Virus record (IMG/VR): IMGVR_UViG_3300033072_000033
Location: 7,788-71,787 of that record
Origin: a virus
Lineage: Duplodnaviria; Caudoviricetes
Reading direction: 5' to 3' (one strand)
DNA: 64,000 bases
Part shown: piece after piece, positions 1 to 64,000 of the stretch
Layout: each line of letters starts with the position of its first letter
Position numbering within the stretch: position 1 is the stretch's first letter
Made by a program: the position numbers and the translations under genes
The notes under the pieces: model-generated
What the model was told of the DNA's origin: nothing
What the model saw: the letters and a program-made list of their open reading frames with translations, nothing else
Database searches by the model: none

Positions 1-1
1 T

Positions 2-97
2 GGTCGATATGTCTACGATCTAATCATTAATAGTGGTAATACAGTTACTCGTGTAGTCGAAGGAATTGCAACAGTACTTCCATCAGTGACGAGATAA
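2..97 (+). CDS. 3' end of a baseplate/virion structural protein, truncated by the window edge
   Basis: Hand translation GRYVYDLIINSGNTVTRVVEGIATVLPSVTR-stop; GRYVYD...RVVEG motif recalled from T4-like phage structural proteins. Confidence 0.6.
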   Translation, partial: GRYVYDLIINSGNTVTRVVEGIATVLPSVTR

Positions 98-100
98 TCA

Positions 101-331
101 ATGGCTAATATAGGTAAGGTTGTAGTACGTCCAGTTAATCGTACAACCATTTCGTCACCAAACTTTTCCCCAAGATTGAATGTTGCGATTTCAGATATTC
201 AGGGCGCTAATGTTGAGTTTCGCCGCAATGGTGATGCGCTGATCTATGACTCAGCAACAGGTGAGTATGTATCATCACCACTGACAAATGCTAGTATCGA
301 ACTAAACGAAATTCACGGTGGTAGATTCTAA
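101..331 (+). CDS. Small hypothetical virion protein
   Basis: 76 aa ending IHGGRF; stop overlaps next start; lies in structural block. Confidence 0.6.
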   Translation: MANIGKVVVRPVNRTTISSPNFSPRLNVAISDIQGANVEFRRNGDALIYDSATGEYVSSPLTNASIELNEIHGGRF

Positions 332-3300
332 TGGCGATCTCACAAAATACAGTAATTTTCCTCAAGTACTCTGATGTAACTGATATACCACCATCACTGA
401 ATATTGCAGAACCAGCATACTCAAACGTATCAAATAAGCTGTTCATTAACGACGGTAATAATGTTGTCGCTATTGGTGGTAAATATTATACCCAAGACTT
501 AGAATCCGCGACATGGCAGGGGATATCAAATACACTGATCCGCCGCGACTCTTCTGGTCAAATTGAGGCGACAAAATATTATCAGCAAGGCTTCGATCTC
601 CTAGAACATAGTAACGCAGCATTCAACCTAGCTAATACAGTTTCTGGTGAAGGTATCAGCACAGTATTCAATCAAGCCAATGCAGCATTCGACACAGCCA
701 ATTCTTCATATATCAAAGCCAATGCAGCGTTCAATAAGGCTAATACTGCTGCTGGTGCTAATGGTGCCATACAATTCAATCTACTCGGCGGATATGGTGC
801 CCACAACGAATTTTATTATAATTCTGGATTAAAAACCGTCTATGCTAATACATTCTATGCTTCTTCTAATGTTGATGCACAGAACGTCATCGCTTATAAT
901 AGATTCTATGCTGGTATTGCGACCCAAAAAGCAACACCGGTTCCATATCTTCTAGCACAATTCACAGGCAATACTGCGCCGTATGTTCAAGTCAATCTAC
1001 AGAACATTGATGGTGAAGGTTCTGCTGATATGGTTGTTACGTCTGATGTTGGTGACGATTCAACATTTTATATCACCACAGGTATACAGGGTTCACAACT
1101 AGAACAAGGTGCTTTATATCCACTTGATGGTTATGTAATCGTTCAAGGTAATACGAGTCAACTTGGTGGCAATCTGGTTATTGGTGCCATCTCAGGAACA
1201 CCGGGAATTAAGACTAAGATTGTATCACATGGTTTTGAAACTGATAATGTCGTTGCAGAATTTGATGAAACTGGAATTATATTTTATCCAGAACTCACAT
1301 CCCCAACAACGGCAAGAATCTCGTCTCACGCCAATAGTGCATATGTAAGCCAAAACACAACTGGAGTTTATGCGAATTCAGCATACACCCACGCTAATAG
1401 TTCGTATGAGAGCCAGAATGTATCGGGACAATACGCCAACTCCGCTTATATTCATGCTAATAGTTCGTATGAGAGCCAGAACACAACCGGCGTGTATGCC
1501 AATGCTGCTTATGATATGGCAAACACAGCATATCAATCTGGCGGTGTTACTGCTGGTGGGTATGCAAACTCTGCATACATTCACGCTAATGCCGCATATC
1601 AATCTCAAAACACAACTGGTGTCTACGCGAACACAGCATACCTACACGCAAATAGCTCCTACACTAGTCAAAACACAACCGGCTCTTACGCAAACACAGC
1701 ATTCATTCATGCTAACGCTGCATACATTAGCCAGAATACGACTGGTGAGTATTCCAATGCCGCGTACACTCACGCTAATAGTGCATATTTAAGTCAAAAC
1801 ACAACTGGTGTCTATGTAAATACAGCATTCATTCATGCTAACGCAGCTTATGATAGCCAAAACACCACAGGCTTATACGCTAATAGTGCATATTTAAGTC
1901 AAAACACAACAGGTGTATATGCAAACACAGCATTCATTCATGCTAATGCCGCATATACGAGTCAGAATTCAACCGGAGCATATGCTAATAGCGCATTTGC
2001 CGTAGCCAATACAGCAAATATATATTTCTATGGCGTAAGCAATACACTCAATGTTGCCATAGAGACAACTGGAAATTATGCCAACAATTCATACGCCCAC
2101 GCGAACAGTTCTTATGTAAGTCAGAACACAACCGGCGTATATGCTAATACCGCATACTCCCATGCCAACGCTGCATACATTAGCCAGAATACGACTGGTG
2201 TGTACGCTAATTCCGCATATAGTTTCGCTAACACAGCGAATGCATACTTCTACGGTGTAAGTAACACACTTAATGTCGCAGTAACATCATCTGGTAATTA
2301 TGCTAATTCGACATATACTCATGCGAACGCAGCTTATGCAAGTCAGAACACAACAGGTGTCTACGCTAATGCCGCATATCAATCCCAAAACACAACTGGT
2401 GTCTATGCGAATTCGGCGTACCTTCACGCCAACAATGCTTATATAAGCCAGAACACAACCGGCGTGTATGCCAATGCTGCGTATTCGTTTGCTAACACAG
2501 CGAATGCATACTTCTACGGTGTAAGTAATACAATAAATGTTTCTGTAGTGTCTGTTGGAAATTACTCCAACTCCGCTTATATTCATGCAAACAGTTCATA
2601 TGTAAGCCAGAACACAACAGGTGTCTATGCCAATTCAGCATACACACAAGCCAATGCCGCATACCAATCACAGAACAGTTCTGGTCAGTATGCCAACAGC
2701 GCATACATCCATGCGAACACAGCTTATATAAGTCAAAACACAACAGGTGTCTATGCCAATTCAGCATACACAGCCGCGAATGTAGCAGATCAACGTGCCG
2801 CCACATCAGGTTCATATGCCAACTCAGCATATTCCCATGCCAATAGTTCATATCTAAGCCAAAATAGTTCTGGGCAATATGCCAACTCTGCGTACATTCA
2901 TGCCAATAGTGCTTACGTAAGCCAGAATACAACTGGTGTCTATGCTAATGCTGCTTATGCTCATGCTAACACCAAGTTTGCTTCTGCTGGTGGCACAATT
3001 ACTGGTGATGTCGTCATTAATGCTAACCTAACAGTTTCTGGTGCGACAACATATGTGAATACTCAGACAGTTCTTGTTGGTGATAACATCCTAACATTAA
3101 ATGCCGATATTCCACAATCATCCCAGCCAACAGAAAATGCAGGTATCGAAGTTGATCGCGGCGTACAACCTAATGCACAAATAATCTGGGTTGAATCTGT
3201 TGGTAAGTGGTCGGCTAATAATGGTAACACAACATTCTATATCGGAGCAGATGCCTCAGAATCGTATGCCAACAGTGCGTATATTCATGCCAATAGTGCT

Positions 3301-4119
3301 TACATAAGCCAGAATACAACTGGTGGCTATGCTAATGCCGCATACATAACCGCCAACGTAGCAGACCAACGCGCAGTCACATCAGGGTCATATGCTAACT
3401 CTGCATACACCAGTCAAAACACAACAGGCGTTTATGCGAACACAGCATACATTCATGCTAACAGTTCTTATACCAGTCAGAATACAACTGGTGTCTATGC
3501 TAATGCTGCTTATACATTCGCAAACACATCTAATGTATACTTTTATGGTGTAAGCAATACACTTAATGTTGCGATTACCTCTGCTGGGAAATATGCGAAT
3601 TCGGCGTACATTCATGCCAATAGTGCTTACGTAAGTCAGAACACAACCGGCGTATATGCAAACTCGGCGTACACATTCGCTAATACCGCTAATGCATACT
3701 TCTATGGCGTGAATGATTCTAGCAACACAAAAATCACAACAGCCGGAAATTACGCAAATACCGCATACATTCACGCTAATAGTTCCTATACCAGTCAGAA
3801 TACAACTGGTGTCTATGCGAATGCTGCATACCAATCCCAGAATACAACTGGTGTCTATGCAAACTCGGCATATACACAAGCCAATGCCGCATTCGTTAAA
3901 GCGAACACTGCGGCTGGTTCAGATGGACAAATTCAATTAAATAATTTGGGCGCTTATGGCGCATCTGCAAATCTAACATTTGATGATGCCACAAATACAC
4001 TGACTACTAATAACATTACTGCAACCGCTAATGTTGGGTATGCAAATTCATCTGGAGTATTGAAAGTTTATCAGTTCTATAATCAAGCAACTAATAGTTT
4101 AGATACGATATTCATATAA
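331..4119 (+). CDS. Tail fibre-like protein with long Asn-heptad coiled-coil stalk
   Basis: N-terminal fibre-anchor-like segment (PPSLNIAEPAYSNVSNKLFI..IGGKYY); many VYANSAY/IHANSAY/VSQNTTG heptads; internal GDNILTLNAD..NAGIEVDRG beta module. Confidence 0.8.
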   Translation: MAISQNTVIFLKYSDVTDIPPSLNIAEPAYSNVSNKLFINDGNNVVAIGGKYYTQDLESATWQGISNTLIRRDSSGQIEATKYYQQGFDLLEHSNAAFNLANTVSGEGISTVFNQANAAFDTANSSYIKANAAFNKANTAAGANGAIQFNLLGGYGAHNEFYYNSGLKTVYANTFYASSNVDAQNVIAYNRFYAGIATQKATPVPYLLAQFTGNTAPYVQVNLQNIDGEGSADMVVTSDVGDDSTFYITTGIQGSQLEQGALYPLDGYVIVQGNTSQLGGNLVIGAISGTPGIKTKIVSHGFETDNVVAEFDETGIIFYPELTSPTTARISSHANSAYVSQNTTGVYANSAYTHANSSYESQNVSGQYANSAYIHANSSYESQNTTGVYANAAYDMANTAYQSGGVTAGGYANSAYIHANAAYQSQNTTGVYANTAYLHANSSYTSQNTTGSYANTAFIHANAAYISQNTTGEYSNAAYTHANSAYLSQNTTGVYVNTAFIHANAAYDSQNTTGLYANSAYLSQNTTGVYANTAFIHANAAYTSQNSTGAYANSAFAVANTANIYFYGVSNTLNVAIETTGNYANNSYAHANSSYVSQNTTGVYANTAYSHANAAYISQNTTGVYANSAYSFANTANAYFYGVSNTLNVAVTSSGNYANSTYTHANAAYASQNTTGVYANAAYQSQNTTGVYANSAYLHANNAYISQNTTGVYANAAYSFANTANAYFYGVSNTINVSVVSVGNYSNSAYIHANSSYVSQNTTGVYANSAYTQANAAYQSQNSSGQYANSAYIHANTAYISQNTTGVYANSAYTAANVADQRAATSGSYANSAYSHANSSYLSQNSSGQYANSAYIHANSAYVSQNTTGVYANAAYAHANTKFASAGGTITGDVVINANLTVSGATTYVNTQTVLVGDNILTLNADIPQSSQPTENAGIEVDRGVQPNAQIIWVESVGKWSANNGNTTFYIGADASESYANSAYIHANSAYISQNTTGGYANAAYITANVADQRAVTSGSYANSAYTSQNTTGVYANTAYIHANSSYTSQNTTGVYANAAYTFANTSNVYFYGVSNTLNVAITSAGKYANSAYIHANSAYVSQNTTGVYANSAYTFANTANAYFYGVNDSSNTKITTAGNYANTAYIHANSSYTSQNTTGVYANAAYQSQNTTGVYANSAYTQANAAFVKANTAAGSDGQIQLNNLGAYGASANLTFDDATNTLTTNNITATANVGYANSSGVLKVYQFYNQATNSLDTIFI

Positions 4120-4340
4120 TGGCAACGATCTCTAGATTAAATTCCAATGGGGTATTTTTGACGGGTGTTCCGCTTGATGAGATTTCACAAACCAAAGTTA
4201 GTCAATCGCAGACAAATATTTTTGCAAGGGAATTTGATGAGGTGACGATTAATCCTATGACTAATGGGTTGGCTAGAAGAGAAACTAGTGATGGTAGGTT
4301 GTTGATTGCTGGATATTTTGATGAAACTACAATCCTATAA
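4119..4340 (+). CDS. Small hypothetical protein between fibre genes
   Basis: 73 aa, start overlaps upstream stop (TAATG). Confidence 0.6.
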   Translation: MATISRLNSNGVFLTGVPLDEISQTKVSQSQTNIFAREFDEVTINPMTNGLARRETSDGRLLIAGYFDETTIL

Positions 4341-4345
4341 TTGCT

Positions 4346-4353
4346 CATAAATA
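4346..4353 (+). promoter_or_regulatory. T4-type late promoter variant CATAAATA
   Basis: One mismatch to TATAAATA, intergenic, upstream of the 4393 fibre gene. Confidence 0.55.
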
Positions 4354-4392
4354 TATAAATGTTGGCAATTTCATAGAATAAAAAGACGAAAA

Positions 4393-10019
<5,627 letters not shown>

Positions 10020-10044
10020 GTAAGATATACTAAAGGAGTTTATT

Positions 10045-10617
10045 ATGCGCGGTGAGTGGTGTTATTATAAAAATGCGTTTAGTCCTGAATTTTGCAACTC
10101 AATACTCGAAAATGGGTTAAAGCTGCCAGTTCAGGACGCAACGCTAGGTGTTAACGGTGAAAGTAAACGTGAAGATTATCGCCGGAGTAAGATTCGATTC
10201 ATCCAAAGAGATAATCCAGATTTCCAGCCATTATTTGATGCAATGTGGAAAATGGCAACAGAAGCTAATGATACTTGGTTTGATTTCCATCTATCGCGAA
10301 TTACATATATCCAACTTGCCGAATATGATGAATCCTATCAAGGTGAATATAAAGACCATCACGACGTATTCTGGATGAATGGCGACCCGAAATATCACAG
10401 AAAACTTACTGCGGTGGTCCAGTTATCAGATCCGAACACATATGAAGGTGGTAATTTGGAGTTAAGTAATCCAGCACAAACACCAAATCCAGATGATGTT
10501 CGGGCGCGAGGCACAACATTCTTTTTTCCATCATTCCTAAATCACCGCGCAACACCTGTAACCAAGGGTGTTCGATATAGTCTGGCATGCTGGTTTGAAG
10601 GCCCAAAATGGCGATGA
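10045..10617 (+). CDS. 2OG-Fe(II) oxygenase, prolyl-hydroxylase/PKHD-like
   Basis: H-x-D (HHD), RKLT, YEGGNL, distal H ([14 protein letters not shown]) with the 2OG-binding Arg. Confidence 0.85.
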
Positions 10618-11741
10618 GACTACACGTTTTAGGCGTCCCCCATACAGTAAGCTCTAAAGATTTTGTAGCTTGTGCGTTTACTCAAAAAGTTGTTAAGTTC
10701 TGCGACATGATGAAACGCAGGGGCCATACAGTAATTCATTATGGGCATGAAGATTCCCAAGTTAATTGTGATGAGCATGTTACAGTGATCACTAATGAAG
10801 ACTGGACAATCGCATACGGTGATTATAATTGGCGGCAAAACTTCTTCAAATATGACATCAATGATCACGCATATCAAACTTTCTATAAAAATGCAATAAA
10901 AGAAATACAAAAAAGAAAACAACCAAACGACTTTTTATTGCCGTTCTGGGGTAGTCCTATGAAACCAATATGCGATGCTCATAGTGACGTGATTGTTGTT
11001 GAGCCTGGTATTGGTTATGCTGGCGGTCATTTTGCGCGATTTAAAGTATTTGAGTCATATGCAATCTATCACGCATATTGTGGATTGGATTCTGTTGGTA
11101 CATGTAAACAGGATTGGTATGAATGTGTGATACCTAATTATTTTGATCCAGATGATTTCCTATATTCAAAAGATAAAGACGACTTTTTTCTATTTTTGGG
11201 TAGAGTCTATGACGGCAAGGGAATCCAGATCGCAATTCAGGTAACAGAAGCAATTGGTGCGAAATTGGTTATCGCTGGTCAGAATGATGGTAATTTAGTA
11301 TTCCCAAATCATGTTGAGTTTGTCGGTTATGCTGATACAGAAAAGCGTAAACAATTGATGTCAAGAGCTAAAGGGGCTTTCGTTGCAAGTCTGTATAATG
11401 AGCCGTTTGGTGGAGTTCAAATAGAATGCTTATTGTCTGGAACCCCCACGATTACGACAGATTGGGGCGCATTTACAGAAAATAATTTACATGGGATAAC
11501 TGGATATCGATGTAGAACTTTTGAGCAGTTTTGTTGGGCTGCAAAGAATATAGAAAAGATAGATCCTGAAGTATGCCGGTCTTGGGCAATAAATAATTTT
11601 TCATTAGATCGAGTCGCAGAGATGTATGAAGAATATTTCACATCCGTATTAAATATATACGGGAAGAATGGTTGGTATGAACGTAACGATGAACGGCTTA
11701 ATTTGGATTGGCTGAAAAAGGATTATAATGCAAAATTTTAA
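10608..11741 (+). CDS. GT-B (GT4-like) glycosyltransferase
   Basis: [10 protein letters not shown] and [18 protein letters not shown] (E-x7-E) motifs. Confidence 0.85.
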
Positions 11742-12288
11742 ATATGAAATTGATTTTTGGGGTGACTGTACTAACACATTTGGGGAGGATCTGAAGCATT
11801 ACACATATGCGGCGCTAATGGGTATGCAACATGATGGTATGTGGGGGTTTGATGTTGGTAATAAACGAATCCTAGATATTGGTGGTGGTCCATCATCTAT
11901 GTTACTTCAATGCAGGAATTTAAAAGAGGGTAAAGTTTGCGACCCGATAGATTACCCAAATTGGACGAAGGATCGATATAAGACAAAAAATATCGATGTT
12001 CAAGTTATTGGTGGTGAATTAATTAATGAATCTGGTTGGGATGAGGTTTGGATATATAACTGTCTGCAACATGTAGAAGATCCACAAAAAATTATTGAAA
12101 ATGCTAAATCCGCCGCCAAAACTTTGCGGATATTTGAATGGATCAATATCCCAGTGCACGATGGACATCCACACATGCTAACGAAAGAAAGTCTTGAAGC
12201 ATGGATAGGTCAAACTGGCAACACAAATTATATAAATGAGAATGGTTGTATAGGTGAATGTTTTTATGGTGTTTTCAAAATAGCATAA
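11728..12288 (+). CDS. Class I SAM-dependent methyltransferase
   Basis: RILDIGGGP motif I; [16 protein letters not shown]. Confidence 0.75.
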
Positions 12289-12291
12289 ATA
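12284..12291 (+). promoter_or_regulatory. Late promoter variant CATAAATA upstream of gp13
   Basis: One mismatch to TATAAATA at the expected position. Confidence 0.6.
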
Positions 12292-12315
12292 GATAACTAA
12301 CTATTAGGTATACAC

Positions 12316-13269
12316 ATGGCAATCCCTACAACAAGAGCACAATTTACTGATTATTGTCTACGTCGTCTAGGACACCCCGTTATTCAAATTAACGTCGATG
12401 AAGACCAAATACAGGATCGTATTGATGATGCCCTACAATTCTTCTATGACTATCATTTTGATGGTTGTGAGAAGATTTACATGAAGCACCAGATTACACT
12501 TGATGATATTCAGCGCGGTTGGATCTATTGTCCTGAAGCAGTAATCTTCGTGACTCAATTGATGCCATTTAACAACTCGAACTCTTCTACTAATATGTTC
12601 GATTTGCGCTACCAATTAAGACTGCATGATCTTTACGACTTCACATCGGTCTCATATGTGTCTTACGAATTAACCATGCAGCATATCACAACACTGAATA
12701 TGCTGTTCTCTGGATACCCCCAACTACGCTTCAATCGCCACCAAGAGAAATTGTTCTTAGATATTGATTGGACTAGAGATGTTATGGAGGGTGAATATGT
12801 TGTCATCGAATGTTATCGGAAATTAAACCCAGATACTTTCACAGTGGGAGGTACTGCAAATACTTCAAATGCGTCTATTGTTGTCACTGGTACTGGTACT
12901 GTATTCAGCCGTGATATTTTAGTTGGTGATGAAGTGACATTCGGTACAGAAACGCGGAGAGTCGCAGCGATTAAATCTGATACAGTTCTTGAAGTATCTT
13001 CGCCGTTCAGCGCTAATACATCCGATGTTCGTATGACTCGTTCAGGCAACTCTGCTGTTTGGAATGATCGATTCCTGAAACAGTATGCCACAGCTATGAT
13101 TAAAAAGCAATGGGGTGAGAATATTAAAAAATATGGTGGTATTCAGATGGCTGGTGGTGTGGTCTTAAACGGCAAAGAAATCTGGGATGAAGCCACCGAA
13201 GAAATCCGCATGGTTGAACAGGATATGCAGCAATATAATGTTCTTCCATCGGACATGTTTATGGGATAA
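12316..13269 (+). CDS. gp13: Neck protein gp13
   Basis: YCLRRLGHPVIQINVDEDQ..DRIDDALQFF..YHFDG N-terminus; W..RFLKQYATA.IK.QWG.N..GGV.LNG C-terminus. Confidence 0.9.
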   Translation: MAIPTTRAQFTDYCLRRLGHPVIQINVDEDQIQDRIDDALQFFYDYHFDGCEKIYMKHQITLDDIQRGWIYCPEAVIFVTQLMPFNNSNSSTNMFDLRYQLRLHDLYDFTSVSYVSYELTMQHITTLNMLFSGYPQLRFNRHQEKLFLDIDWTRDVMEGEYVVIECYRKLNPDTFTVGGTANTSNASIVVTGTGTVFSRDILVGDEVTFGTETRRVAAIKSDTVLEVSSPFSANTSDVRMTRSGNSAVWNDRFLKQYATAMIKKQWGENIKKYGGIQMAGGVVLNGKEIWDEATEEIRMVEQDMQQYNVLPSDMFMG

Positions 13270-13273
13270 ATTT

Positions 13274-13894
13274 ATGGCATTTGTTTATATTACAACCAAT
13301 TTAATAAATGGTAAAAAGTACTTGGGTAAACATAATGGTACAAAACCGAATTACCTAGGTTCCGGTAAACTATTGAAACATGCCATAGAAAAATATGGTA
13401 AGAAATACTTCAAATTGGAAAAGATATCTGGGGATATATCGGATAAAGACGCTTATGATTTAGAGCGAAAACTATCATTAGAATGGAATATAGTCGAAGA
13501 TGATCAATGGTATAATTTAAGCGTTGGTGGAGATGGTTTCTGTTCTGGTGAATTACACCCATGTTATGGTATACCTAGGTCTGACGAATGCAGAAAAAAG
13601 CTGGCCGAAGCTAATTTGGGTAAAAAACAACCATATGAGCAACGCAAAAAACAAAGTGTTGCAATGAGTGGTAATAATAATCCATATTATGGTGTGAAAG
13701 GTGATAAACACCCAGCTTTCGGTCATAAAAAAAGTGATACATGTAAAAAATCTATAGCCGACAAGAAACGAGGCATTCCAAGATCCCAAGAGACTAAAGA
13801 TAAGATTAGTGCGGCTAGAAAAGGCAGAAATCTCGCTAAAAACCGCGTATACAGAGAAGATGGTTCATATTATTATAACAACGATGGACTATAA
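13274..13894 (+). mobile_element. Free-standing GIY-YIG homing endonuclease with NUMOD3-like repeats
   Basis: FVYITTNLINGKKYLGKH..NYLGSG; HP.YG/NPYYG/HPAFG repeats; ATG at 13274 preferred to the track start. Confidence 0.85.
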
Positions 13895-13897
13895 ATA
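13890..13897 (+). promoter_or_regulatory. Late promoter consensus TATAAATA before gp14
   Basis: Exact consensus, but directly abutting the gp14 ATG, so the transcript would be leaderless or the site incidental. Confidence 0.45.
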
Positions 13898-14794
13898 ATG
13901 TCAACCAACTTCTACTTCAACCAGTATCCATCATCTCAGATCACATCAGAGATGCTTCTGATCGAGGATATTATTATAGAATCAATGCAGATTAACGGTA
14001 TGGATGTATTTTATCTGTCTCGTTCTAGTAGAGATGAACCTGACTATCTGTTTGGTGAAGACACTCTAAAACAATATCGTCACGCATTCCCCATTGAAGC
14101 ATACTTAGAGAACGTCACCGGTATGGATGGCGAAGGTGATTTCATGTCCAAGTTCGGTCTTGAAATCCGAGATGAAATTACACTGCTAATGTCTCGCCGT
14201 AGATTCGCTGCAACAGTCCCACTTCAGAGCCCGCGAGAAGGTGATCTGGTTTATGTTCCACTGCTCAAGAACTTCTTTGAGATTACCTTCGTAGAGCATG
14301 AGAATGATCAAGCCATGTTCTATACTTTAGGCCGTGGTCGTGGTGGTAATGTTTATGTATATGCTCTTAAACTAAAACAATTCTATTTCTCAGAGGAAAT
14401 CATCTCCACTGGTATTGAAGAAATTGATAATCAAGCCTTTGACTGCTATAAGAGAACCCGAATCTCCTTGGCAAATACTGTTGGTACTGGTTCATATCTA
14501 GTTAATGAAGTCGTGTATCAAGGCTCTAGTTTCACAGATTCTACTGCACAAGCTGTTGTATATCGATATGAACCAGGTTCTGCTCTAACAGTGATTCAGA
14601 CCAGAGGTAACTTCACATCAGGACAGCCAATCATCGGCAATACAAGCAACGCCATATTCACTTGTCTGCTTGAAAATACTGATACTCAAGTTGATGATTT
14701 TGTATTTGAAGACATTGTTAATAATGTACAGATCCAGAATGAAGCTGATGACATTATTGACTTCAGCGAATCAAACCCATTTGGCGAACCTTAA
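13898..14794 (+). CDS. gp14: Neck protein gp14
   Basis: EDIIIES.QINGMDVFYL.R, FMSKFGLEIRDE, REGDLVYVPL, FEITFVEHE, SESNPFGEP; synteny. Confidence 0.9.
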   Translation: MSTNFYFNQYPSSQITSEMLLIEDIIIESMQINGMDVFYLSRSSRDEPDYLFGEDTLKQYRHAFPIEAYLENVTGMDGEGDFMSKFGLEIRDEITLLMSRRRFAATVPLQSPREGDLVYVPLLKNFFEITFVEHENDQAMFYTLGRGRGGNVYVYALKLKQFYFSEEIISTGIEEIDNQAFDCYKRTRISLANTVGTGSYLVNEVVYQGSSFTDSTAQAVVYRYEPGSALTVIQTRGNFTSGQPIIGNTSNAIFTCLLENTDTQVDDFVFEDIVNNVQIQNEADDIIDFSESNPFGEP

Positions 14795-15873
14795 TGCTTA
14801 ATCAAAACCACTTTTATAATCGCACCATCCGAAAGATTGTAGTATCTTTTGGTTCGTTATTCAATGATATCGTATTGGTTCGGTATAATAAAGCTGGCAC
14901 AAAAGAATATGAGAGAATGCGAGTACCTTTGATTTATTCGTCAAAGGAAAAGTTCATCACTCGCCTTGAATCAGATCCGACATTAACGAAATCAATCGCC
15001 ACTGCACTTCCAAGAATTAGTTTCGAAATGATCGGGATTAATTACGACTCTGCACGTAAACAGCAGACGATGATGAAGAACGTGAGTGTGAATCCTAATG
15101 GTGGATTTAATACTCAATTCGCACCCATCCCCTACAACTTCGATTTCACAATGTCAATCTTTGTGCGAAATCAAGAAGACGGTACTCAAGTCCTAGAACA
15201 AATCCTACCATTCTTCACACCAGATTTTACGATTACAGTTGATCTAGTACCGGGAATGGATCAGAAATATGACATTCCAATCATTCTTAATTCAGCAACT
15301 CCCGATGTTCAATATGAAGGTGATCTACTAGACACTCGTATTGTTATCTGGACGCTTGAATTCACGGTTAAGGCATTTATATTCCCACCAGTTAAAACAT
15401 CTAATACGATCATTCGTCAAGCTAATACTAACATCTTCATTGACAACCAAGTTAAAGATGCGCAAAAAGTCTATGTGAATATGTCAACGGGCTCTGGTGT
15501 GTTTACGACCAACGAAGTTATTCGGATTGATGGTAAAGATACCAATGGCAAGGTTAGTTATTTTAGTAATAACAGCACTGGTATGTTGGTTGTTGAAAAC
15601 TTAAACGATCTCTTGGTAGAAGGTGATGTTGTCAGGGGTGATTATTCAAACGCGATATATACAGTTGATGCTGTTGATTTAGCGCCGATTAAAGCTGTTG
15701 AAATCATTACGCGACCAGAGCCACTTGATGCAAATCCTGATGACAATTTCGGATATCAAGACACAATCACCGAATGGCCTCAGACACTTATCAATAACAT
15801 TATCAGAAATATCACCACTGAAGATCTGGATGAACTGATAACAGAAGATTATAACTTTATAACAACGGAATAA
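14794..15873 (+). CDS. gp15: Tail sheath stabiliser/terminator gp15
   Basis: FYNRTIRKIVVSFGSLFNDI, LPRISFEM..YDSARK, QVLEQILPFFTPDF. Confidence 0.9.
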   Translation: MLNQNHFYNRTIRKIVVSFGSLFNDIVLVRYNKAGTKEYERMRVPLIYSSKEKFITRLESDPTLTKSIATALPRISFEMIGINYDSARKQQTMMKNVSVNPNGGFNTQFAPIPYNFDFTMSIFVRNQEDGTQVLEQILPFFTPDFTITVDLVPGMDQKYDIPIILNSATPDVQYEGDLLDTRIVIWTLEFTVKAFIFPPVKTSNTIIRQANTNIFIDNQVKDAQKVYVNMSTGSGVFTTNEVIRIDGKDTNGKVSYFSNNSTGMLVVENLNDLLVEGDVVRGDYSNAIYTVDAVDLAPIKAVEIITRPEPLDANPDDNFGYQDTITEWPQTLINNIIRNITTEDLDELITEDYNFITTE

Positions 15874-15876
15874 AAC

Positions 15877-16659
15877 ATGTCAACCGTAAAGATTACAGAA
15901 CTCGTCGATTTAACCATCCCTGCCAATACGCAGAATGTGGTGTTGGTTGCTGTTGATAAATCCACAACCAATCCTGTTACACGCAAAGTCACCATGTCAG
16001 ATGTTGGTAATGTGATTAATCAGGTCGCATTCGCAGCATTCAATCAAGCCAATACAGCACTTGATGCAGCCAATACAGCCCCTTTCGCATATGGTCAAGC
16101 TAATACCGCCACTACTGATGCAGCCAGAGCAGATCAACGCGCAGTAACTTCAGGCGACTATGCCAACTCCGCATTCAGCCTAGCTAACGCAGCATCAATC
16201 TATGTGGAATCCGGTGGTGTCTATGCCAATGGTGCGTATACCAAAGCCAATGTTGCTTCAATTGATGCCCTATCTGCTGGGGATTATGCGAACAGTGCTT
16301 TCTCTGCGGCTAATGGTTCGATGTTACAAGCGCTGACATCAAATCTTACAGCACAATCGGCATACACACTAGCCAACACTGCATGGTATGACGGCAACAA
16401 CGCATTCATTCAAGCCAATACAGCAAACGTTCACGCAGTTTCAGCTTTTAACACAGCTAATCTTGCGGTTGGTTATGCCCTCTCAAGTAACATCAATTCT
16501 TTAATCATCACCGCATCAGCACCAGCAACACCCACAGGAAATACGGGCGATGCGAGTGGTATGGTTTATCTTAGTAACATTGCGTTTTATTATTGTACTG
16601 CTGATTATGACGGGTCTACTAATATTTGGAGTAAGATCGTCTCTACTGACACTTGGTGA
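15877..16659 (+). CDS. Short fibre-like protein with the same Asn-heptad repeats
   Basis: MSTVKITEL start; ADQRAVTSGDYANSAF repeat shared with the 4393 protein. Confidence 0.65.
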   Translation: MSTVKITELVDLTIPANTQNVVLVAVDKSTTNPVTRKVTMSDVGNVINQVAFAAFNQANTALDAANTAPFAYGQANTATTDAARADQRAVTSGDYANSAFSLANAASIYVESGGVYANGAYTKANVASIDALSAGDYANSAFSAANGSMLQALTSNLTAQSAYTLANTAWYDGNNAFIQANTANVHAVSAFNTANLAVGYALSSNINSLIITASAPATPTGNTGDASGMVYLSNIAFYYCTADYDGSTNIWSKIVSTDTW

Positions 16660-16661
16660 TT

Positions 16662-17084
16662 ATGAACAACCTTGACGAAAATTTATCTGAACTATTTGAT
16701 GTGATGCCAATGGAAGTACCAGAAGTCCCAGCGGCCCCACCAAAACAAGAAGTATTACCGGCTGTTATTGATGACGATAATATTGAATCTGATTATCTCA
16801 CTGCTCGAACCAATATTAAGAGTTTGATTCAGAAGGGTGATACAGCAATTGAAGGCATCCTAAGAGTCGCAGAACAATCAGATCATCCAAGAGCATATGA
16901 AGTCGCTGCAACATTTATCAAAACTCTTGCGGATTTGAACAAGGATTTACTAGAACTCCAGAAACAGAAAAAAGAGTTAACTGGGGCAGTACAAACAACA
17001 AACAACCAAACTAACATCGATAAGGCAGTGTTCATCGGTTCTACTGCGGAATTGATAAAGATGATTAAAAACAAGGAAGAATAA
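16662..17084 (+). CDS. gp16: Terminase small subunit gp16
   Basis: DY..AR.NIKSLI.KG, SDHPRAYEVAATFIK, NIDKAVFIGSTAELIK. Confidence 0.9.
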   Translation: MNNLDENLSELFDVMPMEVPEVPAAPPKQEVLPAVIDDDNIESDYLTARTNIKSLIQKGDTAIEGILRVAEQSDHPRAYEVAATFIKTLADLNKDLLELQKQKKELTGAVQTTNNQTNIDKAVFIGSTAELIKMIKNKEE

Positions 17085-17518
17085 TGAATACACTAATCGA
17101 ACAAATGCGGGTTATTCTTGGTACTAACTTCGCGCTTTACTTTAAATCTCATTCGTTTCATTGGAATGTTCGTGGCCCAGATTTTACCCAGTACCATGCA
17201 TTTCTAGGTGACTTCTATACAGCAGTTTTTGATCAGACAGATTTCATTGCAGAAAAGATTCGGATGCTGGGTGCTTTTGCTCCAACTTCTCTGGGTCGTA
17301 TGCTGGAACTCGCTGATGTACAAGAAGAAGAATCAATTCCAGATGCACTAGAAATGATGCGCAAATTGAAGGCTGATAATGAACGTTTTATCTTTCATAT
17401 TCGCGCTGGTATTGCTGCCGCTGATAATGCAAACGAACCTGCTATTTCAAATTTTCTTCAGGATTTGCTGGACAAACATCAGAAACATGCTTGGATGTTG
17501 ACTAGTATCGTTAGTTAA
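17084..17518 (+). CDS. dps: Dps-family ferritin-like protein
   Basis: YFKSHSFHWNVRGPDF..YH..L, D.IAEKIRMLG, K.AWML. Confidence 0.9.
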   Translation: MNTLIEQMRVILGTNFALYFKSHSFHWNVRGPDFTQYHAFLGDFYTAVFDQTDFIAEKIRMLGAFAPTSLGRMLELADVQEEESIPDALEMMRKLKADNERFIFHIRAGIAAADNANEPAISNFLQDLLDKHQKHAWMLTSIVS

Positions 17519-17534
17519 GGTTTAAGTCTTTATT

Positions 17535-18431
17535 ATGTCTTCGAATATTGGTTATCTAGGAAATTCGAGTTTAAAGAGATCCGGGGTTGAAGTAGAATTT
17601 ACGGAAGAGCACGTTAGAGAAATTGCTAAGTGTGCAGAAGACCCCGTTTACTTTATCAAGAACTACGTAAAGATTGTTAACGTTGATAGGGGTCTCGTTC
17701 CATTTGCGATGTGGCCGTTTCAAGAAGAGATGGTCAAAGTCTATCACGAGAACAGATTTTCTATATGTAAGATGCCTCGTCAGTGTGGAAAAACGACCAC
17801 TGCTGCTGGTTATATGTTATGGTCGGTGTTGTTTAATGACGACTATAAAATCGCCATCCTTGCCAATAAAGGGGAATTAGCAAAAGATATTCTGGATCGA
17901 ATTAAGTATGCATATGAATATCTACCGACTTGGCTTCAACAGGGCATCATTGACTGGAATAAGAGCTATATTACTTTTGAGAATGGCTCTAAGATTAACG
18001 CCTATGCTACTTCAGGATCGGGCGTTCGAGGTGGTTCATATAATCTAGTATTCCTTGATGAGTTTGCGTTCGTGCCTCAAAATATGGCAACAGAATTCTT
18101 TACATCAACATATCCAGTTATTTCTTCAGGACAGACTACAAAGGTAATTATTGTATCCACGCCACATGGTCTTAATCACTTTTATAAAATGTGGACTGAT
18201 GCCGAAGAAGGTAGATCTACTTATAAACCACTAGAGATTCACTGGTCTATGGTTCCTGGTCGTGATGAGAAATGGAAGGAAGAAACGGTGCGCAACACTT
18301 CAGAAGAGCAGTTCAGACAGGAATTTGAGTCAATTTGCTACGAATCCTTGACAAATATAAATATAGATGGTATTATATCGGAAATCAGCATAGGAGAACT
18401 TTATGACCATCTCAAACACGAAAACGGATAG
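17535..18431 (+). CDS. gp17: Terminase large subunit gp17, N-part (ATPase) ending in a 33 aa split-intein N fragment
   Basis: Walker A PRQCGKTT, Walker B LVFLDEFAFV; extein ends FRQEFE, then SICYESLTNI..IGELY. Confidence 0.92.
   Translation: MSSNIGYLGNSSLKRSGVEVEFTEEHVREIAKCAEDPVYFIKNYVKIVNVDRGLVPFAMWPFQEEMVKVYHENRFSICKMPRQCGKTTTAAGYMLWSVLFNDDYKIAILANKGELAKDILDRIKYAYEYLPTWLQQGIIDWNKSYITFENGSKINAYATSGSGVRGGSYNLVFLDEFAFVPQNMATEFFTSTYPVISSGQTTKVIIVSTPHGLNHFYKMWTDAEEGRSTYKPLEIHWSMVPGRDEKWKEETVRNTSEEQFRQEFESICYESLTNINIDGIISEISIGELYDHLKHENG
18330..18428 (+). mobile_element. Atypically split intein, N fragment (33 aa, Ser1)
   Basis: Block-A-like sequence closely resembling the GOS-TerL N fragment as I recall it. 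Confidence 0.85.
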
Positions 18432-19548
18432 CAAAACGATAACTAAAGAACAATTGGAAGAACTCTATTTCGTCCAAAATATGTCGTTAAATCAAATTGG
18501 TTTACATTTTGGCTACATTGATAGACAGCCAATCATAAGGTTGTTTAAAAAATTTAATATAAAATCTAGGTCCAAAAAAGAACAGCAAAAGATTATTTAC
18601 GACAAAAAATACAACATACCAGCAAAAGAGGTTTTGCAATCGGAATTAGGGTCGTTTTCAATTTCAAAACTTTCAGAAAAGTATAATGTTAGTAGAAGCG
18701 TTTTATCAAAATGGCTCAAGTATTACAACATCCAATCGGATTATTTCGTAAACCACATAGATAAAGATGTATTAAATAAAGAAATAAATGAATATACAAT
18801 ATTCGAATTGATGGAAAAGTATAATACCGACGCACAATCAATTAAACAAAGACTATCACACTTTCCGAAAAAAATCATCTCTAAAGAAAAATTAAAGGAA
18901 ATCATTGGAAAACTTGATGTGAATAATCCTGGATTCACAAAACAGATAAAATTGGTTGATGATAATGTATATGAATCCGTATTACATCATACGCAAGACC
19001 ACATACTATCTACTGAAAAAATATCAGAACGGGTGTATAGAATCATCAATGATTATGACAAAGATCAAATCAAACGCTGTATCAATACAAACGAACCATT
19101 GAAATTTTATACCATGAAGAAAGGATATGGATATTCAGATTTATCTGTTTCGAAAGAAGGTTTTGTTTGGACAGAAATATTCAATATAGGCTGTTCCAAA
19201 ATTTCACAAAAGCTGTTCTGGGAAATTTACAACTCATGCGATAAAGAAATGCAATCTAATATGAAATTTTACGAGTTAAATTCGGAAGTCAAAATTAATA
19301 TCCCACAAAACCTTGTATCTGAACAAAGTAATAAATATGCATATTCGGCGGATTTTATGTTAGGTAAACGGTTGATCGAATTTGATGGTGATTATTGGCA
19401 TGGCCGCGAATCGGTTAAAATGAAGGATGTGTGTAGGGATAATATTCTCTCGCAACTCGGTTATACAACATTGCGTATCGCAGAAAATGATTATAGAAAC
19501 AATCCAAAAGAAACTTTACAAGAATGTCTAATCTTCCTGAGACAGTAG
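18403..19548 (+). mobile_element. Vsr/DUF559-like homing endonuclease between the gp17 halves
   Basis: C-terminal DFMLGKRLIEFDGDYWHG..RD..L..LGY..LRI; N-terminal HTH-like repeats; overlaps both gp17 parts. Confidence 0.8.
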
Positions 19549-19871
19549 TACTCAATTCCAAAAAACTTAAGATTGAATCTCCAGAAGGTTTTGTCGATTT
19601 CCTTGGTATCAATAAGATATCAAAGGACTCATACATTCACCTAAAATTCTCGGATGGCTCAGAGCTAAAATGTTCTGAGGACCATCCGATTTCTACTATT
19701 AACGGCATAGTCAAAGCTAAAGACCTTGATAAGAAAACCGAAGTAGAAACCAAAACTAAAGGTTGTTTTGTTACCTCTAAGCGATATATTAAGAAAAAGA
19801 TTGACCTGTATGATATCGTTAACTCTGGAACAAAACATCTATACTACTCAAACGGCATAGTATCTCATAAC
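19524..19871 (+). mobile_element. Atypically split intein, C fragment (blocks B, F, G)
   Basis: LKCSEDH (block B), LYDIV (F), YYSNGIVSHN/C (G, +1 Cys). Confidence 0.9.
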
Positions 19872-20726
19872 TGCGAATTTATTGGATCTTCTGCAACACT
19901 GATTCCTGGGTCGAAACTGAGATCCCTTGCCTTTAAAGACCCTCTTGAACGTACTGATGATGGTCTAGATATATTCCAAAGACCGATAGATGGACACACT
20001 TATATCGCTACAGTGGATTGTTCGGAAGGCGTTGGACAAGATTATTCCACGATCTCTGTATTTGATATCACTGAAATGCCTTATCGTCAGGTTGCAAAAT
20101 ATCGTAACAACCAGATCGCACCCCTGTTATATCCGACACATATCTATAACGTCGCCACAATTTACAACAATGCTTATGTACTGGTCGAAACTAATAATAT
20201 CGGCCAGCAAGTAGTTGATATTCTTCACTACGATCTTGAATACGAAAATATATTCAGACTCGAAAATAATAGTAATAAAGGTCAAACAATTTCTGCTGGT
20301 TTTAGAAAGAGTGTTTCGTTCGGTATTAAAACTACGAAGTCTGTTAAGAAAATCGGCTGTGCTAACTTAAAAACACTCGTAGAAAATGATAAGTTAATTA
20401 TTGAAGACTTTGATACGATTTATGAGTTGAATACCTTTGTTCGTATTAGAGATTCTTTTGGTGCTGAAGAAGGTAGTAATGATGATCTAGTAATGACTCT
20501 TGTGTTCTTTGCATGGTTGGTTGCTCAGAGTTTCTTTAAGGAAAGTACGAACTCTGATATTAGACAGCGATTGATGGAGGAACATCAATTAAAGCTGGAA
20601 GATGAAGTGGCTCCTGTTGGTGTATTTGATGATGGTAGACAGGCAGAAACGTTCATAGATACTAATGATGATCTTTGGACAGTCTCTGATTCTATGCATC
20701 GCGGCTATATTCCTACGAATTTCTAA
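19524..20726 (+). CDS. gp17: gp17 C-part (nuclease) preceded by a 116 aa split-intein C fragment
   Basis: Intein ends VSHN then CEFIGSS; nuclease motifs TVDCSEGVGQDYS, VETNNIG, NDDLVM. Confidence 0.92.
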   Translation: MSNLPETVVLNSKKLKIESPEGFVDFLGINKISKDSYIHLKFSDGSELKCSEDHPISTINGIVKAKDLDKKTEVETKTKGCFVTSKRYIKKKIDLYDIVNSGTKHLYYSNGIVSHNCEFIGSSATLIPGSKLRSLAFKDPLERTDDGLDIFQRPIDGHTYIATVDCSEGVGQDYSTISVFDITEMPYRQVAKYRNNQIAPLLYPTHIYNVATIYNNAYVLVETNNIGQQVVDILHYDLEYENIFRLENNSNKGQTISAGFRKSVSFGIKTTKSVKKIGCANLKTLVENDKLIIEDFDTIYELNTFVRIRDSFGAEEGSNDDLVMTLVFFAWLVAQSFFKESTNSDIRQRLMEEHQLKLEDEVAPVGVFDDGRQAETFIDTNDDLWTVSDSMHRGYIPTNF

Positions 20727-20786
20727 AAACCTAAATAGACTATAAAGTAGATTTAAAAGTTCCAGAATTTTAAAGGAGAACATAAT

Positions 20787-22457
20787 ATGAGCTTTCAATT
20801 ATCACCCGGAGTTAATGTCTCTGAAGTAGATCTGACAACATCAGTACCATCTGTTGCGACTACTGTTGGTGGTTTTGCAGGTGAGTTTGCATGGGGTCCT
20901 TGCGAGGGAGTAACAATCGTTCCTAGCGAGATCCGTCTTGTTGACACATTCGGTAAACCAAACGACACCACATTCCAATATTTTTTCACCGCAGCCAACT
21001 TCCTGTCTTATGGTAGTGATCTGCGTGTAGTTCGTGCTGCTAATACCGGCACTCTGAACGCAACGACCACTGGTGTCGGTGTTCAAATTAAGAACCGCCT
21101 TGATTACACTCAAAATCATTCAAGTGGTGTTGGTTCGGACGATTTCACTGCAAAGTATCCAGGCACTCTAGGTAATTCGATTGGTGTTTCGATCTGTGAT
21201 TCAAACACATTCGTTGGTTGGGCATATGCTGGTACGTTCGATTCGGCTCCTGCTACGTCTGACTATGCCACCGCTAAAGATTCGGCCAATGATGAACTGC
21301 ATATCGTTGTGTTTGATACCACTGGTGCTATTTCTGGCACTGCTGGCACGGTTCTTGAAAAATTCCCATATGTTTCTAAAGCATCTGATGCCAAGAACTC
21401 TGATGGCTCGTCAAACTACTATAAAGACGCTCTGAATAGCCGCTCTAAGTATGTTTGGTGGACTCGTCATAATTCAGAAGGCACTAACTGGGGTACTGCT
21501 GCAACTGCCACTGCCTCATTCGCTCTACTGACTGCTGCTGATACTTTCAATCTGTCTGGTGGTGCTTATGTGACTGCTTCGACTGGCGATTTGCAACGCG
21601 CATATGACCTATTCGCCAATGCCGACTCTATTGATGTGTCGCTTCTGATGGCTGGCCCTGCTGCAACTAACACGATCCCTAATTATCTGGTCGCTATGGC
21701 TGAATCGCGTAAGGATGCTCTTGCATTCGTTTCGCCACCACAATCTGCCGTCGTTGATAACGTTGGTTCTGAAGCTACTGATGTTGTTGCTTTCCGCAAT
21801 ACTTTGACTTCATCTTCGTATGCAGTTATGGATAGTGGCTACAAGTATCAATACGACAAGTATAATGACACTTATCGCTGGGTTCCTTTGAATGGTGATA
21901 TCGCTGGTCTGTGTGTTCGCACCGATTCCGAGCGCGACCCTTGGTTCTCTCCTGCTGGTACTAATCGTGGTGTTATCAAGAATGTTGTTAAGCTTTCTTG
22001 GAATCCAACTAAGCCAGAGCGCGACGAACTGTATAAGGTTGGTGTTAACTCGGTTGTTACGTTCCCAGGCGAAGGTACGATTTTGTATGGTGATAAGACC
22101 CTACTGAGCCGACCAAGCGCATTTGATCGTATCAATGTTCGCAGACTGTTCATTGTTCTGGAAAAGGCGATTGCTCGTGCCGCTCGTACTTCACTGTTCG
22201 AATTCAATGATGAGTTTACGCGTGCCGCATTCGTAAATCTGGTTGAACCGTATCTGCGTGACGTTCAAGGTCGCCGTGGCATCTATGACTTCCGCGTTGT
22301 TTGTGATACTACGAACAACACTGGTGAAGTTATTGACCGCAACGAGTTTGTTGGTGATATCTACATCAAGCCAGCCCGTTCAATCAATTACATCCAATTG
22401 AATTTCACTGCTGTTCGCACTGGCGTGAGCTTTGATGAAATTGTTGGCACTGTTTAA
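20787..22457 (+). CDS. gp18: Tail sheath protein gp18
   Basis: LSPGVNVSEVDLT, PWFSPAG.NRG, GDKT..SAFDRINVRRLF, YIKPARSINYI.LNF. Confidence 0.95.
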   Translation: MSFQLSPGVNVSEVDLTTSVPSVATTVGGFAGEFAWGPCEGVTIVPSEIRLVDTFGKPNDTTFQYFFTAANFLSYGSDLRVVRAANTGTLNATTTGVGVQIKNRLDYTQNHSSGVGSDDFTAKYPGTLGNSIGVSICDSNTFVGWAYAGTFDSAPATSDYATAKDSANDELHIVVFDTTGAISGTAGTVLEKFPYVSKASDAKNSDGSSNYYKDALNSRSKYVWWTRHNSEGTNWGTAATATASFALLTAADTFNLSGGAYVTASTGDLQRAYDLFANADSIDVSLLMAGPAATNTIPNYLVAMAESRKDALAFVSPPQSAVVDNVGSEATDVVAFRNTLTSSSYAVMDSGYKYQYDKYNDTYRWVPLNGDIAGLCVRTDSERDPWFSPAGTNRGVIKNVVKLSWNPTKPERDELYKVGVNSVVTFPGEGTILYGDKTLLSRPSAFDRINVRRLFIVLEKAIARAARTSLFEFNDEFTRAAFVNLVEPYLRDVQGRRGIYDFRVVCDTTNNTGEVIDRNEFVGDIYIKPARSINYIQLNFTAVRTGVSFDEIVGTV

Positions 22458-22463
22458 TAAATA
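22456..22463 (+). promoter_or_regulatory. Late promoter variant AATAAATA upstream of gp19
   Basis: One mismatch; followed by AGGAG RBS. Confidence 0.55.
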
Positions 22464-22483
22464 GAGAGATAGGAGAAATTTAA

Positions 22484-23029
22484 ATGGCATTTTCTGTAAA
22501 TGAGTTCCGCTCTCAGATGACTGGTGACGGTGCTCGTCCCAATCTGTTTGAAGTTAGCATGAACTTCCCTAACTTCTCGAATCCAGGTAACGCACAGCAA
22601 AAGCTTACATTCATGTGTAAGACTGCGCAACTTCCTGGTTCGACGGTTAATACTGTTCCAGTTCAATACTTTGGTCGTGAACTGAAGTTTGCTGGTAATC
22701 GTGTGTTCCAAGACTGGACTATTTCTGTAATCAACGACGAAGACTTTGTTGTTCGTAATGCCTTCGAACGTTGGATGAATGGTATGAATAGTCATAACCT
22801 AAATATCCGTAACCCTGCTGCTGCTTCACCTGCTGGCTATACGACTGATGCTACTGTTACTCAATACGGTAAGAGCGGCAACACCCTAAAGCAATATAAG
22901 TTTATCGGTGTGTTCCCAACGGATCTGTCGCCAATTGATGTTGATTGGGGTTCGAATGATACCATTGAAGAGTTCACAGTAACTCTTAGCTACCAATGGT
23001 GGACTTCCGAACAGGACAACGTAGCTTAA
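22484..23029 (+). CDS. gp19: Tail tube protein gp19
   Basis: GARPNLFEV, GRELKFAGNR.F.DWTISVINDEDF, IEEFTVT. Confidence 0.95.
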   Translation: MAFSVNEFRSQMTGDGARPNLFEVSMNFPNFSNPGNAQQKLTFMCKTAQLPGSTVNTVPVQYFGRELKFAGNRVFQDWTISVINDEDFVVRNAFERWMNGMNSHNLNIRNPAAASPAGYTTDATVTQYGKSGNTLKQYKFIGVFPTDLSPIDVDWGSNDTIEEFTVTLSYQWWTSEQDNVA

Positions 23030-23037
23030 TTAGTATC

Positions 23038-23066
23038 GGGAGGAGTTAATTCTCCTCCCATACTTT
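23038..23066 (+). terminator. Stem-loop after gp19 (gggaggag/ctcctccc)
   Basis: 8 bp stem, extendable by agtat/atact; short T run. Confidence 0.55.
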
Positions 23067-23089
23067 CATAATGATATAAAGGATTATTA

Positions 23090-24745
23090 GTGGCAAAACT
23101 ATTTGGATTCACATTAGGTAAGAAAGATATCGTTCAGGCAGAAAAACCTGAACAGTCTTCGTTCGCCCTTCCTACTGCCTCGCTTGATGATGGCGCAGTT
23201 ACTATTACTCAGAACGCCCACTATGGCACATATGTAGACCTAGAAGGCGCTGTTCGTAACGAATTAGAATTAATCACTCGATATCGCGAAATGGCTAATC
23301 ATCCTGAATTGGATCAAGCTATTACTGAAATCGTGGATGAAGCAATTACTCATGATGAAGATGGTTCGGTTTGTACTATTGTTCTAGATAAACTAAAACA
23401 ACCCGAAAACATCAAAAAGAAAATTATTGAAGAGTTTAACAATGTCCAGAAGATGTTGAACTTTAATAACCTCGCTGATGACATCTTCCGGCGCTGGTAT
23501 ACTGATGGTCGCATTTACTTTCATGTGATTGTAAATGAAAAGAACCCAAAAGAAGGTATCCAAGAATTACGTTATATTGATCCACGTAAGATTCGCAAGA
23601 TCCGTGAAGTCAAAAAAGGCCGTGATCCAAAGACTGGCGCAGAGATCATCCAATCAACTGCTGAATACTACGTTTATAATGAACGCCCATCAATGGCGCA
23701 GAATTATACAGCAGGCACTAATGCAGGTCTTCGCATTGCCCCAGAATCAGTCATTAATGTTAACTCTGGAATGATGGATGCTAAAAATACATTCGTCATC
23801 TCATATCTGCACAAAGCAATTAAGCCACTCAATCAACTTCGTATGGTTGAGGATGCTATCGTAATTTATCGTTTGTCTCGTGCTCCCGAACGTCGTATTT
23901 TTTATATTGACGTTGGTAATCTCCCCAAAGGTAAAGCTGAACAGTATCTGCGTGACGTTATGGTTAAGTATCGTAACAAGATGGTCTATGATGCTAATAC
24001 TGGCGAACTGCGTGATGATCGTAAGCACATGTCAATGCTTGAAGATTTCTGGCTTCCTCGTCGCGAAGGTGGTAAGGGTACAGAAATTACCACACTTCCA
24101 GCCGGTCAGAATCTTGGCGAACTTGCTGATGTTCAATACTTCCAAAAGAAACTCTATCAATCGCTGAATGTTCCATACTCACGCCTAGATCCTCAAAGTG
24201 GTGGTGGTGGTATGGTTGGTCTCGGTAGAACAACTGAAGTAACACGCGATGAATTGAAGTTTAATAAGTTCGTTGTTCGCCTCCGTAATAAATTCTCACA
24301 GATCTTTGATAACGCCCTCCGAGTTCAATTGGCACTTAAAGGCATCTGCACTCAAGAAGAATGGGATCAGTTTAAAGAATCAATTTATTACGACTTTAAG
24401 GTTGATAATAACTTCACCGAAATGCGTGATGCAGAACTCCTTCAAAACCGTCTGCAAATGATGAATATTATCGATCCTTATGTTGGTCGCTATTTCTCAC
24501 AGCAATGGGTTAAGAAAAATGTTCTTCAGATGGATGATGAAGAAATTGAAGAGATGCAAAAACAAATCGATTCAGAGCCAGAACCTCCTGAGATGGGTCC
24601 TGATGGTCGCCCAGTTCAACCAGAAGTCACTGCCGACGAATATCCACCTGAGGATAATGTTACAGATAAAGCACAAACTGAAACTGAAACTCCTGAATTA
24701 GATCGATTAGTTGATAGATATTCAAGAGTCCTAAATACAAAATAA
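23090..24745 (+). CDS. gp20: Portal protein gp20
   Basis: WY.DGRIY, YRLSRAPERRIFYIDVGNLPK.KAEQYL, MLEDFWLPRREGG.GTEITTLP. Confidence 0.96.
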   Translation: MAKLFGFTLGKKDIVQAEKPEQSSFALPTASLDDGAVTITQNAHYGTYVDLEGAVRNELELITRYREMANHPELDQAITEIVDEAITHDEDGSVCTIVLDKLKQPENIKKKIIEEFNNVQKMLNFNNLADDIFRRWYTDGRIYFHVIVNEKNPKEGIQELRYIDPRKIRKIREVKKGRDPKTGAEIIQSTAEYYVYNERPSMAQNYTAGTNAGLRIAPESVINVNSGMMDAKNTFVISYLHKAIKPLNQLRMVEDAIVIYRLSRAPERRIFYIDVGNLPKGKAEQYLRDVMVKYRNKMVYDANTGELRDDRKHMSMLEDFWLPRREGGKGTEITTLPAGQNLGELADVQYFQKKLYQSLNVPYSRLDPQSGGGGMVGLGRTTEVTRDELKFNKFVVRLRNKFSQIFDNALRVQLALKGICTQEEWDQFKESIYYDFKVDNNFTEMRDAELLQNRLQMMNIIDPYVGRYFSQQWVKKNVLQMDDEEIEEMQKQIDSEPEPPEMGPDGRPVQPEVTADEYPPEDNVTDKAQTETETPELDRLVDRYSRVLNTK

Positions 24746-24754
24746 GGAAATATT

Positions 24755-24916
24755 ATGGATCAAATTAAGAACTTCATCGACCTAGTTGCACAGGGTAATA
24801 ACATCGAAGCCAAAGAAGCTATTGATAGTCTTCTGTCAACTCGCGCATTTGAACAACTAGAAACGAAGAAACAAGAAATCGCTGGCACACTGTTCGGCAC
24901 TGAAACCCAAGAGTAA
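24755..24916 (+). CDS. Small prohead core protein (gp67-like); not in the ORF track
   Basis: Hand translation MDQIKNFIDLVAQGNNIEAKEAIDSLLSTRAFEQLETKKQEIAGTLFGTETQE (53 aa), AAGGA RBS, position after gp20. Confidence 0.6.
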   Translation: MDQIKNFIDLVAQGNNIEAKEAIDSLLSTRAFEQLETKKQEIAGTLFGTETQE

Positions 24917-24926
24917 TTCCAGCACT

Positions 24927-25532
24927 ATGAAATCACTTCAAGATTTTAAATCCAATCTCACAGAGTCTGATCTGAATGAGACGATGGTTGCTTCGTCTGA
25001 TTATAAGATTAGTGCCACTGGAAGAAAGTATCATGCACACCGAATGAAGATTGGTGATACGACATCAGGAGTTAAATATGCTACTGATGATGAAATGGAA
25101 GACCCAAAAAAGCTGTTGAAGAAGGGTGAGATTAAATTGAAGGTCGTTGAGAGTATTAAACATCTTGGCGGCGATCCTCCATTCACTCTAGTGCTCAAGC
25201 GCCAATCAATTCGTATGTTTGACCATGATACTAAGATCGCGCTTTATTATAACGAACAATTGAAGACATATTTCAGTGTTCCTTATTCAAACAAGACTGG
25301 CGCTGTTCTCGGTCCAATTCAATCCGAGAGCACTATCCTAGGTAAAATCAAAGAAGGCACTATTGTTCATAAAGACGGAAGTGAATCTAAGATCAATGAA
25401 CAAATTGCTGAGGATTTGATTAATACACACTTCAGTCTCAATGAAAGTAATAAGGCTAAGTTTGAAGATCTGATTGAAATGAATGCAGCCGGTCTAGAAA
25501 AAGCAATCGAATTTTCAAGTAAGAGCAAATGA
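24927..25532 (+). CDS. Hypothetical prohead-region protein
   Basis: 201 aa between gp20 and gp21; MKSLQDFKSNLTE start. Confidence 0.6.
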   Translation: MKSLQDFKSNLTESDLNETMVASSDYKISATGRKYHAHRMKIGDTTSGVKYATDDEMEDPKKLLKKGEIKLKVVESIKHLGGDPPFTLVLKRQSIRMFDHDTKIALYYNEQLKTYFSVPYSNKTGAVLGPIQSESTILGKIKEGTIVHKDGSESKINEQIAEDLINTHFSLNESNKAKFEDLIEMNAAGLEKAIEFSSKSK

Positions 25533-25972
25533 AACTATTAGATCTTATCGTTCAGAATAAGTTGACTGAAGCTAAGGAATTAGTATTTCAGCAATTGAAT
25601 AGTATCGCATCTAAGCGCCTTGAAGAATCTAGGCGTTATGTGGCCTCTGATATGTTTGAGGAAGTTGAAGAATTAGAAGAGGCTAATCGATCATCTAATA
25701 TTCTAAGACAGGGTAGAGTTAATAAAATTCGTCGCAGAATCCGTCGAAATAAGCAAGGCAGAATCATCATTCAACGTAATGTTAAACGTTCTGCTATTAA
25801 AGGTTATAGAGTCTCTGGCAATACAGTACGAAGAATCTCTGCTGTTGATAAGATTAATAAGTCCAGAAAACTTAAAAGATATTGGAAATCAAAAGGTCGT
25901 GCCAAATTAGGTAGAACTCTGTTGAAGAGAAGAATGTCTAATCTGCGCCGTCAATCAATGGGAATACGATAA
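25529..25972 (+). CDS. Prohead core protein (gp68-like), Arg/Lys-rich
   Basis: Acidic LEE region followed by highly basic C-half; synteny. Confidence 0.6.
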   Translation: MKLLDLIVQNKLTEAKELVFQQLNSIASKRLEESRRYVASDMFEEVEELEEANRSSNILRQGRVNKIRRRIRRNKQGRIIIQRNVKRSAIKGYRVSGNTVRRISAVDKINKSRKLKRYWKSKGRAKLGRTLLKRRMSNLRRQSMGIR

Positions 25973-26338
25973 ATGGCATATGAAATTGTAAATTCACGTA
26001 GAGGTTCATCGATCATTCGTGTTGTTGGTGCAGGGACTGTTACCACGACTCTGGATAATCTTTCAACCAATACCACACTAGAAATTGTTGATAGTGCAAG
26101 TATTAAGCGTATCAATTGGTCAGCAGCCCCAACGGGTAATGTGACTATTGCTCGCGGCGCTACTCCGAATACCATCTTCGAACTTTATGGTTCGGGTGAA
26201 ATTCGTCTTGATGAATGGGGTGCGTCTCAAGCTAATGGTGCAACAGGTAATATCGTCATCACAGTTGCTGTTGGTGGTACTGTTGTTTTGGACGTATCTA
26301 AGACTGCAACATACACAACTAATCTGGACAACCTATAA
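25973..26338 (+). CDS. Hypothetical protein upstream of gp21
   Basis: 121 aa beta-rich ORF coupled to gp21. Confidence 0.6.
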   Translation: MAYEIVNSRRGSSIIRVVGAGTVTTTLDNLSTNTTLEIVDSASIKRINWSAAPTGNVTIARGATPNTIFELYGSGEIRLDEWGASQANGATGNIVITVAVGGTVVLDVSKTATYTTNLDNL

Positions 26339-26988
26339 TGAAACTGATTACAGAAACAATTGAAAGTGTTCGTTATTTGACCGAGTGTAATGAGAGTGGT
26401 AATAAGTCGCTCTATATTGAAGGCCCTTTCCTTGTAGCTGAACAGGGTAATAAGAATCGCAGAATGTATAAGCTTGATACTCTGAAGCGAGAAGTTGAGC
26501 GTTATAACAATGAATTCGTAAAGACCAAACGAGCATTGGGTGAATTGGGTCATCCTGATTCCCCTTCAATTAATCTAGAACGTGTTTCTCATATTATCAC
26601 AGAACTTCGTCAAGATGGCAATATCTTTATTGGTAAGGCTAAGATTCTCGACACCCCATACGGCAACATCGTAAAGAACTTCATTGATAACGGTGTAAGT
26701 CTCGGCGTTTCATCGCGTGGTATGGGTTCATTGGCTCCTGGTGAGAATGGGCTAAATATTGTTCAGGATGATTTCCGTTTGGCTACCGCAGCAGATATCG
26801 TTGCCGATCCATCTGCACCTGGCGCGTTTGTAAATGGAATTATGGAAGGTAAAGAGTATCTATTCGTAGAGGGTCGATATATTGAAATGGATATCGACAA
26901 CGCAAAACGTCAAATCAGAAAAGCATCTTCTGCTCAATTAGAAGCAGTTGCAGCAAGACTCTTTGAGAATTTCATTTCGAAACTTTAA
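26338..26988 (+). CDS. gp21: Prohead protease gp21
   Basis: MKLITE, ALGELGHP, TPYG.IV, GVSSRGMGS, DIVADPSAPGAFV. Confidence 0.96.
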   Translation: MKLITETIESVRYLTECNESGNKSLYIEGPFLVAEQGNKNRRMYKLDTLKREVERYNNEFVKTKRALGELGHPDSPSINLERVSHIITELRQDGNIFIGKAKILDTPYGNIVKNFIDNGVSLGVSSRGMGSLAPGENGLNIVQDDFRLATAADIVADPSAPGAFVNGIMEGKEYLFVEGRYIEMDIDNAKRQIRKASSAQLEAVAARLFENFISKL

Positions 26989-26992
26989 ATAA

Positions 26993-27000
26993 TATAAATA
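26993..27000 (+). promoter_or_regulatory. Late promoter TATAAATA upstream of gp22
   Basis: Exact consensus, intergenic, followed by AAGGAG. Confidence 0.85.
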
Positions 27001-27025
27001 TAGTAATCAATAAAGGAGATTCCTA

Positions 27026-28027
27026 ATGGCAACAAATAAACTTTTTGAGGCTGCTGCTGAGATCCTTGCCGGTACTAAGGGCAAGAACGCCGAACCAATG
27101 CCAAAGGCTGATGGTACGGTAGTTGATCTGGGTGGTCCAACCCCTCAAGATTCAAAACCAGATGACAACTCGAACAAGATTGACGCTACCAAGGCTGCTA
27201 AGAGCGCAACTGCTCCTACGACCAAGCCATCGGCTGCTTCGGGTAAAGTTGTCGATAGTCTGAAGAAAGAAGAAGCTGAAGTGTCGAGTGAAGTTTTCGT
27301 TGAAGACATCGATTCTATTTTCGCTGATGATTCGACTATCTCAGAAGAATTCAAATCAAAGGTTTCTACGATTTTTGAAGCTCGTGTCCAAGATCGTATC
27401 GCTCAAATCCAAGAAGAAACCGAATCGCGTTATGCAACTCTGTTCGAAGAAGCCGTCGAATCTGTTAAGTCTGATCTGTCGGAAAAGGTTAACGATTATC
27501 TGTCATACGTTGTTGAACAATGGATCGCAGAAAATGAAATCGCTATCGAATCGGGTCTGCGTTCGGAACTAACAGAAGATTTCATTTCGGGTCTGCGTAA
27601 CCTGTTTGCTGAGCACTATATCGACGTTCCTTCGGAAAAGGTCGATCTGGTTGGCGAACTGGCAGAAAAAGTTGAAAAGCTTGAATCGGATCTGAATGAA
27701 GAAATCGAACGTAGCATTGATCTGAGCAAAGCTCTGGTCGAATCCTACAAAGTAGAAATTGCTCGTGAAGTAAGCGAAGGTCTGACAGCTACCCAAGTAG
27801 AAAAAATCAAATCACTCGCAGAGAGTGTTGAGTTCTCTACAGCAGAGAATTACAAGGAAAAGCTGGAAACCATTCGCGAAAATTACTTCCCAACCGGCGT
27901 CAAGAAGGTTGATCAAGAATCACTACACGAACAAGTTGAAGATGGAAGTGAGAAGAAGCAAACGTCTGCCGATCCTTACATTGCATCTGTAATGCAAGCC
28001 ATCACCAAAACTAACAAATCAATTTAA
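27026..28027 (+). CDS. gp22: Prohead scaffold gp22
   Basis: Acidic coiled-coil, EFKSKVSTIFEA, EHYIDVP.EK; synteny. Confidence 0.9.
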   Translation: MATNKLFEAAAEILAGTKGKNAEPMPKADGTVVDLGGPTPQDSKPDDNSNKIDATKAAKSATAPTTKPSAASGKVVDSLKKEEAEVSSEVFVEDIDSIFADDSTISEEFKSKVSTIFEARVQDRIAQIQEETESRYATLFEEAVESVKSDLSEKVNDYLSYVVEQWIAENEIAIESGLRSELTEDFISGLRNLFAEHYIDVPSEKVDLVGELAEKVEKLESDLNEEIERSIDLSKALVESYKVEIAREVSEGLTATQVEKIKSLAESVEFSTAENYKEKLETIRENYFPTGVKKVDQESLHEQVEDGSEKKQTSADPYIASVMQAITKTNKSI

Positions 28028-28048
28028 TCAAAACTCTAAGGAGATAAT

Positions 28049-29380
28049 ATGTATCTTTCAGAAGAACTTCAACAAGCGTGGCAACCGGTTCTGGAACACC
28101 CAGAACTGCCAGCCATTAAAGATCCATACCGCAAGGCTGTTACCGCCCTGGTACTGGAAAACCAAAAACAAGCTATGCTCAAAGAAGCTGGTATCATCAG
28201 CGAAGCATCGCCAACTAACTCGGCTGGTACGGGCGGTTTCTCGTCGGGCGCTACTGCAACGGGTCCTGTTGCCGGTTTCGATCCGATCCTGATTTCGCTG
28301 GTTCGCCGTTCGCTGCCTAACCTGATCGCTTATGACGTTGCTGGCGTTCAGCCAATGACTGGTCCTACCGGTCTGATTTTCGCAATGCGTTCGACTTACG
28401 GTACTTCACGTACTGCTGCTGACGAAGCATTCTATAATGAAGCCAACACGGTTCATTCGGGTAATACCCAAACTTCAGCCGCCCAATCGGGTATTGGTCT
28501 GAATGCAAATACCGAAGCTTCGGGCGCTGTGTTCGCTGCTCTGGGTACTGCAAATGGTATGTCTACTTCGGTTGCTGAAGGTCTGACTCCACAAGAAATG
28601 GGCTTCTCAATTGAGAAGGTTTCGGTTACTGCCGCTACTCGCGCTCTGAAGGCTGAGTACTCGATGGAACTGGCTCAGGATCTTAAGGCTGTTCATGGTC
28701 TGGATGCTGAAACTGAACTGGCTAATATCCTGTCGGCTGAAATTCTTGCCGAAATCAACCGCGAAGTTCTGCGTACGATCTACGCAACTGCCAAGGTTGG
28801 TGCCCAAGTTGGTACGACTACCAAGGGTACGTTCGATCTGGACACCGATTCGAATGGTCGTTGGATGGTTGAAAAGATTAAGGGTCTGGCTTTCCAAATC
28901 GAACGCGAAGCTAACCAAATCGCCAAGCTGACTCGTCGTGGTAAGGGTAACATCGCAATCGTTTCTTCGGACGTTGCTTCGGCCCTGGCTATGGCTGGTC
29001 TTCTGGACTATCAATCAGCTCTGCAATCGCAAGTTAATCTGACGGTTGACGATACTGGTAACACGTTTGCTGGTACGCTGTTTGGTCGCATCAAGGTTTA
29101 CATCGATCCATACTTCCCAACTGGCTCTACTTCAGAGTTCGCTGTAGTTGGTTATAAGGGTTCGAATGCTTATGACGCAGGTTTGTTCTACTGCCCATAC
29201 GTTCCGCTGCAAATGGTTCGCGCAGTTGATACCAATACGTTCCAGCCGAAAATAGGGTTCAAGACGAGATACGGAATTGTTGCTAATCCGTTTGCTCAAG
29301 GCTTGACGCAAGGTTCGGGTGCTCTGACTGCTGTTTCGAACGTGTACTACCGTGCACTGAAAATCGCAAATATTATGTAA
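28049..29380 (+). CDS. gp23: Major capsid protein gp23
   Basis: LVRRS.PNLIAYD.AGVQPMTGPTGLIFAMR, LKAEYS.ELAQDLKAVHGLDAE, FYCPYVPL, IGFKTRYG. Confidence 0.97.
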   Translation: MYLSEELQQAWQPVLEHPELPAIKDPYRKAVTALVLENQKQAMLKEAGIISEASPTNSAGTGGFSSGATATGPVAGFDPILISLVRRSLPNLIAYDVAGVQPMTGPTGLIFAMRSTYGTSRTAADEAFYNEANTVHSGNTQTSAAQSGIGLNANTEASGAVFAALGTANGMSTSVAEGLTPQEMGFSIEKVSVTAATRALKAEYSMELAQDLKAVHGLDAETELANILSAEILAEINREVLRTIYATAKVGAQVGTTTKGTFDLDTDSNGRWMVEKIKGLAFQIEREANQIAKLTRRGKGNIAIVSSDVASALAMAGLLDYQSALQSQVNLTVDDTGNTFAGTLFGRIKVYIDPYFPTGSTSEFAVVGYKGSNAYDAGLFYCPYVPLQMVRAVDTNTFQPKIGFKTRYGIVANPFAQGLTQGSGALTAVSNVYYRALKIANIM

Positions 29381-29429
29381 GCGATTGATTTCTAATATAA
29401 AAATAATTATAAAAGAAATCTAAAACTCA

Positions 29430-29457
29430 AAGAGGGAACTTCGGTTCCCTCTTTTTT
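29430..29457 (+). terminator. Intrinsic terminator with cUUCGg loop after gp23
   Basis: aagagggaac-ttcg-gttccctctt plus T tract. Confidence 0.92.
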
Positions 29458-29458
29458 A

Positions 29459-29487
29459 TTGCTTTTTATTCTATGATAGTGTATAAT
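29459..29487 (+). promoter_or_regulatory. Sigma70-like promoter TTGCTT-17-TATAAT
   Basis: Immediately after the gp23 terminator, upstream of the 29510 ORF. Confidence 0.7.
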
Positions 29488-29509
29488 ACCTTTCAAAGGA
29501 AAATATATT

Positions 29510-30853
29510 ATGAATCAAATCCCGAAGTGCCCCTGTGGAAAAGACTGCCACTTAGATAAATCCGATAATCGATTGGGTTATACTAAGTATTGCTCTGACG
29601 CATGTTCAAAGAAATATAGATCACAAGATAAGTCATATAACAAAATCATGTCAGATTATGATTGGTTGTATGAACAGCGATTTGTATTGAAGAAGAGTAA
29701 AGAAAAATTGGCAGACGAACTCGGATGCTCCACTACTGTTGTTAATAAATGGCTGAAACATCACAACATGCCAAACGTTCGGTATAATGAATCAAACACC
29801 GATGTACTTTTGTGTTTGCGTGATTTTGACTGGCTGAATAACAAATATAAAGTTGAACGCCTGACTTGTGAACAGATTGCAGATGAACTCGGAACCACCA
29901 AGTCAACTGTATCGATCTGGCTGAATAAACATGATATCACAGCAAACCCATCCAACTCATATGAACGTAAAGTGAGTTTCGTGTCAAAGGAAGAAGTTGA
30001 GGTATTGGATTTCATTAAGTCGATCTATACAGGTGAGATTCAGACCAGCGTTAGAACCATATGCCCTACTGGATTGGAGATTGACATTTACATCCCCGAT
30101 ATGAATCTTGCTATTGAATATAATGGCGTCTATTCACATCAATATCGTCCTAACGAAAAGACATTCTCTGCTATCAAAGGACCTAAGTATCATCTTCAAA
30201 AAACCTTGGATTGTGAGGCGAAGGGTATAAAACTGATCCACATCTTTTCATCGTCTTGGAATGAGCGTAAGGATGTGTGGAAGAACTACATCAAGAATCA
30301 ACTGAACCTAAATGAACATCGGATCTATGCTCGTTCATGTGAGATTGTGGAGATTGATACTCATGATAAAAATGTGTTCCTAGAAGAGAACCACATCCAA
30401 GGTCAAGATAAATCCAAGTTTAAGTATGGACTCTATCATGAAGGTGTTCTGGTTTCTGTTATGACATTCTCTAGTGCGAGATTTACTAAGTCCTGTGATT
30501 GGGAGTTGTCTCGATTCGCCGTTAAAGGAAATTATACAGTGATCGGGGCATTCTCAAAGTTGTTAGCGCATATGAAGAAGACTAATCCGGGTAGTATCAT
30601 TTCTTATGCGGATCGTTCATATTCAAATGGTAAAGTCTATGAGAAGAATGGTTTTGAGTTAATTAAGACCAATCGACCAAGTTATTACTATATTCATAAG
30701 AACTCTAGCGTCTTGATCAATCGTATGAATTTGACTAAGAAGAATCTACTCAAGAAGCTGAATAAACCTCATTTGACTGAAGAGGAATTAGCCTTTGAGC
30801 TTGGTTATGCTAAAATATTTGACTGCGGGACGTTGGCGTATATGTATAAATAA
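29510..30853 (+). mobile_element. Putative homing endonuclease (Cys-cluster + HTH repeats + PD-(D/E)xK-like core; Hef-like)
   Basis: CPCG..C..YCS..C N-terminus, two I/LADELG.S/T HTH repeats, EIDIYIP..NLAIEYNGVY.H core; inserted between gp23 and gp3. Confidence 0.7.
30845..30852 (+). promoter_or_regulatory. Late promoter consensus TATAAATA before gp3
   Basis: Exact consensus overlapping the upstream stop. Confidence 0.7.
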
Positions 30854-30858
30854 GGATT

Positions 30859-31401
30859 ATGACCGCTATTACAAGAAACCCAGTTAATCCAAACTTTCTA
30901 CACCCCAATAAGTACACCCTGACTTTTGGTAGAGCGCCTAGTGTGCAATACTTCTGTCAGGGTGTTTCTGTTCCTGGAATCTCACTAGGTGAAGTTCCAA
31001 GAAACACGCCATTCATCGATCTATATTCTCCTGGTGAAAAGGCAATCTACGACATCATGAACATTACGTTTATTATTGATGAAGAGTTGTCTGCTTGGAA
31101 AGAAATTCATGACTGGATTAGAGGTATGACATTCCCAGTCAACTTTGATGAGTATAAAAATCTGGGCGCTCAAGCCAAGAATAAACAGGCTGCTATCAGA
31201 CCCGAATTCCCACAATTTTCTGATGCGACTTTAACCCTACACTCGTCGTCATATACACCCCTATATAGATTTAAGTTCTATGATTGCTTCCCGACGACAC
31301 TCTCAAACTTCGTGATGAATTCGGCGGATAGTCCAGAAAATCCGATGACTGCTGATGCCACGATAAGATTCTCATACTACGATATCGAAAAACTATTTTA
31401 A
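30859..31401 (+). CDS. gp3: Tail tube terminator/completion protein gp3
   Basis: NFL.PNKY, YFCQ.VSVPGI.LG, IDEEL..W.EIHDW, FYDCFPT.L; synteny. Confidence 0.88.
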   Translation: MTAITRNPVNPNFLHPNKYTLTFGRAPSVQYFCQGVSVPGISLGEVPRNTPFIDLYSPGEKAIYDIMNITFIIDEELSAWKEIHDWIRGMTFPVNFDEYKNLGAQAKNKQAAIRPEFPQFSDATLTLHSSSYTPLYRFKFYDCFPTTLSNFVMNSADSPENPMTADATIRFSYYDIEKLF

Positions 31402-31416
31402 CTAACCTTTTATATT

Positions 31417-31851
31417 ATGAACAAACTTGACGAACTACTGGAAATGTGGCGAAAAGATTCTATTGTAGATAGGACTGAGCCTGGTAAAGAACTACTGAAC
31501 ATTCCACTATTACACAGCAAATATCTAACCATCCTCTCCCATCATCGGTTGGCTATTAAGGATGCCCAGTTTAAATACAATCGAATGAAGAAGTTGAAGT
31601 GGGAATATTATACAGGAAAGATGGACGACTCTGTACTAAAGCACTATGGTTGGGAGCCTTTTCCGTATATCTTAAAATCTGATATTAGCACTTACCTAGA
31701 TAGTGATGAAGACTTAAATAAATTCCTAGCCAATAAAGCAATGCATGAAGAAATCGTTGAGGTTTGTAGTGCGATCATGAAAGAGTTGCATTCTAGGACG
31801 TTCCAGTTAAAGGAGTTAATAAATTGGGAACGGTTCATACAAGGTGTTTAA
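31417..31851 (+). CDS. uvsY: Recombination mediator UvsY
   Basis: IP.LHSKYL, KWEYY.GK, YLDSDEDL, SR.FQ.K..I.W..F. Confidence 0.9.
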   Translation: MNKLDELLEMWRKDSIVDRTEPGKELLNIPLLHSKYLTILSHHRLAIKDAQFKYNRMKKLKWEYYTGKMDDSVLKHYGWEPFPYILKSDISTYLDSDEDLNKFLANKAMHEEIVEVCSAIMKELHSRTFQLKELINWERFIQGV

Positions 31852-33324
31852 TTGCACGATATCACAGTAACCAAAATCGATGAAGCATATGTTAGAGTAG
31901 ATGCTGACAGAGGGATCCTTATGGAGATCTCTGATCACTTTACGTTCTTTGCGCATAACTATCAATTCCACCCAAAGTATAAGAATAAGCAATGGGATGG
32001 GCGTCTGAGATTGCTCGATGTAAGAACCAATAAAATATATCATGGCCTAGTCCCATACATCGAGAAATTCTGTGAAGAGCGCAAGTATTCAGTATACATC
32101 GAACCAAGAATAAAGCTTACTGAAAACTTCTCTGTGAATGAAGCTGAAGAGTTTATTAAGACACTAAACCTTCCTGCTGAATTAGAACTACGTGATTATC
32201 AAGTAAAGGCTTTTGTTCATGCTATCAGAGACAAAAGAATGTTGATAATCTCTCCAACAGCATCTGGTAAGTCACTGATTCAATACTTCATCGTCCGTAA
32301 GATGCAGGATATGGATTTCAAGCGTGGGTTATTGATCGTCCCTAATATCTCATTATGCCATCAGATGTTCGGCGACTTCGAATCGTATGGTTATGATGCT
32401 GAAACTAATTGTCACATCATACACCAAGGAAAAGAAAAACAGTCTGGCAAATTCTTATACATCTCAACATGGCAAAGTTTGTTCACGATGCCTAAAGAGT
32501 ATTTTGAGCAATTTGATTTTGTGATTAATGACGAAGTACACCAAGCCAAAGCAAAATCCCTAACATCGATATTGACGAATCTTACTGAAACAAAATATCG
32601 AATCGGATGTACAGGTTCATTAGATGGTTCAGAAGTTAATAAATTAGTTCTTGAAGGTTTGTTCGGACCAGCTTATTCAACAACAACTACTAAAGAATTG
32701 ATTGATAGCAACCATCTATCAGCATTCAAGATTAAGTGTCTAATCCTAAAACATCCCGAAAGCGTCTGTAAAGCCATGAAGGGTATGGACTATCAGAAAG
32801 AGATGGACTATATAGTTAAGAATGACAGAAGAAATGCGTTCTTAAAGAATCTAGTTTTATCTCTGAAAGGCAACACCCTAGTTCTTTTCCAGTACGTAGA
32901 GAAGCATGGAAAAGAGTTACATAGAATCATTGAAGCAGAAAAGAAGAATCGAAAAGTCTTCTTTATATTTGGTGGTACTGATGTTGAAATTCGGGAGTCA
33001 ACTAGAGAAATTGTTGAACGAGAAAAAGATGCAATCATTATCGCTTCGTATGGAGTATTCAGTACAGGTGTCTCAATACGCAACCTACATAATATCATAG
33101 CAGCATCATCTTCAAAGTCTCGCGTAAGAACCCTTCAGTCAATTGGTCGAGTTCTGCGTAGAGGGAATGATAAAGATGCAGCAACTTTATATGATATTGC
33201 TGATGACTTTAGAACTGGGAAGTATGTAAATTTCACTCTAAAGCACTTCATCGAGAGAGTAAAACTTTATGATGAACAGAAATTCGAATACAAATTTTAT
33301 AATATAGAGCTTAATGATGGATAA
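31852..33324 (+). CDS. uvsW: SF2 helicase UvsW
   Basis: LRDYQ, SPTASGKS, DEVH, GCTGSL, QSIGRVLR. Confidence 0.95.
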   Translation: MHDITVTKIDEAYVRVDADRGILMEISDHFTFFAHNYQFHPKYKNKQWDGRLRLLDVRTNKIYHGLVPYIEKFCEERKYSVYIEPRIKLTENFSVNEAEEFIKTLNLPAELELRDYQVKAFVHAIRDKRMLIISPTASGKSLIQYFIVRKMQDMDFKRGLLIVPNISLCHQMFGDFESYGYDAETNCHIIHQGKEKQSGKFLYISTWQSLFTMPKEYFEQFDFVINDEVHQAKAKSLTSILTNLTETKYRIGCTGSLDGSEVNKLVLEGLFGPAYSTTTTKELIDSNHLSAFKIKCLILKHPESVCKAMKGMDYQKEMDYIVKNDRRNAFLKNLVLSLKGNTLVLFQYVEKHGKELHRIIEAEKKNRKVFFIFGGTDVEIRESTREIVEREKDAIIIASYGVFSTGVSIRNLHNIIAASSSKSRVRTLQSIGRVLRRGNDKDAATLYDIADDFRTGKYVNFTLKHFIERVKLYDEQKFEYKFYNIELNDG

Positions 33325-33721
33325 TGTGAAAATTTTTAGAATGCAAAATGGTGAAGATATCATTGCGTTCTTTGAGTATGATGAGGACTTTGTTCTAATG
33401 GGTAGTCCTATGGCAGTCTTCTTTAAGAGGGCTGCTGGTAAATCTATTATGATGATGAGTCCCTGGATTCCTGTAGAGATCGTTGAAGATGACATCATAA
33501 GTATACATGTCAGTCAGATCCTAACAGTGATGACTCCAAAGGAACACATGATTGACTATTATAAATCTATCGTCTTTGATCTAGAACCTGACGAAGATGA
33601 ATCACTTCGTGATGCTGCGCCTACTGATGAAGATTTAGATTCAATAGAAGATGAAAAACTAGAAGACTTCTTTGAATCAGTAGATCAAGATAAAGTAACT
33701 AAGAAACCAACAATTCACTAA
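33314..33721 (+). CDS. Hypothetical protein (Sm-like N-terminus) upstream of gp55
   Basis: KIFRMQNGEDII start, acidic tail, conserved position. Confidence 0.65.
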   Translation: MMDNVKIFRMQNGEDIIAFFEYDEDFVLMGSPMAVFFKRAAGKSIMMMSPWIPVEIVEDDIISIHVSQILTVMTPKEHMIDYYKSIVFDLEPDEDESLRDAAPTDEDLDSIEDEKLEDFFESVDQDKVTKKPTIH

Positions 33722-33851
33722 GTACTAATCAGTAATTACTTATTTACTTAATCATCCTTAACACCGCAATTCTACACTTGTCAAGTACTTTGTGGGGCAA
33801 ACATGAGCATAATTTTGAAAATAAGTGTACGGCAATAATGATCTAGCACAA

Positions 33852-33880
33852 TTGACTTTTGGTGTCAATACCTGTATAAT
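33852..33880 (+). promoter_or_regulatory. Sigma70-like promoter TTGACT-17-TATAAT for gp55
   Basis: Near-consensus boxes with 17 nt spacer. Confidence 0.85.
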
Positions 33881-33902
33881 GCTTTAATTAGAGGATTTCA
33901 TT

Positions 33903-34481
33903 ATGACAACAACACCCCCAAAGAAGAAACGCAATTATATCAATAATCCAGATTTTCTTCAAGCACTTATTGATTATAAAGCAGCATGTATTGAAGCCAA
34001 GAAGAACGATAAACCAGAACCAATCGTACCTAATTATATCGGGGATTGTTTCATTAAGATCGCTACTAATCTGTCACGAAAACCAAACTTCGCATCATAT
34101 TCATTTAGAGATGAGATGATTGCAGATGGTATTGAAAACAGTATTATGTACTTTCGGAACTTCAATCCAGACAAATACAATAACCCATTCGCATACTTCA
34201 CTCAGATCATCTATTACGCATTCCTTCGTAGAATCGCTAGAGAGAAGAAGCAGTTGTATGTTAAGTACAAGGCCACTGAGCAATTCGGTATTCTTGATGA
34301 GGGTGAGATGTATGAAGATGAAAATGGTAATATGAAACAATTTGAAATGTATGACAATATCTCTGAATTCATCTATACATTTGAAGAGACAAAAAAAGCG
34401 AAGAAGAAGTTGAAATCTAAGGGTCTTGAAAAGTTCGTAGAACCAGATCCAGAAATTACAGAAGAACCTGAAGGAGAATGA
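33903..34481 (+). CDS. gp55: Late-transcription sigma factor gp55
   Basis: NYINN..FL.AL, YIG.CF.KIA..L..KPNF..Y.FR.EMI.DG.EN, NPFAYFTQI.YYAFLRRI..EKKQ. Confidence 0.96.
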   Translation: MTTTPPKKKRNYINNPDFLQALIDYKAACIEAKKNDKPEPIVPNYIGDCFIKIATNLSRKPNFASYSFRDEMIADGIENSIMYFRNFNPDKYNNPFAYFTQIIYYAFLRRIAREKKQLYVKYKATEQFGILDEGEMYEDENGNMKQFEMYDNISEFIYTFEETKKAKKKLKSKGLEKFVEPDPEITEEPEGE

Positions 34482-34482
34482 T

Positions 34483-35550
34483 TTGAAGATTTGTGTACTA
34501 GGCGATACTCACTTTGGGATGCGTAATGATTCAATCGTATTCCATGAGTATTATCGTAAATTTTATAATGAAGTTTTTTTCCCGTATCTGAAGGAAAACA
34601 AAATCGATCAGGTGTTCCAGTTGGGGGATCTTTTTGACCGTAGAAAATTCATCAATTTCAATTCACTTCATTTATCGCGGAAATACTTCTTTGATAAGTT
34701 TAAAGAACATGGATTGACTCTAACAACGCTACTAGGCAATCATGACATTTTCTTTCGCAACACTTTAGAAGTTAATTCGTCACAGCAATTGTTGAGTGAC
34801 TATAAGGAAATCAATATTCATGATAAGCCAGTCACTGTAGATGTTGATGGAATTCCTATTGATATTATTCCTTGGATCTGTGATGACAACCTAGAGGATG
34901 TTACAACATTCATTAAGAAAAGCAAAACACAAATCTGTTTTGGTCACTTTGAGATTTCTGGTTTTGTTATGGATAGTGGTAATGTTTGCCATGAAGGTTT
35001 GAGTAAGAAAATCTTGAGTAGGTATGACGTGGTTCTGAGTGGGCATTTTCACCATAAATCAACCGATGGTCAGATCACCTATGTCGGCACTCCTGGAGAA
35101 ATGACTTGGGGAGACTGTGATGATCCTCGTGGCTTTCATGTCTTTGATACTGAAACGCGGGAGTTGACTTTTGTTCAGAATCCATATAAGATGTTCCATA
35201 AGATTTACTATGATGATCTAGAACAAGATCATGAATTCTGGAACATCTTTAACTATGATAATCTCAAGGATTCGTATGTTAAGATTGTTGTGATGAATAA
35301 GCAGAATCCATACTTATTTGATACTCTGATTGACAACCTCCATAAAGCTGAAGCCGCTGACATTTCTATTGTTGAGGATTTTACGGATATCACAGAGGGG
35401 GTTGATGATATTATTGATCAAGCTGATGATACGATGACAACTCTGAATAAATTTATTGATGACCTATCTTTGAATGTGGAAGCTGACAAATTGAAAACTG
35501 TGATGCGTGAACTGTATATTGAATCTTTGAACGTTGGAGCTACCGAGTGA
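34483..35550 (+). CDS. gp47: Recombination nuclease gp47 (Mre11/SbcD-like)
   Basis: GDTHFG, LGDLFD, GNHD, SGHFH. Confidence 0.95.
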   Translation: MKICVLGDTHFGMRNDSIVFHEYYRKFYNEVFFPYLKENKIDQVFQLGDLFDRRKFINFNSLHLSRKYFFDKFKEHGLTLTTLLGNHDIFFRNTLEVNSSQQLLSDYKEINIHDKPVTVDVDGIPIDIIPWICDDNLEDVTTFIKKSKTQICFGHFEISGFVMDSGNVCHEGLSKKILSRYDVVLSGHFHHKSTDGQITYVGTPGEMTWGDCDDPRGFHVFDTETRELTFVQNPYKMFHKIYYDDLEQDHEFWNIFNYDNLKDSYVKIVVMNKQNPYLFDTLIDNLHKAEAADISIVEDFTDITEGVDDIIDQADDTMTTLNKFIDDLSLNVEADKLKTVMRELYIESLNVGATE

Positions 35551-37259
35551 TTTTCTTCCGCAAACTTAAATATAAGAATTTTTTGAGTACTGGTAATGTG
35601 TTCACTGAAATTCTATTGGATAAATCCCCTAGTACACTGATTATTGGAAAAAATGGTAGTGGTAAAAGTTCCATCCTTTGTTCGTTGTGCTTCGCATTAT
35701 TCAATAAGCCATTCCGCAATATTAATAAAGCTGGACTAATCAACTCTATCAATGGCAAAGATTGTGTTGTGGAACTCGAATTTGATGTTGATAATAAATC
35801 CTATAAGATCATTCGTGGCATCAAACCCAATATTTTTGAGATCTACTGTAATGGATCTCTAATCAATCAGGAAGCATCGGTAAAGGATTATCAGGAATAT
35901 CTGGAAAAATATATCCTAAAGATGAATTTTAAATCATTCACACAGATTGTTATTCTCGGATCTGCTTCGTTCGTCCCGTTCATGCAATTGTCTGCTGGGG
36001 ATCGTCGTGCTATTATCGAGGACTTACTTGACATCCAGATTTTCTCGACGATGAATTCTCTATTGAAGGAACGACTTTCTACTAACAAAGAAGCAACCAC
36101 AAGCAACAAATATCAGATCGAACTCACTTCCCAAAATTATCAGTTGCAGGAAAAACACATCAATGAACTAAAACAGAACAACGATGAGAAGATTGTCGAA
36201 TATGAAACTGAGATTCAAAACTACCTAAGAGATATTGGCTTAGTGAATATCAGTATTGAGAATTTCAGTAAGAAAGTTGAAGAACTCCAGAAATCCATCA
36301 CTGACAAGTCTATAGTTGAAGGTAAGATCAAGAAACTGAATCAACTCGAAACCCAGATTGAAACGAACATCTCTAATCTAAAGAAGGATATCCAGTTCTT
36401 CCAGAATAACGACACATGCCCCACTTGCCGTCAGAAGATTGATGAGGATAAGAGTCAAGATCAGATCAATACTAATCAAGCTAAGATCGCCGAAAGCTCT
36501 AAGGGTATTAAAGATATTGCTGATGTGATTGGGAAAGAGACGCAACGCCTTCAAGAGATTCATACAACACTAGATCAGATTCATAAGTGTCAGGTTAAGA
36601 TAGCCACTGATAATACTTCAGTCACTAATATGAATGGCTATATCACCAAACTCCAGAGACAGATTGGTGAACTTAAAAATACTAAACACAATCTTGATGC
36701 TGGGACTGAAACTTTGGATAAATTGAAAGTCAAATTAAATGAACTTGACGTGGAACATAAACGATTGATTGATGAGAAGTCTTATTATGATGCAGCCACA
36801 ATTCTTCTGAAAGATAGTGGGATTAAGACCAAAATCGTAAAGCAATATCTCCCGATCATCAATAAAGTCGTGAATAAGTATCTAACCGAAATGGACTTCT
36901 TTGTGAACTTTAATTTGGATGAATCGTTCAAGGAGACTATTAAATCAAGACACCGAGACGAATTCACATATGCGTCATTTAGTGAAGGTGAAAAGCAAAA
37001 GATTGATATTGCTCTGATGCTTACTTGGAGAACCGTGGCTAAATTGAAGAACTCCGTAAACACTAATCTACTAATTCTGGATGAAGTATTTGATAGTAGT
37101 TTAGATGCGAATAGTATTGAAAATCTTGTTAAGATTTTGAGTACATTGGAAGGCGTTAATTTGTTTGTGATTAGTCATCGCGGAGATATCCTTCAAGACA
37201 AGTTCAGATCGATGATTTCGTTCGAGAAACATAACAATTTTAGTAGGATCGCAAAATGA
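35547..37259 (+). CDS. gp46: Recombination ATPase gp46 (Rad50/SbcC-like)
   Basis: GKNGSGKS, CPTC hook, FSEGEK, LILDEVFDSSLD. Confidence 0.96.
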   Translation: MIFFRKLKYKNFLSTGNVFTEILLDKSPSTLIIGKNGSGKSSILCSLCFALFNKPFRNINKAGLINSINGKDCVVELEFDVDNKSYKIIRGIKPNIFEIYCNGSLINQEASVKDYQEYLEKYILKMNFKSFTQIVILGSASFVPFMQLSAGDRRAIIEDLLDIQIFSTMNSLLKERLSTNKEATTSNKYQIELTSQNYQLQEKHINELKQNNDEKIVEYETEIQNYLRDIGLVNISIENFSKKVEELQKSITDKSIVEGKIKKLNQLETQIETNISNLKKDIQFFQNNDTCPTCRQKIDEDKSQDQINTNQAKIAESSKGIKDIADVIGKETQRLQEIHTTLDQIHKCQVKIATDNTSVTNMNGYITKLQRQIGELKNTKHNLDAGTETLDKLKVKLNELDVEHKRLIDEKSYYDAATILLKDSGIKTKIVKQYLPIINKVVNKYLTEMDFFVNFNLDESFKETIKSRHRDEFTYASFSEGEKQKIDIALMLTWRTVAKLKNSVNTNLLILDEVFDSSLDANSIENLVKILSTLEGVNLFVISHRGDILQDKFRSMISFEKHNNFSRIAK

Positions 37260-37819
37260 ATAATGAAGATTTTTTAGTAATTGATACTGGCATTGGTCTG
37301 AAACAAGATGATAAGATTGAAGTGCTCCCTCTGTATGACGAGAACTACCATCTGCTTAAGGTTGCTATGCCAGAACATGATGTGCGAATGTTGCCTAATC
37401 CGGTGATGACTAAGTTTGCTTGTCGTCTCCAAAAAACTATGCAAGAATATAATGGTATCGGACTATCAGCCAATCAGTGTGGTGTCCAAGAGCGAATGTT
37501 TGTTATGGGTGATTTTGTCTGCATCAATCCCAAGATCGTAGGACATTCGGAATCAACTTTTAAGATGAAAGAGGGTTGTCTATCATTCCCAGGATTGTTT
37601 GTCACAGTTCCCCGATATTGTTCTGTTGATGTTGAGTTCTATGATATCAATGGACAATTGCAATCACACCACTTTGAAGGTGTTACTGCTCAATGCTTCC
37701 AACACGAACTGGATCATATGAATGGTGTAACTTTTGTGGATAATGTTGGTCCAGTGGCACTTCAAATGGCTCGTCAAAAGCAACAGAAATTGATCAAGAA
37801 AATTAAACGGAACGCTTGA
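37256..37819 (+). CDS. def: Peptide deformylase
   Basis: GIGLSANQ, EGCLS, QHELDH. Confidence 0.93.
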   Translation: MNNEDFLVIDTGIGLKQDDKIEVLPLYDENYHLLKVAMPEHDVRMLPNPVMTKFACRLQKTMQEYNGIGLSANQCGVQERMFVMGDFVCINPKIVGHSESTFKMKEGCLSFPGLFVTVPRYCSVDVEFYDINGQLQSHHFEGVTAQCFQHELDHMNGVTFVDNVGPVALQMARQKQQKLIKKIKRNA

Positions 37820-37844
37820 CAATTGAATGTTGTTGTGTTAGTAT
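37816..37844 (+). promoter_or_regulatory. Sigma70 promoter TTGACA-17-TAGTAT with extended -10 TG
   Basis: Consensus -35 at 37816-37821, TGT at 37836-37838, -10 at 37839-37844; predicted start near 37851. Confidence 0.85.
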
Positions 37845-37850
37845 TACAGA

Positions 37851-38160
37851 AATCCCGTCCTCTGGCTCTAAACAAGCTGTAAAGACGGTAAGCTTGATCC
37901 GAATCGGTGGGTTTCCCTCAAGTTACCACCAAAGCCTGTATGACGCTATACCCATAGTATAGAAAGTCTAGGCGGCAGATTCCCGTAAATATGGTACTAC
38001 GGTAGCTTGATCCGAATCGGTGACTGACCTGTAAGCGGTCACTAAGGTCTGACTTTTCTCAGGCGGCAGATCCCCGTAAATATGGTACTACGGTGCTGGT
38101 AGGTAAGCTGCCCCCAAATTCAAGGGCCGATTCACCTCTTGATAATTTGAATGTGAATCT
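37851..38160 (+). ncRNA. Candidate tandem structured RNA/leader of unknown family
   Basis: 19 nt block repeated at 37891-37909 and 38004-38022; 34 nt block (1 mismatch) at 37970-38003 and 38061-38094; stems conserved between units with compensatory changes. Confidence 0.65.
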
Positions 38161-38176
38161 ATATTATGGAGTTATT

Positions 38177-38389
38177 ATGTCAACTAAAGCAAAAATCCTG
38201 TCGTACCTGAGCAAGACTACCCGATACAATACACTGACTATTGAACAAGCACGTACCAAGTTCAATGTGAAGAACATCTCGGCACGTATCTCGGATCTGC
38301 GCAAAGATGGTCATGCAATCGTCACTGAGCAAAAGAAGCAAAATGGTCGTATGGTAAGTTTCTATCGACTCGCTACCAAGACTAAGTAA
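38177..38389 (+). CDS. Small winged-helix DNA/RNA-binding protein
   Basis: 70 aa; LTIEQARTKFNVKNISARISDLRKDGH helix-turn-helix plus wing; GGAG RBS before ATG 38177. Confidence 0.75.
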   Translation: MSTKAKILSYLSKTTRYNTLTIEQARTKFNVKNISARISDLRKDGHAIVTEQKKQNGRMVSFYRLATKTK

Positions 38390-38436
38390 ACCCTAGTCTT
38401 GGATATGTCTGGAGATATTAATATCTCCAGACATAT
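38376..38436. repeat. Two abutting inverted repeats: 9 bp stem (38376-38402) and perfect 34 bp palindrome (38403-38436)
   Basis: ccaagacta/tagtcttgg; atatgtctggagatatt/aatatctccagacatat. Confidence 0.9.
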
Positions 38437-38481
38437 TATGATTGGTATTATAAAAATAATAAAATAGTCAATAGGAAATAA

Positions 38482-39003
38482 TTGGAAATGTGTGTATATC
38501 ATAAACATCACATCATCCCAAAACATATGGGAGGGTCGGATGATAAAACTAATTTAGTTACTGTTACCATTGAAAAGCATGCCGAACTTCATAAGCAGTT
38601 ATGGGAAGACTTGGGGTTTTGGCAGGATCATGTGGCGTGGAAAATGTTATCCGGTCAAATAACCAGAAAAGAAGCAATAAAGATTGCCCAATCCGAAGGC
38701 GCTAAAAATCGAAAAAAACGTTATGGTAAAGAAAATCATTTCTACGGTAGATCGCATACTGAAGAAACGAAGAATGCGATTAGTAAAAAGAAAATGGGGA
38801 GTGTCCCACCAAATAAAGGTATGGTCGGAGCCGAAAGTAAAACTTCTAAGTTTTATGAGATAACAGATCCAGTTGGGAATGTATACATCATAAAAGGATT
38901 ATCCGAATTCTGTCGGAGGAATAACTTATCTGACGGCGCAATGAGCCAAGTTGCATTAGGAAAATTTAAACAACACAAACAATATAAATGTAGGAGATTG
39001 TGA
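38482..39003 (+). mobile_element. HNH homing endonuclease with NUMOD-type C-terminus
   Basis: HKHHIIPKHMGG.DD..NL..VT..KH..LH; NHFYGRSHTEETK; GLSEFCRRNNL. Confidence 0.8.
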
Positions 39004-39818
39004 TGGAAATTAAAGTAAAGATTGACGATTTAAAGAAGAACAAGCTCATGGTGTGTTCTCCTATGTATGGAGGTCAGGCGCATGGTATGTATGTTAAATC
39101 GTGTCTGGATTTGCAGGGTGTTATGACTCGATATGGAATTGATATAAAGTTTTCATTTTTATTTAATGAATCTTTGATTCCTAGGGCCCGAAATTATTTA
39201 GTTGATGAGTTTCTTCGTTCAGATTGCACACATCTCCTGTTTATTGATGCCGATGTACATTTTAACCCACAAGATATCGTGGCATTGATGGCACTTGATA
39301 AAGATGTTATCGGCGCTCCATATCCTAAGAAATCGATCAACTGGAATAATGTAGCAACAGCCGCTCGTAAACATCCAGACATTAATCCCGGTGAATTGGA
39401 AAATCTGGTTGGTGATTATGTGTTCAACGTTGTTCATGGTACAAAGCAATTCCAAGTAACAGAGCCACTCGAAGTATTGGAAATCGGCACTGGCTTGATG
39501 ATGGTTAAGCGCGAAGTATTCACTAAGATGGAAGAAGCATACCCTAATATTCGTTATAAGCCAGATCATGTTGGTCAAGCTAATTTCGATGGCACTCGTT
39601 ATATCCACGCATACTTCGACACCGTGATCGATACCAAGGATAGTATTACTGGTGGTGGTTCAGACCGTTACCTGAGCGAAGATTATATGTTCTGTCAGAT
39701 GTGGCGTAAGATCGGTGGTCAAATCTACCTGTGCCCTTGGATGCGCACTCAACATATCGGTACATACGCATTCACTGGTAACATGCCTAAGATCGCGGAA
39801 ATGACTGGACGACTGTAA
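39000..39818 (+). CDS. GT-A-fold glycosyltransferase-like protein
   Basis: ESLIPRARN, LLFIDAD (DxD), IGTGLMMVKREVF, YLSEDY.FC. Confidence 0.7.
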   Translation: MMEIKVKIDDLKKNKLMVCSPMYGGQAHGMYVKSCLDLQGVMTRYGIDIKFSFLFNESLIPRARNYLVDEFLRSDCTHLLFIDADVHFNPQDIVALMALDKDVIGAPYPKKSINWNNVATAARKHPDINPGELENLVGDYVFNVVHGTKQFQVTEPLEVLEIGTGLMMVKREVFTKMEEAYPNIRYKPDHVGQANFDGTRYIHAYFDTVIDTKDSITGGGSDRYLSEDYMFCQMWRKIGGQIYLCPWMRTQHIGTYAFTGNMPKIAEMTGRL

Positions 39819-40225
39819 TGAGCACCACAGACCGAGATCAATTTGGGCAGCGGATATATGGGCCGATTGGTGAACCATATGTATCAGTGGATAGATCCAG
39901 GGTTGCAGCATCTCAAACTGCAACTACTGGTGGTCGTAAGTTCGATGGTGGGAAGTTGCAGTATGGTTTAGTCCCACCACTCGCACTTAAAGAGATGGTC
40001 AAAGTACTTACGTTTGGTGCAGAGAAATACGAACCAGATAATTGGCAGCGTGTTCCCGATGCTAAGCGTAGATACTTTGATGCTCTACAACGACACTTAT
40101 GGGCTTGGAAGGAGGGTGAAGAGTTTGATCCAGAAACAGGTATTCATCATCTAGCACACGCCTCTTGTAATCTGTTCTTCCTCTATGAACATGATGTTAA
40201 ATATTCGCCTAAGAACGAAGACTAA
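39818..40225 (+). CDS. dATP/dGTP diphosphohydrolase-like (DUF5664)
   Basis: KFDGGK..Y.LVP, GAEKY..DNW, RY..AL.RH..AW..GE..DPE.G..HLAHA.CN. Confidence 0.8.
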   Translation: MSTTDRDQFGQRIYGPIGEPYVSVDRSRVAASQTATTGGRKFDGGKLQYGLVPPLALKEMVKVLTFGAEKYEPDNWQRVPDAKRRYFDALQRHLWAWKEGEEFDPETGIHHLAHASCNLFFLYEHDVKYSPKNED

Positions 40226-40255
40226 TTTTATAATGAATTTTAATTTGGAGTTACA

Positions 40256-40936
40256 ATGAATCTTTCAACCGACACAATCAACATCCTGAAGAACTTTGCT
40301 GGTATCAACACTGGTATCGTATTCAAGCAGGGTAACGTCATCAAGACTTGTTCTGGTGGTATGAATATCCTGGCGCAAGCTACCATTACTGAGAATATTC
40401 CAGTGCAATTTGGCGTCTATGATCTGAACAATCTACTCACGGTTCTGACTCTGTATAAAGATGGCTCAGACATTGAATTTGGTGAGACATCTGCAACTAT
40501 CTCTGGTATGGGTGGTCGTAGCCGAGTTAATTATCGCTTCTGTGATCCTACAATGGTTGTTGCTCCTCCAGAAAAGCCAATCGCAATGCCAGATGCAGAG
40601 ATTAGTTTTGAACTGACACAAAGCGATCTTGATTCAGTTCTTCGTTCTGCTGCTGTCTTAGGTTCTCCTAATATTGCAGTGAAGTCGAATGGTGGTAAGA
40701 TCAGCATTGAAACCTTTGATGCTAGTAATGACGCAGCATCTACCAACACACTTGATATCGCTGAAGGTACTGGCGATTCATTCAAGATGGTCTTTAAGAC
40801 TGAAGCACTGAAGATGATTCCAGGAACTTACAAAGTGGATATTTCATCAGCAGGCATCTCACACTTTGTCAATACTGCTCGTGATCTACAATACTGGATT
40901 GCTGTCGAAGCTGGCTCAACATTCACAAAGGCTTAA
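40256..40936 (+). CDS. gp45: Sliding clamp gp45
   Basis: T..ILKNFA.IN, FGVYDL..LL, YWIAVE. Confidence 0.93.
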   Translation: MNLSTDTINILKNFAGINTGIVFKQGNVIKTCSGGMNILAQATITENIPVQFGVYDLNNLLTVLTLYKDGSDIEFGETSATISGMGGRSRVNYRFCDPTMVVAPPEKPIAMPDAEISFELTQSDLDSVLRSAAVLGSPNIAVKSNGGKISIETFDASNDAASTNTLDIAEGTGDSFKMVFKTEALKMIPGTYKVDISSAGISHFVNTARDLQYWIAVEAGSTFTKA

Positions 40937-40937
40937 G

Positions 40938-41120
40938 ATGATCATACATTTTCAAACAAATAGTGGTGAAAATGTTGCAATCAATCCGAATCATGTTATC
41001 CTAGTAACCGAAGTGAAGTCCCGCAAAACTACCAAGATTACATTGGTTGACGGTGGGACTTCCGAGGTGATTGGTGATATGCTAGAGGTTCTTGCACGAT
41101 TGAATGCTAATCTGAGTTAA
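40938..41120 (+). CDS. Small hypothetical beta-rich protein
   Basis: 60 aa from ATG 40938 (VAINPNHVILV). Confidence 0.55.
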   Translation: MIIHFQTNSGENVAINPNHVILVTEVKSRKTTKITLVDGGTSEVIGDMLEVLARLNANLS

Positions 41121-41145
41121 TTTTTATTTTGTTATGGAGTTGTGA

Positions 41146-42081
41146 ATGAACGCTGAAGACTTGATCTGGGTTGAGAAGTATCGCCCAAAGAAGATCGAAG
41201 AATGTATTTTACCCGAACGCCTGAAGAAGCCATTTCAGGAATATGTCAATCAAAAGAGTATTCCTAATCTGCTTCTTTGTGGTGGCGCTGGTGTTGGTAA
41301 AACTACTGTGGCGAAGGCTATGTGTAATGAAGTCGGGTGTGATTATATGATCATCAACGGCTCTGATGAAAATGGTGTTGACATTGTTCGTGATAAGATT
41401 AAAACTTATGCATCCAGTATGTCGTTATCCGGTGGTCGTAAAGTCATCATCATCGACGAGGCTGATTATCTTTCAGTCAACGCACAAGCGGCCTTCCGTA
41501 ATGCTATCGAAACATTCTCTTCAAACTGTTCATTCATCTTCACCTGTAACTATAAGAGTAAACTGATTGAGCCTCTCCATAGTCGCTGTGCAGTCATTGA
41601 ATTTTCACTGAAGAATAACGAGAAGGCTGGTATGGCTTCTCAGTTCTTTAAGCGAGTTCAAGGCATTCTTAAGTCTGAAGAAGTTGTGTTTGACGACAAG
41701 GTTATTGCTGAGGTCGTCAAGAAACACTTTCCAGATTTTCGTCGAGTGATCAATGAACTTCAGCGATTCTCTCAGATGGGTGATATTGATACTGGAATTC
41801 TAGCACAAATCACTGATGTTACTATTTCGGAAGTGGTTGGATATCTGAAGGACAAAGACTTCGGTGCGATTCGTAAGTGGGTTGGTAGTAATGACATCGA
41901 TCCAACAGAATTGTACCGGAAGCTCTATGATAATCTCTATGATATTCTGAAGCCCGTTAGTATCCCTCAAGCAGTAATCATCATCGCTGATTATAGTTAC
42001 AAGCAATCATTTGTAGCTGATGCCGAGATTAACATCATGGCTTGTCTGACAGAAATTATGGTTAGTGTGGAATTCAAGTGA
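41146..42081 (+). CDS. gp44: Clamp loader large subunit gp44
   Basis: WVEKYRP, GGAGVGKTT, IIDEAD, SRC, PDFRR. Confidence 0.96.
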   Translation: MNAEDLIWVEKYRPKKIEECILPERLKKPFQEYVNQKSIPNLLLCGGAGVGKTTVAKAMCNEVGCDYMIINGSDENGVDIVRDKIKTYASSMSLSGGRKVIIIDEADYLSVNAQAAFRNAIETFSSNCSFIFTCNYKSKLIEPLHSRCAVIEFSLKNNEKAGMASQFFKRVQGILKSEEVVFDDKVIAEVVKKHFPDFRRVINELQRFSQMGDIDTGILAQITDVTISEVVGYLKDKDFGAIRKWVGSNDIDPTELYRKLYDNLYDILKPVSIPQAVIIIADYSYKQSFVADAEINIMACLTEIMVSVEFK

Positions 42082-42473
42082 CGCAGAAGATTGATGCATT
42101 TGATTTCGTTAAGGCGATTCTTCAGAGTAAGGATGAGTTAATCACTGATGCTGAATCTGAAGAATGTTATGTTCCCTATTTAACTAATAAGGCACTCTCA
42201 TATCACAGGGATTGTTTACTCTATGCCAATGAGATGAATCGTCGGCCTTGGATCAACAAAAAAGCCCAGTTTGACTTCCTCATAAATACAGTCAGATCTA
42301 AAAAGAGATCATTTGGAAAGTGGATTAAGCCTGAAAAAAACGATGATATAGCATGTGTGAAACAGACATATCATTGTTCGGACGATAAAGCCCGTGAAAT
42401 GTTGCGTCTCCTAACCAAAGAACAAATCGAAAAACTAAAAGAAAAAACCGATATTGGTGGTTTGAGGAAATGA
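42078..42473 (+). CDS. gp62: Clamp loader small subunit gp62
   Basis: Y.PYL.N.ALS...D..LYANEMN, Q.DFLIN.VR.KKR. Confidence 0.92.
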   Translation: MTQKIDAFDFVKAILQSKDELITDAESEECYVPYLTNKALSYHRDCLLYANEMNRRPWINKKAQFDFLINTVRSKKRSFGKWIKPEKNDDIACVKQTYHCSDDKAREMLRLLTKEQIEKLKEKTDIGGLRK

Positions 42474-42476
42474 TTT

Positions 42477-42890
42477 ATGTTAGATGTTTTCAGAGGTTAT
42501 GGTGTTGAAATAGAACTTGATGATGAAGCGTTCCTAAAAATTACAGAGACGCTTTCTAGAATTGGTGTCTCGTCGCGCAAAGATAAAGCTCTATATCAAT
42601 CATGCCACATTCTTCATAAGCGTGGTCGTTATGCGATTATGCACTTCAAAGAGATGTTTGCACTTGATGGAAAACCTGCTAGTATCACGGAAAATGATAT
42701 TCAACGCCGAAACGCCATCGCATCACTCCTAGAAGAATGGGGTCTTGTAACAATCATCAATCCGAGTGCCATTGAAGGAAATATTGCCCCCATTCACCAG
42801 ATTAAGATTCTATCATATCGGGAGAAACATGAATGGGAATTGGTAAGTAAGTATAACATTGGTAAGAAGAAGTTTGAGTATTATGACTAA
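42477..42890 (+). CDS. regA: Translational repressor RegA
   Basis: FLKI.ETL.RIG, LYQSCHILHK.GRY.I.HFKE.F.LDG. Confidence 0.95.
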   Translation: MLDVFRGYGVEIELDDEAFLKITETLSRIGVSSRKDKALYQSCHILHKRGRYAIMHFKEMFALDGKPASITENDIQRRNAIASLLEEWGLVTIINPSAIEGNIAPIHQIKILSYREKHEWELVSKYNIGKKKFEYYD

Positions 42891-43041
42891 ACTAAAGAAC
42901 ATATACACTGGTGAGATCGTTCATTGTAAAGATCTGACTAAAACTGTAACGAATGGGGATACGCTTTTTATTAAAGTTCATCACCCAGAAAATCCTGATC
43001 GAGAGTTTCTAGTCAATCAGGCAGCGTTCCAGAAAGTGTAA
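42883..43041 (+). CDS. Small hypothetical protein
   Basis: 52 aa from ATG 42883, overlapping the regA stop. Confidence 0.55.
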   Translation: MTKLKNIYTGEIVHCKDLTKTVTNGDTLFIKVHHPENPDREFLVNQAAFQKV

Positions 43042-43046
43042 AAGAA

Positions 43047-43138
43047 CCCACCTTAGGGCACGTTAGTCGTCACGGTAATAGGCGTCCGAGAAATTTCACT
43101 GGTCCTCGTTAGTGATCCCCGTATAAAGTAAGCGGGAT
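43047..43138 (+). ncRNA. Candidate structured intergenic RNA element
   Basis: GC-rich island in AT-rich context with stems ccc/ggg, tcact/agtga, atccc(c)g/cgggat and possible cgtc/ggcg pseudoknot. Confidence 0.4.
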
Positions 43139-43156
43139 TTTATTATTGGATACATT

Positions 43157-44065
43157 ATGAAAATTGCAGTTGCGAGTGACGTACATTTGGAATTTCAAGC
43201 ACTAACACTAGAGAACACCGAGAACGCTGATGTTCTGATTCTCTCTGGTGATATTTGTGTTGCCGCAGATCTTAAAGACTATGATCCGATGGGGTATGGT
43301 GTGGGATCTCTGAGTAATCGATTCCATGACTTCTTTAAGAACTGCTCTGAACAATTTCGTCATGTGATCTATGTCGCTGGAAATCATGAGTCTTATCATG
43401 GGGATTTCGCAACAACATACACAATCCTTAAGTATAAACTGATGCACCTTCCAAATATTCACATCCTGGATAAAGAGTGTGTTACAATTGATGATGTTAC
43501 TTTCATTGGTGGCACACTTTGGACTGATATGAATAAGCGAGACCCCTTGACTTTGTATCATGTTAAGAGTATGATGAATGACTTCCAGCTCATCAAAAAT
43601 AGTAATCGGAGTGTCTATCGTACAGTTCCGCTTTATGAAAAAGATGATGCTGGTGTATATAAGACTGATTCAAATGGTAACAAGATTGTCTGTGGTACTA
43701 AGAAGAAAGAGGAAGTCTCTCGATTCTGTCCCGAAGATTCTGTTGACGATCATGAGAAGATGATTCAATATATCAGACTTGTAACTGAGAAGGAGGGGAC
43801 TTATGTTGTAGTAGGTCATCATGCGCCTAGTGCTGAATCAATCCATGAGATGTACCGGCATGATTCGGTGATGAACGGGGCTTATTATAGCGATCTTACG
43901 GAATTGATGTTGGATCGTCCTAATATCAAACTCTGGACTCACGGCCATGTTCATCACCCATTTGCTTATATGGTTGGTGATACTCGTGTGATCTGTAATC
44001 CGCGTGGCTATAAAGGTCACGAGCCTCAAGCTGATCAATTTAAACTTGTGTATGTGAATGTATAA
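43157..44065 (+). CDS. Calcineurin-like metallophosphoesterase
   Basis: SDVHLE, LSGDI, AGNHE, GHHAP, HGHVH, NPRGY. Confidence 0.9.
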   Translation: MKIAVASDVHLEFQALTLENTENADVLILSGDICVAADLKDYDPMGYGVGSLSNRFHDFFKNCSEQFRHVIYVAGNHESYHGDFATTYTILKYKLMHLPNIHILDKECVTIDDVTFIGGTLWTDMNKRDPLTLYHVKSMMNDFQLIKNSNRSVYRTVPLYEKDDAGVYKTDSNGNKIVCGTKKKEEVSRFCPEDSVDDHEKMIQYIRLVTEKEGTYVVVGHHAPSAESIHEMYRHDSVMNGAYYSDLTELMLDRPNIKLWTHGHVHHPFAYMVGDTRVICNPRGYKGHEPQADQFKLVYVNV

Positions 44066-44328
44066 TGGAAAACTATAAATTACCTAAGCAGTGGAAACAT
44101 TGGTGTGATAAGATCGGTCTTCAATCACATGGTCGAAAATCACGTAAAGAATATGACTATTGTTATCTAAAAGGCAAAGGTCGTTATTGGCGTGTGAATA
44201 TGTATGGAGAGTTTGAAGCGTCTGAGTCATATGAAACGTTTGATCGATGGGCAAACTCTATTGAAAAAACCTTTGATGCTCTCCCAACATGCTATAATCA
44301 GTTCAAGAGTATGGTTGAGTCTGTATGA
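44065..44328 (+). CDS. Hypothetical protein
   Basis: 87 aa, coupled start. Confidence 0.55.
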   Translation: MENYKLPKQWKHWCDKIGLQSHGRKSRKEYDYCYLKGKGRYWRVNMYGEFEASESYETFDRWANSIEKTFDALPTCYNQFKSMVESV

Positions 44329-44384
44329 AAGAACGATTCGTAAAAATGTATTATTGAGTTTTTAACCAAGTGTGGAGTTGAATT

Positions 44385-44561
44385 ATGTCAAAAGTCTTAA
44401 AGAATCATCATTTGACGATTAGTGTTGCCGAAGATGGTAGTGTTAATCTGAAGTGGGATTGGGATGCTCTGCTTAATGAAGTCATCGAAGCGACTGCCAT
44501 TAAGAAGAGTTTGATTAAAGAAACTGAAAAGAAGGTCACAAAGACCAGAAAGAAGAAGTAA
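44385..44561 (+). CDS. Small hypothetical protein, basic C-terminus; not in the ORF track
   Basis: Hand translation MSKVLKNHHLTISVAEDGSVNLKWDWDALL...KKVTKTRKKK (58 aa), GGAG RBS. Confidence 0.55.
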   Translation: MSKVLKNHHLTISVAEDGSVNLKWDWDALLNEVIEATAIKKSLIKETEKKVTKTRKKK

Positions 44562-44562
44562 T

Positions 44563-44913
44563 ATGAGTATGTCTATTGATGTTAAGCGTTTTGTTGACGC
44601 ATGTGATCAAGAACCATCACAAGCCAATGTTGATCTGTACAAAGAGCTTATTCGTGAAGAGTATGAAGAATTCCTTGAAGCATGTAATGAGAACGATGAA
44701 ATTGAACAGCTTGACGCCTGTATGGATATGATCTGGGTTATTCTAGGTTATTGTCACATGAAGAAGTATAAAGTCCAAGAAGCCTGGGATGAAGTTGCTG
44801 ATTCGAATCTCTCAAAGATTGACACTGCAACCGGTAAAGTCATCAAACGCGCCGATGGTAAAGTTCTCAAGCCAGCAAATTGGAAAGAACCAAATCTATC
44901 GAAGTTTATCTAA
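44563..44913 (+). CDS. MazG/PRA-PH-like nucleotide pyrophosphohydrolase
   Basis: LIREEYEEF, LDA..D.IWV..G, V..SN.SK, R.DGKVLKP. Confidence 0.8.
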   Translation: MSMSIDVKRFVDACDQEPSQANVDLYKELIREEYEEFLEACNENDEIEQLDACMDMIWVILGYCHMKKYKVQEAWDEVADSNLSKIDTATGKVIKRADGKVLKPANWKEPNLSKFI

Positions 44914-44941
44914 CATTATTGCCGCACACTAACAACGGCAA

Positions 44942-44950
44942 TGTTATAAT
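44942..44950 (+). promoter_or_regulatory. Extended -10 promoter (TGT-TATAAT) with upstream inverted repeat
   Basis: TATAAT at 44945-44950; attgccg/cggcaat at 44918-44942. Confidence 0.6.
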
Positions 44951-44980
44951 GTATTTTCTATGTTAACAAAGGTGAAGTAT

Positions 44981-45205
44981 ATGAACACTTACAAACTCGC
45001 AAAACAAATCGCTGAAACTCTCGGACTAACCAAAGCAGTTAAGTATGATCTGTTCCTGCGTGAGTATGATGGTCTCGTGGAACTCGTTGGTCTGGTAGAA
45101 GATCCAACGTATGATATGAATGATTTCCGTGGTCGTGAAATGCTGTTCCCTAAGAAATGGGTAACGCTGGAAGTTCTCGATCCTTCTTATAAGGTGGCTG
45201 TATGA
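44981..45205 (+). CDS. Hypothetical protein
   Basis: ATG 44981 with AAAGGTGA RBS. Confidence 0.6.
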   Translation: MNTYKLAKQIAETLGLTKAVKYDLFLREYDGLVELVGLVEDPTYDMNDFRGREMLFPKKWVTLEVLDPSYKVAV

Positions 45206-45510
45206 TTAAGGTAGTAACATTTAAAACAAACCATACCATTATGGGTGCTGTGACTGAAACCGAACATGGCGTTGAAGTTAAAAAGCCAGTTCAAGTGATT
45301 TCAGTTCCTCCGTCGCATGAAAGTCCTCAAGGTGGTATTGGCTTCGCACCATTCCTAGAGTTCACTGATGAATGGCAAGTTGGTATTGAGATTGCTCTGG
45401 AAGATGTACTGACGATTAACACTCCTGTACGTGAGCTAGAGAATCGGTATAATGAGGTCTTTGGCAGTGGCATCCAAATTGCTTCTGCTGGCTCAATTCC
45501 AAAAGTATAA
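45202..45510 (+). CDS. Hypothetical Sm-like protein upstream of gp43
   Basis: Usual position in T4-like phages; ends FGSGIQIA. Confidence 0.6.
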   Translation: MIKVVTFKTNHTIMGAVTETEHGVEVKKPVQVISVPPSHESPQGGIGFAPFLEFTDEWQVGIEIALEDVLTINTPVRELENRYNEVFGSGIQIASAGSIPKV

Positions 45511-45512
45511 CA

Positions 45513-48062
45513 ATGTCCAAGTTCTACACGAGCGTTATCAGTGTAGGCAACAACATCCTTTATCGGGGTGTTAAAGACGGTCGGCGGGTGCGTATGAAAA
45601 TTGCGTATCAGCCGACTTTATATTTGCCTACTAAGAAACAAACTCAATTCAAGACTCTCCATGATGAACCACTAGAGCCTATGGTATTTGGTGGTATTAG
45701 AGATGCCCGTGATTTCGTCAAGAGATACGAAGATGTCGGCAATTTTAAGATCTATGGTAACTCTAGATTTGAGTATGCGTTTATTGCTGATGAATTTAAA
45801 GGTATGGTTGATTGGGATCAGGACCACGTTTCGGTTGCAGTAATTGACCTTGAAGTGGGTAGTTCCTCTGGAATGCCGGATGCATATAAGGCTGATAATC
45901 CGATTACAGCCATTTGTATTAAGTATATGAATGGCGAAACGCGGGTATATGGTTGTGGCGACTTCAATAATACTAAAGAAGGTGTTCGGTATATTAAATG
46001 TGCTGATGAATATGAACTCTGTAAAAAGTTTCTAGATGACTGGATTGAAGACTGTCCTGATGTTCTGTCGGGATGGAATATTAAGTTCTTTGATATTCCT
46101 TATCTGGTTAATCGGTTCACTAAGATTCTCGGAGAAGATGCCGCTAAGAATTTGTCCCCCTGGCGAATGATCCGAGAGCGTACAGTCAAGAGTACCTATG
46201 GAGAAAAGTTAGCATACGAACTCTGTGGTGTCGCTACGTTTGATTATATTGAACTGTATAAGGCATATGCTCCCGGTGGTAAATCTCAGGAATCATACCG
46301 ACTGGACAATATCGCCAACGTAGAACTTGGTGAACGCAAACTATCTTATGATGAATATGATAGCCTTCACGATCTATATGTACAAGATTATCAGAAATTC
46401 ATTGAATATAATATACAGGACGTTGAGCTTGTTATTAGACTTGAAGATAAACTGAAACTGATTGAACTGGGTTTGACTCTTGCGTATGACACTAAATCTA
46501 ATTTTGAGGACATCTTTGCCCAGACTCGGATGTGGGATGCGCTAATCTATAATGATTTGTTAGAGAAAAATATCATTGTGCCACCATCTCAGGTCAGCGA
46601 GAAGGATGGTCGCTTTGAAGGTGCGTTCGTTAAAGAGGTTCAAGTCGGTATGCATCACTGGGTTGCTAGTTATGATTTGGATTCGTTACACCCCCACATC
46701 ATGATGGGATCCAACATGTCACCAGAAACAGTGATTGATGTTGCCGATTACACTAAAGAGATGCGGGATATCGTTTCTCAAGGTGTTACTGTTGACAAGA
46801 TGTTGAATAAACAGATTGATACCTCTGTACTTGATGGATTGAAAGTAGCACTGACTCCCACTGGCAACTTCTTTAGAACAGATAAGCAAGGATTTCTTCC
46901 TGCAATTTTGGAGCGGCTTTACACAGATCGCAAGAAGTATAAGCGAATGATGTTGGACGCTAAGAAAGAGTTGGAGAAGGAATCAGACCCTATCAAGCGT
47001 CGAGATATTGAAAAACGAATTGCTCGATACAATAATATTCAGTTAGCGAAGAAGCTTAGCCTTAATTCGTGTTTTGGTATTACTGGTTCCCGATACTTCC
47101 GATTCTATGATCTGAGAATTGCTGAATCTGTTACTGTGTCAAGTCAGTTAGCGATTCGATGGGTTGCAAATGAGATCAATCGGTATTTGAATACTTTGCT
47201 GGATACGAAGGCTGATTATGTGATTGCTTCTGATACTGATTCGGTTTATGTTCGTCTTGGTGAATTGGTCGATAAAGTTTATGGCTCTGAAGTTGATAAG
47301 ATGCCGAAACAAAAGATCATTGACTTCATGGATAAGGTTAGTGAGGATAAGATTCAGCCATTGATCCAGAATACATATCAGGAATTGGCTATCTATACCC
47401 ATGCGTATGCTCAGAAGATGAATATGAAGCGCGAAGCCCTAGCCGATAAGGGGATTTGGACAGCTAAGAAGCGTTATATCCTAAATGTGTATAATAATGA
47501 GGGGGTTCAATATTCCGAACCAGATTTGAAAATTATGGGATTGCAGGTTATTCAATCCTCAACACCCCTCGTTGTCAGAGATCGAATGAGAGAAACTATT
47601 GAACTCATGATCAAAGGTACTGAAGCTGATGTCCAGGCATGTATCAAGAAGTTTAAGGATGAATTTAAGACACTACCACCCGAAGAAGTCTCATTCCCTC
47701 GTGGCTGTAACGGGTTGAAAGAGTATGCGGATTCGGTTACGTTATATCGAAAAGGAACCCCGATTCACGTCAAGGGCGCTATTCTTTATAACCACTACCT
47801 GAAGAAACAGAATCTCGACAATAAGTATCCGATCATCCAAGAAGGCGAGAAGTTAAAGTTTACATACTTAAAGAAACCAAATCCATTCCGCGATTCGGTC
47901 ATCTCATATCCGGGGCGACTACCAGAGGAATTCGGATTACACTCTTATGTTGACTATGACACTCAATTCCAAAAGACCTATCTGGATCCGATTAAAGGCA
48001 TCCTGGATTGTATCGGTTGGCAGCACGAAAAGGTTAATTCACTCAACGGATTTTTCGCATGA
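45513..48062 (+). CDS. gp43: Family B DNA polymerase gp43
   Basis: Exo I DLE, Exo II GWN..FFDIPY, Exo III YNIQD; pol motifs DLDSLHP, K..LNSCFG, SDTDS, KKRY. Confidence 0.96.
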   Translation: MSKFYTSVISVGNNILYRGVKDGRRVRMKIAYQPTLYLPTKKQTQFKTLHDEPLEPMVFGGIRDARDFVKRYEDVGNFKIYGNSRFEYAFIADEFKGMVDWDQDHVSVAVIDLEVGSSSGMPDAYKADNPITAICIKYMNGETRVYGCGDFNNTKEGVRYIKCADEYELCKKFLDDWIEDCPDVLSGWNIKFFDIPYLVNRFTKILGEDAAKNLSPWRMIRERTVKSTYGEKLAYELCGVATFDYIELYKAYAPGGKSQESYRLDNIANVELGERKLSYDEYDSLHDLYVQDYQKFIEYNIQDVELVIRLEDKLKLIELGLTLAYDTKSNFEDIFAQTRMWDALIYNDLLEKNIIVPPSQVSEKDGRFEGAFVKEVQVGMHHWVASYDLDSLHPHIMMGSNMSPETVIDVADYTKEMRDIVSQGVTVDKMLNKQIDTSVLDGLKVALTPTGNFFRTDKQGFLPAILERLYTDRKKYKRMMLDAKKELEKESDPIKRRDIEKRIARYNNIQLAKKLSLNSCFGITGSRYFRFYDLRIAESVTVSSQLAIRWVANEINRYLNTLLDTKADYVIASDTDSVYVRLGELVDKVYGSEVDKMPKQKIIDFMDKVSEDKIQPLIQNTYQELAIYTHAYAQKMNMKREALADKGIWTAKKRYILNVYNNEGVQYSEPDLKIMGLQVIQSSTPLVVRDRMRETIELMIKGTEADVQACIKKFKDEFKTLPPEEVSFPRGCNGLKEYADSVTLYRKGTPIHVKGAILYNHYLKKQNLDNKYPIIQEGEKLKFTYLKKPNPFRDSVISYPGRLPEEFGLHSYVDYDTQFQKTYLDPIKGILDCIGWQHEKVNSLNGFFA

Positions 48063-48700
48063 ACATTAGAATCATTAAAACTGGCATCGATGTCTCCAAG
48101 ATCAAAGAACAACTTGAACTCTATAAAGACGATTGGAATAGTCAACGTAAATTAGATCATACTGGAGAAATGAGTCATGCAGATCTTAACTCTATTGATC
48201 GATCTACCGAAATCCTAAGACAGCAACAAAAGGAAATGACCGGAGTTGAGTTCGTTGATATCGAACACGGAGAACATGCCAAACATCGAGTCGGTGTTGA
48301 CGTTCTTCAGTTGGTTATGGGTGGTATTACAAAAGAGGGCGAAGATTCTCGTAATACTGAAGTCTGTATCGTCACACCAGCATTTGAACACCACACAGCA
48401 ATTGTCGATTTTGTACGGCAGCATTTCCGGTCACTAGGTCGATGTGGATTTCTGGCATTGGGTGTTGGTGAGGAAGTACTACCGCATATTGACATCGGGG
48501 CTTATTATTTGAACAAGGATCGGTATCATTTATCGATTGCTGGCAGATATAAGTACACGGTTGATGGTGAAGAGGCTATTATTGAACCAGGAACATTCTT
48601 CTGGTTTGATAATAAGAAAATGCATAGCTCGGAAAACATCGGAGAAGAAACACGGGTAACATTCGTTTTTGATGTGACTAAATCCGAGATTAATCCGTAA
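48059..48700 (+). CDS. Aspartyl/asparaginyl beta-hydroxylase-like 2OG-Fe(II) oxygenase
   Basis: PHID, RYHLSI, WFDNKKMH..N..R..FVFD. Confidence 0.75.
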   Translation: MNIRIIKTGIDVSKIKEQLELYKDDWNSQRKLDHTGEMSHADLNSIDRSTEILRQQQKEMTGVEFVDIEHGEHAKHRVGVDVLQLVMGGITKEGEDSRNTEVCIVTPAFEHHTAIVDFVRQHFRSLGRCGFLALGVGEEVLPHIDIGAYYLNKDRYHLSIAGRYKYTVDGEEAIIEPGTFFWFDNKKMHSSENIGEETRVTFVFDVTKSEINP

Positions 48701-48706
48701 TTTGAG

Positions 48707-48714
48707 TATAAATA
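48707..48714 (+). promoter_or_regulatory. Late promoter TATAAATA upstream of the 48772 endonuclease
   Basis: Exact consensus, intergenic; 7 bp hairpin tgtcaga/tctgaca at 48721-48740. Confidence 0.75.
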
Positions 48715-48771
48715 AAACCATGTCAGAGTGGGATCTGACAAAAAATACGATAACCCCAAGGAGAAAATAAA

Positions 48772-49827
48772 ATGGAAACACTAATGGATAAGATGCGTAA
48801 GTTATCCTTTAAAATTGATTATGAAACATATGATCCGAGTAAAATAGGTGAAAATGTAACTACGGATAAGAAATATAAGTTGATGATTAAGACCCATTGG
48901 GATACTGGGATTAATTATCTGTGTATCACGAAACGAAAAGATTATAGGCAATACAAAGGATCTGGTGTTCGGTGGAAGAAGTTATTGGAATCTCATCCCG
49001 GACCCGTGTGTACTTGGCTTATATTCTCGTCGGATGATATAGACGAGTTCAATCTCGTGTGTCAATATCATTCAGATTTTTATAATATCCCATTCAATGA
49101 AGACTTCGCCAATTTAGTTCCTGAATATGGTTATGAAGGTAATCAGGGGAATCTTCCTGCTTGGTGGCAATGTGCGTCAGAGGAAGATAAGCGAGTCGCA
49201 AAAGCTAAAATAAAGGTGACTCGTGAAAAAAATTGTTTAGAGAAGTATGGTGTGCATCATACTATGCATTTAGCCCTAGCTAAACTAAAAGAGAAATGTG
49301 CTGCGATGGGGTATGATCATGTGATGCGTATCCCAGAGGTTGCCGCAAAATGTAGAGCCGCAGGGAAAAAGACTCTCATGGAGCGTTATGGTGTTGAGCA
49401 TAATATGCATATTCCGGGGCTGAGTAAGCAAGTTGACGAATCCCGAAGACGCACTTTGAAAGAGATGTATGGTGTTGAATATATTCTACAGCTTGAAGGT
49501 ATGGCTGAACGAGTTAGGATTAAGCGAGAGGCTACATTAATGGAGAAGTATGGGGTTCCGAATATTTCTATGGTTCCTGGGGTTGCTGAAGCTCGTAGTG
49601 ATAAAATTAAAGCTGCATTGGCAAAGCGTGTTTATGAGAAGTGTCCGCACTGTGATTTTGAATCTAAAAACATAAAATTTCATGAACCATATTGCCCACA
49701 CAACCCAAATAGAAAAGAGCGAAAGACTGAAAAATGTGAGCACTGTGGAATAGAAACATCCCCATCAAATATAAAAAGATGGCATAATGACAACTGTAAA
49801 TTAAAAGGAAAACAAAATGGCGAATAA
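48772..49827 (+). mobile_element. Putative GIY-YIG-variant homing endonuclease with EKYGV repeats and Zn-finger tail
   Basis: YKLMIKTH..TG.NYL..T...Y.GSG..W; repeated LEKYGV/MERYGVEH; CPHC..H..C, CEHCG..H..NC. Confidence 0.65.
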
Positions 49828-50896
49828 GTTACTTGAAAAGATTCTTAAGACTAGTCCAACTAAACACACATCAGTGTTGGAAGATTCTGTGATGTTTAAG
49901 GAAAAGGATGTGATTCCTGTAGAAATTCCGATCATCAATATTGCATTTACTGGTGATCTTGATGGGGGTCTCAGTAGCGGGTTAACCCTCGTGGCGGGGA
50001 ATTCTCGCACTTTCAAGTCAAATTTGGCCCTTGTATGTGTTAAGGCTTTCTTGGATCGATACGAAGATGGTATTTGTATATTTTATGACTCTGAAGGTGG
50101 TGTCACCCCAGACTATCTCCGATCATTGAGTGTTGATCCATCAAGAGTTGTTCATATTCCAATCGAACATATTGAAATGCTTAAATTCGATATCGTTAAA
50201 CAGCTTAAAGAACTAGATCGAGATGATAAAGTTATTATTGTTATTGACTCAATCGGAAACACCGCGAGTCTCAAAGAATTAGATGACGCCATTAACGAAA
50301 AGTCTGTTGCAGAAATGCAGAGGGCTAAAAGTCTTAAGGGAATGTTCCGTATGATCACAGCATCCCTTGTGACTAAAGATATCCCTTGTATTGCTATCTG
50401 CCATACATATCAAGAGATGGCGTTATACCCGAAACAGATCATTAGTGGTGGTACAGGGCTAATATATGCCGCAAATCAGGCATTCATCATCGGTAAAGCA
50501 CAAGAGAAGGATGGTACTGATTTAGTTGGTTGGAACTTTACGATCAACATTGAAAAGTCTCGTTTTGTTCGAGAGAAATCCAAGTTCCCATTCCTCGTTA
50601 CATATGAAGGTGGTATTCAGAAATATTCAGGACTGATGGAGATCGCTCTTGAGGGTGGTTTTGTTACTAAGCCGAACGCGGGGTGGTATGCAAAGGTTGA
50701 TCGCGCTACTGGTGAAATCGGTGATAAGAAACGTATGGCCGATACATTATGTGCTGAATTTTGGGATCCAATTTTAAATGATAAGGAGTTTAAAGAGTAT
50801 GTTAGAAAAAGTTACACAATCGGCTATGGTAGTCTTCTTGAAAAACCTGATCACCACGATGATCCCGAATTCCTGGAAGAAGACCCCGAAGATTGA
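49817..50896 (+). CDS. uvsX: RecA-like recombinase UvsX
   Basis: AGNSRTFKS P-loop, FYDSE, VIDSIGN, GGTG, EKSRFV.EKSK, GWY. Confidence 0.93.
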   Translation: MANKLLEKILKTSPTKHTSVLEDSVMFKEKDVIPVEIPIINIAFTGDLDGGLSSGLTLVAGNSRTFKSNLALVCVKAFLDRYEDGICIFYDSEGGVTPDYLRSLSVDPSRVVHIPIEHIEMLKFDIVKQLKELDRDDKVIIVIDSIGNTASLKELDDAINEKSVAEMQRAKSLKGMFRMITASLVTKDIPCIAICHTYQEMALYPKQIISGGTGLIYAANQAFIIGKAQEKDGTDLVGWNFTINIEKSRFVREKSKFPFLVTYEGGIQKYSGLMEIALEGGFVTKPNAGWYAKVDRATGEIGDKKRMADTLCAEFWDPILNDKEFKEYVRKSYTIGYGSLLEKPDHHDDPEFLEEDPED

Positions 50897-51179
50897 GTAT
50901 AAGTTCACAGAATCGCCGTATGATGATGCAACATGGGTGGAAATTACATCGGGAGTCTATTCCGGTGTAGTTTTCTCTTATGGAATGGTTAGTCTAGATC
51001 AAGATTCGTACTTGCCCCAGTTGAAGTTTAACTATAACATCCTTCAATCCGGCAAACATACGATTGACTCCTTGACTAACGATGACGAATTTGTTACTAT
51101 AATGGGTGACATCCTAACTGAGATTATTATTGAAAATGAACCGACTAGAACTAAGCATCCTGAAGAGCCTTATCTATAA
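50859..51179 (+). CDS. Hypothetical protein between uvsX and gp41 (start uncertain)
   Basis: Y.GVVFSYG.V, LKFNY.I, F...MGDIL..II; position occupied by gp40 in T4, homology not evident. Confidence 0.55.
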   Translation: MIPNSWKKTPKIEYKFTESPYDDATWVEITSGVYSGVVFSYGMVSLDQDSYLPQLKFNYNILQSGKHTIDSLTNDDEFVTIMGDILTEIIIENEPTRTKHPEEPYL

Positions 51180-52482
51180 TGAAGAGTTTACAAGAAAAGT
51201 AATCCCCTTCATTGACGCAGCATATTTCTCAGATCAAACCGAGAGGAATGTCTACCAAGAAGTATCAGATTTCGTCAACAAGTACAAAGCCCTGCCAACA
51301 CATGAAGCACTGGTGATCAATTTCACAGAGAAGAAGAATTTATCCGATGAGCAAGTTCACGGGGCCATCAAGCTACTCAAAGAACTGGATGACAACAAAG
51401 ACGAACCAACACAGACAGAATGGCTTGTAGAACAGACCGAGAAGTTTTGTCAGGATCGGGCTATCTACAATGCCATCATGGAATCAGTTTCTATTCTTGA
51501 TGATACTAAGGGAACTCGTGCTAAAGGTGAAATTCCGCAACTACTGAGTGATGCCCTTGGTGTGTCGTTTGATCAGAATGTCGGGCATGATTACACTCAA
51601 GACTCAGAATCTCGTTATGACTTCTATCACCGAAAAGAAAGCCGGATTAAGACTGATCTGGATTTGCTCAACCGAATCACTAAGGATGGATTTCCTAAAA
51701 AGACGTTGAATATTATCTTGGCTGGGACAGGCGTTGGAAAGAGCATGATGATGTGTCACTTGGCGTCATCATGTATCAGTAATGGAAATAATGTTCTTTA
51801 TATCACCCTTGAACTTGCCGAGGAGGAGCTTGCAAAACGGATTGATGCAAATCTACTCAACCTGACTATGGATGAACTTCTAGTCATACCACGAGAAGAT
51901 TATGCTCGAAAGTTCAGTACCCTCAAGAATAAAACTCATGGAAAACTAATTATTAAAGAGTATCCGACTGCATCTGCTCATGCTGGTCACTTCAGAGCAT
52001 TGTTTCAGGAATTGAAGATTAAGAAGAACTTCACTCCTGATATTGTATTCATTGACTATCTGAATATCTGTGCATCATCCCGCACCAAAATGGGGTCGTC
52101 CGTTAATTCATACACATATATCAAATCTATTGCGGAGGAGTTACGTGGTCTTGCAGTTGAAGCAAATGTCCCTGTCGTCTCAGCAACTCAAACAACTCGC
52201 AGCGGATTTTGTTTGGATGTAAATACCACTGTTACATCAAAGCGAGGGGATATTAAGATATCTGATGTGTGTATTGGTGATGAGTTGAGTTCAGATACTG
52301 GATGGAATGTGGTGAAAACTGTATTCCCCCAGACTCGGAAAAAGATGTATCGTATCAAGACCGAAAGTGGTAAAGAAATTACAGCGTCAGAGGACCACCT
52401 TTTTCCAACCGAAACTGGAGAAAAAAATATTAAAGGTGGTTTAGGATTGCAAGATAGACTTTTTGTGGATGAGTTGGGATGA
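51136..52482 (+). CDS. gp41: Replicative helicase gp41, N-part ending in a 90 aa split-intein N fragment
   Basis: AGTGVGKS, DYLNI, KSIAEELRG, SATQTTRSGF followed by CLD. Confidence 0.94.
   Translation: MNRLELSILKSLIYNEEFTRKVIPFIDAAYFSDQTERNVYQEVSDFVNKYKALPTHEALVINFTEKKNLSDEQVHGAIKLLKELDDNKDEPTQTEWLVEQTEKFCQDRAIYNAIMESVSILDDTKGTRAKGEIPQLLSDALGVSFDQNVGHDYTQDSESRYDFYHRKESRIKTDLDLLNRITKDGFPKKTLNIILAGTGVGKSMMMCHLASSCISNGNNVLYITLELAEEELAKRIDANLLNLTMDELLVIPREDYARKFSTLKNKTHGKLIIKEYPTASAHAGHFRALFQELKIKKNFTPDIVFIDYLNICASSRTKMGSSVNSYTYIKSIAEELRGLAVEANVPVVSATQTTRSGFCLDVNTTVTSKRGDIKISDVCIGDELSSDTGWNVVKTVFPQTRKKMYRIKTESGKEITASEDHLFPTETGEKNIKGGLGLQDRLFVDELG
52210..52479 (+). mobile_element. Split intein N fragment (gp41-1-like)
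   Basis: CLDVNTTV (block A), ITASEDHLFPT.TGE.NI.GGL (block B). Confidence 0.92.
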
Positions 52483-52496
52483 TGATTGGATAATAT

Positions 52497-53246
52497 ATGG
52501 GATATATTTATAAAATTACTAATATAATCACTAATAAGATTTATGTTGGTAAAACAATTAAAACTATTGATGAGCGATTCAGAGAGCATATTAGCAACGG
52601 GAGAAAACTACAAGGAACTTCTTTGATAGCACATTCTCTTAGAGAGTATGGTACAATAAATCATAAAATTGAAGTTATAGAAGAGTGTTTTGATAATATT
52701 CTACAACGAGAGCAGTACTGGATTGACGAATTGAAAACTTTACATATTGGTTATAATGTGAAAAATGAGTATACTGAAGACTGTAGACGTTATTGGGGAT
52801 CTGAGGATATCGCAAAGAAAAATATATCAGGGGGTAAGGTATGGAATACTGGGATACCACCAAATAATGATGTTCGGAGAAAAATATCAGAAACCAAAAA
52901 AATCCGAGGCGCGTTAGGATTTTATGAAGGATCTTATGGTCATAAGCACTCTGATGAAACTAAACAGAAATTGTCGGAGATGGCTAAAAAACGTCCACCA
53001 CCAACGAGCGAAACTATTGAAAAGTTTCGACAACAATCATTAGACCGGATTTGTTATTATAGTATACAAGAGAAAAAACGTATATTTCTAAAACGCGGCT
53101 CTGTTGTGCCTGAAGGGTATGTTAAAGGTAAGGGGGCTTTTTGGGTCACTAAGGATGGTGAATCTTTGTGTGTAGATGTTTGGGACTGTGATCGTTATAT
53201 TAATGATGGATATATTAAAGGTAGGTGTGTATGTGGGAGAAAATAG
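52497..53246 (+). mobile_element. GIY-YIG homing endonuclease between the gp41 halves
   Basis: GYIYKITNIITNKIYVGKT, RFREH, REQYWI, GYN, HKHSDETKQKLSE (NUMOD3). Confidence 0.92.
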
Positions 53247-53662
53247 TAGATATTGTATGTGTTGGTGAGTGTGATGCTATCGATATTGAAGTTGATGGTA
53301 ATCATCTTTTTTATGCCAACAAAATCTTAACTCACAATTCGAATTCTGATGTTGGGCTTGAAGACACCTCCGAAAGTTTTGGTCTACCAGCAACAGCAGA
53401 CTTTATGATCGCCTTAATCAGTACCGAAGAACTCGAACAACTCAATCAACTCATGGTAAAACAGCTAAAGAATCGCTATGGAGACCCGAATCAATACAAG
53501 AAGTTTGTCATTGGTGTTGATCGATCCAAAATGCGATTATATGACGCTGAACAATCCGCACAAGTTGATATTGTTGATTCTGGACAACCTGATACACCAA
53601 TAAACAGTTTCGGTAATCGAGAGCGCAAATTCAGTTCTAAGTTCGATGGCGTTCGTGTATGA
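53231..53662 (+). CDS. gp41: gp41 C-part preceded by a 36 aa split-intein C fragment (53231-53338)
   Basis: IDIEVDGNHLFYANKILTHN/S then SDVGLEDTSESFGLPATADFM, KQLKNRY. Confidence 0.94.
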   Translation: MWEKIVDIVCVGECDAIDIEVDGNHLFYANKILTHNSNSDVGLEDTSESFGLPATADFMIALISTEELEQLNQLMVKQLKNRYGDPNQYKKFVIGVDRSKMRLYDAEQSAQVDIVDSGQPDTPINSFGNRERKFSSKFDGVRV

Positions 53663-54231
53663 TTGGTGAAGACATTCTTAGTGACTTCGGAACCCACTTG
53701 CCTAAACTCGTGGGATGTCGAACAGCAGAAGGTCATATCCGAATCCTAAGAAAGATGCTAAAACCTTTCAATGTGAAGTTAAATAAAATCCTAGATACCT
53801 CCAACAGTTCCTTTAGCTGTATGACTGTTGGGGGTTTCTATGATCCGGGTCTTGATTTTGGTAATAAAGACATTCAGATCTATTTGTCTATCAATGAATT
53901 CCAGAGTAACGATAAGTTTGATCTAGATGTTCCTGATGCGACTATCCTGATTGTGGAGATCTTTAAGACTTTGATGCATGAGTTAAGGCATCGATATCAG
54001 CATTCAATTCGGGCGTATGATACATTTCGCCCAGTTATCTTTGAGGATACCGAGAAGGATTATTATAGTGATCCTGATGAACTTGATGCGTATGCTAGGG
54101 AGGCTGCGATTGAGATGAGTTTGGGTAATAGATCAGCAACGAAAGATAAATATAAAGAACTGTTTCATAAAGATAGTCAAGTCCTAAAGCGATTCCTAAA
54201 GAAATATTACTTAGCGTATACCCATGAATAA
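53659..54231 (+). CDS. Hypothetical HExxH zinc-peptidase-like protein
   Basis: LMHELRHRYQH and YY.DPDELDAYA. Confidence 0.55.
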   Translation: MIGEDILSDFGTHLPKLVGCRTAEGHIRILRKMLKPFNVKLNKILDTSNSSFSCMTVGGFYDPGLDFGNKDIQIYLSINEFQSNDKFDLDVPDATILIVEIFKTLMHELRHRYQHSIRAYDTFRPVIFEDTEKDYYSDPDELDAYAREAAIEMSLGNRSATKDKYKELFHKDSQVLKRFLKKYYLAYTHE

Positions 54232-54703
54232 TACATCAGAACTACGATTGATCGGAATGAAGTACATCGATCTTAAGCATCATATTAACAATTTATCGGG
54301 GATGAAAGATAAATTGCAGGATGAACAAGATAAGAGTATGAAGTTCCTGATCACTATGGCAGAACGACATTTCACTAAGCTAACACCACTGTTTGTCAAT
54401 AAGGTTCATATCAATAGCGTTCTCAAGAAGTATATCCGAGATAACGTAGAGTTTCACTTGATGGATGATGGTAAGATTAAAGACATCGATAAAGTGTCTG
54501 GTGCGATCATTAAAGATATTGAGAATCATTATAATAAACTCATTGTGGCATCTAAGCGTGAGGATAGTAAGCATAACCGAATCATTGAGAAGAGTGAGTT
54601 GATTCGATTCTTTCGCAGCAACACAGATCAGTTGAAGTTGTTTCTGGAGTTGCTGAATCTTTTGCGTGATATTAAGTTGACATCTGTGAAAAGGGTGGTA
54701 TAA
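54224..54703 (+). CDS. Hypothetical helical protein
   Basis: 159 aa ORF in frame-tight cluster. Confidence 0.5.
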   Translation: MNNTSELRLIGMKYIDLKHHINNLSGMKDKLQDEQDKSMKFLITMAERHFTKLTPLFVNKVHINSVLKKYIRDNVEFHLMDDGKIKDIDKVSGAIIKDIENHYNKLIVASKREDSKHNRIIEKSELIRFFRSNTDQLKLFLELLNLLRDIKLTSVKRVV

Positions 54704-54978
54704 TGGGATTTGATATCAAGAAGGTTATGGCTGAGTATGATGATGTGGATGACTTCGGTTTCACTTCAGAAGCAGATGTTGATTATGATTCGGTGATTGC
54801 AGAGAAAGACGAGACAGTTGAGGAGTATAAGCAACGTCTGGAACAAGTCGAAAAGATCATCCTACCATTTCTCACTAAGCTTCTGAAGACTGCCGATCAA
54901 CCTGTTATTCGCTGGCCTGATCGTGGTCCTATTATTGAAAAACAGATCGAGAAGATCTTAACATTGACTAGAGGTTGA
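54703..54978 (+). CDS. Hypothetical protein
   Basis: DDFGF...L.PFLTKL.K....I.WP.R motif recalled from T4-like phages. Confidence 0.6.
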   Translation: MGFDIKKVMAEYDDVDDFGFTSEADVDYDSVIAEKDETVEEYKQRLEQVEKIILPFLTKLLKTADQPVIRWPDRGPIIEKQIEKILTLTRG

Positions 54979-55181
54979 TTATGAACGAACGAATTAGAGA
55001 ACTTGCTGAACAGGCACACTTGTCATGGTGTATAGAAAATGACTTTGACCGAGTGAATTTGCAAGAGTTCGCTGAATTACTCGAAAAAGAATACACCAAG
55101 GATTGCCGAGATATGTTCATTGTTGGTAGTGTTAGTTGGAATCTACTAAACGAAAAATTACAAGCAATCGGAGTCGAATGA
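54975..55181 (+). CDS. MNERIRELAEQA-type small protein
   Basis: Begins MNERIRELAEQA, ends IGVE. Confidence 0.65.
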   Translation: MIMNERIRELAEQAHLSWCIENDFDRVNLQEFAELLEKEYTKDCRDMFIVGSVSWNLLNEKLQAIGVE

Positions 55182-55459
55182 TGAACGAACGAATTAAACT
55201 GCTATCAGATCAAGCTCTAGATGAGGCTATTCCATATACTTGGACAACACTCAGTTATGAAGAAATACAGAAGTTACAAAATAGATTTGCAGAGTTGCTT
55301 ATTCGGGAATGTATCGGCATTTTAGAAACAGAGATTGAGTTAGTTAAAGGATATAAGTCTACTGCATGTAATGCTTTTGATGAAAGATGGCATAACGGTA
55401 AAATTGAACACTTTACTAAGTTAGTGGGAAAGTGTGAGAAACATTTTGGAGTTGAATGA
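55178..55459 (+). CDS. MNERI-type small protein paralogue
   Basis: MMNERIKLLSDQA..FAELLIREC..KHFGVE; ATG 55178 overlaps upstream stop. Confidence 0.65.
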   Translation: MMNERIKLLSDQALDEAIPYTWTTLSYEEIQKLQNRFAELLIRECIGILETEIELVKGYKSTACNAFDERWHNGKIEHFTKLVGKCEKHFGVE

Positions 55460-55602
55460 TGAACGAAGAAGTAAAACCCGATATCCTTCCTATATCTGGT
55501 GCTGGGCAAGAAGGCACCGAAACACTAGTGAATAAGTACAAGAACGATACACCAGGGCAAACTGTGAAAACCTTTAAGGACTGGTTGAAAAAAGTAATTT
55601 AA
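55456..55602 (+). CDS. Small protein with GAGQEGT..KY..DTPGQ motif; not in the ORF track
   Basis: Hand translation MMNEEVKPDILPISGAGQEGTETLVNKYKNDTPGQTVKTFKDWLKKVI (48 aa). Confidence 0.55.
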   Translation: MMNEEVKPDILPISGAGQEGTETLVNKYKNDTPGQTVKTFKDWLKKVI

Positions 55603-55617
55603 ATATGGGAGTTTATA

Positions 55618-56451
55618 ATGAAGGATGTGATAATTGGTTGTTCCACGAATTATACATGGGAACAACTAAAGTACTGGGTTAATTCCATCAATCAATCAGG
55701 ATTTGATGGCGATAAAGTCTTGATCCTGATGAACTGTGATAAAGATGCAGTCAAGAAAGTTACAGAAGCCGGATTTTCTGTTGTCGGATTCAATCAAGAC
55801 GCAGAAGGCAATCTAACATACCAAAGTCAATTGATGGTGCATGTGGAGCGATTCCTGCATATCTACAATGTGCTTCGTAGTAATGAGTATCGATATGTGA
55901 TTACGACTGATGTGAAGGATGTTGTATTTCAGCATGATCCAATCAAAGGCATCAAGAATCAACTCGGAGAGCGTCAGAATCTAATCTTTGCTTCTGAGAG
56001 TATCCGATATAAAGATGAGCCTTGGGGAAACCAGAACCTACTTGATACGTTCGGTCCATACTTCCACGAGCAATTCAAAGATAACGAAATCTTTAATGTG
56101 GGTGTACTTGCTGGTCGTGGTTTCGCTGTTCGTGATCTGTGCTGTAATATCTTTCAAGCAGCAGTGAATCGAATTCCTATCTGTGATCAATCCTATTTCA
56201 ACTTCCTAATTTCACAAGAACCATATAAGTCTACTGCACGATATTGTAAGTCAGAAGATGGGTGGGCTTGTCAATTGGGTACTACTGCGGATCCTTCTAA
56301 GATTGATTATTTCCGGCCATTTCTTATGGAACCATCACCTAAAATGGTTGATGATAAAGTGGTGACATCAACCGGAAAAGAGTTCACGATTGTCCACCAA
56401 TATGATCGTTGCCCTGAGTGGCGTACTATTATTGAGAAGAAATATGGCTAA
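55618..56451 (+). CDS. Putative GT-A glycosyltransferase-like protein
   Basis: TTDVKDVVFQ, IFNVGVLAG, DQSYFN, IVHQYDR. Confidence 0.6.
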   Translation: MKDVIIGCSTNYTWEQLKYWVNSINQSGFDGDKVLILMNCDKDAVKKVTEAGFSVVGFNQDAEGNLTYQSQLMVHVERFLHIYNVLRSNEYRYVITTDVKDVVFQHDPIKGIKNQLGERQNLIFASESIRYKDEPWGNQNLLDTFGPYFHEQFKDNEIFNVGVLAGRGFAVRDLCCNIFQAAVNRIPICDQSYFNFLISQEPYKSTARYCKSEDGWACQLGTTADPSKIDYFRPFLMEPSPKMVDDKVVTSTGKEFTIVHQYDRCPEWRTIIEKKYG

Positions 56452-57397
56452 AATTGTTTATGTTGTTCATCGCTACGCTCCATATCCCGGTGGCTCTGAG
56501 AATTATGTACGTGATATGGCCGAAGAAACACTTTATCGTGGTCATGAAGTATCTGTATTCGCCGGGGAACATCAAGGCGATCTAAATGGCGTTCATGTGA
56601 CTAGTGATCCTTCTGTGTTCTTGGATGCTGATCTAGTAGTCGTTCATGGTGGTGATGTGGGCTGGCAGGATAACATTCTAATGCAATGCCAGAAGATCAA
56701 CGCACCTACAATATTCATGTTGATCATTCCGTCTGAGTCTCCTGTATATCAATTCGCCCGTAACCATGTCGCGTATATCGGATGTTCTACAAATGAAGAC
56801 TGGAACTATGTAACTTATCATTGCCTTCGTGATAAAGCGATTCGGATTCGTCATGGTATTGATCCTATGATTTCTACAGGTCAATTAGGATTCCGCGAGA
56901 AGTATGATATCAAGACTAAGTATATGTTCTTGTCTTGTGGTGGATACTGGCATAATAAACGAATGCAAGAACTCGTAGACATCTTCAATCAAGTCGGTAG
57001 GGATGATATTACTCTGGTGACAACGGGATATGATAATCGTTTTGGTATCAAGCCCGAAGATTCTAAGTATGTCAAGAATTTACTTCTGGATGATCGAGAT
57101 GATGTAATGTCCGCAATCCGTGAGGCTGATCTATATGTGATGCACTCTAATCGTGAAGGTTTTGGGTTGGTTCTATTAGAGGCGATGCTGAATAAAACTC
57201 CGTGGGCTGCAACGAATATGGCTGGCGCACGATTAATGAAAGAATTCGGATTTGTCTATGATACTGATGACGAACTTCTTAATTACATGAAGAACTTTGA
57301 GTCAGTATCCGAGAACAAGATTGAAGACGCCTATGATTATGTGACATCAAACCATATGATACAAAACACCGTTGATGATATTTTAAAGAAACTATGA
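56444..57397 (+). CDS. GT-B (GT4-like) glycosyltransferase
   Basis: YPGGSE..V, ADLYVMHS..EGFGLVLLEAM; ATG 56444 preferred. Confidence 0.85.
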   Translation: MAKIVYVVHRYAPYPGGSENYVRDMAEETLYRGHEVSVFAGEHQGDLNGVHVTSDPSVFLDADLVVVHGGDVGWQDNILMQCQKINAPTIFMLIIPSESPVYQFARNHVAYIGCSTNEDWNYVTYHCLRDKAIRIRHGIDPMISTGQLGFREKYDIKTKYMFLSCGGYWHNKRMQELVDIFNQVGRDDITLVTTGYDNRFGIKPEDSKYVKNLLLDDRDDVMSAIREADLYVMHSNREGFGLVLLEAMLNKTPWAATNMAGARLMKEFGFVYDTDDELLNYMKNFESVSENKIEDAYDYVTSNHMIQNTVDDILKKL

Positions 57398-58023
57398 AGA
57401 TTACATTTGGAATTACGACTGACTATTCAAACCCGACACAACTTGAAGCAGTAACAGATTCAATCCATGATCTGAATATACCCAATTATGAAATCCTGAT
57501 AATTGGCAGTAAGTACGACATCTTTGCAAATAATACTCTACATATTAAGTTTGACGAGACAGTAAAGCCTGGATGGACTACTCGCAAAAAGAACATTCTA
57601 TGCCAAACAGCACAATACGAAAATATTGTTCTGATGCATGATTATTACCGCTTTGATCATGATTGGTATGTTAATATGCGAAAGTTCTCTGAAGATGTGC
57701 CTTGGGATATTTGCTCGTGCCAACAGCTAATGATCAACGGCAAGAGACATTTCACTGACTGGGTAACTTGGGATGATCCGATCTTTCCTCGATATTCAGC
57801 CCTGCCTTATGATGAATGGACAAGAGCACCATATATGTACATCTCAGGTGGATTCTTTATGGTTAAGAAACAAGTAGCCTTAGATAATCCATTCAATGAA
57901 GATCTAGTACATGGTCAAGCAGAGGATGTGGAATGGTCTCTAAGAGTCAGAGATAAGTATAGAATCGTTTGTAATGGAGCCGCTATAACCCGGCATTTGA
58001 AAGAGCATAGAGATGCAAAATAA
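57394..58023 (+). CDS. GT2-like glycosyltransferase
   Basis: ITFGITT, YEILII, KKN.L...A.YENIVLMHDY, ISGGFF, EDVEWS. Confidence 0.7.
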   Translation: MKITFGITTDYSNPTQLEAVTDSIHDLNIPNYEILIIGSKYDIFANNTLHIKFDETVKPGWTTRKKNILCQTAQYENIVLMHDYYRFDHDWYVNMRKFSEDVPWDICSCQQLMINGKRHFTDWVTWDDPIFPRYSALPYDEWTRAPYMYISGGFFMVKKQVALDNPFNEDLVHGQAEDVEWSLRVRDKYRIVCNGAAITRHLKEHRDAK

Positions 58024-59398
58024 TTATTTGTGTGTTTTTGATTTAGATGGTGTGTTGATTGATTCACGAGAACTTCACTATGATGCTCTCAATGAAGCAC
58101 TGCGCAAGGTTGGTGAACAATATATCATAACCCGCGAAGAACACCTGTCTAAGTATGATGGTCTTAATACCACCAAGAAACTAAAGATGTTGACTGAGGA
58201 TAAAGGTCTCCCAGTTCAAGTATATGATCAAGTGTGGAATGATAAACAGAAAGCCACCTTTGAGTTAATCAGAACCTGCCCCCAAAATTCATCGGCTCGT
58301 TATATCGTAGAACAACTAAAGCTACGTGGATGGAAAGTTGCAGTGGCTTCTAATAGTATCCGAGAAACTGTTCGGGTCGCTCTGGACGCACTCGGTATCC
58401 TTGGCATGATTGATTATTATGTCAGCAATGAAGACGTAAAGCATCCGAAGCCATTTCCAGAGATGTACTGGAAGTGTATGACAGCCTTGAATACACTGCC
58501 TAAGAATACGATCATTGTTGAAGATAGTCATATTGGACGCGAAGGTGCTATGAATTCTGGTGCGCACTTGTATCCGGTTAAAGACGCCTATGAATTAAAC
58601 GGTAAGAAGTTCATGGAGATGATCGATGAATTTGTCGCCCAACATAATAAGAAAAATATCCCTTGGAGAAATAAGAAGATGAATGTGTTGATCCCTATGG
58701 CTGGTGCTGGTAGTCGGTTTGCGAGTGCTGGTTATACATTTCCAAAGCCGCTGATTGAAGTTAATGGAAAGCCGATGATTGATGTAGTGGTGAATAATCT
58801 CAATGTTGACGCCCACTTCATTTTCCTAGTACAAAAAGAGCACTACGAGAAATACAACCTGAAGCAACTCCTGAACCTCATCGCCCCAGGTTGTGATATC
58901 ATTCAAGTTGATGGATTGACAGAAGGTGCTGCTTGTACTACACTATTGGCTAAGGATCTGATCAATAACGACGAACCTTTGATGATGGCTAATTCGGATC
59001 AATTTGTTGAATGGAACTCAAACGAATGTCTGTATGCGTTCTCTGCCGATAATATTGATGGTGGTATTGTTACATTCGAAGCAACACATCCGAAGTGGAG
59101 TTTCGCTAAGGTTGGTGAAGATGGCTTTGTGTCTGAAGTGGCTGAGAAGAATCCGATTTCAAACATTGCGACTGCTGGGATTTACTATTGGGCACACGGA
59201 TCTGACTATGTTAAGTATGCAGAACAGATGATTGAGAAGGATATCCGAACTAATGGGGAGTTCTATGTTGCCCCAGTGTTTAATGAAGCAATTGGTGATG
59301 GTAAGAAAATCCGAGTCAAGATGATCGAGAAAATGTGGGGACTGGGTATTCCCTCTGATTTGGATTATTTTATGAACCATTATAAAGGTACAGTATGA
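58013..59398 (+). CDS. HAD phosphatase fused to a sugar/polyol-phosphate nucleotidyltransferase
   Basis: FDLDGVLID, KP.PE.Y, IVEDS (HAD); LIPMAGAGSRF..PKPLI, ANSDQ, GEFYVAP (NTP transferase). Confidence 0.88.
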   Translation: MQNNYLCVFDLDGVLIDSRELHYDALNEALRKVGEQYIITREEHLSKYDGLNTTKKLKMLTEDKGLPVQVYDQVWNDKQKATFELIRTCPQNSSARYIVEQLKLRGWKVAVASNSIRETVRVALDALGILGMIDYYVSNEDVKHPKPFPEMYWKCMTALNTLPKNTIIVEDSHIGREGAMNSGAHLYPVKDAYELNGKKFMEMIDEFVAQHNKKNIPWRNKKMNVLIPMAGAGSRFASAGYTFPKPLIEVNGKPMIDVVVNNLNVDAHFIFLVQKEHYEKYNLKQLLNLIAPGCDIIQVDGLTEGAACTTLLAKDLINNDEPLMMANSDQFVEWNSNECLYAFSADNIDGGIVTFEATHPKWSFAKVGEDGFVSEVAEKNPISNIATAGIYYWAHGSDYVKYAEQMIEKDIRTNGEFYVAPVFNEAIGDGKKIRVKMIEKMWGLGIPSDLDYFMNHYKGTV

Positions 59399-60114
59399 GA
59401 GTAGCAGTAATTCTGACGGGGCATCTTCGTTGTTGGAAAGATGTGTTCCCTAACTTTAAAGAGAAGGTAATTGATCGATTCAACCCTGATATCTTCATTC
59501 ACACCTGGAATGAAGAGGGTTGGTGGATTCCAGGTGATAAGCAAAACGAAAAGGGGTATTTTGAAGATACTCCATTAATTGATAAAGACGAAATCATTAC
59601 AACATATCAACCAAAAGGTCTTGCTATTGAAGATTGGAATGACTATAATCACCTTTTTGAAATGCGTGGTGAGTTATTTGAGAACTATGCACATCGACCA
59701 AAGAATATTCTATCGATGTTTCATAAGATCAATCGCGGTGTTGATATGATGGAGGACTATGTTTCTCAGACCGGTGAGTTTTACGATCTGGTGATTCGAA
59801 TGCGTCCTGATATGATTTTCAATGAAGATCTACCAGAGTTCAATCCACACAAGTTCTATACCATTGCCCACCGAAATCATCTGGGACAAGGTACAGGTGA
59901 TCAAATTCAAGTGGGTAATATGATGAGTATGATCATGTTCTCAAAGGCGTCGTGTTATATGACTCACCTTTATGCGGCAACAGGTCTTTTGTGTCCTCAT
60001 GTAATTTCACTGCAATGGATTCAAGATCTGGGTTTGGATTGGCAGGAATTCGCAATTAACAAAACTTTAATGCATACACCAAAAGGTCCGTATGTCGAAA
60101 TGGATAAACAATGA
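59395..60114 (+). CDS. Hypothetical glycan-biosynthesis protein
   Basis: VAVILTGHLR, DIFIHTW, YDLVIRMRPD motifs recalled from polysaccharide loci. Confidence 0.55.
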   Translation: MRVAVILTGHLRCWKDVFPNFKEKVIDRFNPDIFIHTWNEEGWWIPGDKQNEKGYFEDTPLIDKDEIITTYQPKGLAIEDWNDYNHLFEMRGELFENYAHRPKNILSMFHKINRGVDMMEDYVSQTGEFYDLVIRMRPDMIFNEDLPEFNPHKFYTIAHRNHLGQGTGDQIQVGNMMSMIMFSKASCYMTHLYAATGLLCPHVISLQWIQDLGLDWQEFAINKTLMHTPKGPYVEMDKQ

Positions 60115-60824
60115 CTGTAACTTATAAAATTATTGAAGGCGAACCAAGTGATTGGGATAAAATTACTGATCTCAAAGATGGCCCTGTTCAATACGAAATG
60201 ACTGCAACCAACAACATCAAAATGGTTCAGCATCCATATCCATATTCAATCAAGGAAGCAGAATTTAATTATCTGACAGGCTTGATTACTGAACATAAAC
60301 TTCAGCGTGGGTATGAATGCGCGACTGCTTTTGGTATTAGTTCTCTTGCTATCGGTCTAGGCTTCAAGAATACTGGTGGTAAATGTGTCACTATGGATGC
60401 TTATATTGAAGAAAAATGTAAAGATCCAGGCGCTTATGAGAAGTTTGAACGAGAAGTCTATGAACAAGCTGATGGTCTGAAATCGGTTAAGTATTTGATT
60501 GAAAAATTCGGTCTTCAAGAGAATCTATTCCCAGAGATCGGTTGGAGTCCTACTGATACTGAAGCCGCTGTTCGTAAGCACATTCAAGAACCATTAGATT
60601 TTGCGTTCATCGATGCTGGACACTTTCCTGAGCAAATGATTAAGGATATCGATGCAGTTCTCCCTTTGCTGGGGGATAAGTATATTCTGGCGTTCCATGA
60701 TGTATATCCGTGGAGTTTCAGCGACGCAGTACACGAGCACCTATTCAACAAAACCGGCAAGCGAGTAGAGATTAAAGTCCCACACCCCGCTGGTGAAAAT
60801 CTTGGAGTTTTGTTCAATATATGA
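60111..60824 (+). CDS. Class I SAM methyltransferase (Methyltransf_24-like)
   Basis: YECATAFG.SS, DFAFIDAGH, LAFHD. Confidence 0.75.
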   Translation: MTVTYKIIEGEPSDWDKITDLKDGPVQYEMTATNNIKMVQHPYPYSIKEAEFNYLTGLITEHKLQRGYECATAFGISSLAIGLGFKNTGGKCVTMDAYIEEKCKDPGAYEKFEREVYEQADGLKSVKYLIEKFGLQENLFPEIGWSPTDTEAAVRKHIQEPLDFAFIDAGHFPEQMIKDIDAVLPLLGDKYILAFHDVYPWSFSDAVHEHLFNKTGKRVEIKVPHPAGENLGVLFNI

Positions 60825-61282
60825 TGTTAATTTCTCATCGTGGTAATCTCAATGGGCCACAACCAGAACTTGAAAATAGTCCTAGATATATTCAAGCTGC
60901 GTTAGATGCTGGATATTCCGTTGAGGTTGATTTATGGGTTATAGACGATATTCCGTACTTGGGGCATGATAAATCTCAATATCCGGTCTATATGGAATGG
61001 CTCAAAGAACGCCAGACAAAGCTCTGGATCCATTGTAAGAATCGTGCAGCATTGGAGTTTTGTCTGGATAATAAACTCCATTGTTTCTATCATGACAAAG
61101 ATGACTATACCATGACCAATTGTGGTTATGTTTGGGCATTTCCTGGTCAACCAAAGGCGGGACCATTCACTATTATGGTTCTTCCAGAGTGGTATAATTC
61201 ACCCAGCGAAATCAAAGAATTGGATTGTTTCGGTATCTGCTCTGATTATGTAGAACTTATAAAACACCTAAATAAACCATAA
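60821..61282 (+). CDS. GDPD/PI-PLC-like phosphodiesterase domain protein
   Basis: ISHRGN, VEVDLW, YLGHD, WIHCKN, GICSDY. Confidence 0.75.
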   Translation: MMLISHRGNLNGPQPELENSPRYIQAALDAGYSVEVDLWVIDDIPYLGHDKSQYPVYMEWLKERQTKLWIHCKNRAALEFCLDNKLHCFYHDKDDYTMTNCGYVWAFPGQPKAGPFTIMVLPEWYNSPSEIKELDCFGICSDYVELIKHLNKP

Positions 61283-61306
61283 ACAATTACTGCTGTAGAG
61301 GCGGAC

Positions 61307-62815
61307 ATGAAATTTAAAGCATTTAACACCCAAGATCGAACATCTATTGATAGTTTGTTTGAGTCTTTCCTTACTGAAGGCGTCCATGATAAGGGCATCT
61401 TCAAAGCAGTATTTCTATCTGGTGGACCCGGTTCTGGTAAAGATTATGTACTAGACAACACGCTACAGGGTCATGGTCTAACAGAAGTCAATCTTGATAA
61501 ATCCCAAGAATTCCTCTCTGCTAAAAACACAGTATCTGAAGAAGTTAAAGCTAAGAACGTCTCCGAACTTCGTCAAAAACTAGCAATCTCTGGTAGAAAC
61601 GGTTTAATCGTTAATGGTACTGGCGAAGATGCTGAGAAAATCGCCAAGATCAAAGCCGGTCTAGAAGAAATCGGTTATGATACCATGATGGTTTTCGTGG
61701 TGACTGATGATGAAGTATCTCGTCAACGTAATATTGAACGAGGTCAGAAGGGTGGTCGTACTGTCCCAGAAGATTCTCGTAAAAAGAAATGGGATGCTGT
61801 TACTAATACTCGCCCTCAATTAGCAGAACTCTTTGGTGAGAACTATATTGAGTTTGATAATTCCATTGATCTACGAAATGCGACCCCAGATATCGTTAAG
61901 CAGAAGAAAGATGAACTCGCAGAACTTTCGGATAAGATCGGTGAATTTGTTGCGAATCCTCCAGAGAATGAAATCGCTCAAGAATGGATCGCGGCACAAC
62001 TCAATAAGCGCACCAAAGTATCCAAGAATGGCTCAGATCTAACTGCGCCAGAAGGATCCGAGGCACACGAAGCTGCTGGTAAACTCGGACTTGATTACTA
62101 TGGTTCTGGAAAATACGGTAAGAATGGTAACGTAACTCATCATTCAGTTCATGGTAAGTTAGTAGAACCCAAGAAAGAAAAAGTAAAAGAATCAATTGAT
62201 CAGGATTTCAGTACATTCTTATCTGAAGCAGTTACTGTTGCAATTACTGGTGATACTGCCGAAGAAGCCATTAATGCTATTCGTATGTTGACTGGTGGAT
62301 CTGATGAGGTTCAAGACCAAAGCACCATGTCAAATTCTAATGCACGAACACTATTACAACTTAAAGCACATTCAAAGATCCCCACGGCCAACATTCCAGA
62401 GCCGATTTGGGGTTCATCCAATACTCAAGAAAAGGTAGAAAACAATGCTGAATACAATTATCAACTGGGTGAAGAGCCTGTTCAAAACAACACCGGTAGA
62501 ACCATGCTCTCCGAGTCCAGCGGAAGCGGTTGTGGATATGGAAACGCTGCCAAAGCAAAAAAGACAATATCACAAGCCAAAAGCCAACTCAAGCAAAAAA
62601 TCAACGAAATCGACCAAGGCACCGAAGTAGGAATTGCGATGTCTGGTGGTGGTGAAAATGCTACCAGAGGAAGCCTAAGTATTCGTGCAAAGAAGCGACC
62701 ATTTGATGAGATGCAAGGCGATGAAACCACAGCATCCATTGGTGATCGCAAAGAAGATGAACTACTCAAACAAGGAATTTCACTAAGTTCGTTTAAGAAG
62801 AGAAATTATCAATGA
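61307..62815 (+). CDS. P-loop kinase (zeta-toxin/AAA_33-like) with low-complexity extensions; probable head-internal protein
   Basis: AVFLSGGPGSGKD, LIVNGTG, S.QRN..R...GGRTVP, FDNS. Confidence 0.7.
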   Translation: MKFKAFNTQDRTSIDSLFESFLTEGVHDKGIFKAVFLSGGPGSGKDYVLDNTLQGHGLTEVNLDKSQEFLSAKNTVSEEVKAKNVSELRQKLAISGRNGLIVNGTGEDAEKIAKIKAGLEEIGYDTMMVFVVTDDEVSRQRNIERGQKGGRTVPEDSRKKKWDAVTNTRPQLAELFGENYIEFDNSIDLRNATPDIVKQKKDELAELSDKIGEFVANPPENEIAQEWIAAQLNKRTKVSKNGSDLTAPEGSEAHEAAGKLGLDYYGSGKYGKNGNVTHHSVHGKLVEPKKEKVKESIDQDFSTFLSEAVTVAITGDTAEEAINAIRMLTGGSDEVQDQSTMSNSNARTLLQLKAHSKIPTANIPEPIWGSSNTQEKVENNAEYNYQLGEEPVQNNTGRTMLSESSGSGCGYGNAAKAKKTISQAKSQLKQKINEIDQGTEVGIAMSGGGENATRGSLSIRAKKRPFDEMQGDETTASIGDRKEDELLKQGISLSSFKKRNYQ

Positions 62816-63165
62816 AATCTTTTAAACTATTTGTAGAAGAGTGCTGGAAAGGCTATGAAGCTTACGGCACTAAAAAGAAGAACGGCAAGACTGTTCCCAA
62901 TTGTGTTCCTGTTAAAGAAGATTGGCAGTCTGTAAATCGTAAAGATAAAACTGACGGTTTATCACAAAAAGCCGTTAATGCATATCGTCGTGAGAATCCA
63001 GGTTCAAAACTAAAGACTGCTGTGACTGAGAAGGATCCGAAGGGTAAACGAGCCTCACGTAGAAAATCATTCTGCGCACGTATGTCTGGTATGGAAGGTC
63101 CTATGAAAGATGAAAAAGGCGAACCAACTGCAAAAGCTAAAGCACTTCGCCGCTGGAGATGTTAA
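62812..63165 (+). CDS. Small basic protein, probable head-internal
   Basis: MKSFKLFVEE start; CWKGY..KNGKTVPNCVP; GLSQKAV.AYRRENPGSKL; RRKSFCARM..RRWRC. Confidence 0.7.
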   Translation: MKSFKLFVEECWKGYEAYGTKKKNGKTVPNCVPVKEDWQSVNRKDKTDGLSQKAVNAYRRENPGSKLKTAVTEKDPKGKRASRRKSFCARMSGMEGPMKDEKGEPTAKAKALRRWRC

Positions 63166-63963
63166 TTGAGTACATGGAACGAATTAACCCAAGACTGTCT
63201 TAATAACAATAAGACGTTGCATGAAACATCTCTACCAGTTGATCGTAGGGGTAATGCAATCTCTGGCAATTACTATTTGGATATTGCTAAAGGTAAAATT
63301 CCGGGAAGTTCTGTTGTGTTCGTCGGCGGAAGAAATCGCCAAGTTGCTATTAACACCACAGCATCTATATGGAATTATGGGGGATTATATCCGTGGAGTG
63401 CATGGAATGGTGGTGCTGGCACATTAAGTCTGGTAAGTAATAGTGCATTGGATACTGGTATTACTATATTGTTAAATGGATTAGATTCTAACTATAATAT
63501 TCAGACTGAGACGATTACTGTCAATGATGGAACTCCTGTAGTCACCACAAAAAGTTTTCTAAGACTGAATTCCGCAACTGTTGTCGGCAGTAAAGCCTGT
63601 GTGGGTGTAATTGATATCAGTAGAAATGGTACTGTGGTCGGAAGAATCAATCCAGACAAACAATCAACTTCGATGAGTATCTATACAGTACCAGCAGGAT
63701 ATACAGCATTTAGTGTGTGGGGAGACTTTTCTATATTGGGAAATAACTCTGCTGAAATGCAAGCTTATTGGAGATTTTATGGCGGTGTTTTCGTTGGAGT
63801 ATATGCCACAGAAGTAACCGGTACTACATATCAATCGACGCCACTATTACCCGGTGCTATTCCCGAAAAAACGGATATTGATAATAGAGTCGCGTTCGGC
63901 ACAAACAATTTCACTGCAAGTTCCAACCAACAATTACTTTTAATAAACAATAATTACCTGTAA
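63166..63963 (+). CDS. Hypothetical virion structural protein
   Basis: 265 aa beta-rich, TTG start abutting the upstream stop. Confidence 0.55.
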   Translation: MSTWNELTQDCLNNNKTLHETSLPVDRRGNAISGNYYLDIAKGKIPGSSVVFVGGRNRQVAINTTASIWNYGGLYPWSAWNGGAGTLSLVSNSALDTGITILLNGLDSNYNIQTETITVNDGTPVVTTKSFLRLNSATVVGSKACVGVIDISRNGTVVGRINPDKQSTSMSIYTVPAGYTAFSVWGDFSILGNNSAEMQAYWRFYGGVFVGVYATEVTGTTYQSTPLLPGAIPEKTDIDNRVAFGTNNFTASSNQQLLLINNNYL

Positions 63964-63977
63964 CTAGGAGATCCAAA

Positions 63978-64000
63978 ATGATTGAAGAACAAAAAATCGA
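63978..64000 (+). CDS. Start of a gene truncated by the window end
   Basis: AGGAG RBS then ATG ATT GAA GAA CAA AAA ATC. Confidence 0.5.

Follow-up and report, generated by a model that had tools for sequence, protein, structure and literature searches.

A pseudoknot conserved in the predicted leaders of HTH_39 genes of uncultured T4-like phages, preceded in one lineage by tandem structured modules

What is the role of the non-coding stretch that separates a peptide deformylase gene from a small winged-helix gene in the genome of an uncultured phage? The DNA analyzed here (64,000 nt, hereafter the window) is part of an IMG/VR virus record of 71.8 kb with a CheckV completeness of approximately 40%. 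Genes encoding a gp47-like phosphoesterase (34483–35550), a gp46-like SMC ATPase (35547–37259), and a peptide deformylase (37256–37819) precede the stretch. It is followed on the + strand by a Shine–Dalgarno sequence (ATGGAG, 38166–38171) and a gene for a 70-aa HTH_39 winged-helix protein (Pfam PF14090, E=1.5e-6), which starts with the ATG at 38177 and extends the feature to 38389. Further downstream are located, in this order, genes for an HNH-NUMOD3 endonuclease, an Anp1-like transferase, a dGTP diphosphohydrolase-like protein, gp45, and gp44. The nearest cultured phages by gp46, Methylophilales phage Melnitz and Synechococcus myophages, share only about 47–49% identity with the window in this protein, and hence we assign the window to an uncultured T4-like myovirus.

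An early sigma70-type promoter is predicted on the + strand at 37816–37844, comprising TTGACA (37816–37821), a 17-nt spacer, and an extended −10 element TGnTAGTAT that ends at 37844. It scores 10/12, with TG ahead of the −10 hexamer, and would start transcription near 37851. Two near-identical Logan contigs, L092 and L093, have the same two hexamers, with four substitutions in the spacer. The near-consensus promoter proposed in an earlier interpretation made from sequence alone (the sequence-only reading) is retained, with transcription as a prediction. The same interpretation placed about 325 nt of non-coding sequence with 2.5 repeat units behind the promoter, and diverged repeats are indeed present between the promoter and the HTH_39 gene. 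Two candidate open reading frames, 37816–37962 and 38093–38389, could be considered as coding, but a 113-nt unit deletion in L093 and 1-nt indels among the strains disrupt both by shifting the frame, and they have no Shine–Dalgarno sequence. The GC content of the region is 46–51%, vs. 33–42% in the flanks. Since no + strand terminator-like site was found between the promoter with its units and the HTH_39 gene, we infer that positions 37851–38176 constitute the 5′ untranslated leader of an early HTH_39 mRNA. All G.U pairs, as well as two pair-preserving transitions in L092, fit the + strand only, which points to + strand RNA as the folded molecule. Thus, the description of the region as promoter-driven, non-coding, and structured on the + strand is supported.

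The well-supported structured RNA of this locus is, on the comparisons that follow, an H-type pseudoknot at 38120–38159 of the + strand, which lies within the coordinates of the sequence-only reading and was absent from it. In the window, stem S1 is formed by TCAAGGG (38120–38126) and CTCTTGA (38136–38142), and stem S2 by GATTCAC (38129–38135) and GTGAATC (38153–38159); loop L1 is CC, L2 has 0 nt, and L3 has 10 nt. The structure ends 6 nt before the Shine–Dalgarno sequence. More distant HTH_39 genes were found at six loci (L089, L090, L091, L189, L190, and L191), with proteins approximately 56–80% identical. None of the six carries the repeat units, and all six leaders retain a promoter-like sequence, the pseudoknot, and the Shine–Dalgarno sequence ATGGAG. 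A pseudoknot finder, run without prior constraints on the leaders of the window and its six relatives, returned the same geometry in 7/7 cases: S1 of 6–10 bp, L1 of 2–3 nt, S2 of 6–8 bp, L2 of 0 nt (3 nt in one leader), L3 of 1–17 nt, and a distance of 6–9 nt from the pseudoknot to the Shine–Dalgarno sequence. Each leader's pseudoknot was better than 95–100% of shuffles.

Both stems vary in sequence between the lineages, with six distinct versions in the seven leaders. S1 is different in each lineage. Three lineages use G.U pairs in the pseudoknot, and these fit the + strand only. The arms of S2 are GAUUCAC/GUGAAUC in the window, GAUCCAC/GUGGAUC in L089 and L090 (which have the same sequence), GGUCGC/GUGACC in L091, GAGCAAC/GUUGCUC in L189, GGUCGCA/UGCGACC in L190, and GUGCUGC/GCGGCAC in L191. 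The leader pseudoknot is thus conserved via compensatory changes and shows covariation in homologues; the repeat units have no diverged homologue among the sequences searched. Its distribution marks it as an ancestral element common to the HTH_39 genes of related T4-like phages.

The gene neighborhood of these relatives differs from that of the window. In L089, L090, L091, L189, L190, and L191 the HTH_39 gene follows a gene for a CobS/MoxR-like AAA+ ATPase, not the deformylase gene; this ATPase has no homologue in the window, and in four loci (L089, L090, L091, and L191) it ends in IPF. Two database entries for HTH_39 proteins, P0154 (232 aa) and P0135 (106 aa), have N-terminal extensions that correspond to translated leader, pseudoknot, or upstream-gene sequence. 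These extensions are gene-calling artifacts that hide the leader.

The repeated motifs and hairpins upstream of the pseudoknot, as quoted in the sequence-only reading, were all recovered in place. A 19-mer, AGCTTGATCCGAATCGGTG, occurs at 37891 and 38004 (0.03 copies expected from shuffles), and a 34-nt block combining GGCGGCAGAT with hairpin 1 occurs at 37970 and 38061, the two copies being 97% identical. All of the following elements are on the + strand. Hairpin H1a (CCGTC/GACGG, 37855–37888) begins about 4 nt past the predicted transcript start; it is not significant alone (p=0.135), and its loop differs by a 3-nt indel in L092 and L093. The core of unit A (37891–37981) consists of the 19-mer (37891–37909), hairpin H2a (37906–37930), the triplet AAA, hairpin H3a (37934–37973), and GGCGGCAGAT (37971–37980); a possible closing helix pairs GAATC (37901–37905) with GATTC (37978–37982). 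It is followed by the first copy of hairpin H1b (CCGTA/TACGG, 37983–38002), in which every pair is invariant. The core of unit B (38004–38072), similarly, includes the 19-mer (38004–38022), H2b (38019–38043), AAG, H3b (38047–38064), and GGCGGCAGAT (38062–38071), its closing helix having an A.C mismatch (GATCC, 38069–38073). The second copy of H1b (38074–38093) and hairpin H4 (GGTAG/CTGCC, 38098–38112) complete the series. The unit lengths are 113 and 91 nt.

How strong is the structure of these units? The stems had been described as covarying, and while the hairpins are present, the covariation was overstated: about two pairs change on both sides, and most pairs are in the invariant blocks. 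RNAalifold applied to the unit alignment retains H2, H3, and H1b; one pair of hairpin 2 changes on both sides (G-C to A-U), and four further pairs change on one side only, to or from G.U. The C-G to A-U swap reported for hairpin 1 counts as two-sided only on the assumption that H1a and H1b are homologous; in the MAFFT alignment the two are not matched as homologous hairpins. When interiors were shuffled with the conserved ends fixed, H2b (p=0.03), H3a (p=0.01), and H4 (p=0.008) proved to be better than the shuffles; H1a, H1b, and H2a did not. The folding energy of the whole region is not better than that of shuffles (MFE z about −1.1), and the z-scores of single units lie between +0.1 and −1.8. 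RNAalifold also adds a 5-bp helix between GAAUC, within the 19-mer, and GAUYC, following GGCA, which is invariant and mismatched in unit B. It is possible that, with this helix closed, H2 and H3 form a three-way junction in each unit. Neither this helix nor H4 was part of the sequence-only reading.

Searches for relatives of the units were negative. Rfam 15 gave no match for the whole window at gathering thresholds, in line with the earlier statement that the units could not be assigned to any known family. With E up to 10, the segment 37700–38300 yielded only a spurious minus-strand lncRNA match (21.5 bits vs. a gathering score of 50). ARAGORN reported 0 tRNA or tmRNA genes in the window, and neither blastn of the region nor tblastn of the HTH_39 protein against phage GenBank records produced anything. 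The exact 19-mer is absent from IMG/VR and from JGI metagenomes. A two-block pattern had 0 matches in IMG/VR, and two 16-mers had 27 and 13, none of which extended past the seed. The relaxed two-block pattern matched 48 metagenome sequences, all weak against R1, a covariance model built from the units, the best of them (L147) being inside a 663-aa ORF. R1 itself recognizes only its own source units; scans of 94 related loci and of 30 related phage records in full gave no match. No similar RNA was seen upstream of two of the IMG/VR HTH_39 relatives L003–L006, namely, L003 and L004. The units are known only from the window lineage, i.e., from the window and the contigs L092 and L093.

These contigs encode the same HTH_39 protein and a deformylase 99% identical to that of the window (P0008). 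L092 carries 2.5 units; L093 carries 1.5, comprising H1a, the 19-mer, and then B-type H2 and H3, so that unit B is its sole full unit, and it differs from the window and L092 by the 113-nt deletion. This natural variant shows that the second unit is dispensable. Other differences, besides those in the promoter spacer and the H1a loop, include a change in the H2b loop, a C/T change in a linker, a C-run indel, and two transitions: A to G at 37970 in L092, which converts U-A to U.G in H3a, and G to A at 38110 in both contigs, which converts U.G to U-A in H4. No strain substitution breaks a stem, and all small changes in the leader are in loops, in linkers, or pair-preserving.

The block of the deformylase gene, the leader, and the HTH_39 gene is 98.5–100% identical between the window and L092, while identity drops to 85% in the neighboring gp46 gene, which points to a recent exchange of this block between diverged phages. 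Similarity is mosaic across 35778–38398 of the window, with gp46 85% identical to both L092 and L093. In the closest deformylase relatives after these two contigs, at 73–77% identity, a different gene directly follows and there is no leader; since this next gene differs among the phages, the position after the deformylase gene appears to be a hyperplastic hotspot. The gene in question encodes a 446-aa DruA-family protein in L095–L097 (L095 3061–4401) and a TAGT-family protein in L094 (1605–2847), and an ORF of the same size as the DruA-family gene occupies L007 2230–3570.

As the units are located between the transcription start and the conserved pseudoknot, and in one lineage only, they represent, in this lineage, a 5′ addition to a leader already in place. 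Their origin may be sought in the leader itself. The GAUUC/GAAUC pairing of the units is also the core of pseudoknot stem S2, and GAAUCGG of the 19-mer is complementary to the pseudoknot loop CCGAUUC (38127–38133), a match with a chance expectation of about 7% by our own rough estimate. The full junction block does not align significantly with the pseudoknot (p=0.16); once the H1b hairpin is taken out, the junction is collinear with the window's own pseudoknot (p=0.008), the removal being post hoc. The invariant unit blocks thus weakly resemble the pseudoknot arms, and because of this resemblance and of the complementarity we tentatively suggest that the modules arose by tandem duplication of leader or pseudoknot sequence, followed by divergence.

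The interpretation that we favor, with somewhat less than even confidence, is a cis-acting mRNA leader grown by tandem duplication. The early promoter would produce a single mRNA for the small HTH_39 protein, and the pseudoknot beside the Shine–Dalgarno sequence would most likely serve as a translational operator and/or as a 5′ structure stabilizing the mRNA. In this lineage only, the leader would have gained, at its 5′ side, one or two modules of 91–113 nt, each with H1, H2, and H3 between invariant blocks and perhaps closing as a three-way junction. The modules, if acting at all, would act in cis, either by altering mRNA stability or by rivaling or supplementing the pseudoknot. One possibility is a hairpin set about 4 nt from the 5′ end; another is the supply of sequences that duplicate the S2 arms or compete with them. 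This reading draws support from the continuity of the region with the HTH_39 gene on the + strand, from H2b, H3a, and H4 being better than interior shuffles together with the raised GC content, and from the relatives that lack the units and still keep the promoter-like sequence, the pseudoknot, and the Shine–Dalgarno sequence. Further support comes from the strains, which share the locus with 2.5 or 1.5 units and differ only by pair-preserving or loop and linker changes otherwise, from the alignment of the H1b-removed junction with the pseudoknot, and from the GAAUC/GAUYC helix found by RNAalifold. It is weakened by the folding z-score of the whole region and by the natural variant without one unit; by the full-junction alignment, significance appearing only after the post hoc removal of the hairpin; and by the closing helix, which is 5 bp long, invariant, and mismatched in unit B, as well as by the chance level of the GAAUCGG match.

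The stand-alone multi-unit RNA of the sequence-only reading, on the other hand, is not supported, be it as a riboswitch, a ribozyme array, an antitoxin, or a CRISPR mimic: no terminator-like site separates the units from the HTH_39 gene, unit number is 2.5 or 1.5 in near-identical phages, relatives of the gene have no units, and no RNA family matches. The first alternative to the leader reading is a neutral one, in which recent duplication of leader DNA, within a hyperplastic part of a T4-like genome, produced the units, the hairpins being by-products of small palindromic insertions and the unit number drifting by unequal recombination between the 19-nt and 34-nt repeats. The variation in unit number between phages with otherwise identical flanks would be expected in this case, as would the lack of units in every relative and database searched, the weak MFE z-scores, and the fact that the region after the deformylase gene is different in each relative. 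However, neutral decay would hardly leave perfectly conserved 19-nt and 34-nt blocks beside heavily diverged segments that still fold, nor does it agree with the raised GC content and with stems unbroken by any observed substitution, and we consider it unlikely.

A second alternative, which we rate as distinctly unlikely, is that the units, once excised from the leader, serve as trans-acting decoys or mimics, e.g., as an antitoxin-like or other anti-defense RNA whose dosage is tuned by the repeat number. It is suggested by the strong predicted early promoter, by the invariance of the single-stranded blocks, and by the tandem modules in 1.5–2.5 copies, which recall pseudo-ToxI of phage PhiTE with its 1.5 to 4.5–5.5 repeats (PMC3475682). 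As in pseudo-ToxI and ToxI, a promoter-driven tandem non-coding repeat is carried by a phage and its copy number differs between close phages (PMC3475682), but the units here are 91–113 nt long and have diverged hairpins, in contrast to the near-identical 36-nt repeats of ToxI and, more generally, to near-identical repeats of 34–50 nt; processing into units is hypothetical here. The adjoining gene encodes the HTH_39 protein and no toxin-like gene is present, the array has no terminator after it, and among 185,579 species-representative prokaryote genomes (GTDB) nothing similar was found except two 19-mer matches with unrelated flanks, which we attribute to chance. A ToxI-like antitoxin array in particular was rejected, as TRF reports no array, the D1 copies are only 71% identical, and the downstream 70-aa HTH_39 gene is not of the ToxN/AbiQ type, a ToxN-like gene being absent. 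A CRISPR array or repeat mimic was rejected as well: the conserved block is 53 nt long, and the segments between blocks, of unequal length (38 and about 60 nt), form pairs with the ends of the block.

Thirdly, the repeats might act as DNA, serving as iterated sites for the adjacent winged-helix protein, either autoregulatory operators or an origin-like element. The sites would be the 19-bp blocks, which hold the near-palindrome GATCC-GAATC, plus GATTC/GAATC motifs. The neighboring gene does encode a DNA-binding fold, the direct repeats are invariant, and GATYC and GAATC motifs recur across the leader. We nevertheless regard this explanation as decidedly improbable, because the G.U pairs and the wobble-preserving transitions are strand-specific, the interleaved S1 and S2 vary between lineages with G.U pairs in a manner that fits an RNA pseudoknot better than an operator, the raised GC content is the opposite of the AT richness expected of an unwinding element, and relatives of the HTH_39 protein have no such repeats.

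The locus could also represent a new phage RNA class, in which unit-sized RNAs from the early transcript would bind or titrate a host or phage protein and the pseudoknot would provide a second T4-type translational control; we hold this combination to be highly improbable. If true, the target might be, e.g., a defense effector, with the repeat number setting the dosage. Finally, the idea that the units are novel aptamers, each binding a ligand (as in a tandem riboswitch), or small ribozymes that cleave themselves is scarcely credible: the possible three-way junction, the conserved junction bases AAR and GGCA, and the tandem arrangement are suggestive, but Rfam offers no match even at E up to 10, the units occur in one phage lineage only, one of them is dispensable, the closing helix is limited to 5 bp, with a mismatch in unit B, and there is no evident expression platform. 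Tandem riboswitches, such as those for glycine or glutamine, are likewise repeated structured modules in a 5′ leader; unlike them, the units match no Rfam aptamer, have no homologues, and are variable in number and dispensable. Inspection by eye for a hammerhead-like core, T-arm or anticodon-loop mimicry, and CsrA GGA loops produced nothing that fits. In sum, the case that this locus makes for a new class of riboswitch, ribozyme, or decoy is not a strong one.

The closest analogue for the proposed operator role of the HTH_39-leader pseudoknot is the leader of T4 gene 32, in which an H-type pseudoknot serves as a translational operator 5′ of an A+U-rich stretch and the ribosome binding site (PMC3014915; PMC535899). 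Both are H-type pseudoknots in the 5′ leader of a T4-type phage mRNA. The downstream gene is different, encoding an ssDNA-binding protein in T4 and an HTH_39 winged-helix protein here, and so is the position, the distance from pseudoknot to Shine–Dalgarno sequence being 6–9 nt here, while the gene 32 pseudoknot is in the region 67 nt upstream of the start codon (PMC3014915). There is no sequence similarity to the gene 32 pseudoknot, and autoregulation by the gene's own product may be suggested here by analogy only. In a 2010 review, gene 32 was given as possibly the sole case in which a viral pseudoknot is used for translational autoregulation (PMC3014915), and a second candidate operator is therefore worth a bench test. 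The robust result of this study is a small, previously unlisted leader pseudoknot common to the HTH_39 genes of uncultured T4-like phages; on this comparison, the pseudoknot leader itself would be a new instance of an already known element type, while the modules are lineage-restricted and their function is hypothetical. Even so, the modules are a case of a phage leader growing and shrinking by whole structured units between near-identical genomes, and the natural series of 0, 1, and 2 units offers a means of probing the effect of leader structure on early gene expression.

A further known arrangement, the PeSL cassette, also combines a strong early sigma70-like promoter with stem-loops before a small accessory gene in a variable region (PMC2839356). 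PeSLs are about 100 bp long, recur many times per genome, and have the stem-loop at the promoter (PMC2839356). Here, unlike in PeSLs, the structures are downstream of the start site, and the assignment to PeSLs was rejected since neither the covariance model nor blastn-short found a second unit copy elsewhere in the 71.8-kb record, which covers about 40% of the genome.

The slot 3′ of the HTH_39 gene (window 38376–38436 and 38482–39003; L092 4179–5735; L089 738–914) is variable. In the window it is occupied by the HNH-NUMOD3 gene and in L092 by a minus-strand gene for a 518-aa DUF7487 protein, while it is empty in L089 and L091. Similarity between the window and L092 ends at 38398, within a 34-bp palindrome. 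A minus-strand promoter-like site at 38183–38156, also scoring 10/12, overlaps the HTH_39 start codon and would read antisense through the leader.

Follow-up and report, generated by a model that had tools for sequence, protein, structure and literature searches.

The gp43-type family B DNA polymerase encoded in the window, that is the whole stretch of 64,000 nucleotides analysed here, is on balance probably the working replicative polymerase of its phage, and it would carry a rare alternative nucleotide-binding pocket, formed by a block of residues that appears to have a single origin, to have spread by recombination, to be locked by epistasis and to shift the selectivity of the enzyme. The steric-gate tyrosine, Y416 in RB69 gp43, is replaced by histidine (H393), and this residue is one of about 17 diagnostic residues; 10 related protein clusters carry all of them, which is true of no other relative. 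Judged from the sequences, the most likely interpretation is an alternative active site that works, is locked by epistasis and checks sugar and minor groove in a re-tuned way. In the following, proteins with the histidine gate are named His-type and those with the tyrosine gate Tyr-type.

The polymerase and its replication module

The gene product, P0001, contains the Pfam domains DNA_pol_B (PF00136) and DNA_pol_B_exo1 (PF03104), and RB69 gp43 (1clq) matches it over the full length (residues 1-847, E=7e-129 with HMMER). The AF2 model has a pLDDT of 90.5, and Foldseek comparison of this model with RB69 structures gives TM scores of 0.86-0.91. P0001 is found within a T4-type replication module, with the gp45 clamp, the gp44/62 loader and RegA upstream and UvsX and the gp41 helicase downstream; it is the sole PolB of its contig, which represents about 40% of one genome and from which PolA is absent. 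In a 96%-complete Tyr-type relative, the homolog of P0001 is the only polymerase gene. The positions of the features discussed here are collected in Table 1.

Table 1. Positions of the polymerase gene, its active-site features and neighbouring genes within the window
Feature	Coordinates	Strand	Remarks
PF18909 protein (MazZ-like)	39818-40225		
gp43-type family B replicative DNA polymerase P0001	45513..48062	+	single ORF, 849 aa
ExoI, D112-x-E114	45846..45854	+	intact
F368 (TTT)	46614..46616	+	RB69 Y391 (HMMER); group-wide, outside the special block
His-type active-site block, aa 393-580	46689..47252	+	motif A, fingers, motif B, following helix, motif C; all 17 diagnostic residues
H393 (CAC), in DLDSLHP	46689..46691	+	RB69 Y416, steric gate (HMMER)
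Motif B region	47055..47090	+	L515 (RB69 L561), N518, C520 (L566), F521 (Y567), T524 (L570), S526 (N572)
C520-F521 (TGT TTT), in NSCFG	47070-47075		RB69 L566-Y567
S526	47088-47090		RB69 N572
Helix after motif B	47118..47144	+	I536, E538, S539, T541 (RB69 T587, retained), V542, S543, S544
S543-S544 (TCA AGT)	47139-47144		RB69 F589-G590
Motif C, D574-T575-D576 (then S577)	47232..47240	+	intact, invariant columns
Homing-endonuclease-like ORF	48772..49827	+	0.7 kb downstream of the polymerase; phrog_3339, DUF7487

P0001 resembles RB69/T4 gp43 in domain order, exonuclease motifs, catalytic Asp residues, the KKRY motif (K652-K653-R654-Y655) and replication-gene neighbourhood, and it keeps the equivalents of RB69 K560, N564, T587 and T622; it differs in its overall sequence (about 30% identity), in being about 50 residues shorter, and in the replacement of Y416 by His, Y567 by Phe, G590 by Ser and L566 by Cys, together with further pocket changes. 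The catalytic aspartates and exonuclease motifs had been described as intact in a sequence-only reading of this DNA, and all these residues are indeed present: ExoI and motif C are accompanied by ExoII (N189...D194) and ExoIII (Y299...D303), all of them invariant in the alignment.

Substitutions at the active site

In motif A (DxxSLYPS), residues D388, S391, L392 and P394 are kept and the gate Tyr is replaced by His393, while in motif B (KxxxNSxYG) K514, N518, S519 and G522 are kept and the Tyr is replaced by Phe521; N518, the "sensor" Asn, is among the retained residues. HMMER comparison with RB69 gp43 gave the same equivalences, at the same codons, as those proposed earlier for Y391F, Y416H, Y567F, G590S and N572S. 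The gate and pocket substitutions on that list are real; however, the list was incomplete, since at least 10 more positions co-vary with them, and M402, T450, L515, C520, T524, I536, E538, S539, V542, A552, I570 and V580 were recognized as further members. Conversely, of the set considered as remodelled, only H393, F521 and S544 are special, Y391F and N572S being common to all 120 nearest relatives. Among distant gp43 representatives the residue corresponding to RB69 Y391 is Y in 61, F in 35 and I in 35.

Y416H, Y567F and G590S each lie a single nucleotide from the canonical codon, as had been pointed out together with the possibility of a read error, and this is the feature that would be expected from a sequencing or assembly artefact. 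Identical residues are present in 10 clusters and in one fragment, from independent projects and with differing synonymous codons (CAC/CAT, TTT/TTC, AGT/AGC, and TCN/AGT at S539; the gate codon is CAT in three other His-type genes), which excludes sequencing error. A decaying pseudogene is contradicted by the open frame of 849 codons, by the presence of every catalytic residue and by the confident AF2 model, and the probability left to either explanation is negligible. The same synonymous variation, together with the saturation of third positions, shows that the block is old and under long-term purifying selection.

Distribution among relatives

The closest comparison is provided by the Tyr-type gp43 proteins of the same uncultured T4-like group (for example IMG/VR G001, 161 kb, and loci L001-L080), which have 62-70% identity to P0001, while the cyanomyovirus proteins (S-H38, S-SSM5) have 47%. 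Both share with P0001 the length, the gene neighbourhood, Y391F, N572S and the accessory genes; however, DLxSLYPH, NSAYG and an (A/S)G pair, present in all of these Tyr-type proteins, correspond to DLDSLHPH, NSCFG and SS in P0001. Relatives of the T4-like group come at least partly from freshwater metagenomes.

H393, C520, F521, S544 and E538 are found together in all 10 His-type protein clusters, drawn from JGI, ENA and Logan assemblies, and in none of the 110 Tyr-type close relatives. All positions separating the 10 His-type from 37 Tyr-type and outgroup proteins lie in aa 393-580, and seven of the diagnostic positions are invariant across Tyr-type proteins and cyanophage outgroups. The gate Tyr is present in 110/110 close relatives and in 150/150 distant gp43 representatives. 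F521, S544 and C520 each occur singly, beside a Tyr gate, in distant representatives (Phe at the F521 position in 6 of 150); among the sampled relatives, only His at the gate is unprecedented.

Direct searches yielded no additional His-type genome of any length beyond a short contig. A degenerate DNA pattern of [YF]DLDSLHPHxM gave no match in a scan of IMG/VR and one short contig in JGI metagenomes; all 80 IMG/VR loci retrieved with the polymerase protein were Tyr-type, and a search of short fragments found no His-type ones. A JGI fragment reaching only motif A (L095) is also of the His type. A cluster of apparent gene starts at M397 was discarded as a contig-edge artefact, and GC content showed no pattern distinguishing His-type from Tyr-type.

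History of the block

Phylogenetic analysis gave different answers for the two parts of the protein. In the block partition (aa 393-580) the His-type proteins form one clade (SH-aLRT 99.9), whereas the rest of the protein rejects their monophyly (AU p=1.5e-63); flanks placed in separate lineages around a block that forms one clade indicate that the block has most likely moved between lineages by recombination, a parallel origin in separate lineages being less likely. The earlier question whether the four changes co-occur as a clade can be answered in part with yes: the His, Phe and Ser do travel together, but Y391F is group-wide, and the clade exists in the block only, the flanks rejecting it.

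Without the diagnostic columns, the block sequences give modest support for a common history. The block still rejects the flank-supported clade of P0001, P0002 and the Tyr-type P0113 (p=0.033), and the pairs of P0113 with His-type proteins are outliers by about 3 SD in block-minus-flank identity; an AU test of the flank clade HisA plus P0113, with the 17 diagnostic columns removed, gave p=0.09, and cross-lineage His-His block identity, treated in the same way, falls inside the range of Tyr-Tyr pairs. The neighbouring gene UvsX follows the flank relationships. A nucleotide-level trace of recent transfer was sought and none was found, because third positions are saturated.

The polymerase backbones and the phage genomes that carry the block do not group together as nearest relatives, and no split block is known among the 10 protein clusters and one fragment that make up the His-type sample, the set being always complete. 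The block may have arisen once within the T4-like group and then passed between lineages by homologous recombination; recombinants splitting it would die out as a consequence of the mutual dependence of its residues (epistasis). The earlier suggestion that the changes are co-adapted agrees with the finding that H393, C520, F521 and S544 are always together, around the same pocket. An intact block across unrelated backbones would be a clear example of epistasis limiting recombination in a core phage gene.

The distribution can also be read as the outcome of near-neutral, compensated drift, in which permissive F521 and S544 allowed the change from Tyr to His, the intermediates being slightly worse and the behaviour of the enzyme unchanged. 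F521, S544 and C520 are indeed tolerated with a Tyr gate, His serves as steric gate in other polymerase families, and the search for a linked gene or an ecological signal was negative. This explanation is nevertheless rather unlikely, given that the seven substitutions at otherwise invariant positions are concentrated in one pocket, that the gate Tyr is otherwise unchanged in the 260 sampled relatives, and that the block, being present on unrelated backbones, must have been either transferred and kept or gained in parallel, both of which suggest an advantage. Such an advantage might be that of a different substrate filter, with tolerance of ribo-, arabino- or 3'-modified nucleotides or resistance to a chain-terminating or pocket-binding nucleotide analogue from hosts or competitors, spreading among unrelated T4-like phages by recombination; this is a tentative proposal of low probability. 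If true, the enzyme would be the first family B replicase known from nature to have a rebuilt sugar gate, and would offer a ready scaffold for polymerase engineering.

Neighbouring genes and modified DNA precursors

The changed residues are exactly those touching the sugar and the minor-groove edge, and they could be an adaptation to a non-canonical precursor made by the phage, 2-aminoadenine or another nucleotide modified at the sugar or in the minor groove. In agreement with this, a PF18909 dATP/dGTP diphosphohydrolase (MazZ-like) and a second MazG-type pyrophosphohydrolase are encoded near the polymerase, and a dNMP kinase is present in one His-type genome. However, the genes for the PF18909 protein, a metallophosphoesterase, a cupin and the dNMP kinase, as well as a sugar-activation island, are also found beside Tyr-type polymerases (PF18909 homologs in 8 loci), and in the His-type region of P0010 no PF18909 homolog was found. 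Over about 50-70 kb, including about 51 kb of the 172-kb His-type contig (ENA ERZ19037015, scaffold_93), no gene was common to both His-type lineages yet missing from Tyr-type loci. No match to PurZ (PF00709) is found in the contig of P0001, about 40% of the genome, or in the 96%-complete Tyr-type relative, and the dCMP deaminase of His-type genomes is normal. Known polymerases take dZTP without pocket changes, which also counts against this explanation. Since no accessory gene travels with the block, a linked modified-nucleotide pathway is unsupported; the modified nucleotide put forward in the sequence-only reading did not find confirmation, and we consider an adaptation of this kind improbable.

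Two groups of genes had been candidates for a specific association. The MazZ-like, metallophosphoesterase and cupin genes appeared to be His-specific in the comparison with G001, and were rejected as they all occur in other Tyr-type loci; the island at 55618-62815, with sugar, glycosyltransferase, HAD-nucleotidyltransferase and kinase genes, was rejected as a linked DNA-modification cluster as it is conserved in the Tyr-type G001.

Homing endonucleases

T4 relatives are known to have endonucleases and introns in gene 43 (PMC2993671), in accordance with the idea that the block is an immunity allele: an endonuclease cutting the DNA that encodes the conserved motifs of Tyr-type gp43 would have selected changes in its target, followed by compensation, and double-strand-break repair would have spread the tract. 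The genome is rich in homing endonucleases, and both the polymerase of the window and the His-type polymerase of L083 are flanked by endonuclease genes; in some relatives an HNH endonuclease interrupts gp43 within the block, at about aa 423/425, and gene conversion would account for a tract with both borders within the gene. Conversely, an endonuclease within 2.5 kb is lacking in two of the four His-type contexts (L081, L098) but present in 5 of 80 Tyr-type loci. Those found next to His-type genes have no relationship among themselves or with the endonuclease splitting gp43, and no homolog of the ORF downstream of P0001 was found beside other His-type polymerases. Moreover, the diagnostic changes span 190 codons, far beyond one recognition site, the His-type sequence is undistinctive around the known split site, and co-inheritance does not extend to the C-terminal third, which lies between the block and the downstream endonuclease; with synonymous sites saturated, no trace of a recent sweep can be seen. 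Altogether, the endonuclease alternative, offered in the sequence-only reading as drift to escape cleavage, finds neither refutation nor specific support, and an origin of the block in endonuclease immunity seems doubtful.

A possible mechanism and comparison with known polymerases

The steric-gate Tyr, which keeps ribonucleotides out of DNA, is regarded as constant across family B polymerases, those of phages and human Pol delta and epsilon alike. In yeast, it has been reported as essential in Pol delta and epsilon (PMC10639073), and a literature search found no family B polymerase in which the gate Tyr had been mutated to His.

The placement of Y416, Y567 and G590 in one pocket, assumed in the earlier reading, is in line with the RB69 structures: Y416, G590 and L412 surround one cavity, lined by G590 and F589 beneath L415/Y416, and Y416 and Y567 feed one water network to the minor groove (PMC3799440). 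Likewise, His as a competent gate, also mentioned there, is on record for PolD and has been suggested for family C; an imidazole placed beneath the sugar is able to exclude the 2'-OH and might form a hydrogen bond with the 3'-OH (PMC7708050). By analogy, the imidazole of H393 would stack beneath the deoxyribose and exclude the 2'-OH as in PolD, with the assistance of the retained Asn518 of the fingers, at the position of RB69 N564, the equivalent of which has a described "sensor" role (PMC10639073). S544 would fill, and hydrogen-bond in, the space left by the smaller ring, a contact with H393 that we infer from the RB69 literature, and the loss of both Tyr hydroxyls (Y416, Y567) would rewire the network of waters by which the minor groove is checked. 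An active DNA polymerase would result, neither RNA-tolerant nor broken, in which selectivity towards sugars, analogues or mismatches is shifted.

Engineered pocket mutants of family B enzymes (RB69 Y416A, Y567A and L415x; Tgo/KOD Y409 variants) have altered sugar and base selectivity, and changes of this kind usually cost fitness or fidelity. They carry one or a few laboratory substitutions, whereas P0001 is changed at the same positions within a natural, conserved block of about 17. A natural replicase with a replaced gate Tyr represents a ready experiment on sugar selection and minor-groove checking, and the block shows which other residues must change along with the gate. For the engineering of polymerases able to take modified nucleotides, it offers about 17 substitutions already validated in nature. 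If analogue sensitivity or ribonucleotide use were altered, this would point to a selective pressure on phages replicating in natural waters that has gone unrecognised.

The likeness to PolD (H931) and family C, where a His is found under the sugar, is by analogy one of function only and not of family membership: these enzymes have unrelated folds (two-barrel; Pol-beta-like palm), with the His on different structural elements, while the fold of P0001 is that of an RB69-like family B polymerase.

The polymerase gene and its context

The window codes for a gp43-type DNA polymerase (P0001), which contains the Pfam domains DNA_pol_B and DNA_pol_B_exo1 and is homologous over its full length to RB69 gp43 (HMMER, E=7e-129); its AlphaFold2 model, computed from 52 relatives, has high confidence scores (pLDDT 90.5, pTM 0.83) and superposes on RB69 gp43 structures with TM values of 0.86-0.91. 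The gene is surrounded by a T4-type replication module, with the gp45 clamp, the gp44/62 loader and RegA on the 5' side, and UvsX followed by a gp41 helicase interrupted by a GIY-YIG gene on the 3' side. Neither PolA nor a second PolB was found in the window's contig or in a 96%-complete relative whose polymerase retains the gate tyrosine. The parent IMG/VR record is 71.8 kb long and estimated to be 40% complete; the nearest named phages by polymerase are cyanomyoviruses (47% identity), and one related contig is labelled as freshwater metagenome.

Features of the window and of related polymerase loci (L-numbers)
Feature	Location	Strand	Remarks
Peptide deformylase gene	37256-37819		after gp46/47 (SbcCD-like)
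PF18909 (MazZ-like) dATP/dGTP diphosphohydrolase gene	39818-40225		135 aa, directly 5' of gp45
Metallophosphoesterase gene	43157
MazG-type gene	44563-44913
gp43-type DNA polymerase ORF	45513-48062	+	single open frame, 849 codons
Block, residues 393-580	46689-47252		motif A to motif C
Cupin/Asp-Arg-hydroxylase-like gene	48059-48700		directly 3' of gp43
gp41 helicase, two ORFs	51130-52482, 53225-53662		flanking the GIY-YIG gene
GIY-YIG endonuclease gene	52497-53246
Sugar-activation island	55618-62815		GT4 glycosyltransferase, HAD-nucleotidyltransferase fusion, methyltransferase, zeta-toxin-like P-loop kinase
Split gp43 (Tyr-type)	L102:3904-7359, L103:1804-5259		429-aa + 452-aa proteins
DruA/DUF4338-like genes	L081:15890-16996, L083:16188-17303, L098:6055-7158, L101:5865-7178, L102:12056-13165		directly 3' of gp41
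DUF2828/DUF7788 protein, 475 aa	L081:7077-8507, L102:43-1470		5' of gp43

Residues that set the variant apart

In the HMMER alignment, F368, H393, C520, F521, S526, S543 and S544 of P0001 correspond to RB69 Y391, Y416, L566, Y567, N572, F589 and G590, respectively, so that Y391F, Y416H, Y567F, N572S and G590S all fall where the sequence-only reading had put them. Exonuclease motifs I-III and the aspartates of motifs A and C are intact, as it had also noted, together with K514, N518, T541, T575 and KKRY. That these changes form one co-occurring set was borne out in part. Among the best 120 database relatives, surveyed over residues 330-600, F368 and S526 occur in all 120 and are a trait of the entire phage group; H393, C520, F521 and S544 are found jointly in exactly ten clusters (P0001-P0010, the His-type), and the remaining 110 lack the combination.

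Column-by-column comparison of the ten His-type sequences with 35 Tyr-type relatives, which keep the gate tyrosine, and two cyanophage outgroups yielded 17 diagnostic positions, all of them within residues 393-580, the rest of the 849-residue protein having none: H393, M402, an insertion of two residues at 443-444, T450, L515, C520, F521, T524, I536, E538, S539, V542, S544, A552, I570 and V580. Seven of them are invariant across every Tyr-type and outgroup sequence compared. A wider sample of 150 distant representatives, taken one per 50% cluster at 38-50% identity, has Tyr at the gate without exception; Phe521 is present in six of them, Ser544 in three and Cys520 in 16, and Glu538 is the majority state. 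The gate histidine is thus the only change without precedent in the sampled family, the others being individually tolerated elsewhere beside a Tyr gate. The His-type is rare; a DNA motif scan of IMG/VR yielded nothing beyond its own record, the same scan of JGI metagenomes gave one 2.7 kb contig, and no His-type fragment was present among 120 short matches.

The His-type genes derive from JGI, ENA and Logan assemblies, and their proteins diverge from each other by 17-37%. Synonymous codons vary at H393 (CAC/CAT), the Phe site (TTT/TTC), S544 (AGT/AGC), S539 (TCT/AGT/TCA) and L515 (CTT/CTC/TTG); together with the independence of the assemblies, this rules out a sequencing or assembly artefact. 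Third codon positions are saturated over the full gene which, with the synonymous differences, indicates that the block is old and maintained by purifying selection.

Mosaic history of the block

In the whole-protein tree the His-types split into two separate, well-supported clades: clade A (P0001, P0002, P0003, P0008, P0009), with the Tyr-type P0113 nested within or adjacent, and clade B (P0010 and P0004-P0007), lying inside a different Tyr-type group. Residues 385-590 alone unite all ten (SH-aLRT 99.9), whereas the other 645 columns reject such a clade (delta lnL 276, AU p=1.5e-63) and require at least four changes of type. Neighbouring genes track the flanks: the UvsX of the window shares 65-66% identity with UvsX beside Tyr-type polymerases, against 49% with that of clade B.

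Since the diagnostic columns had been picked after the fact, the tests were repeated without them. P0001-P0003 still group with P0004-P0007 (support 99), a tree with all His-types together is not rejected (p=0.79), the flank clade of clade A plus P0113 is weakly disfavoured (p=0.09) and the flank-supported triplet of P0001, P0002 and P0113 is rejected (p=0.033). In block-minus-flank identity, pairs of P0113 with clade A rank near the bottom of all 903 pairs (-9 to -10; mean +7.5, SD 5.6). Cross-clade His-His block identity without these columns, however, lies inside the Tyr-Tyr range at equal flank divergence, which counts against transfer. On balance, block transfer by recombination would explain the mosaic better than parallel gain of about 15 identical residues; in either case the residues behave as one inseparable set, carried by unrelated backbones. 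Neutral compensated drift is a less likely reading; it accounts poorly for a cluster of substitutions at otherwise invariant positions and for the occurrence of the block on separate backbones.

The phage genome is rich in endonuclease genes, some of which adjoin His-type polymerases, and in two Tyr-type loci an HNH gene splits gp43 at about residue 423/425, within the block, making double-strand breaks there plausible; such breaks may be a route of tract movement. It is nevertheless unlikely that the block was selected as an escape from a homing endonuclease: none lies near two of four His-type contexts while five of 80 Tyr-type loci have one, the endonucleases are mutually unrelated, the diagnostic sites stretch over 190 codons, and the segment from the block to the downstream endonuclease is not co-inherited with it. 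Between the split halves lie the HNH-like gene (177 aa) and an 82-aa ORF; at the split, the end of the first half and the start of the second are charged helices without homology to each other. Four distant gp43 proteins of about 1180-1190 aa (P0122, P0136, P0233, P0234) carry insertions of about 340 residues, possibly inteins, near query residues 188 or 580.

Proposed working of the pocket

In RB69 the Y416 ring sits beneath the sugar of the incoming dNTP, and the main-chain amide of this residue bonds the 3'-OH; Y416, G590 and L412 enclose the pocket holding residue 415, under which a cavity is lined by G590, F589, A593, M681 and L412, and ordered waters connect the Y416, Y567 and T622 side chains to minor-groove acceptors (PMC3799440). 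Mapped onto these roles, the His-type block removes the two hydroxyls that tyrosines supply to the minor-groove network, places a smaller ring under the sugar and adds a serine and a cysteine beside it, with a probable H393-S544 contact; the equivalents of L561 and L570 and the helix bearing that of T587 are altered as well. Together the changes make up a coherent rebuild of a single pocket. Ribonucleotides would presumably still be excluded, with changed margins. The finger Asn that serves as a second ribonucleotide sensor in Pol epsilon (PMC10639073) is kept as N518.

Histidine gates outside family B, mentioned in the sequence-only reading, are indeed on record: the PolD gate is H931, with a proposed 2'-OH clash and 3'-OH bond, and a similar gate is proposed for family C (PMC7708050). 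The P0001 gate may act like that of PolD, although the two enzymes are unrelated, and the protein is expected to work like a family B replicase. Our literature search retrieved no report of a family B polymerase, natural or engineered, whose gate Tyr is replaced by His. Fold, motifs and context place P0001 in the T4-type gp43 family, but it is devoid of two residue-level hallmarks, the motif A and motif B tyrosines; the His-type, for which the sequence and evolutionary evidence is solid, is best viewed as a variant within this family, its function being predicted from sequence and literature analogy.

Accessory genes

Adaptation of the block to modified DNA, as earlier suggested, was considered in view of the PF18909 and MazG-type genes and of the lack of the PF18909, metallophosphoesterase and cupin genes in a 161 kb Tyr-type relative (G001). 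It finds no support, since other loci pair these three with Tyr-type polymerases (8, 15 and 47 loci, respectively), and PurZ is absent from the window's contig (about 40% of the genome) and from the 96%-complete Tyr-type relative. In the loci compared no gene is linked to the His-type: a stretch of about 51 kb from a clade B genome and an 11 kb contig hold none that is common to clade A yet absent from Tyr-type loci, and the dNMP kinase of that genome also occurs in four Tyr-type loci. The sugar-activation island is conserved in G001 (44-75% identity) and is thus a phage-group trait, unlinked to the polymerase variant.

Homologues of the PF18909 protein occur here and there in the group, with Tyr-type as well as His-type polymerases. 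A DruA/DUF4338-like gene was not detected in the window, though seen in several relatives, in one of which a further copy follows the peptide deformylase gene. The DUF2828/DUF7788 protein occurs in two unrelated group members, and gp41 is unbroken in the three His-type contexts L081, L083 and L098.
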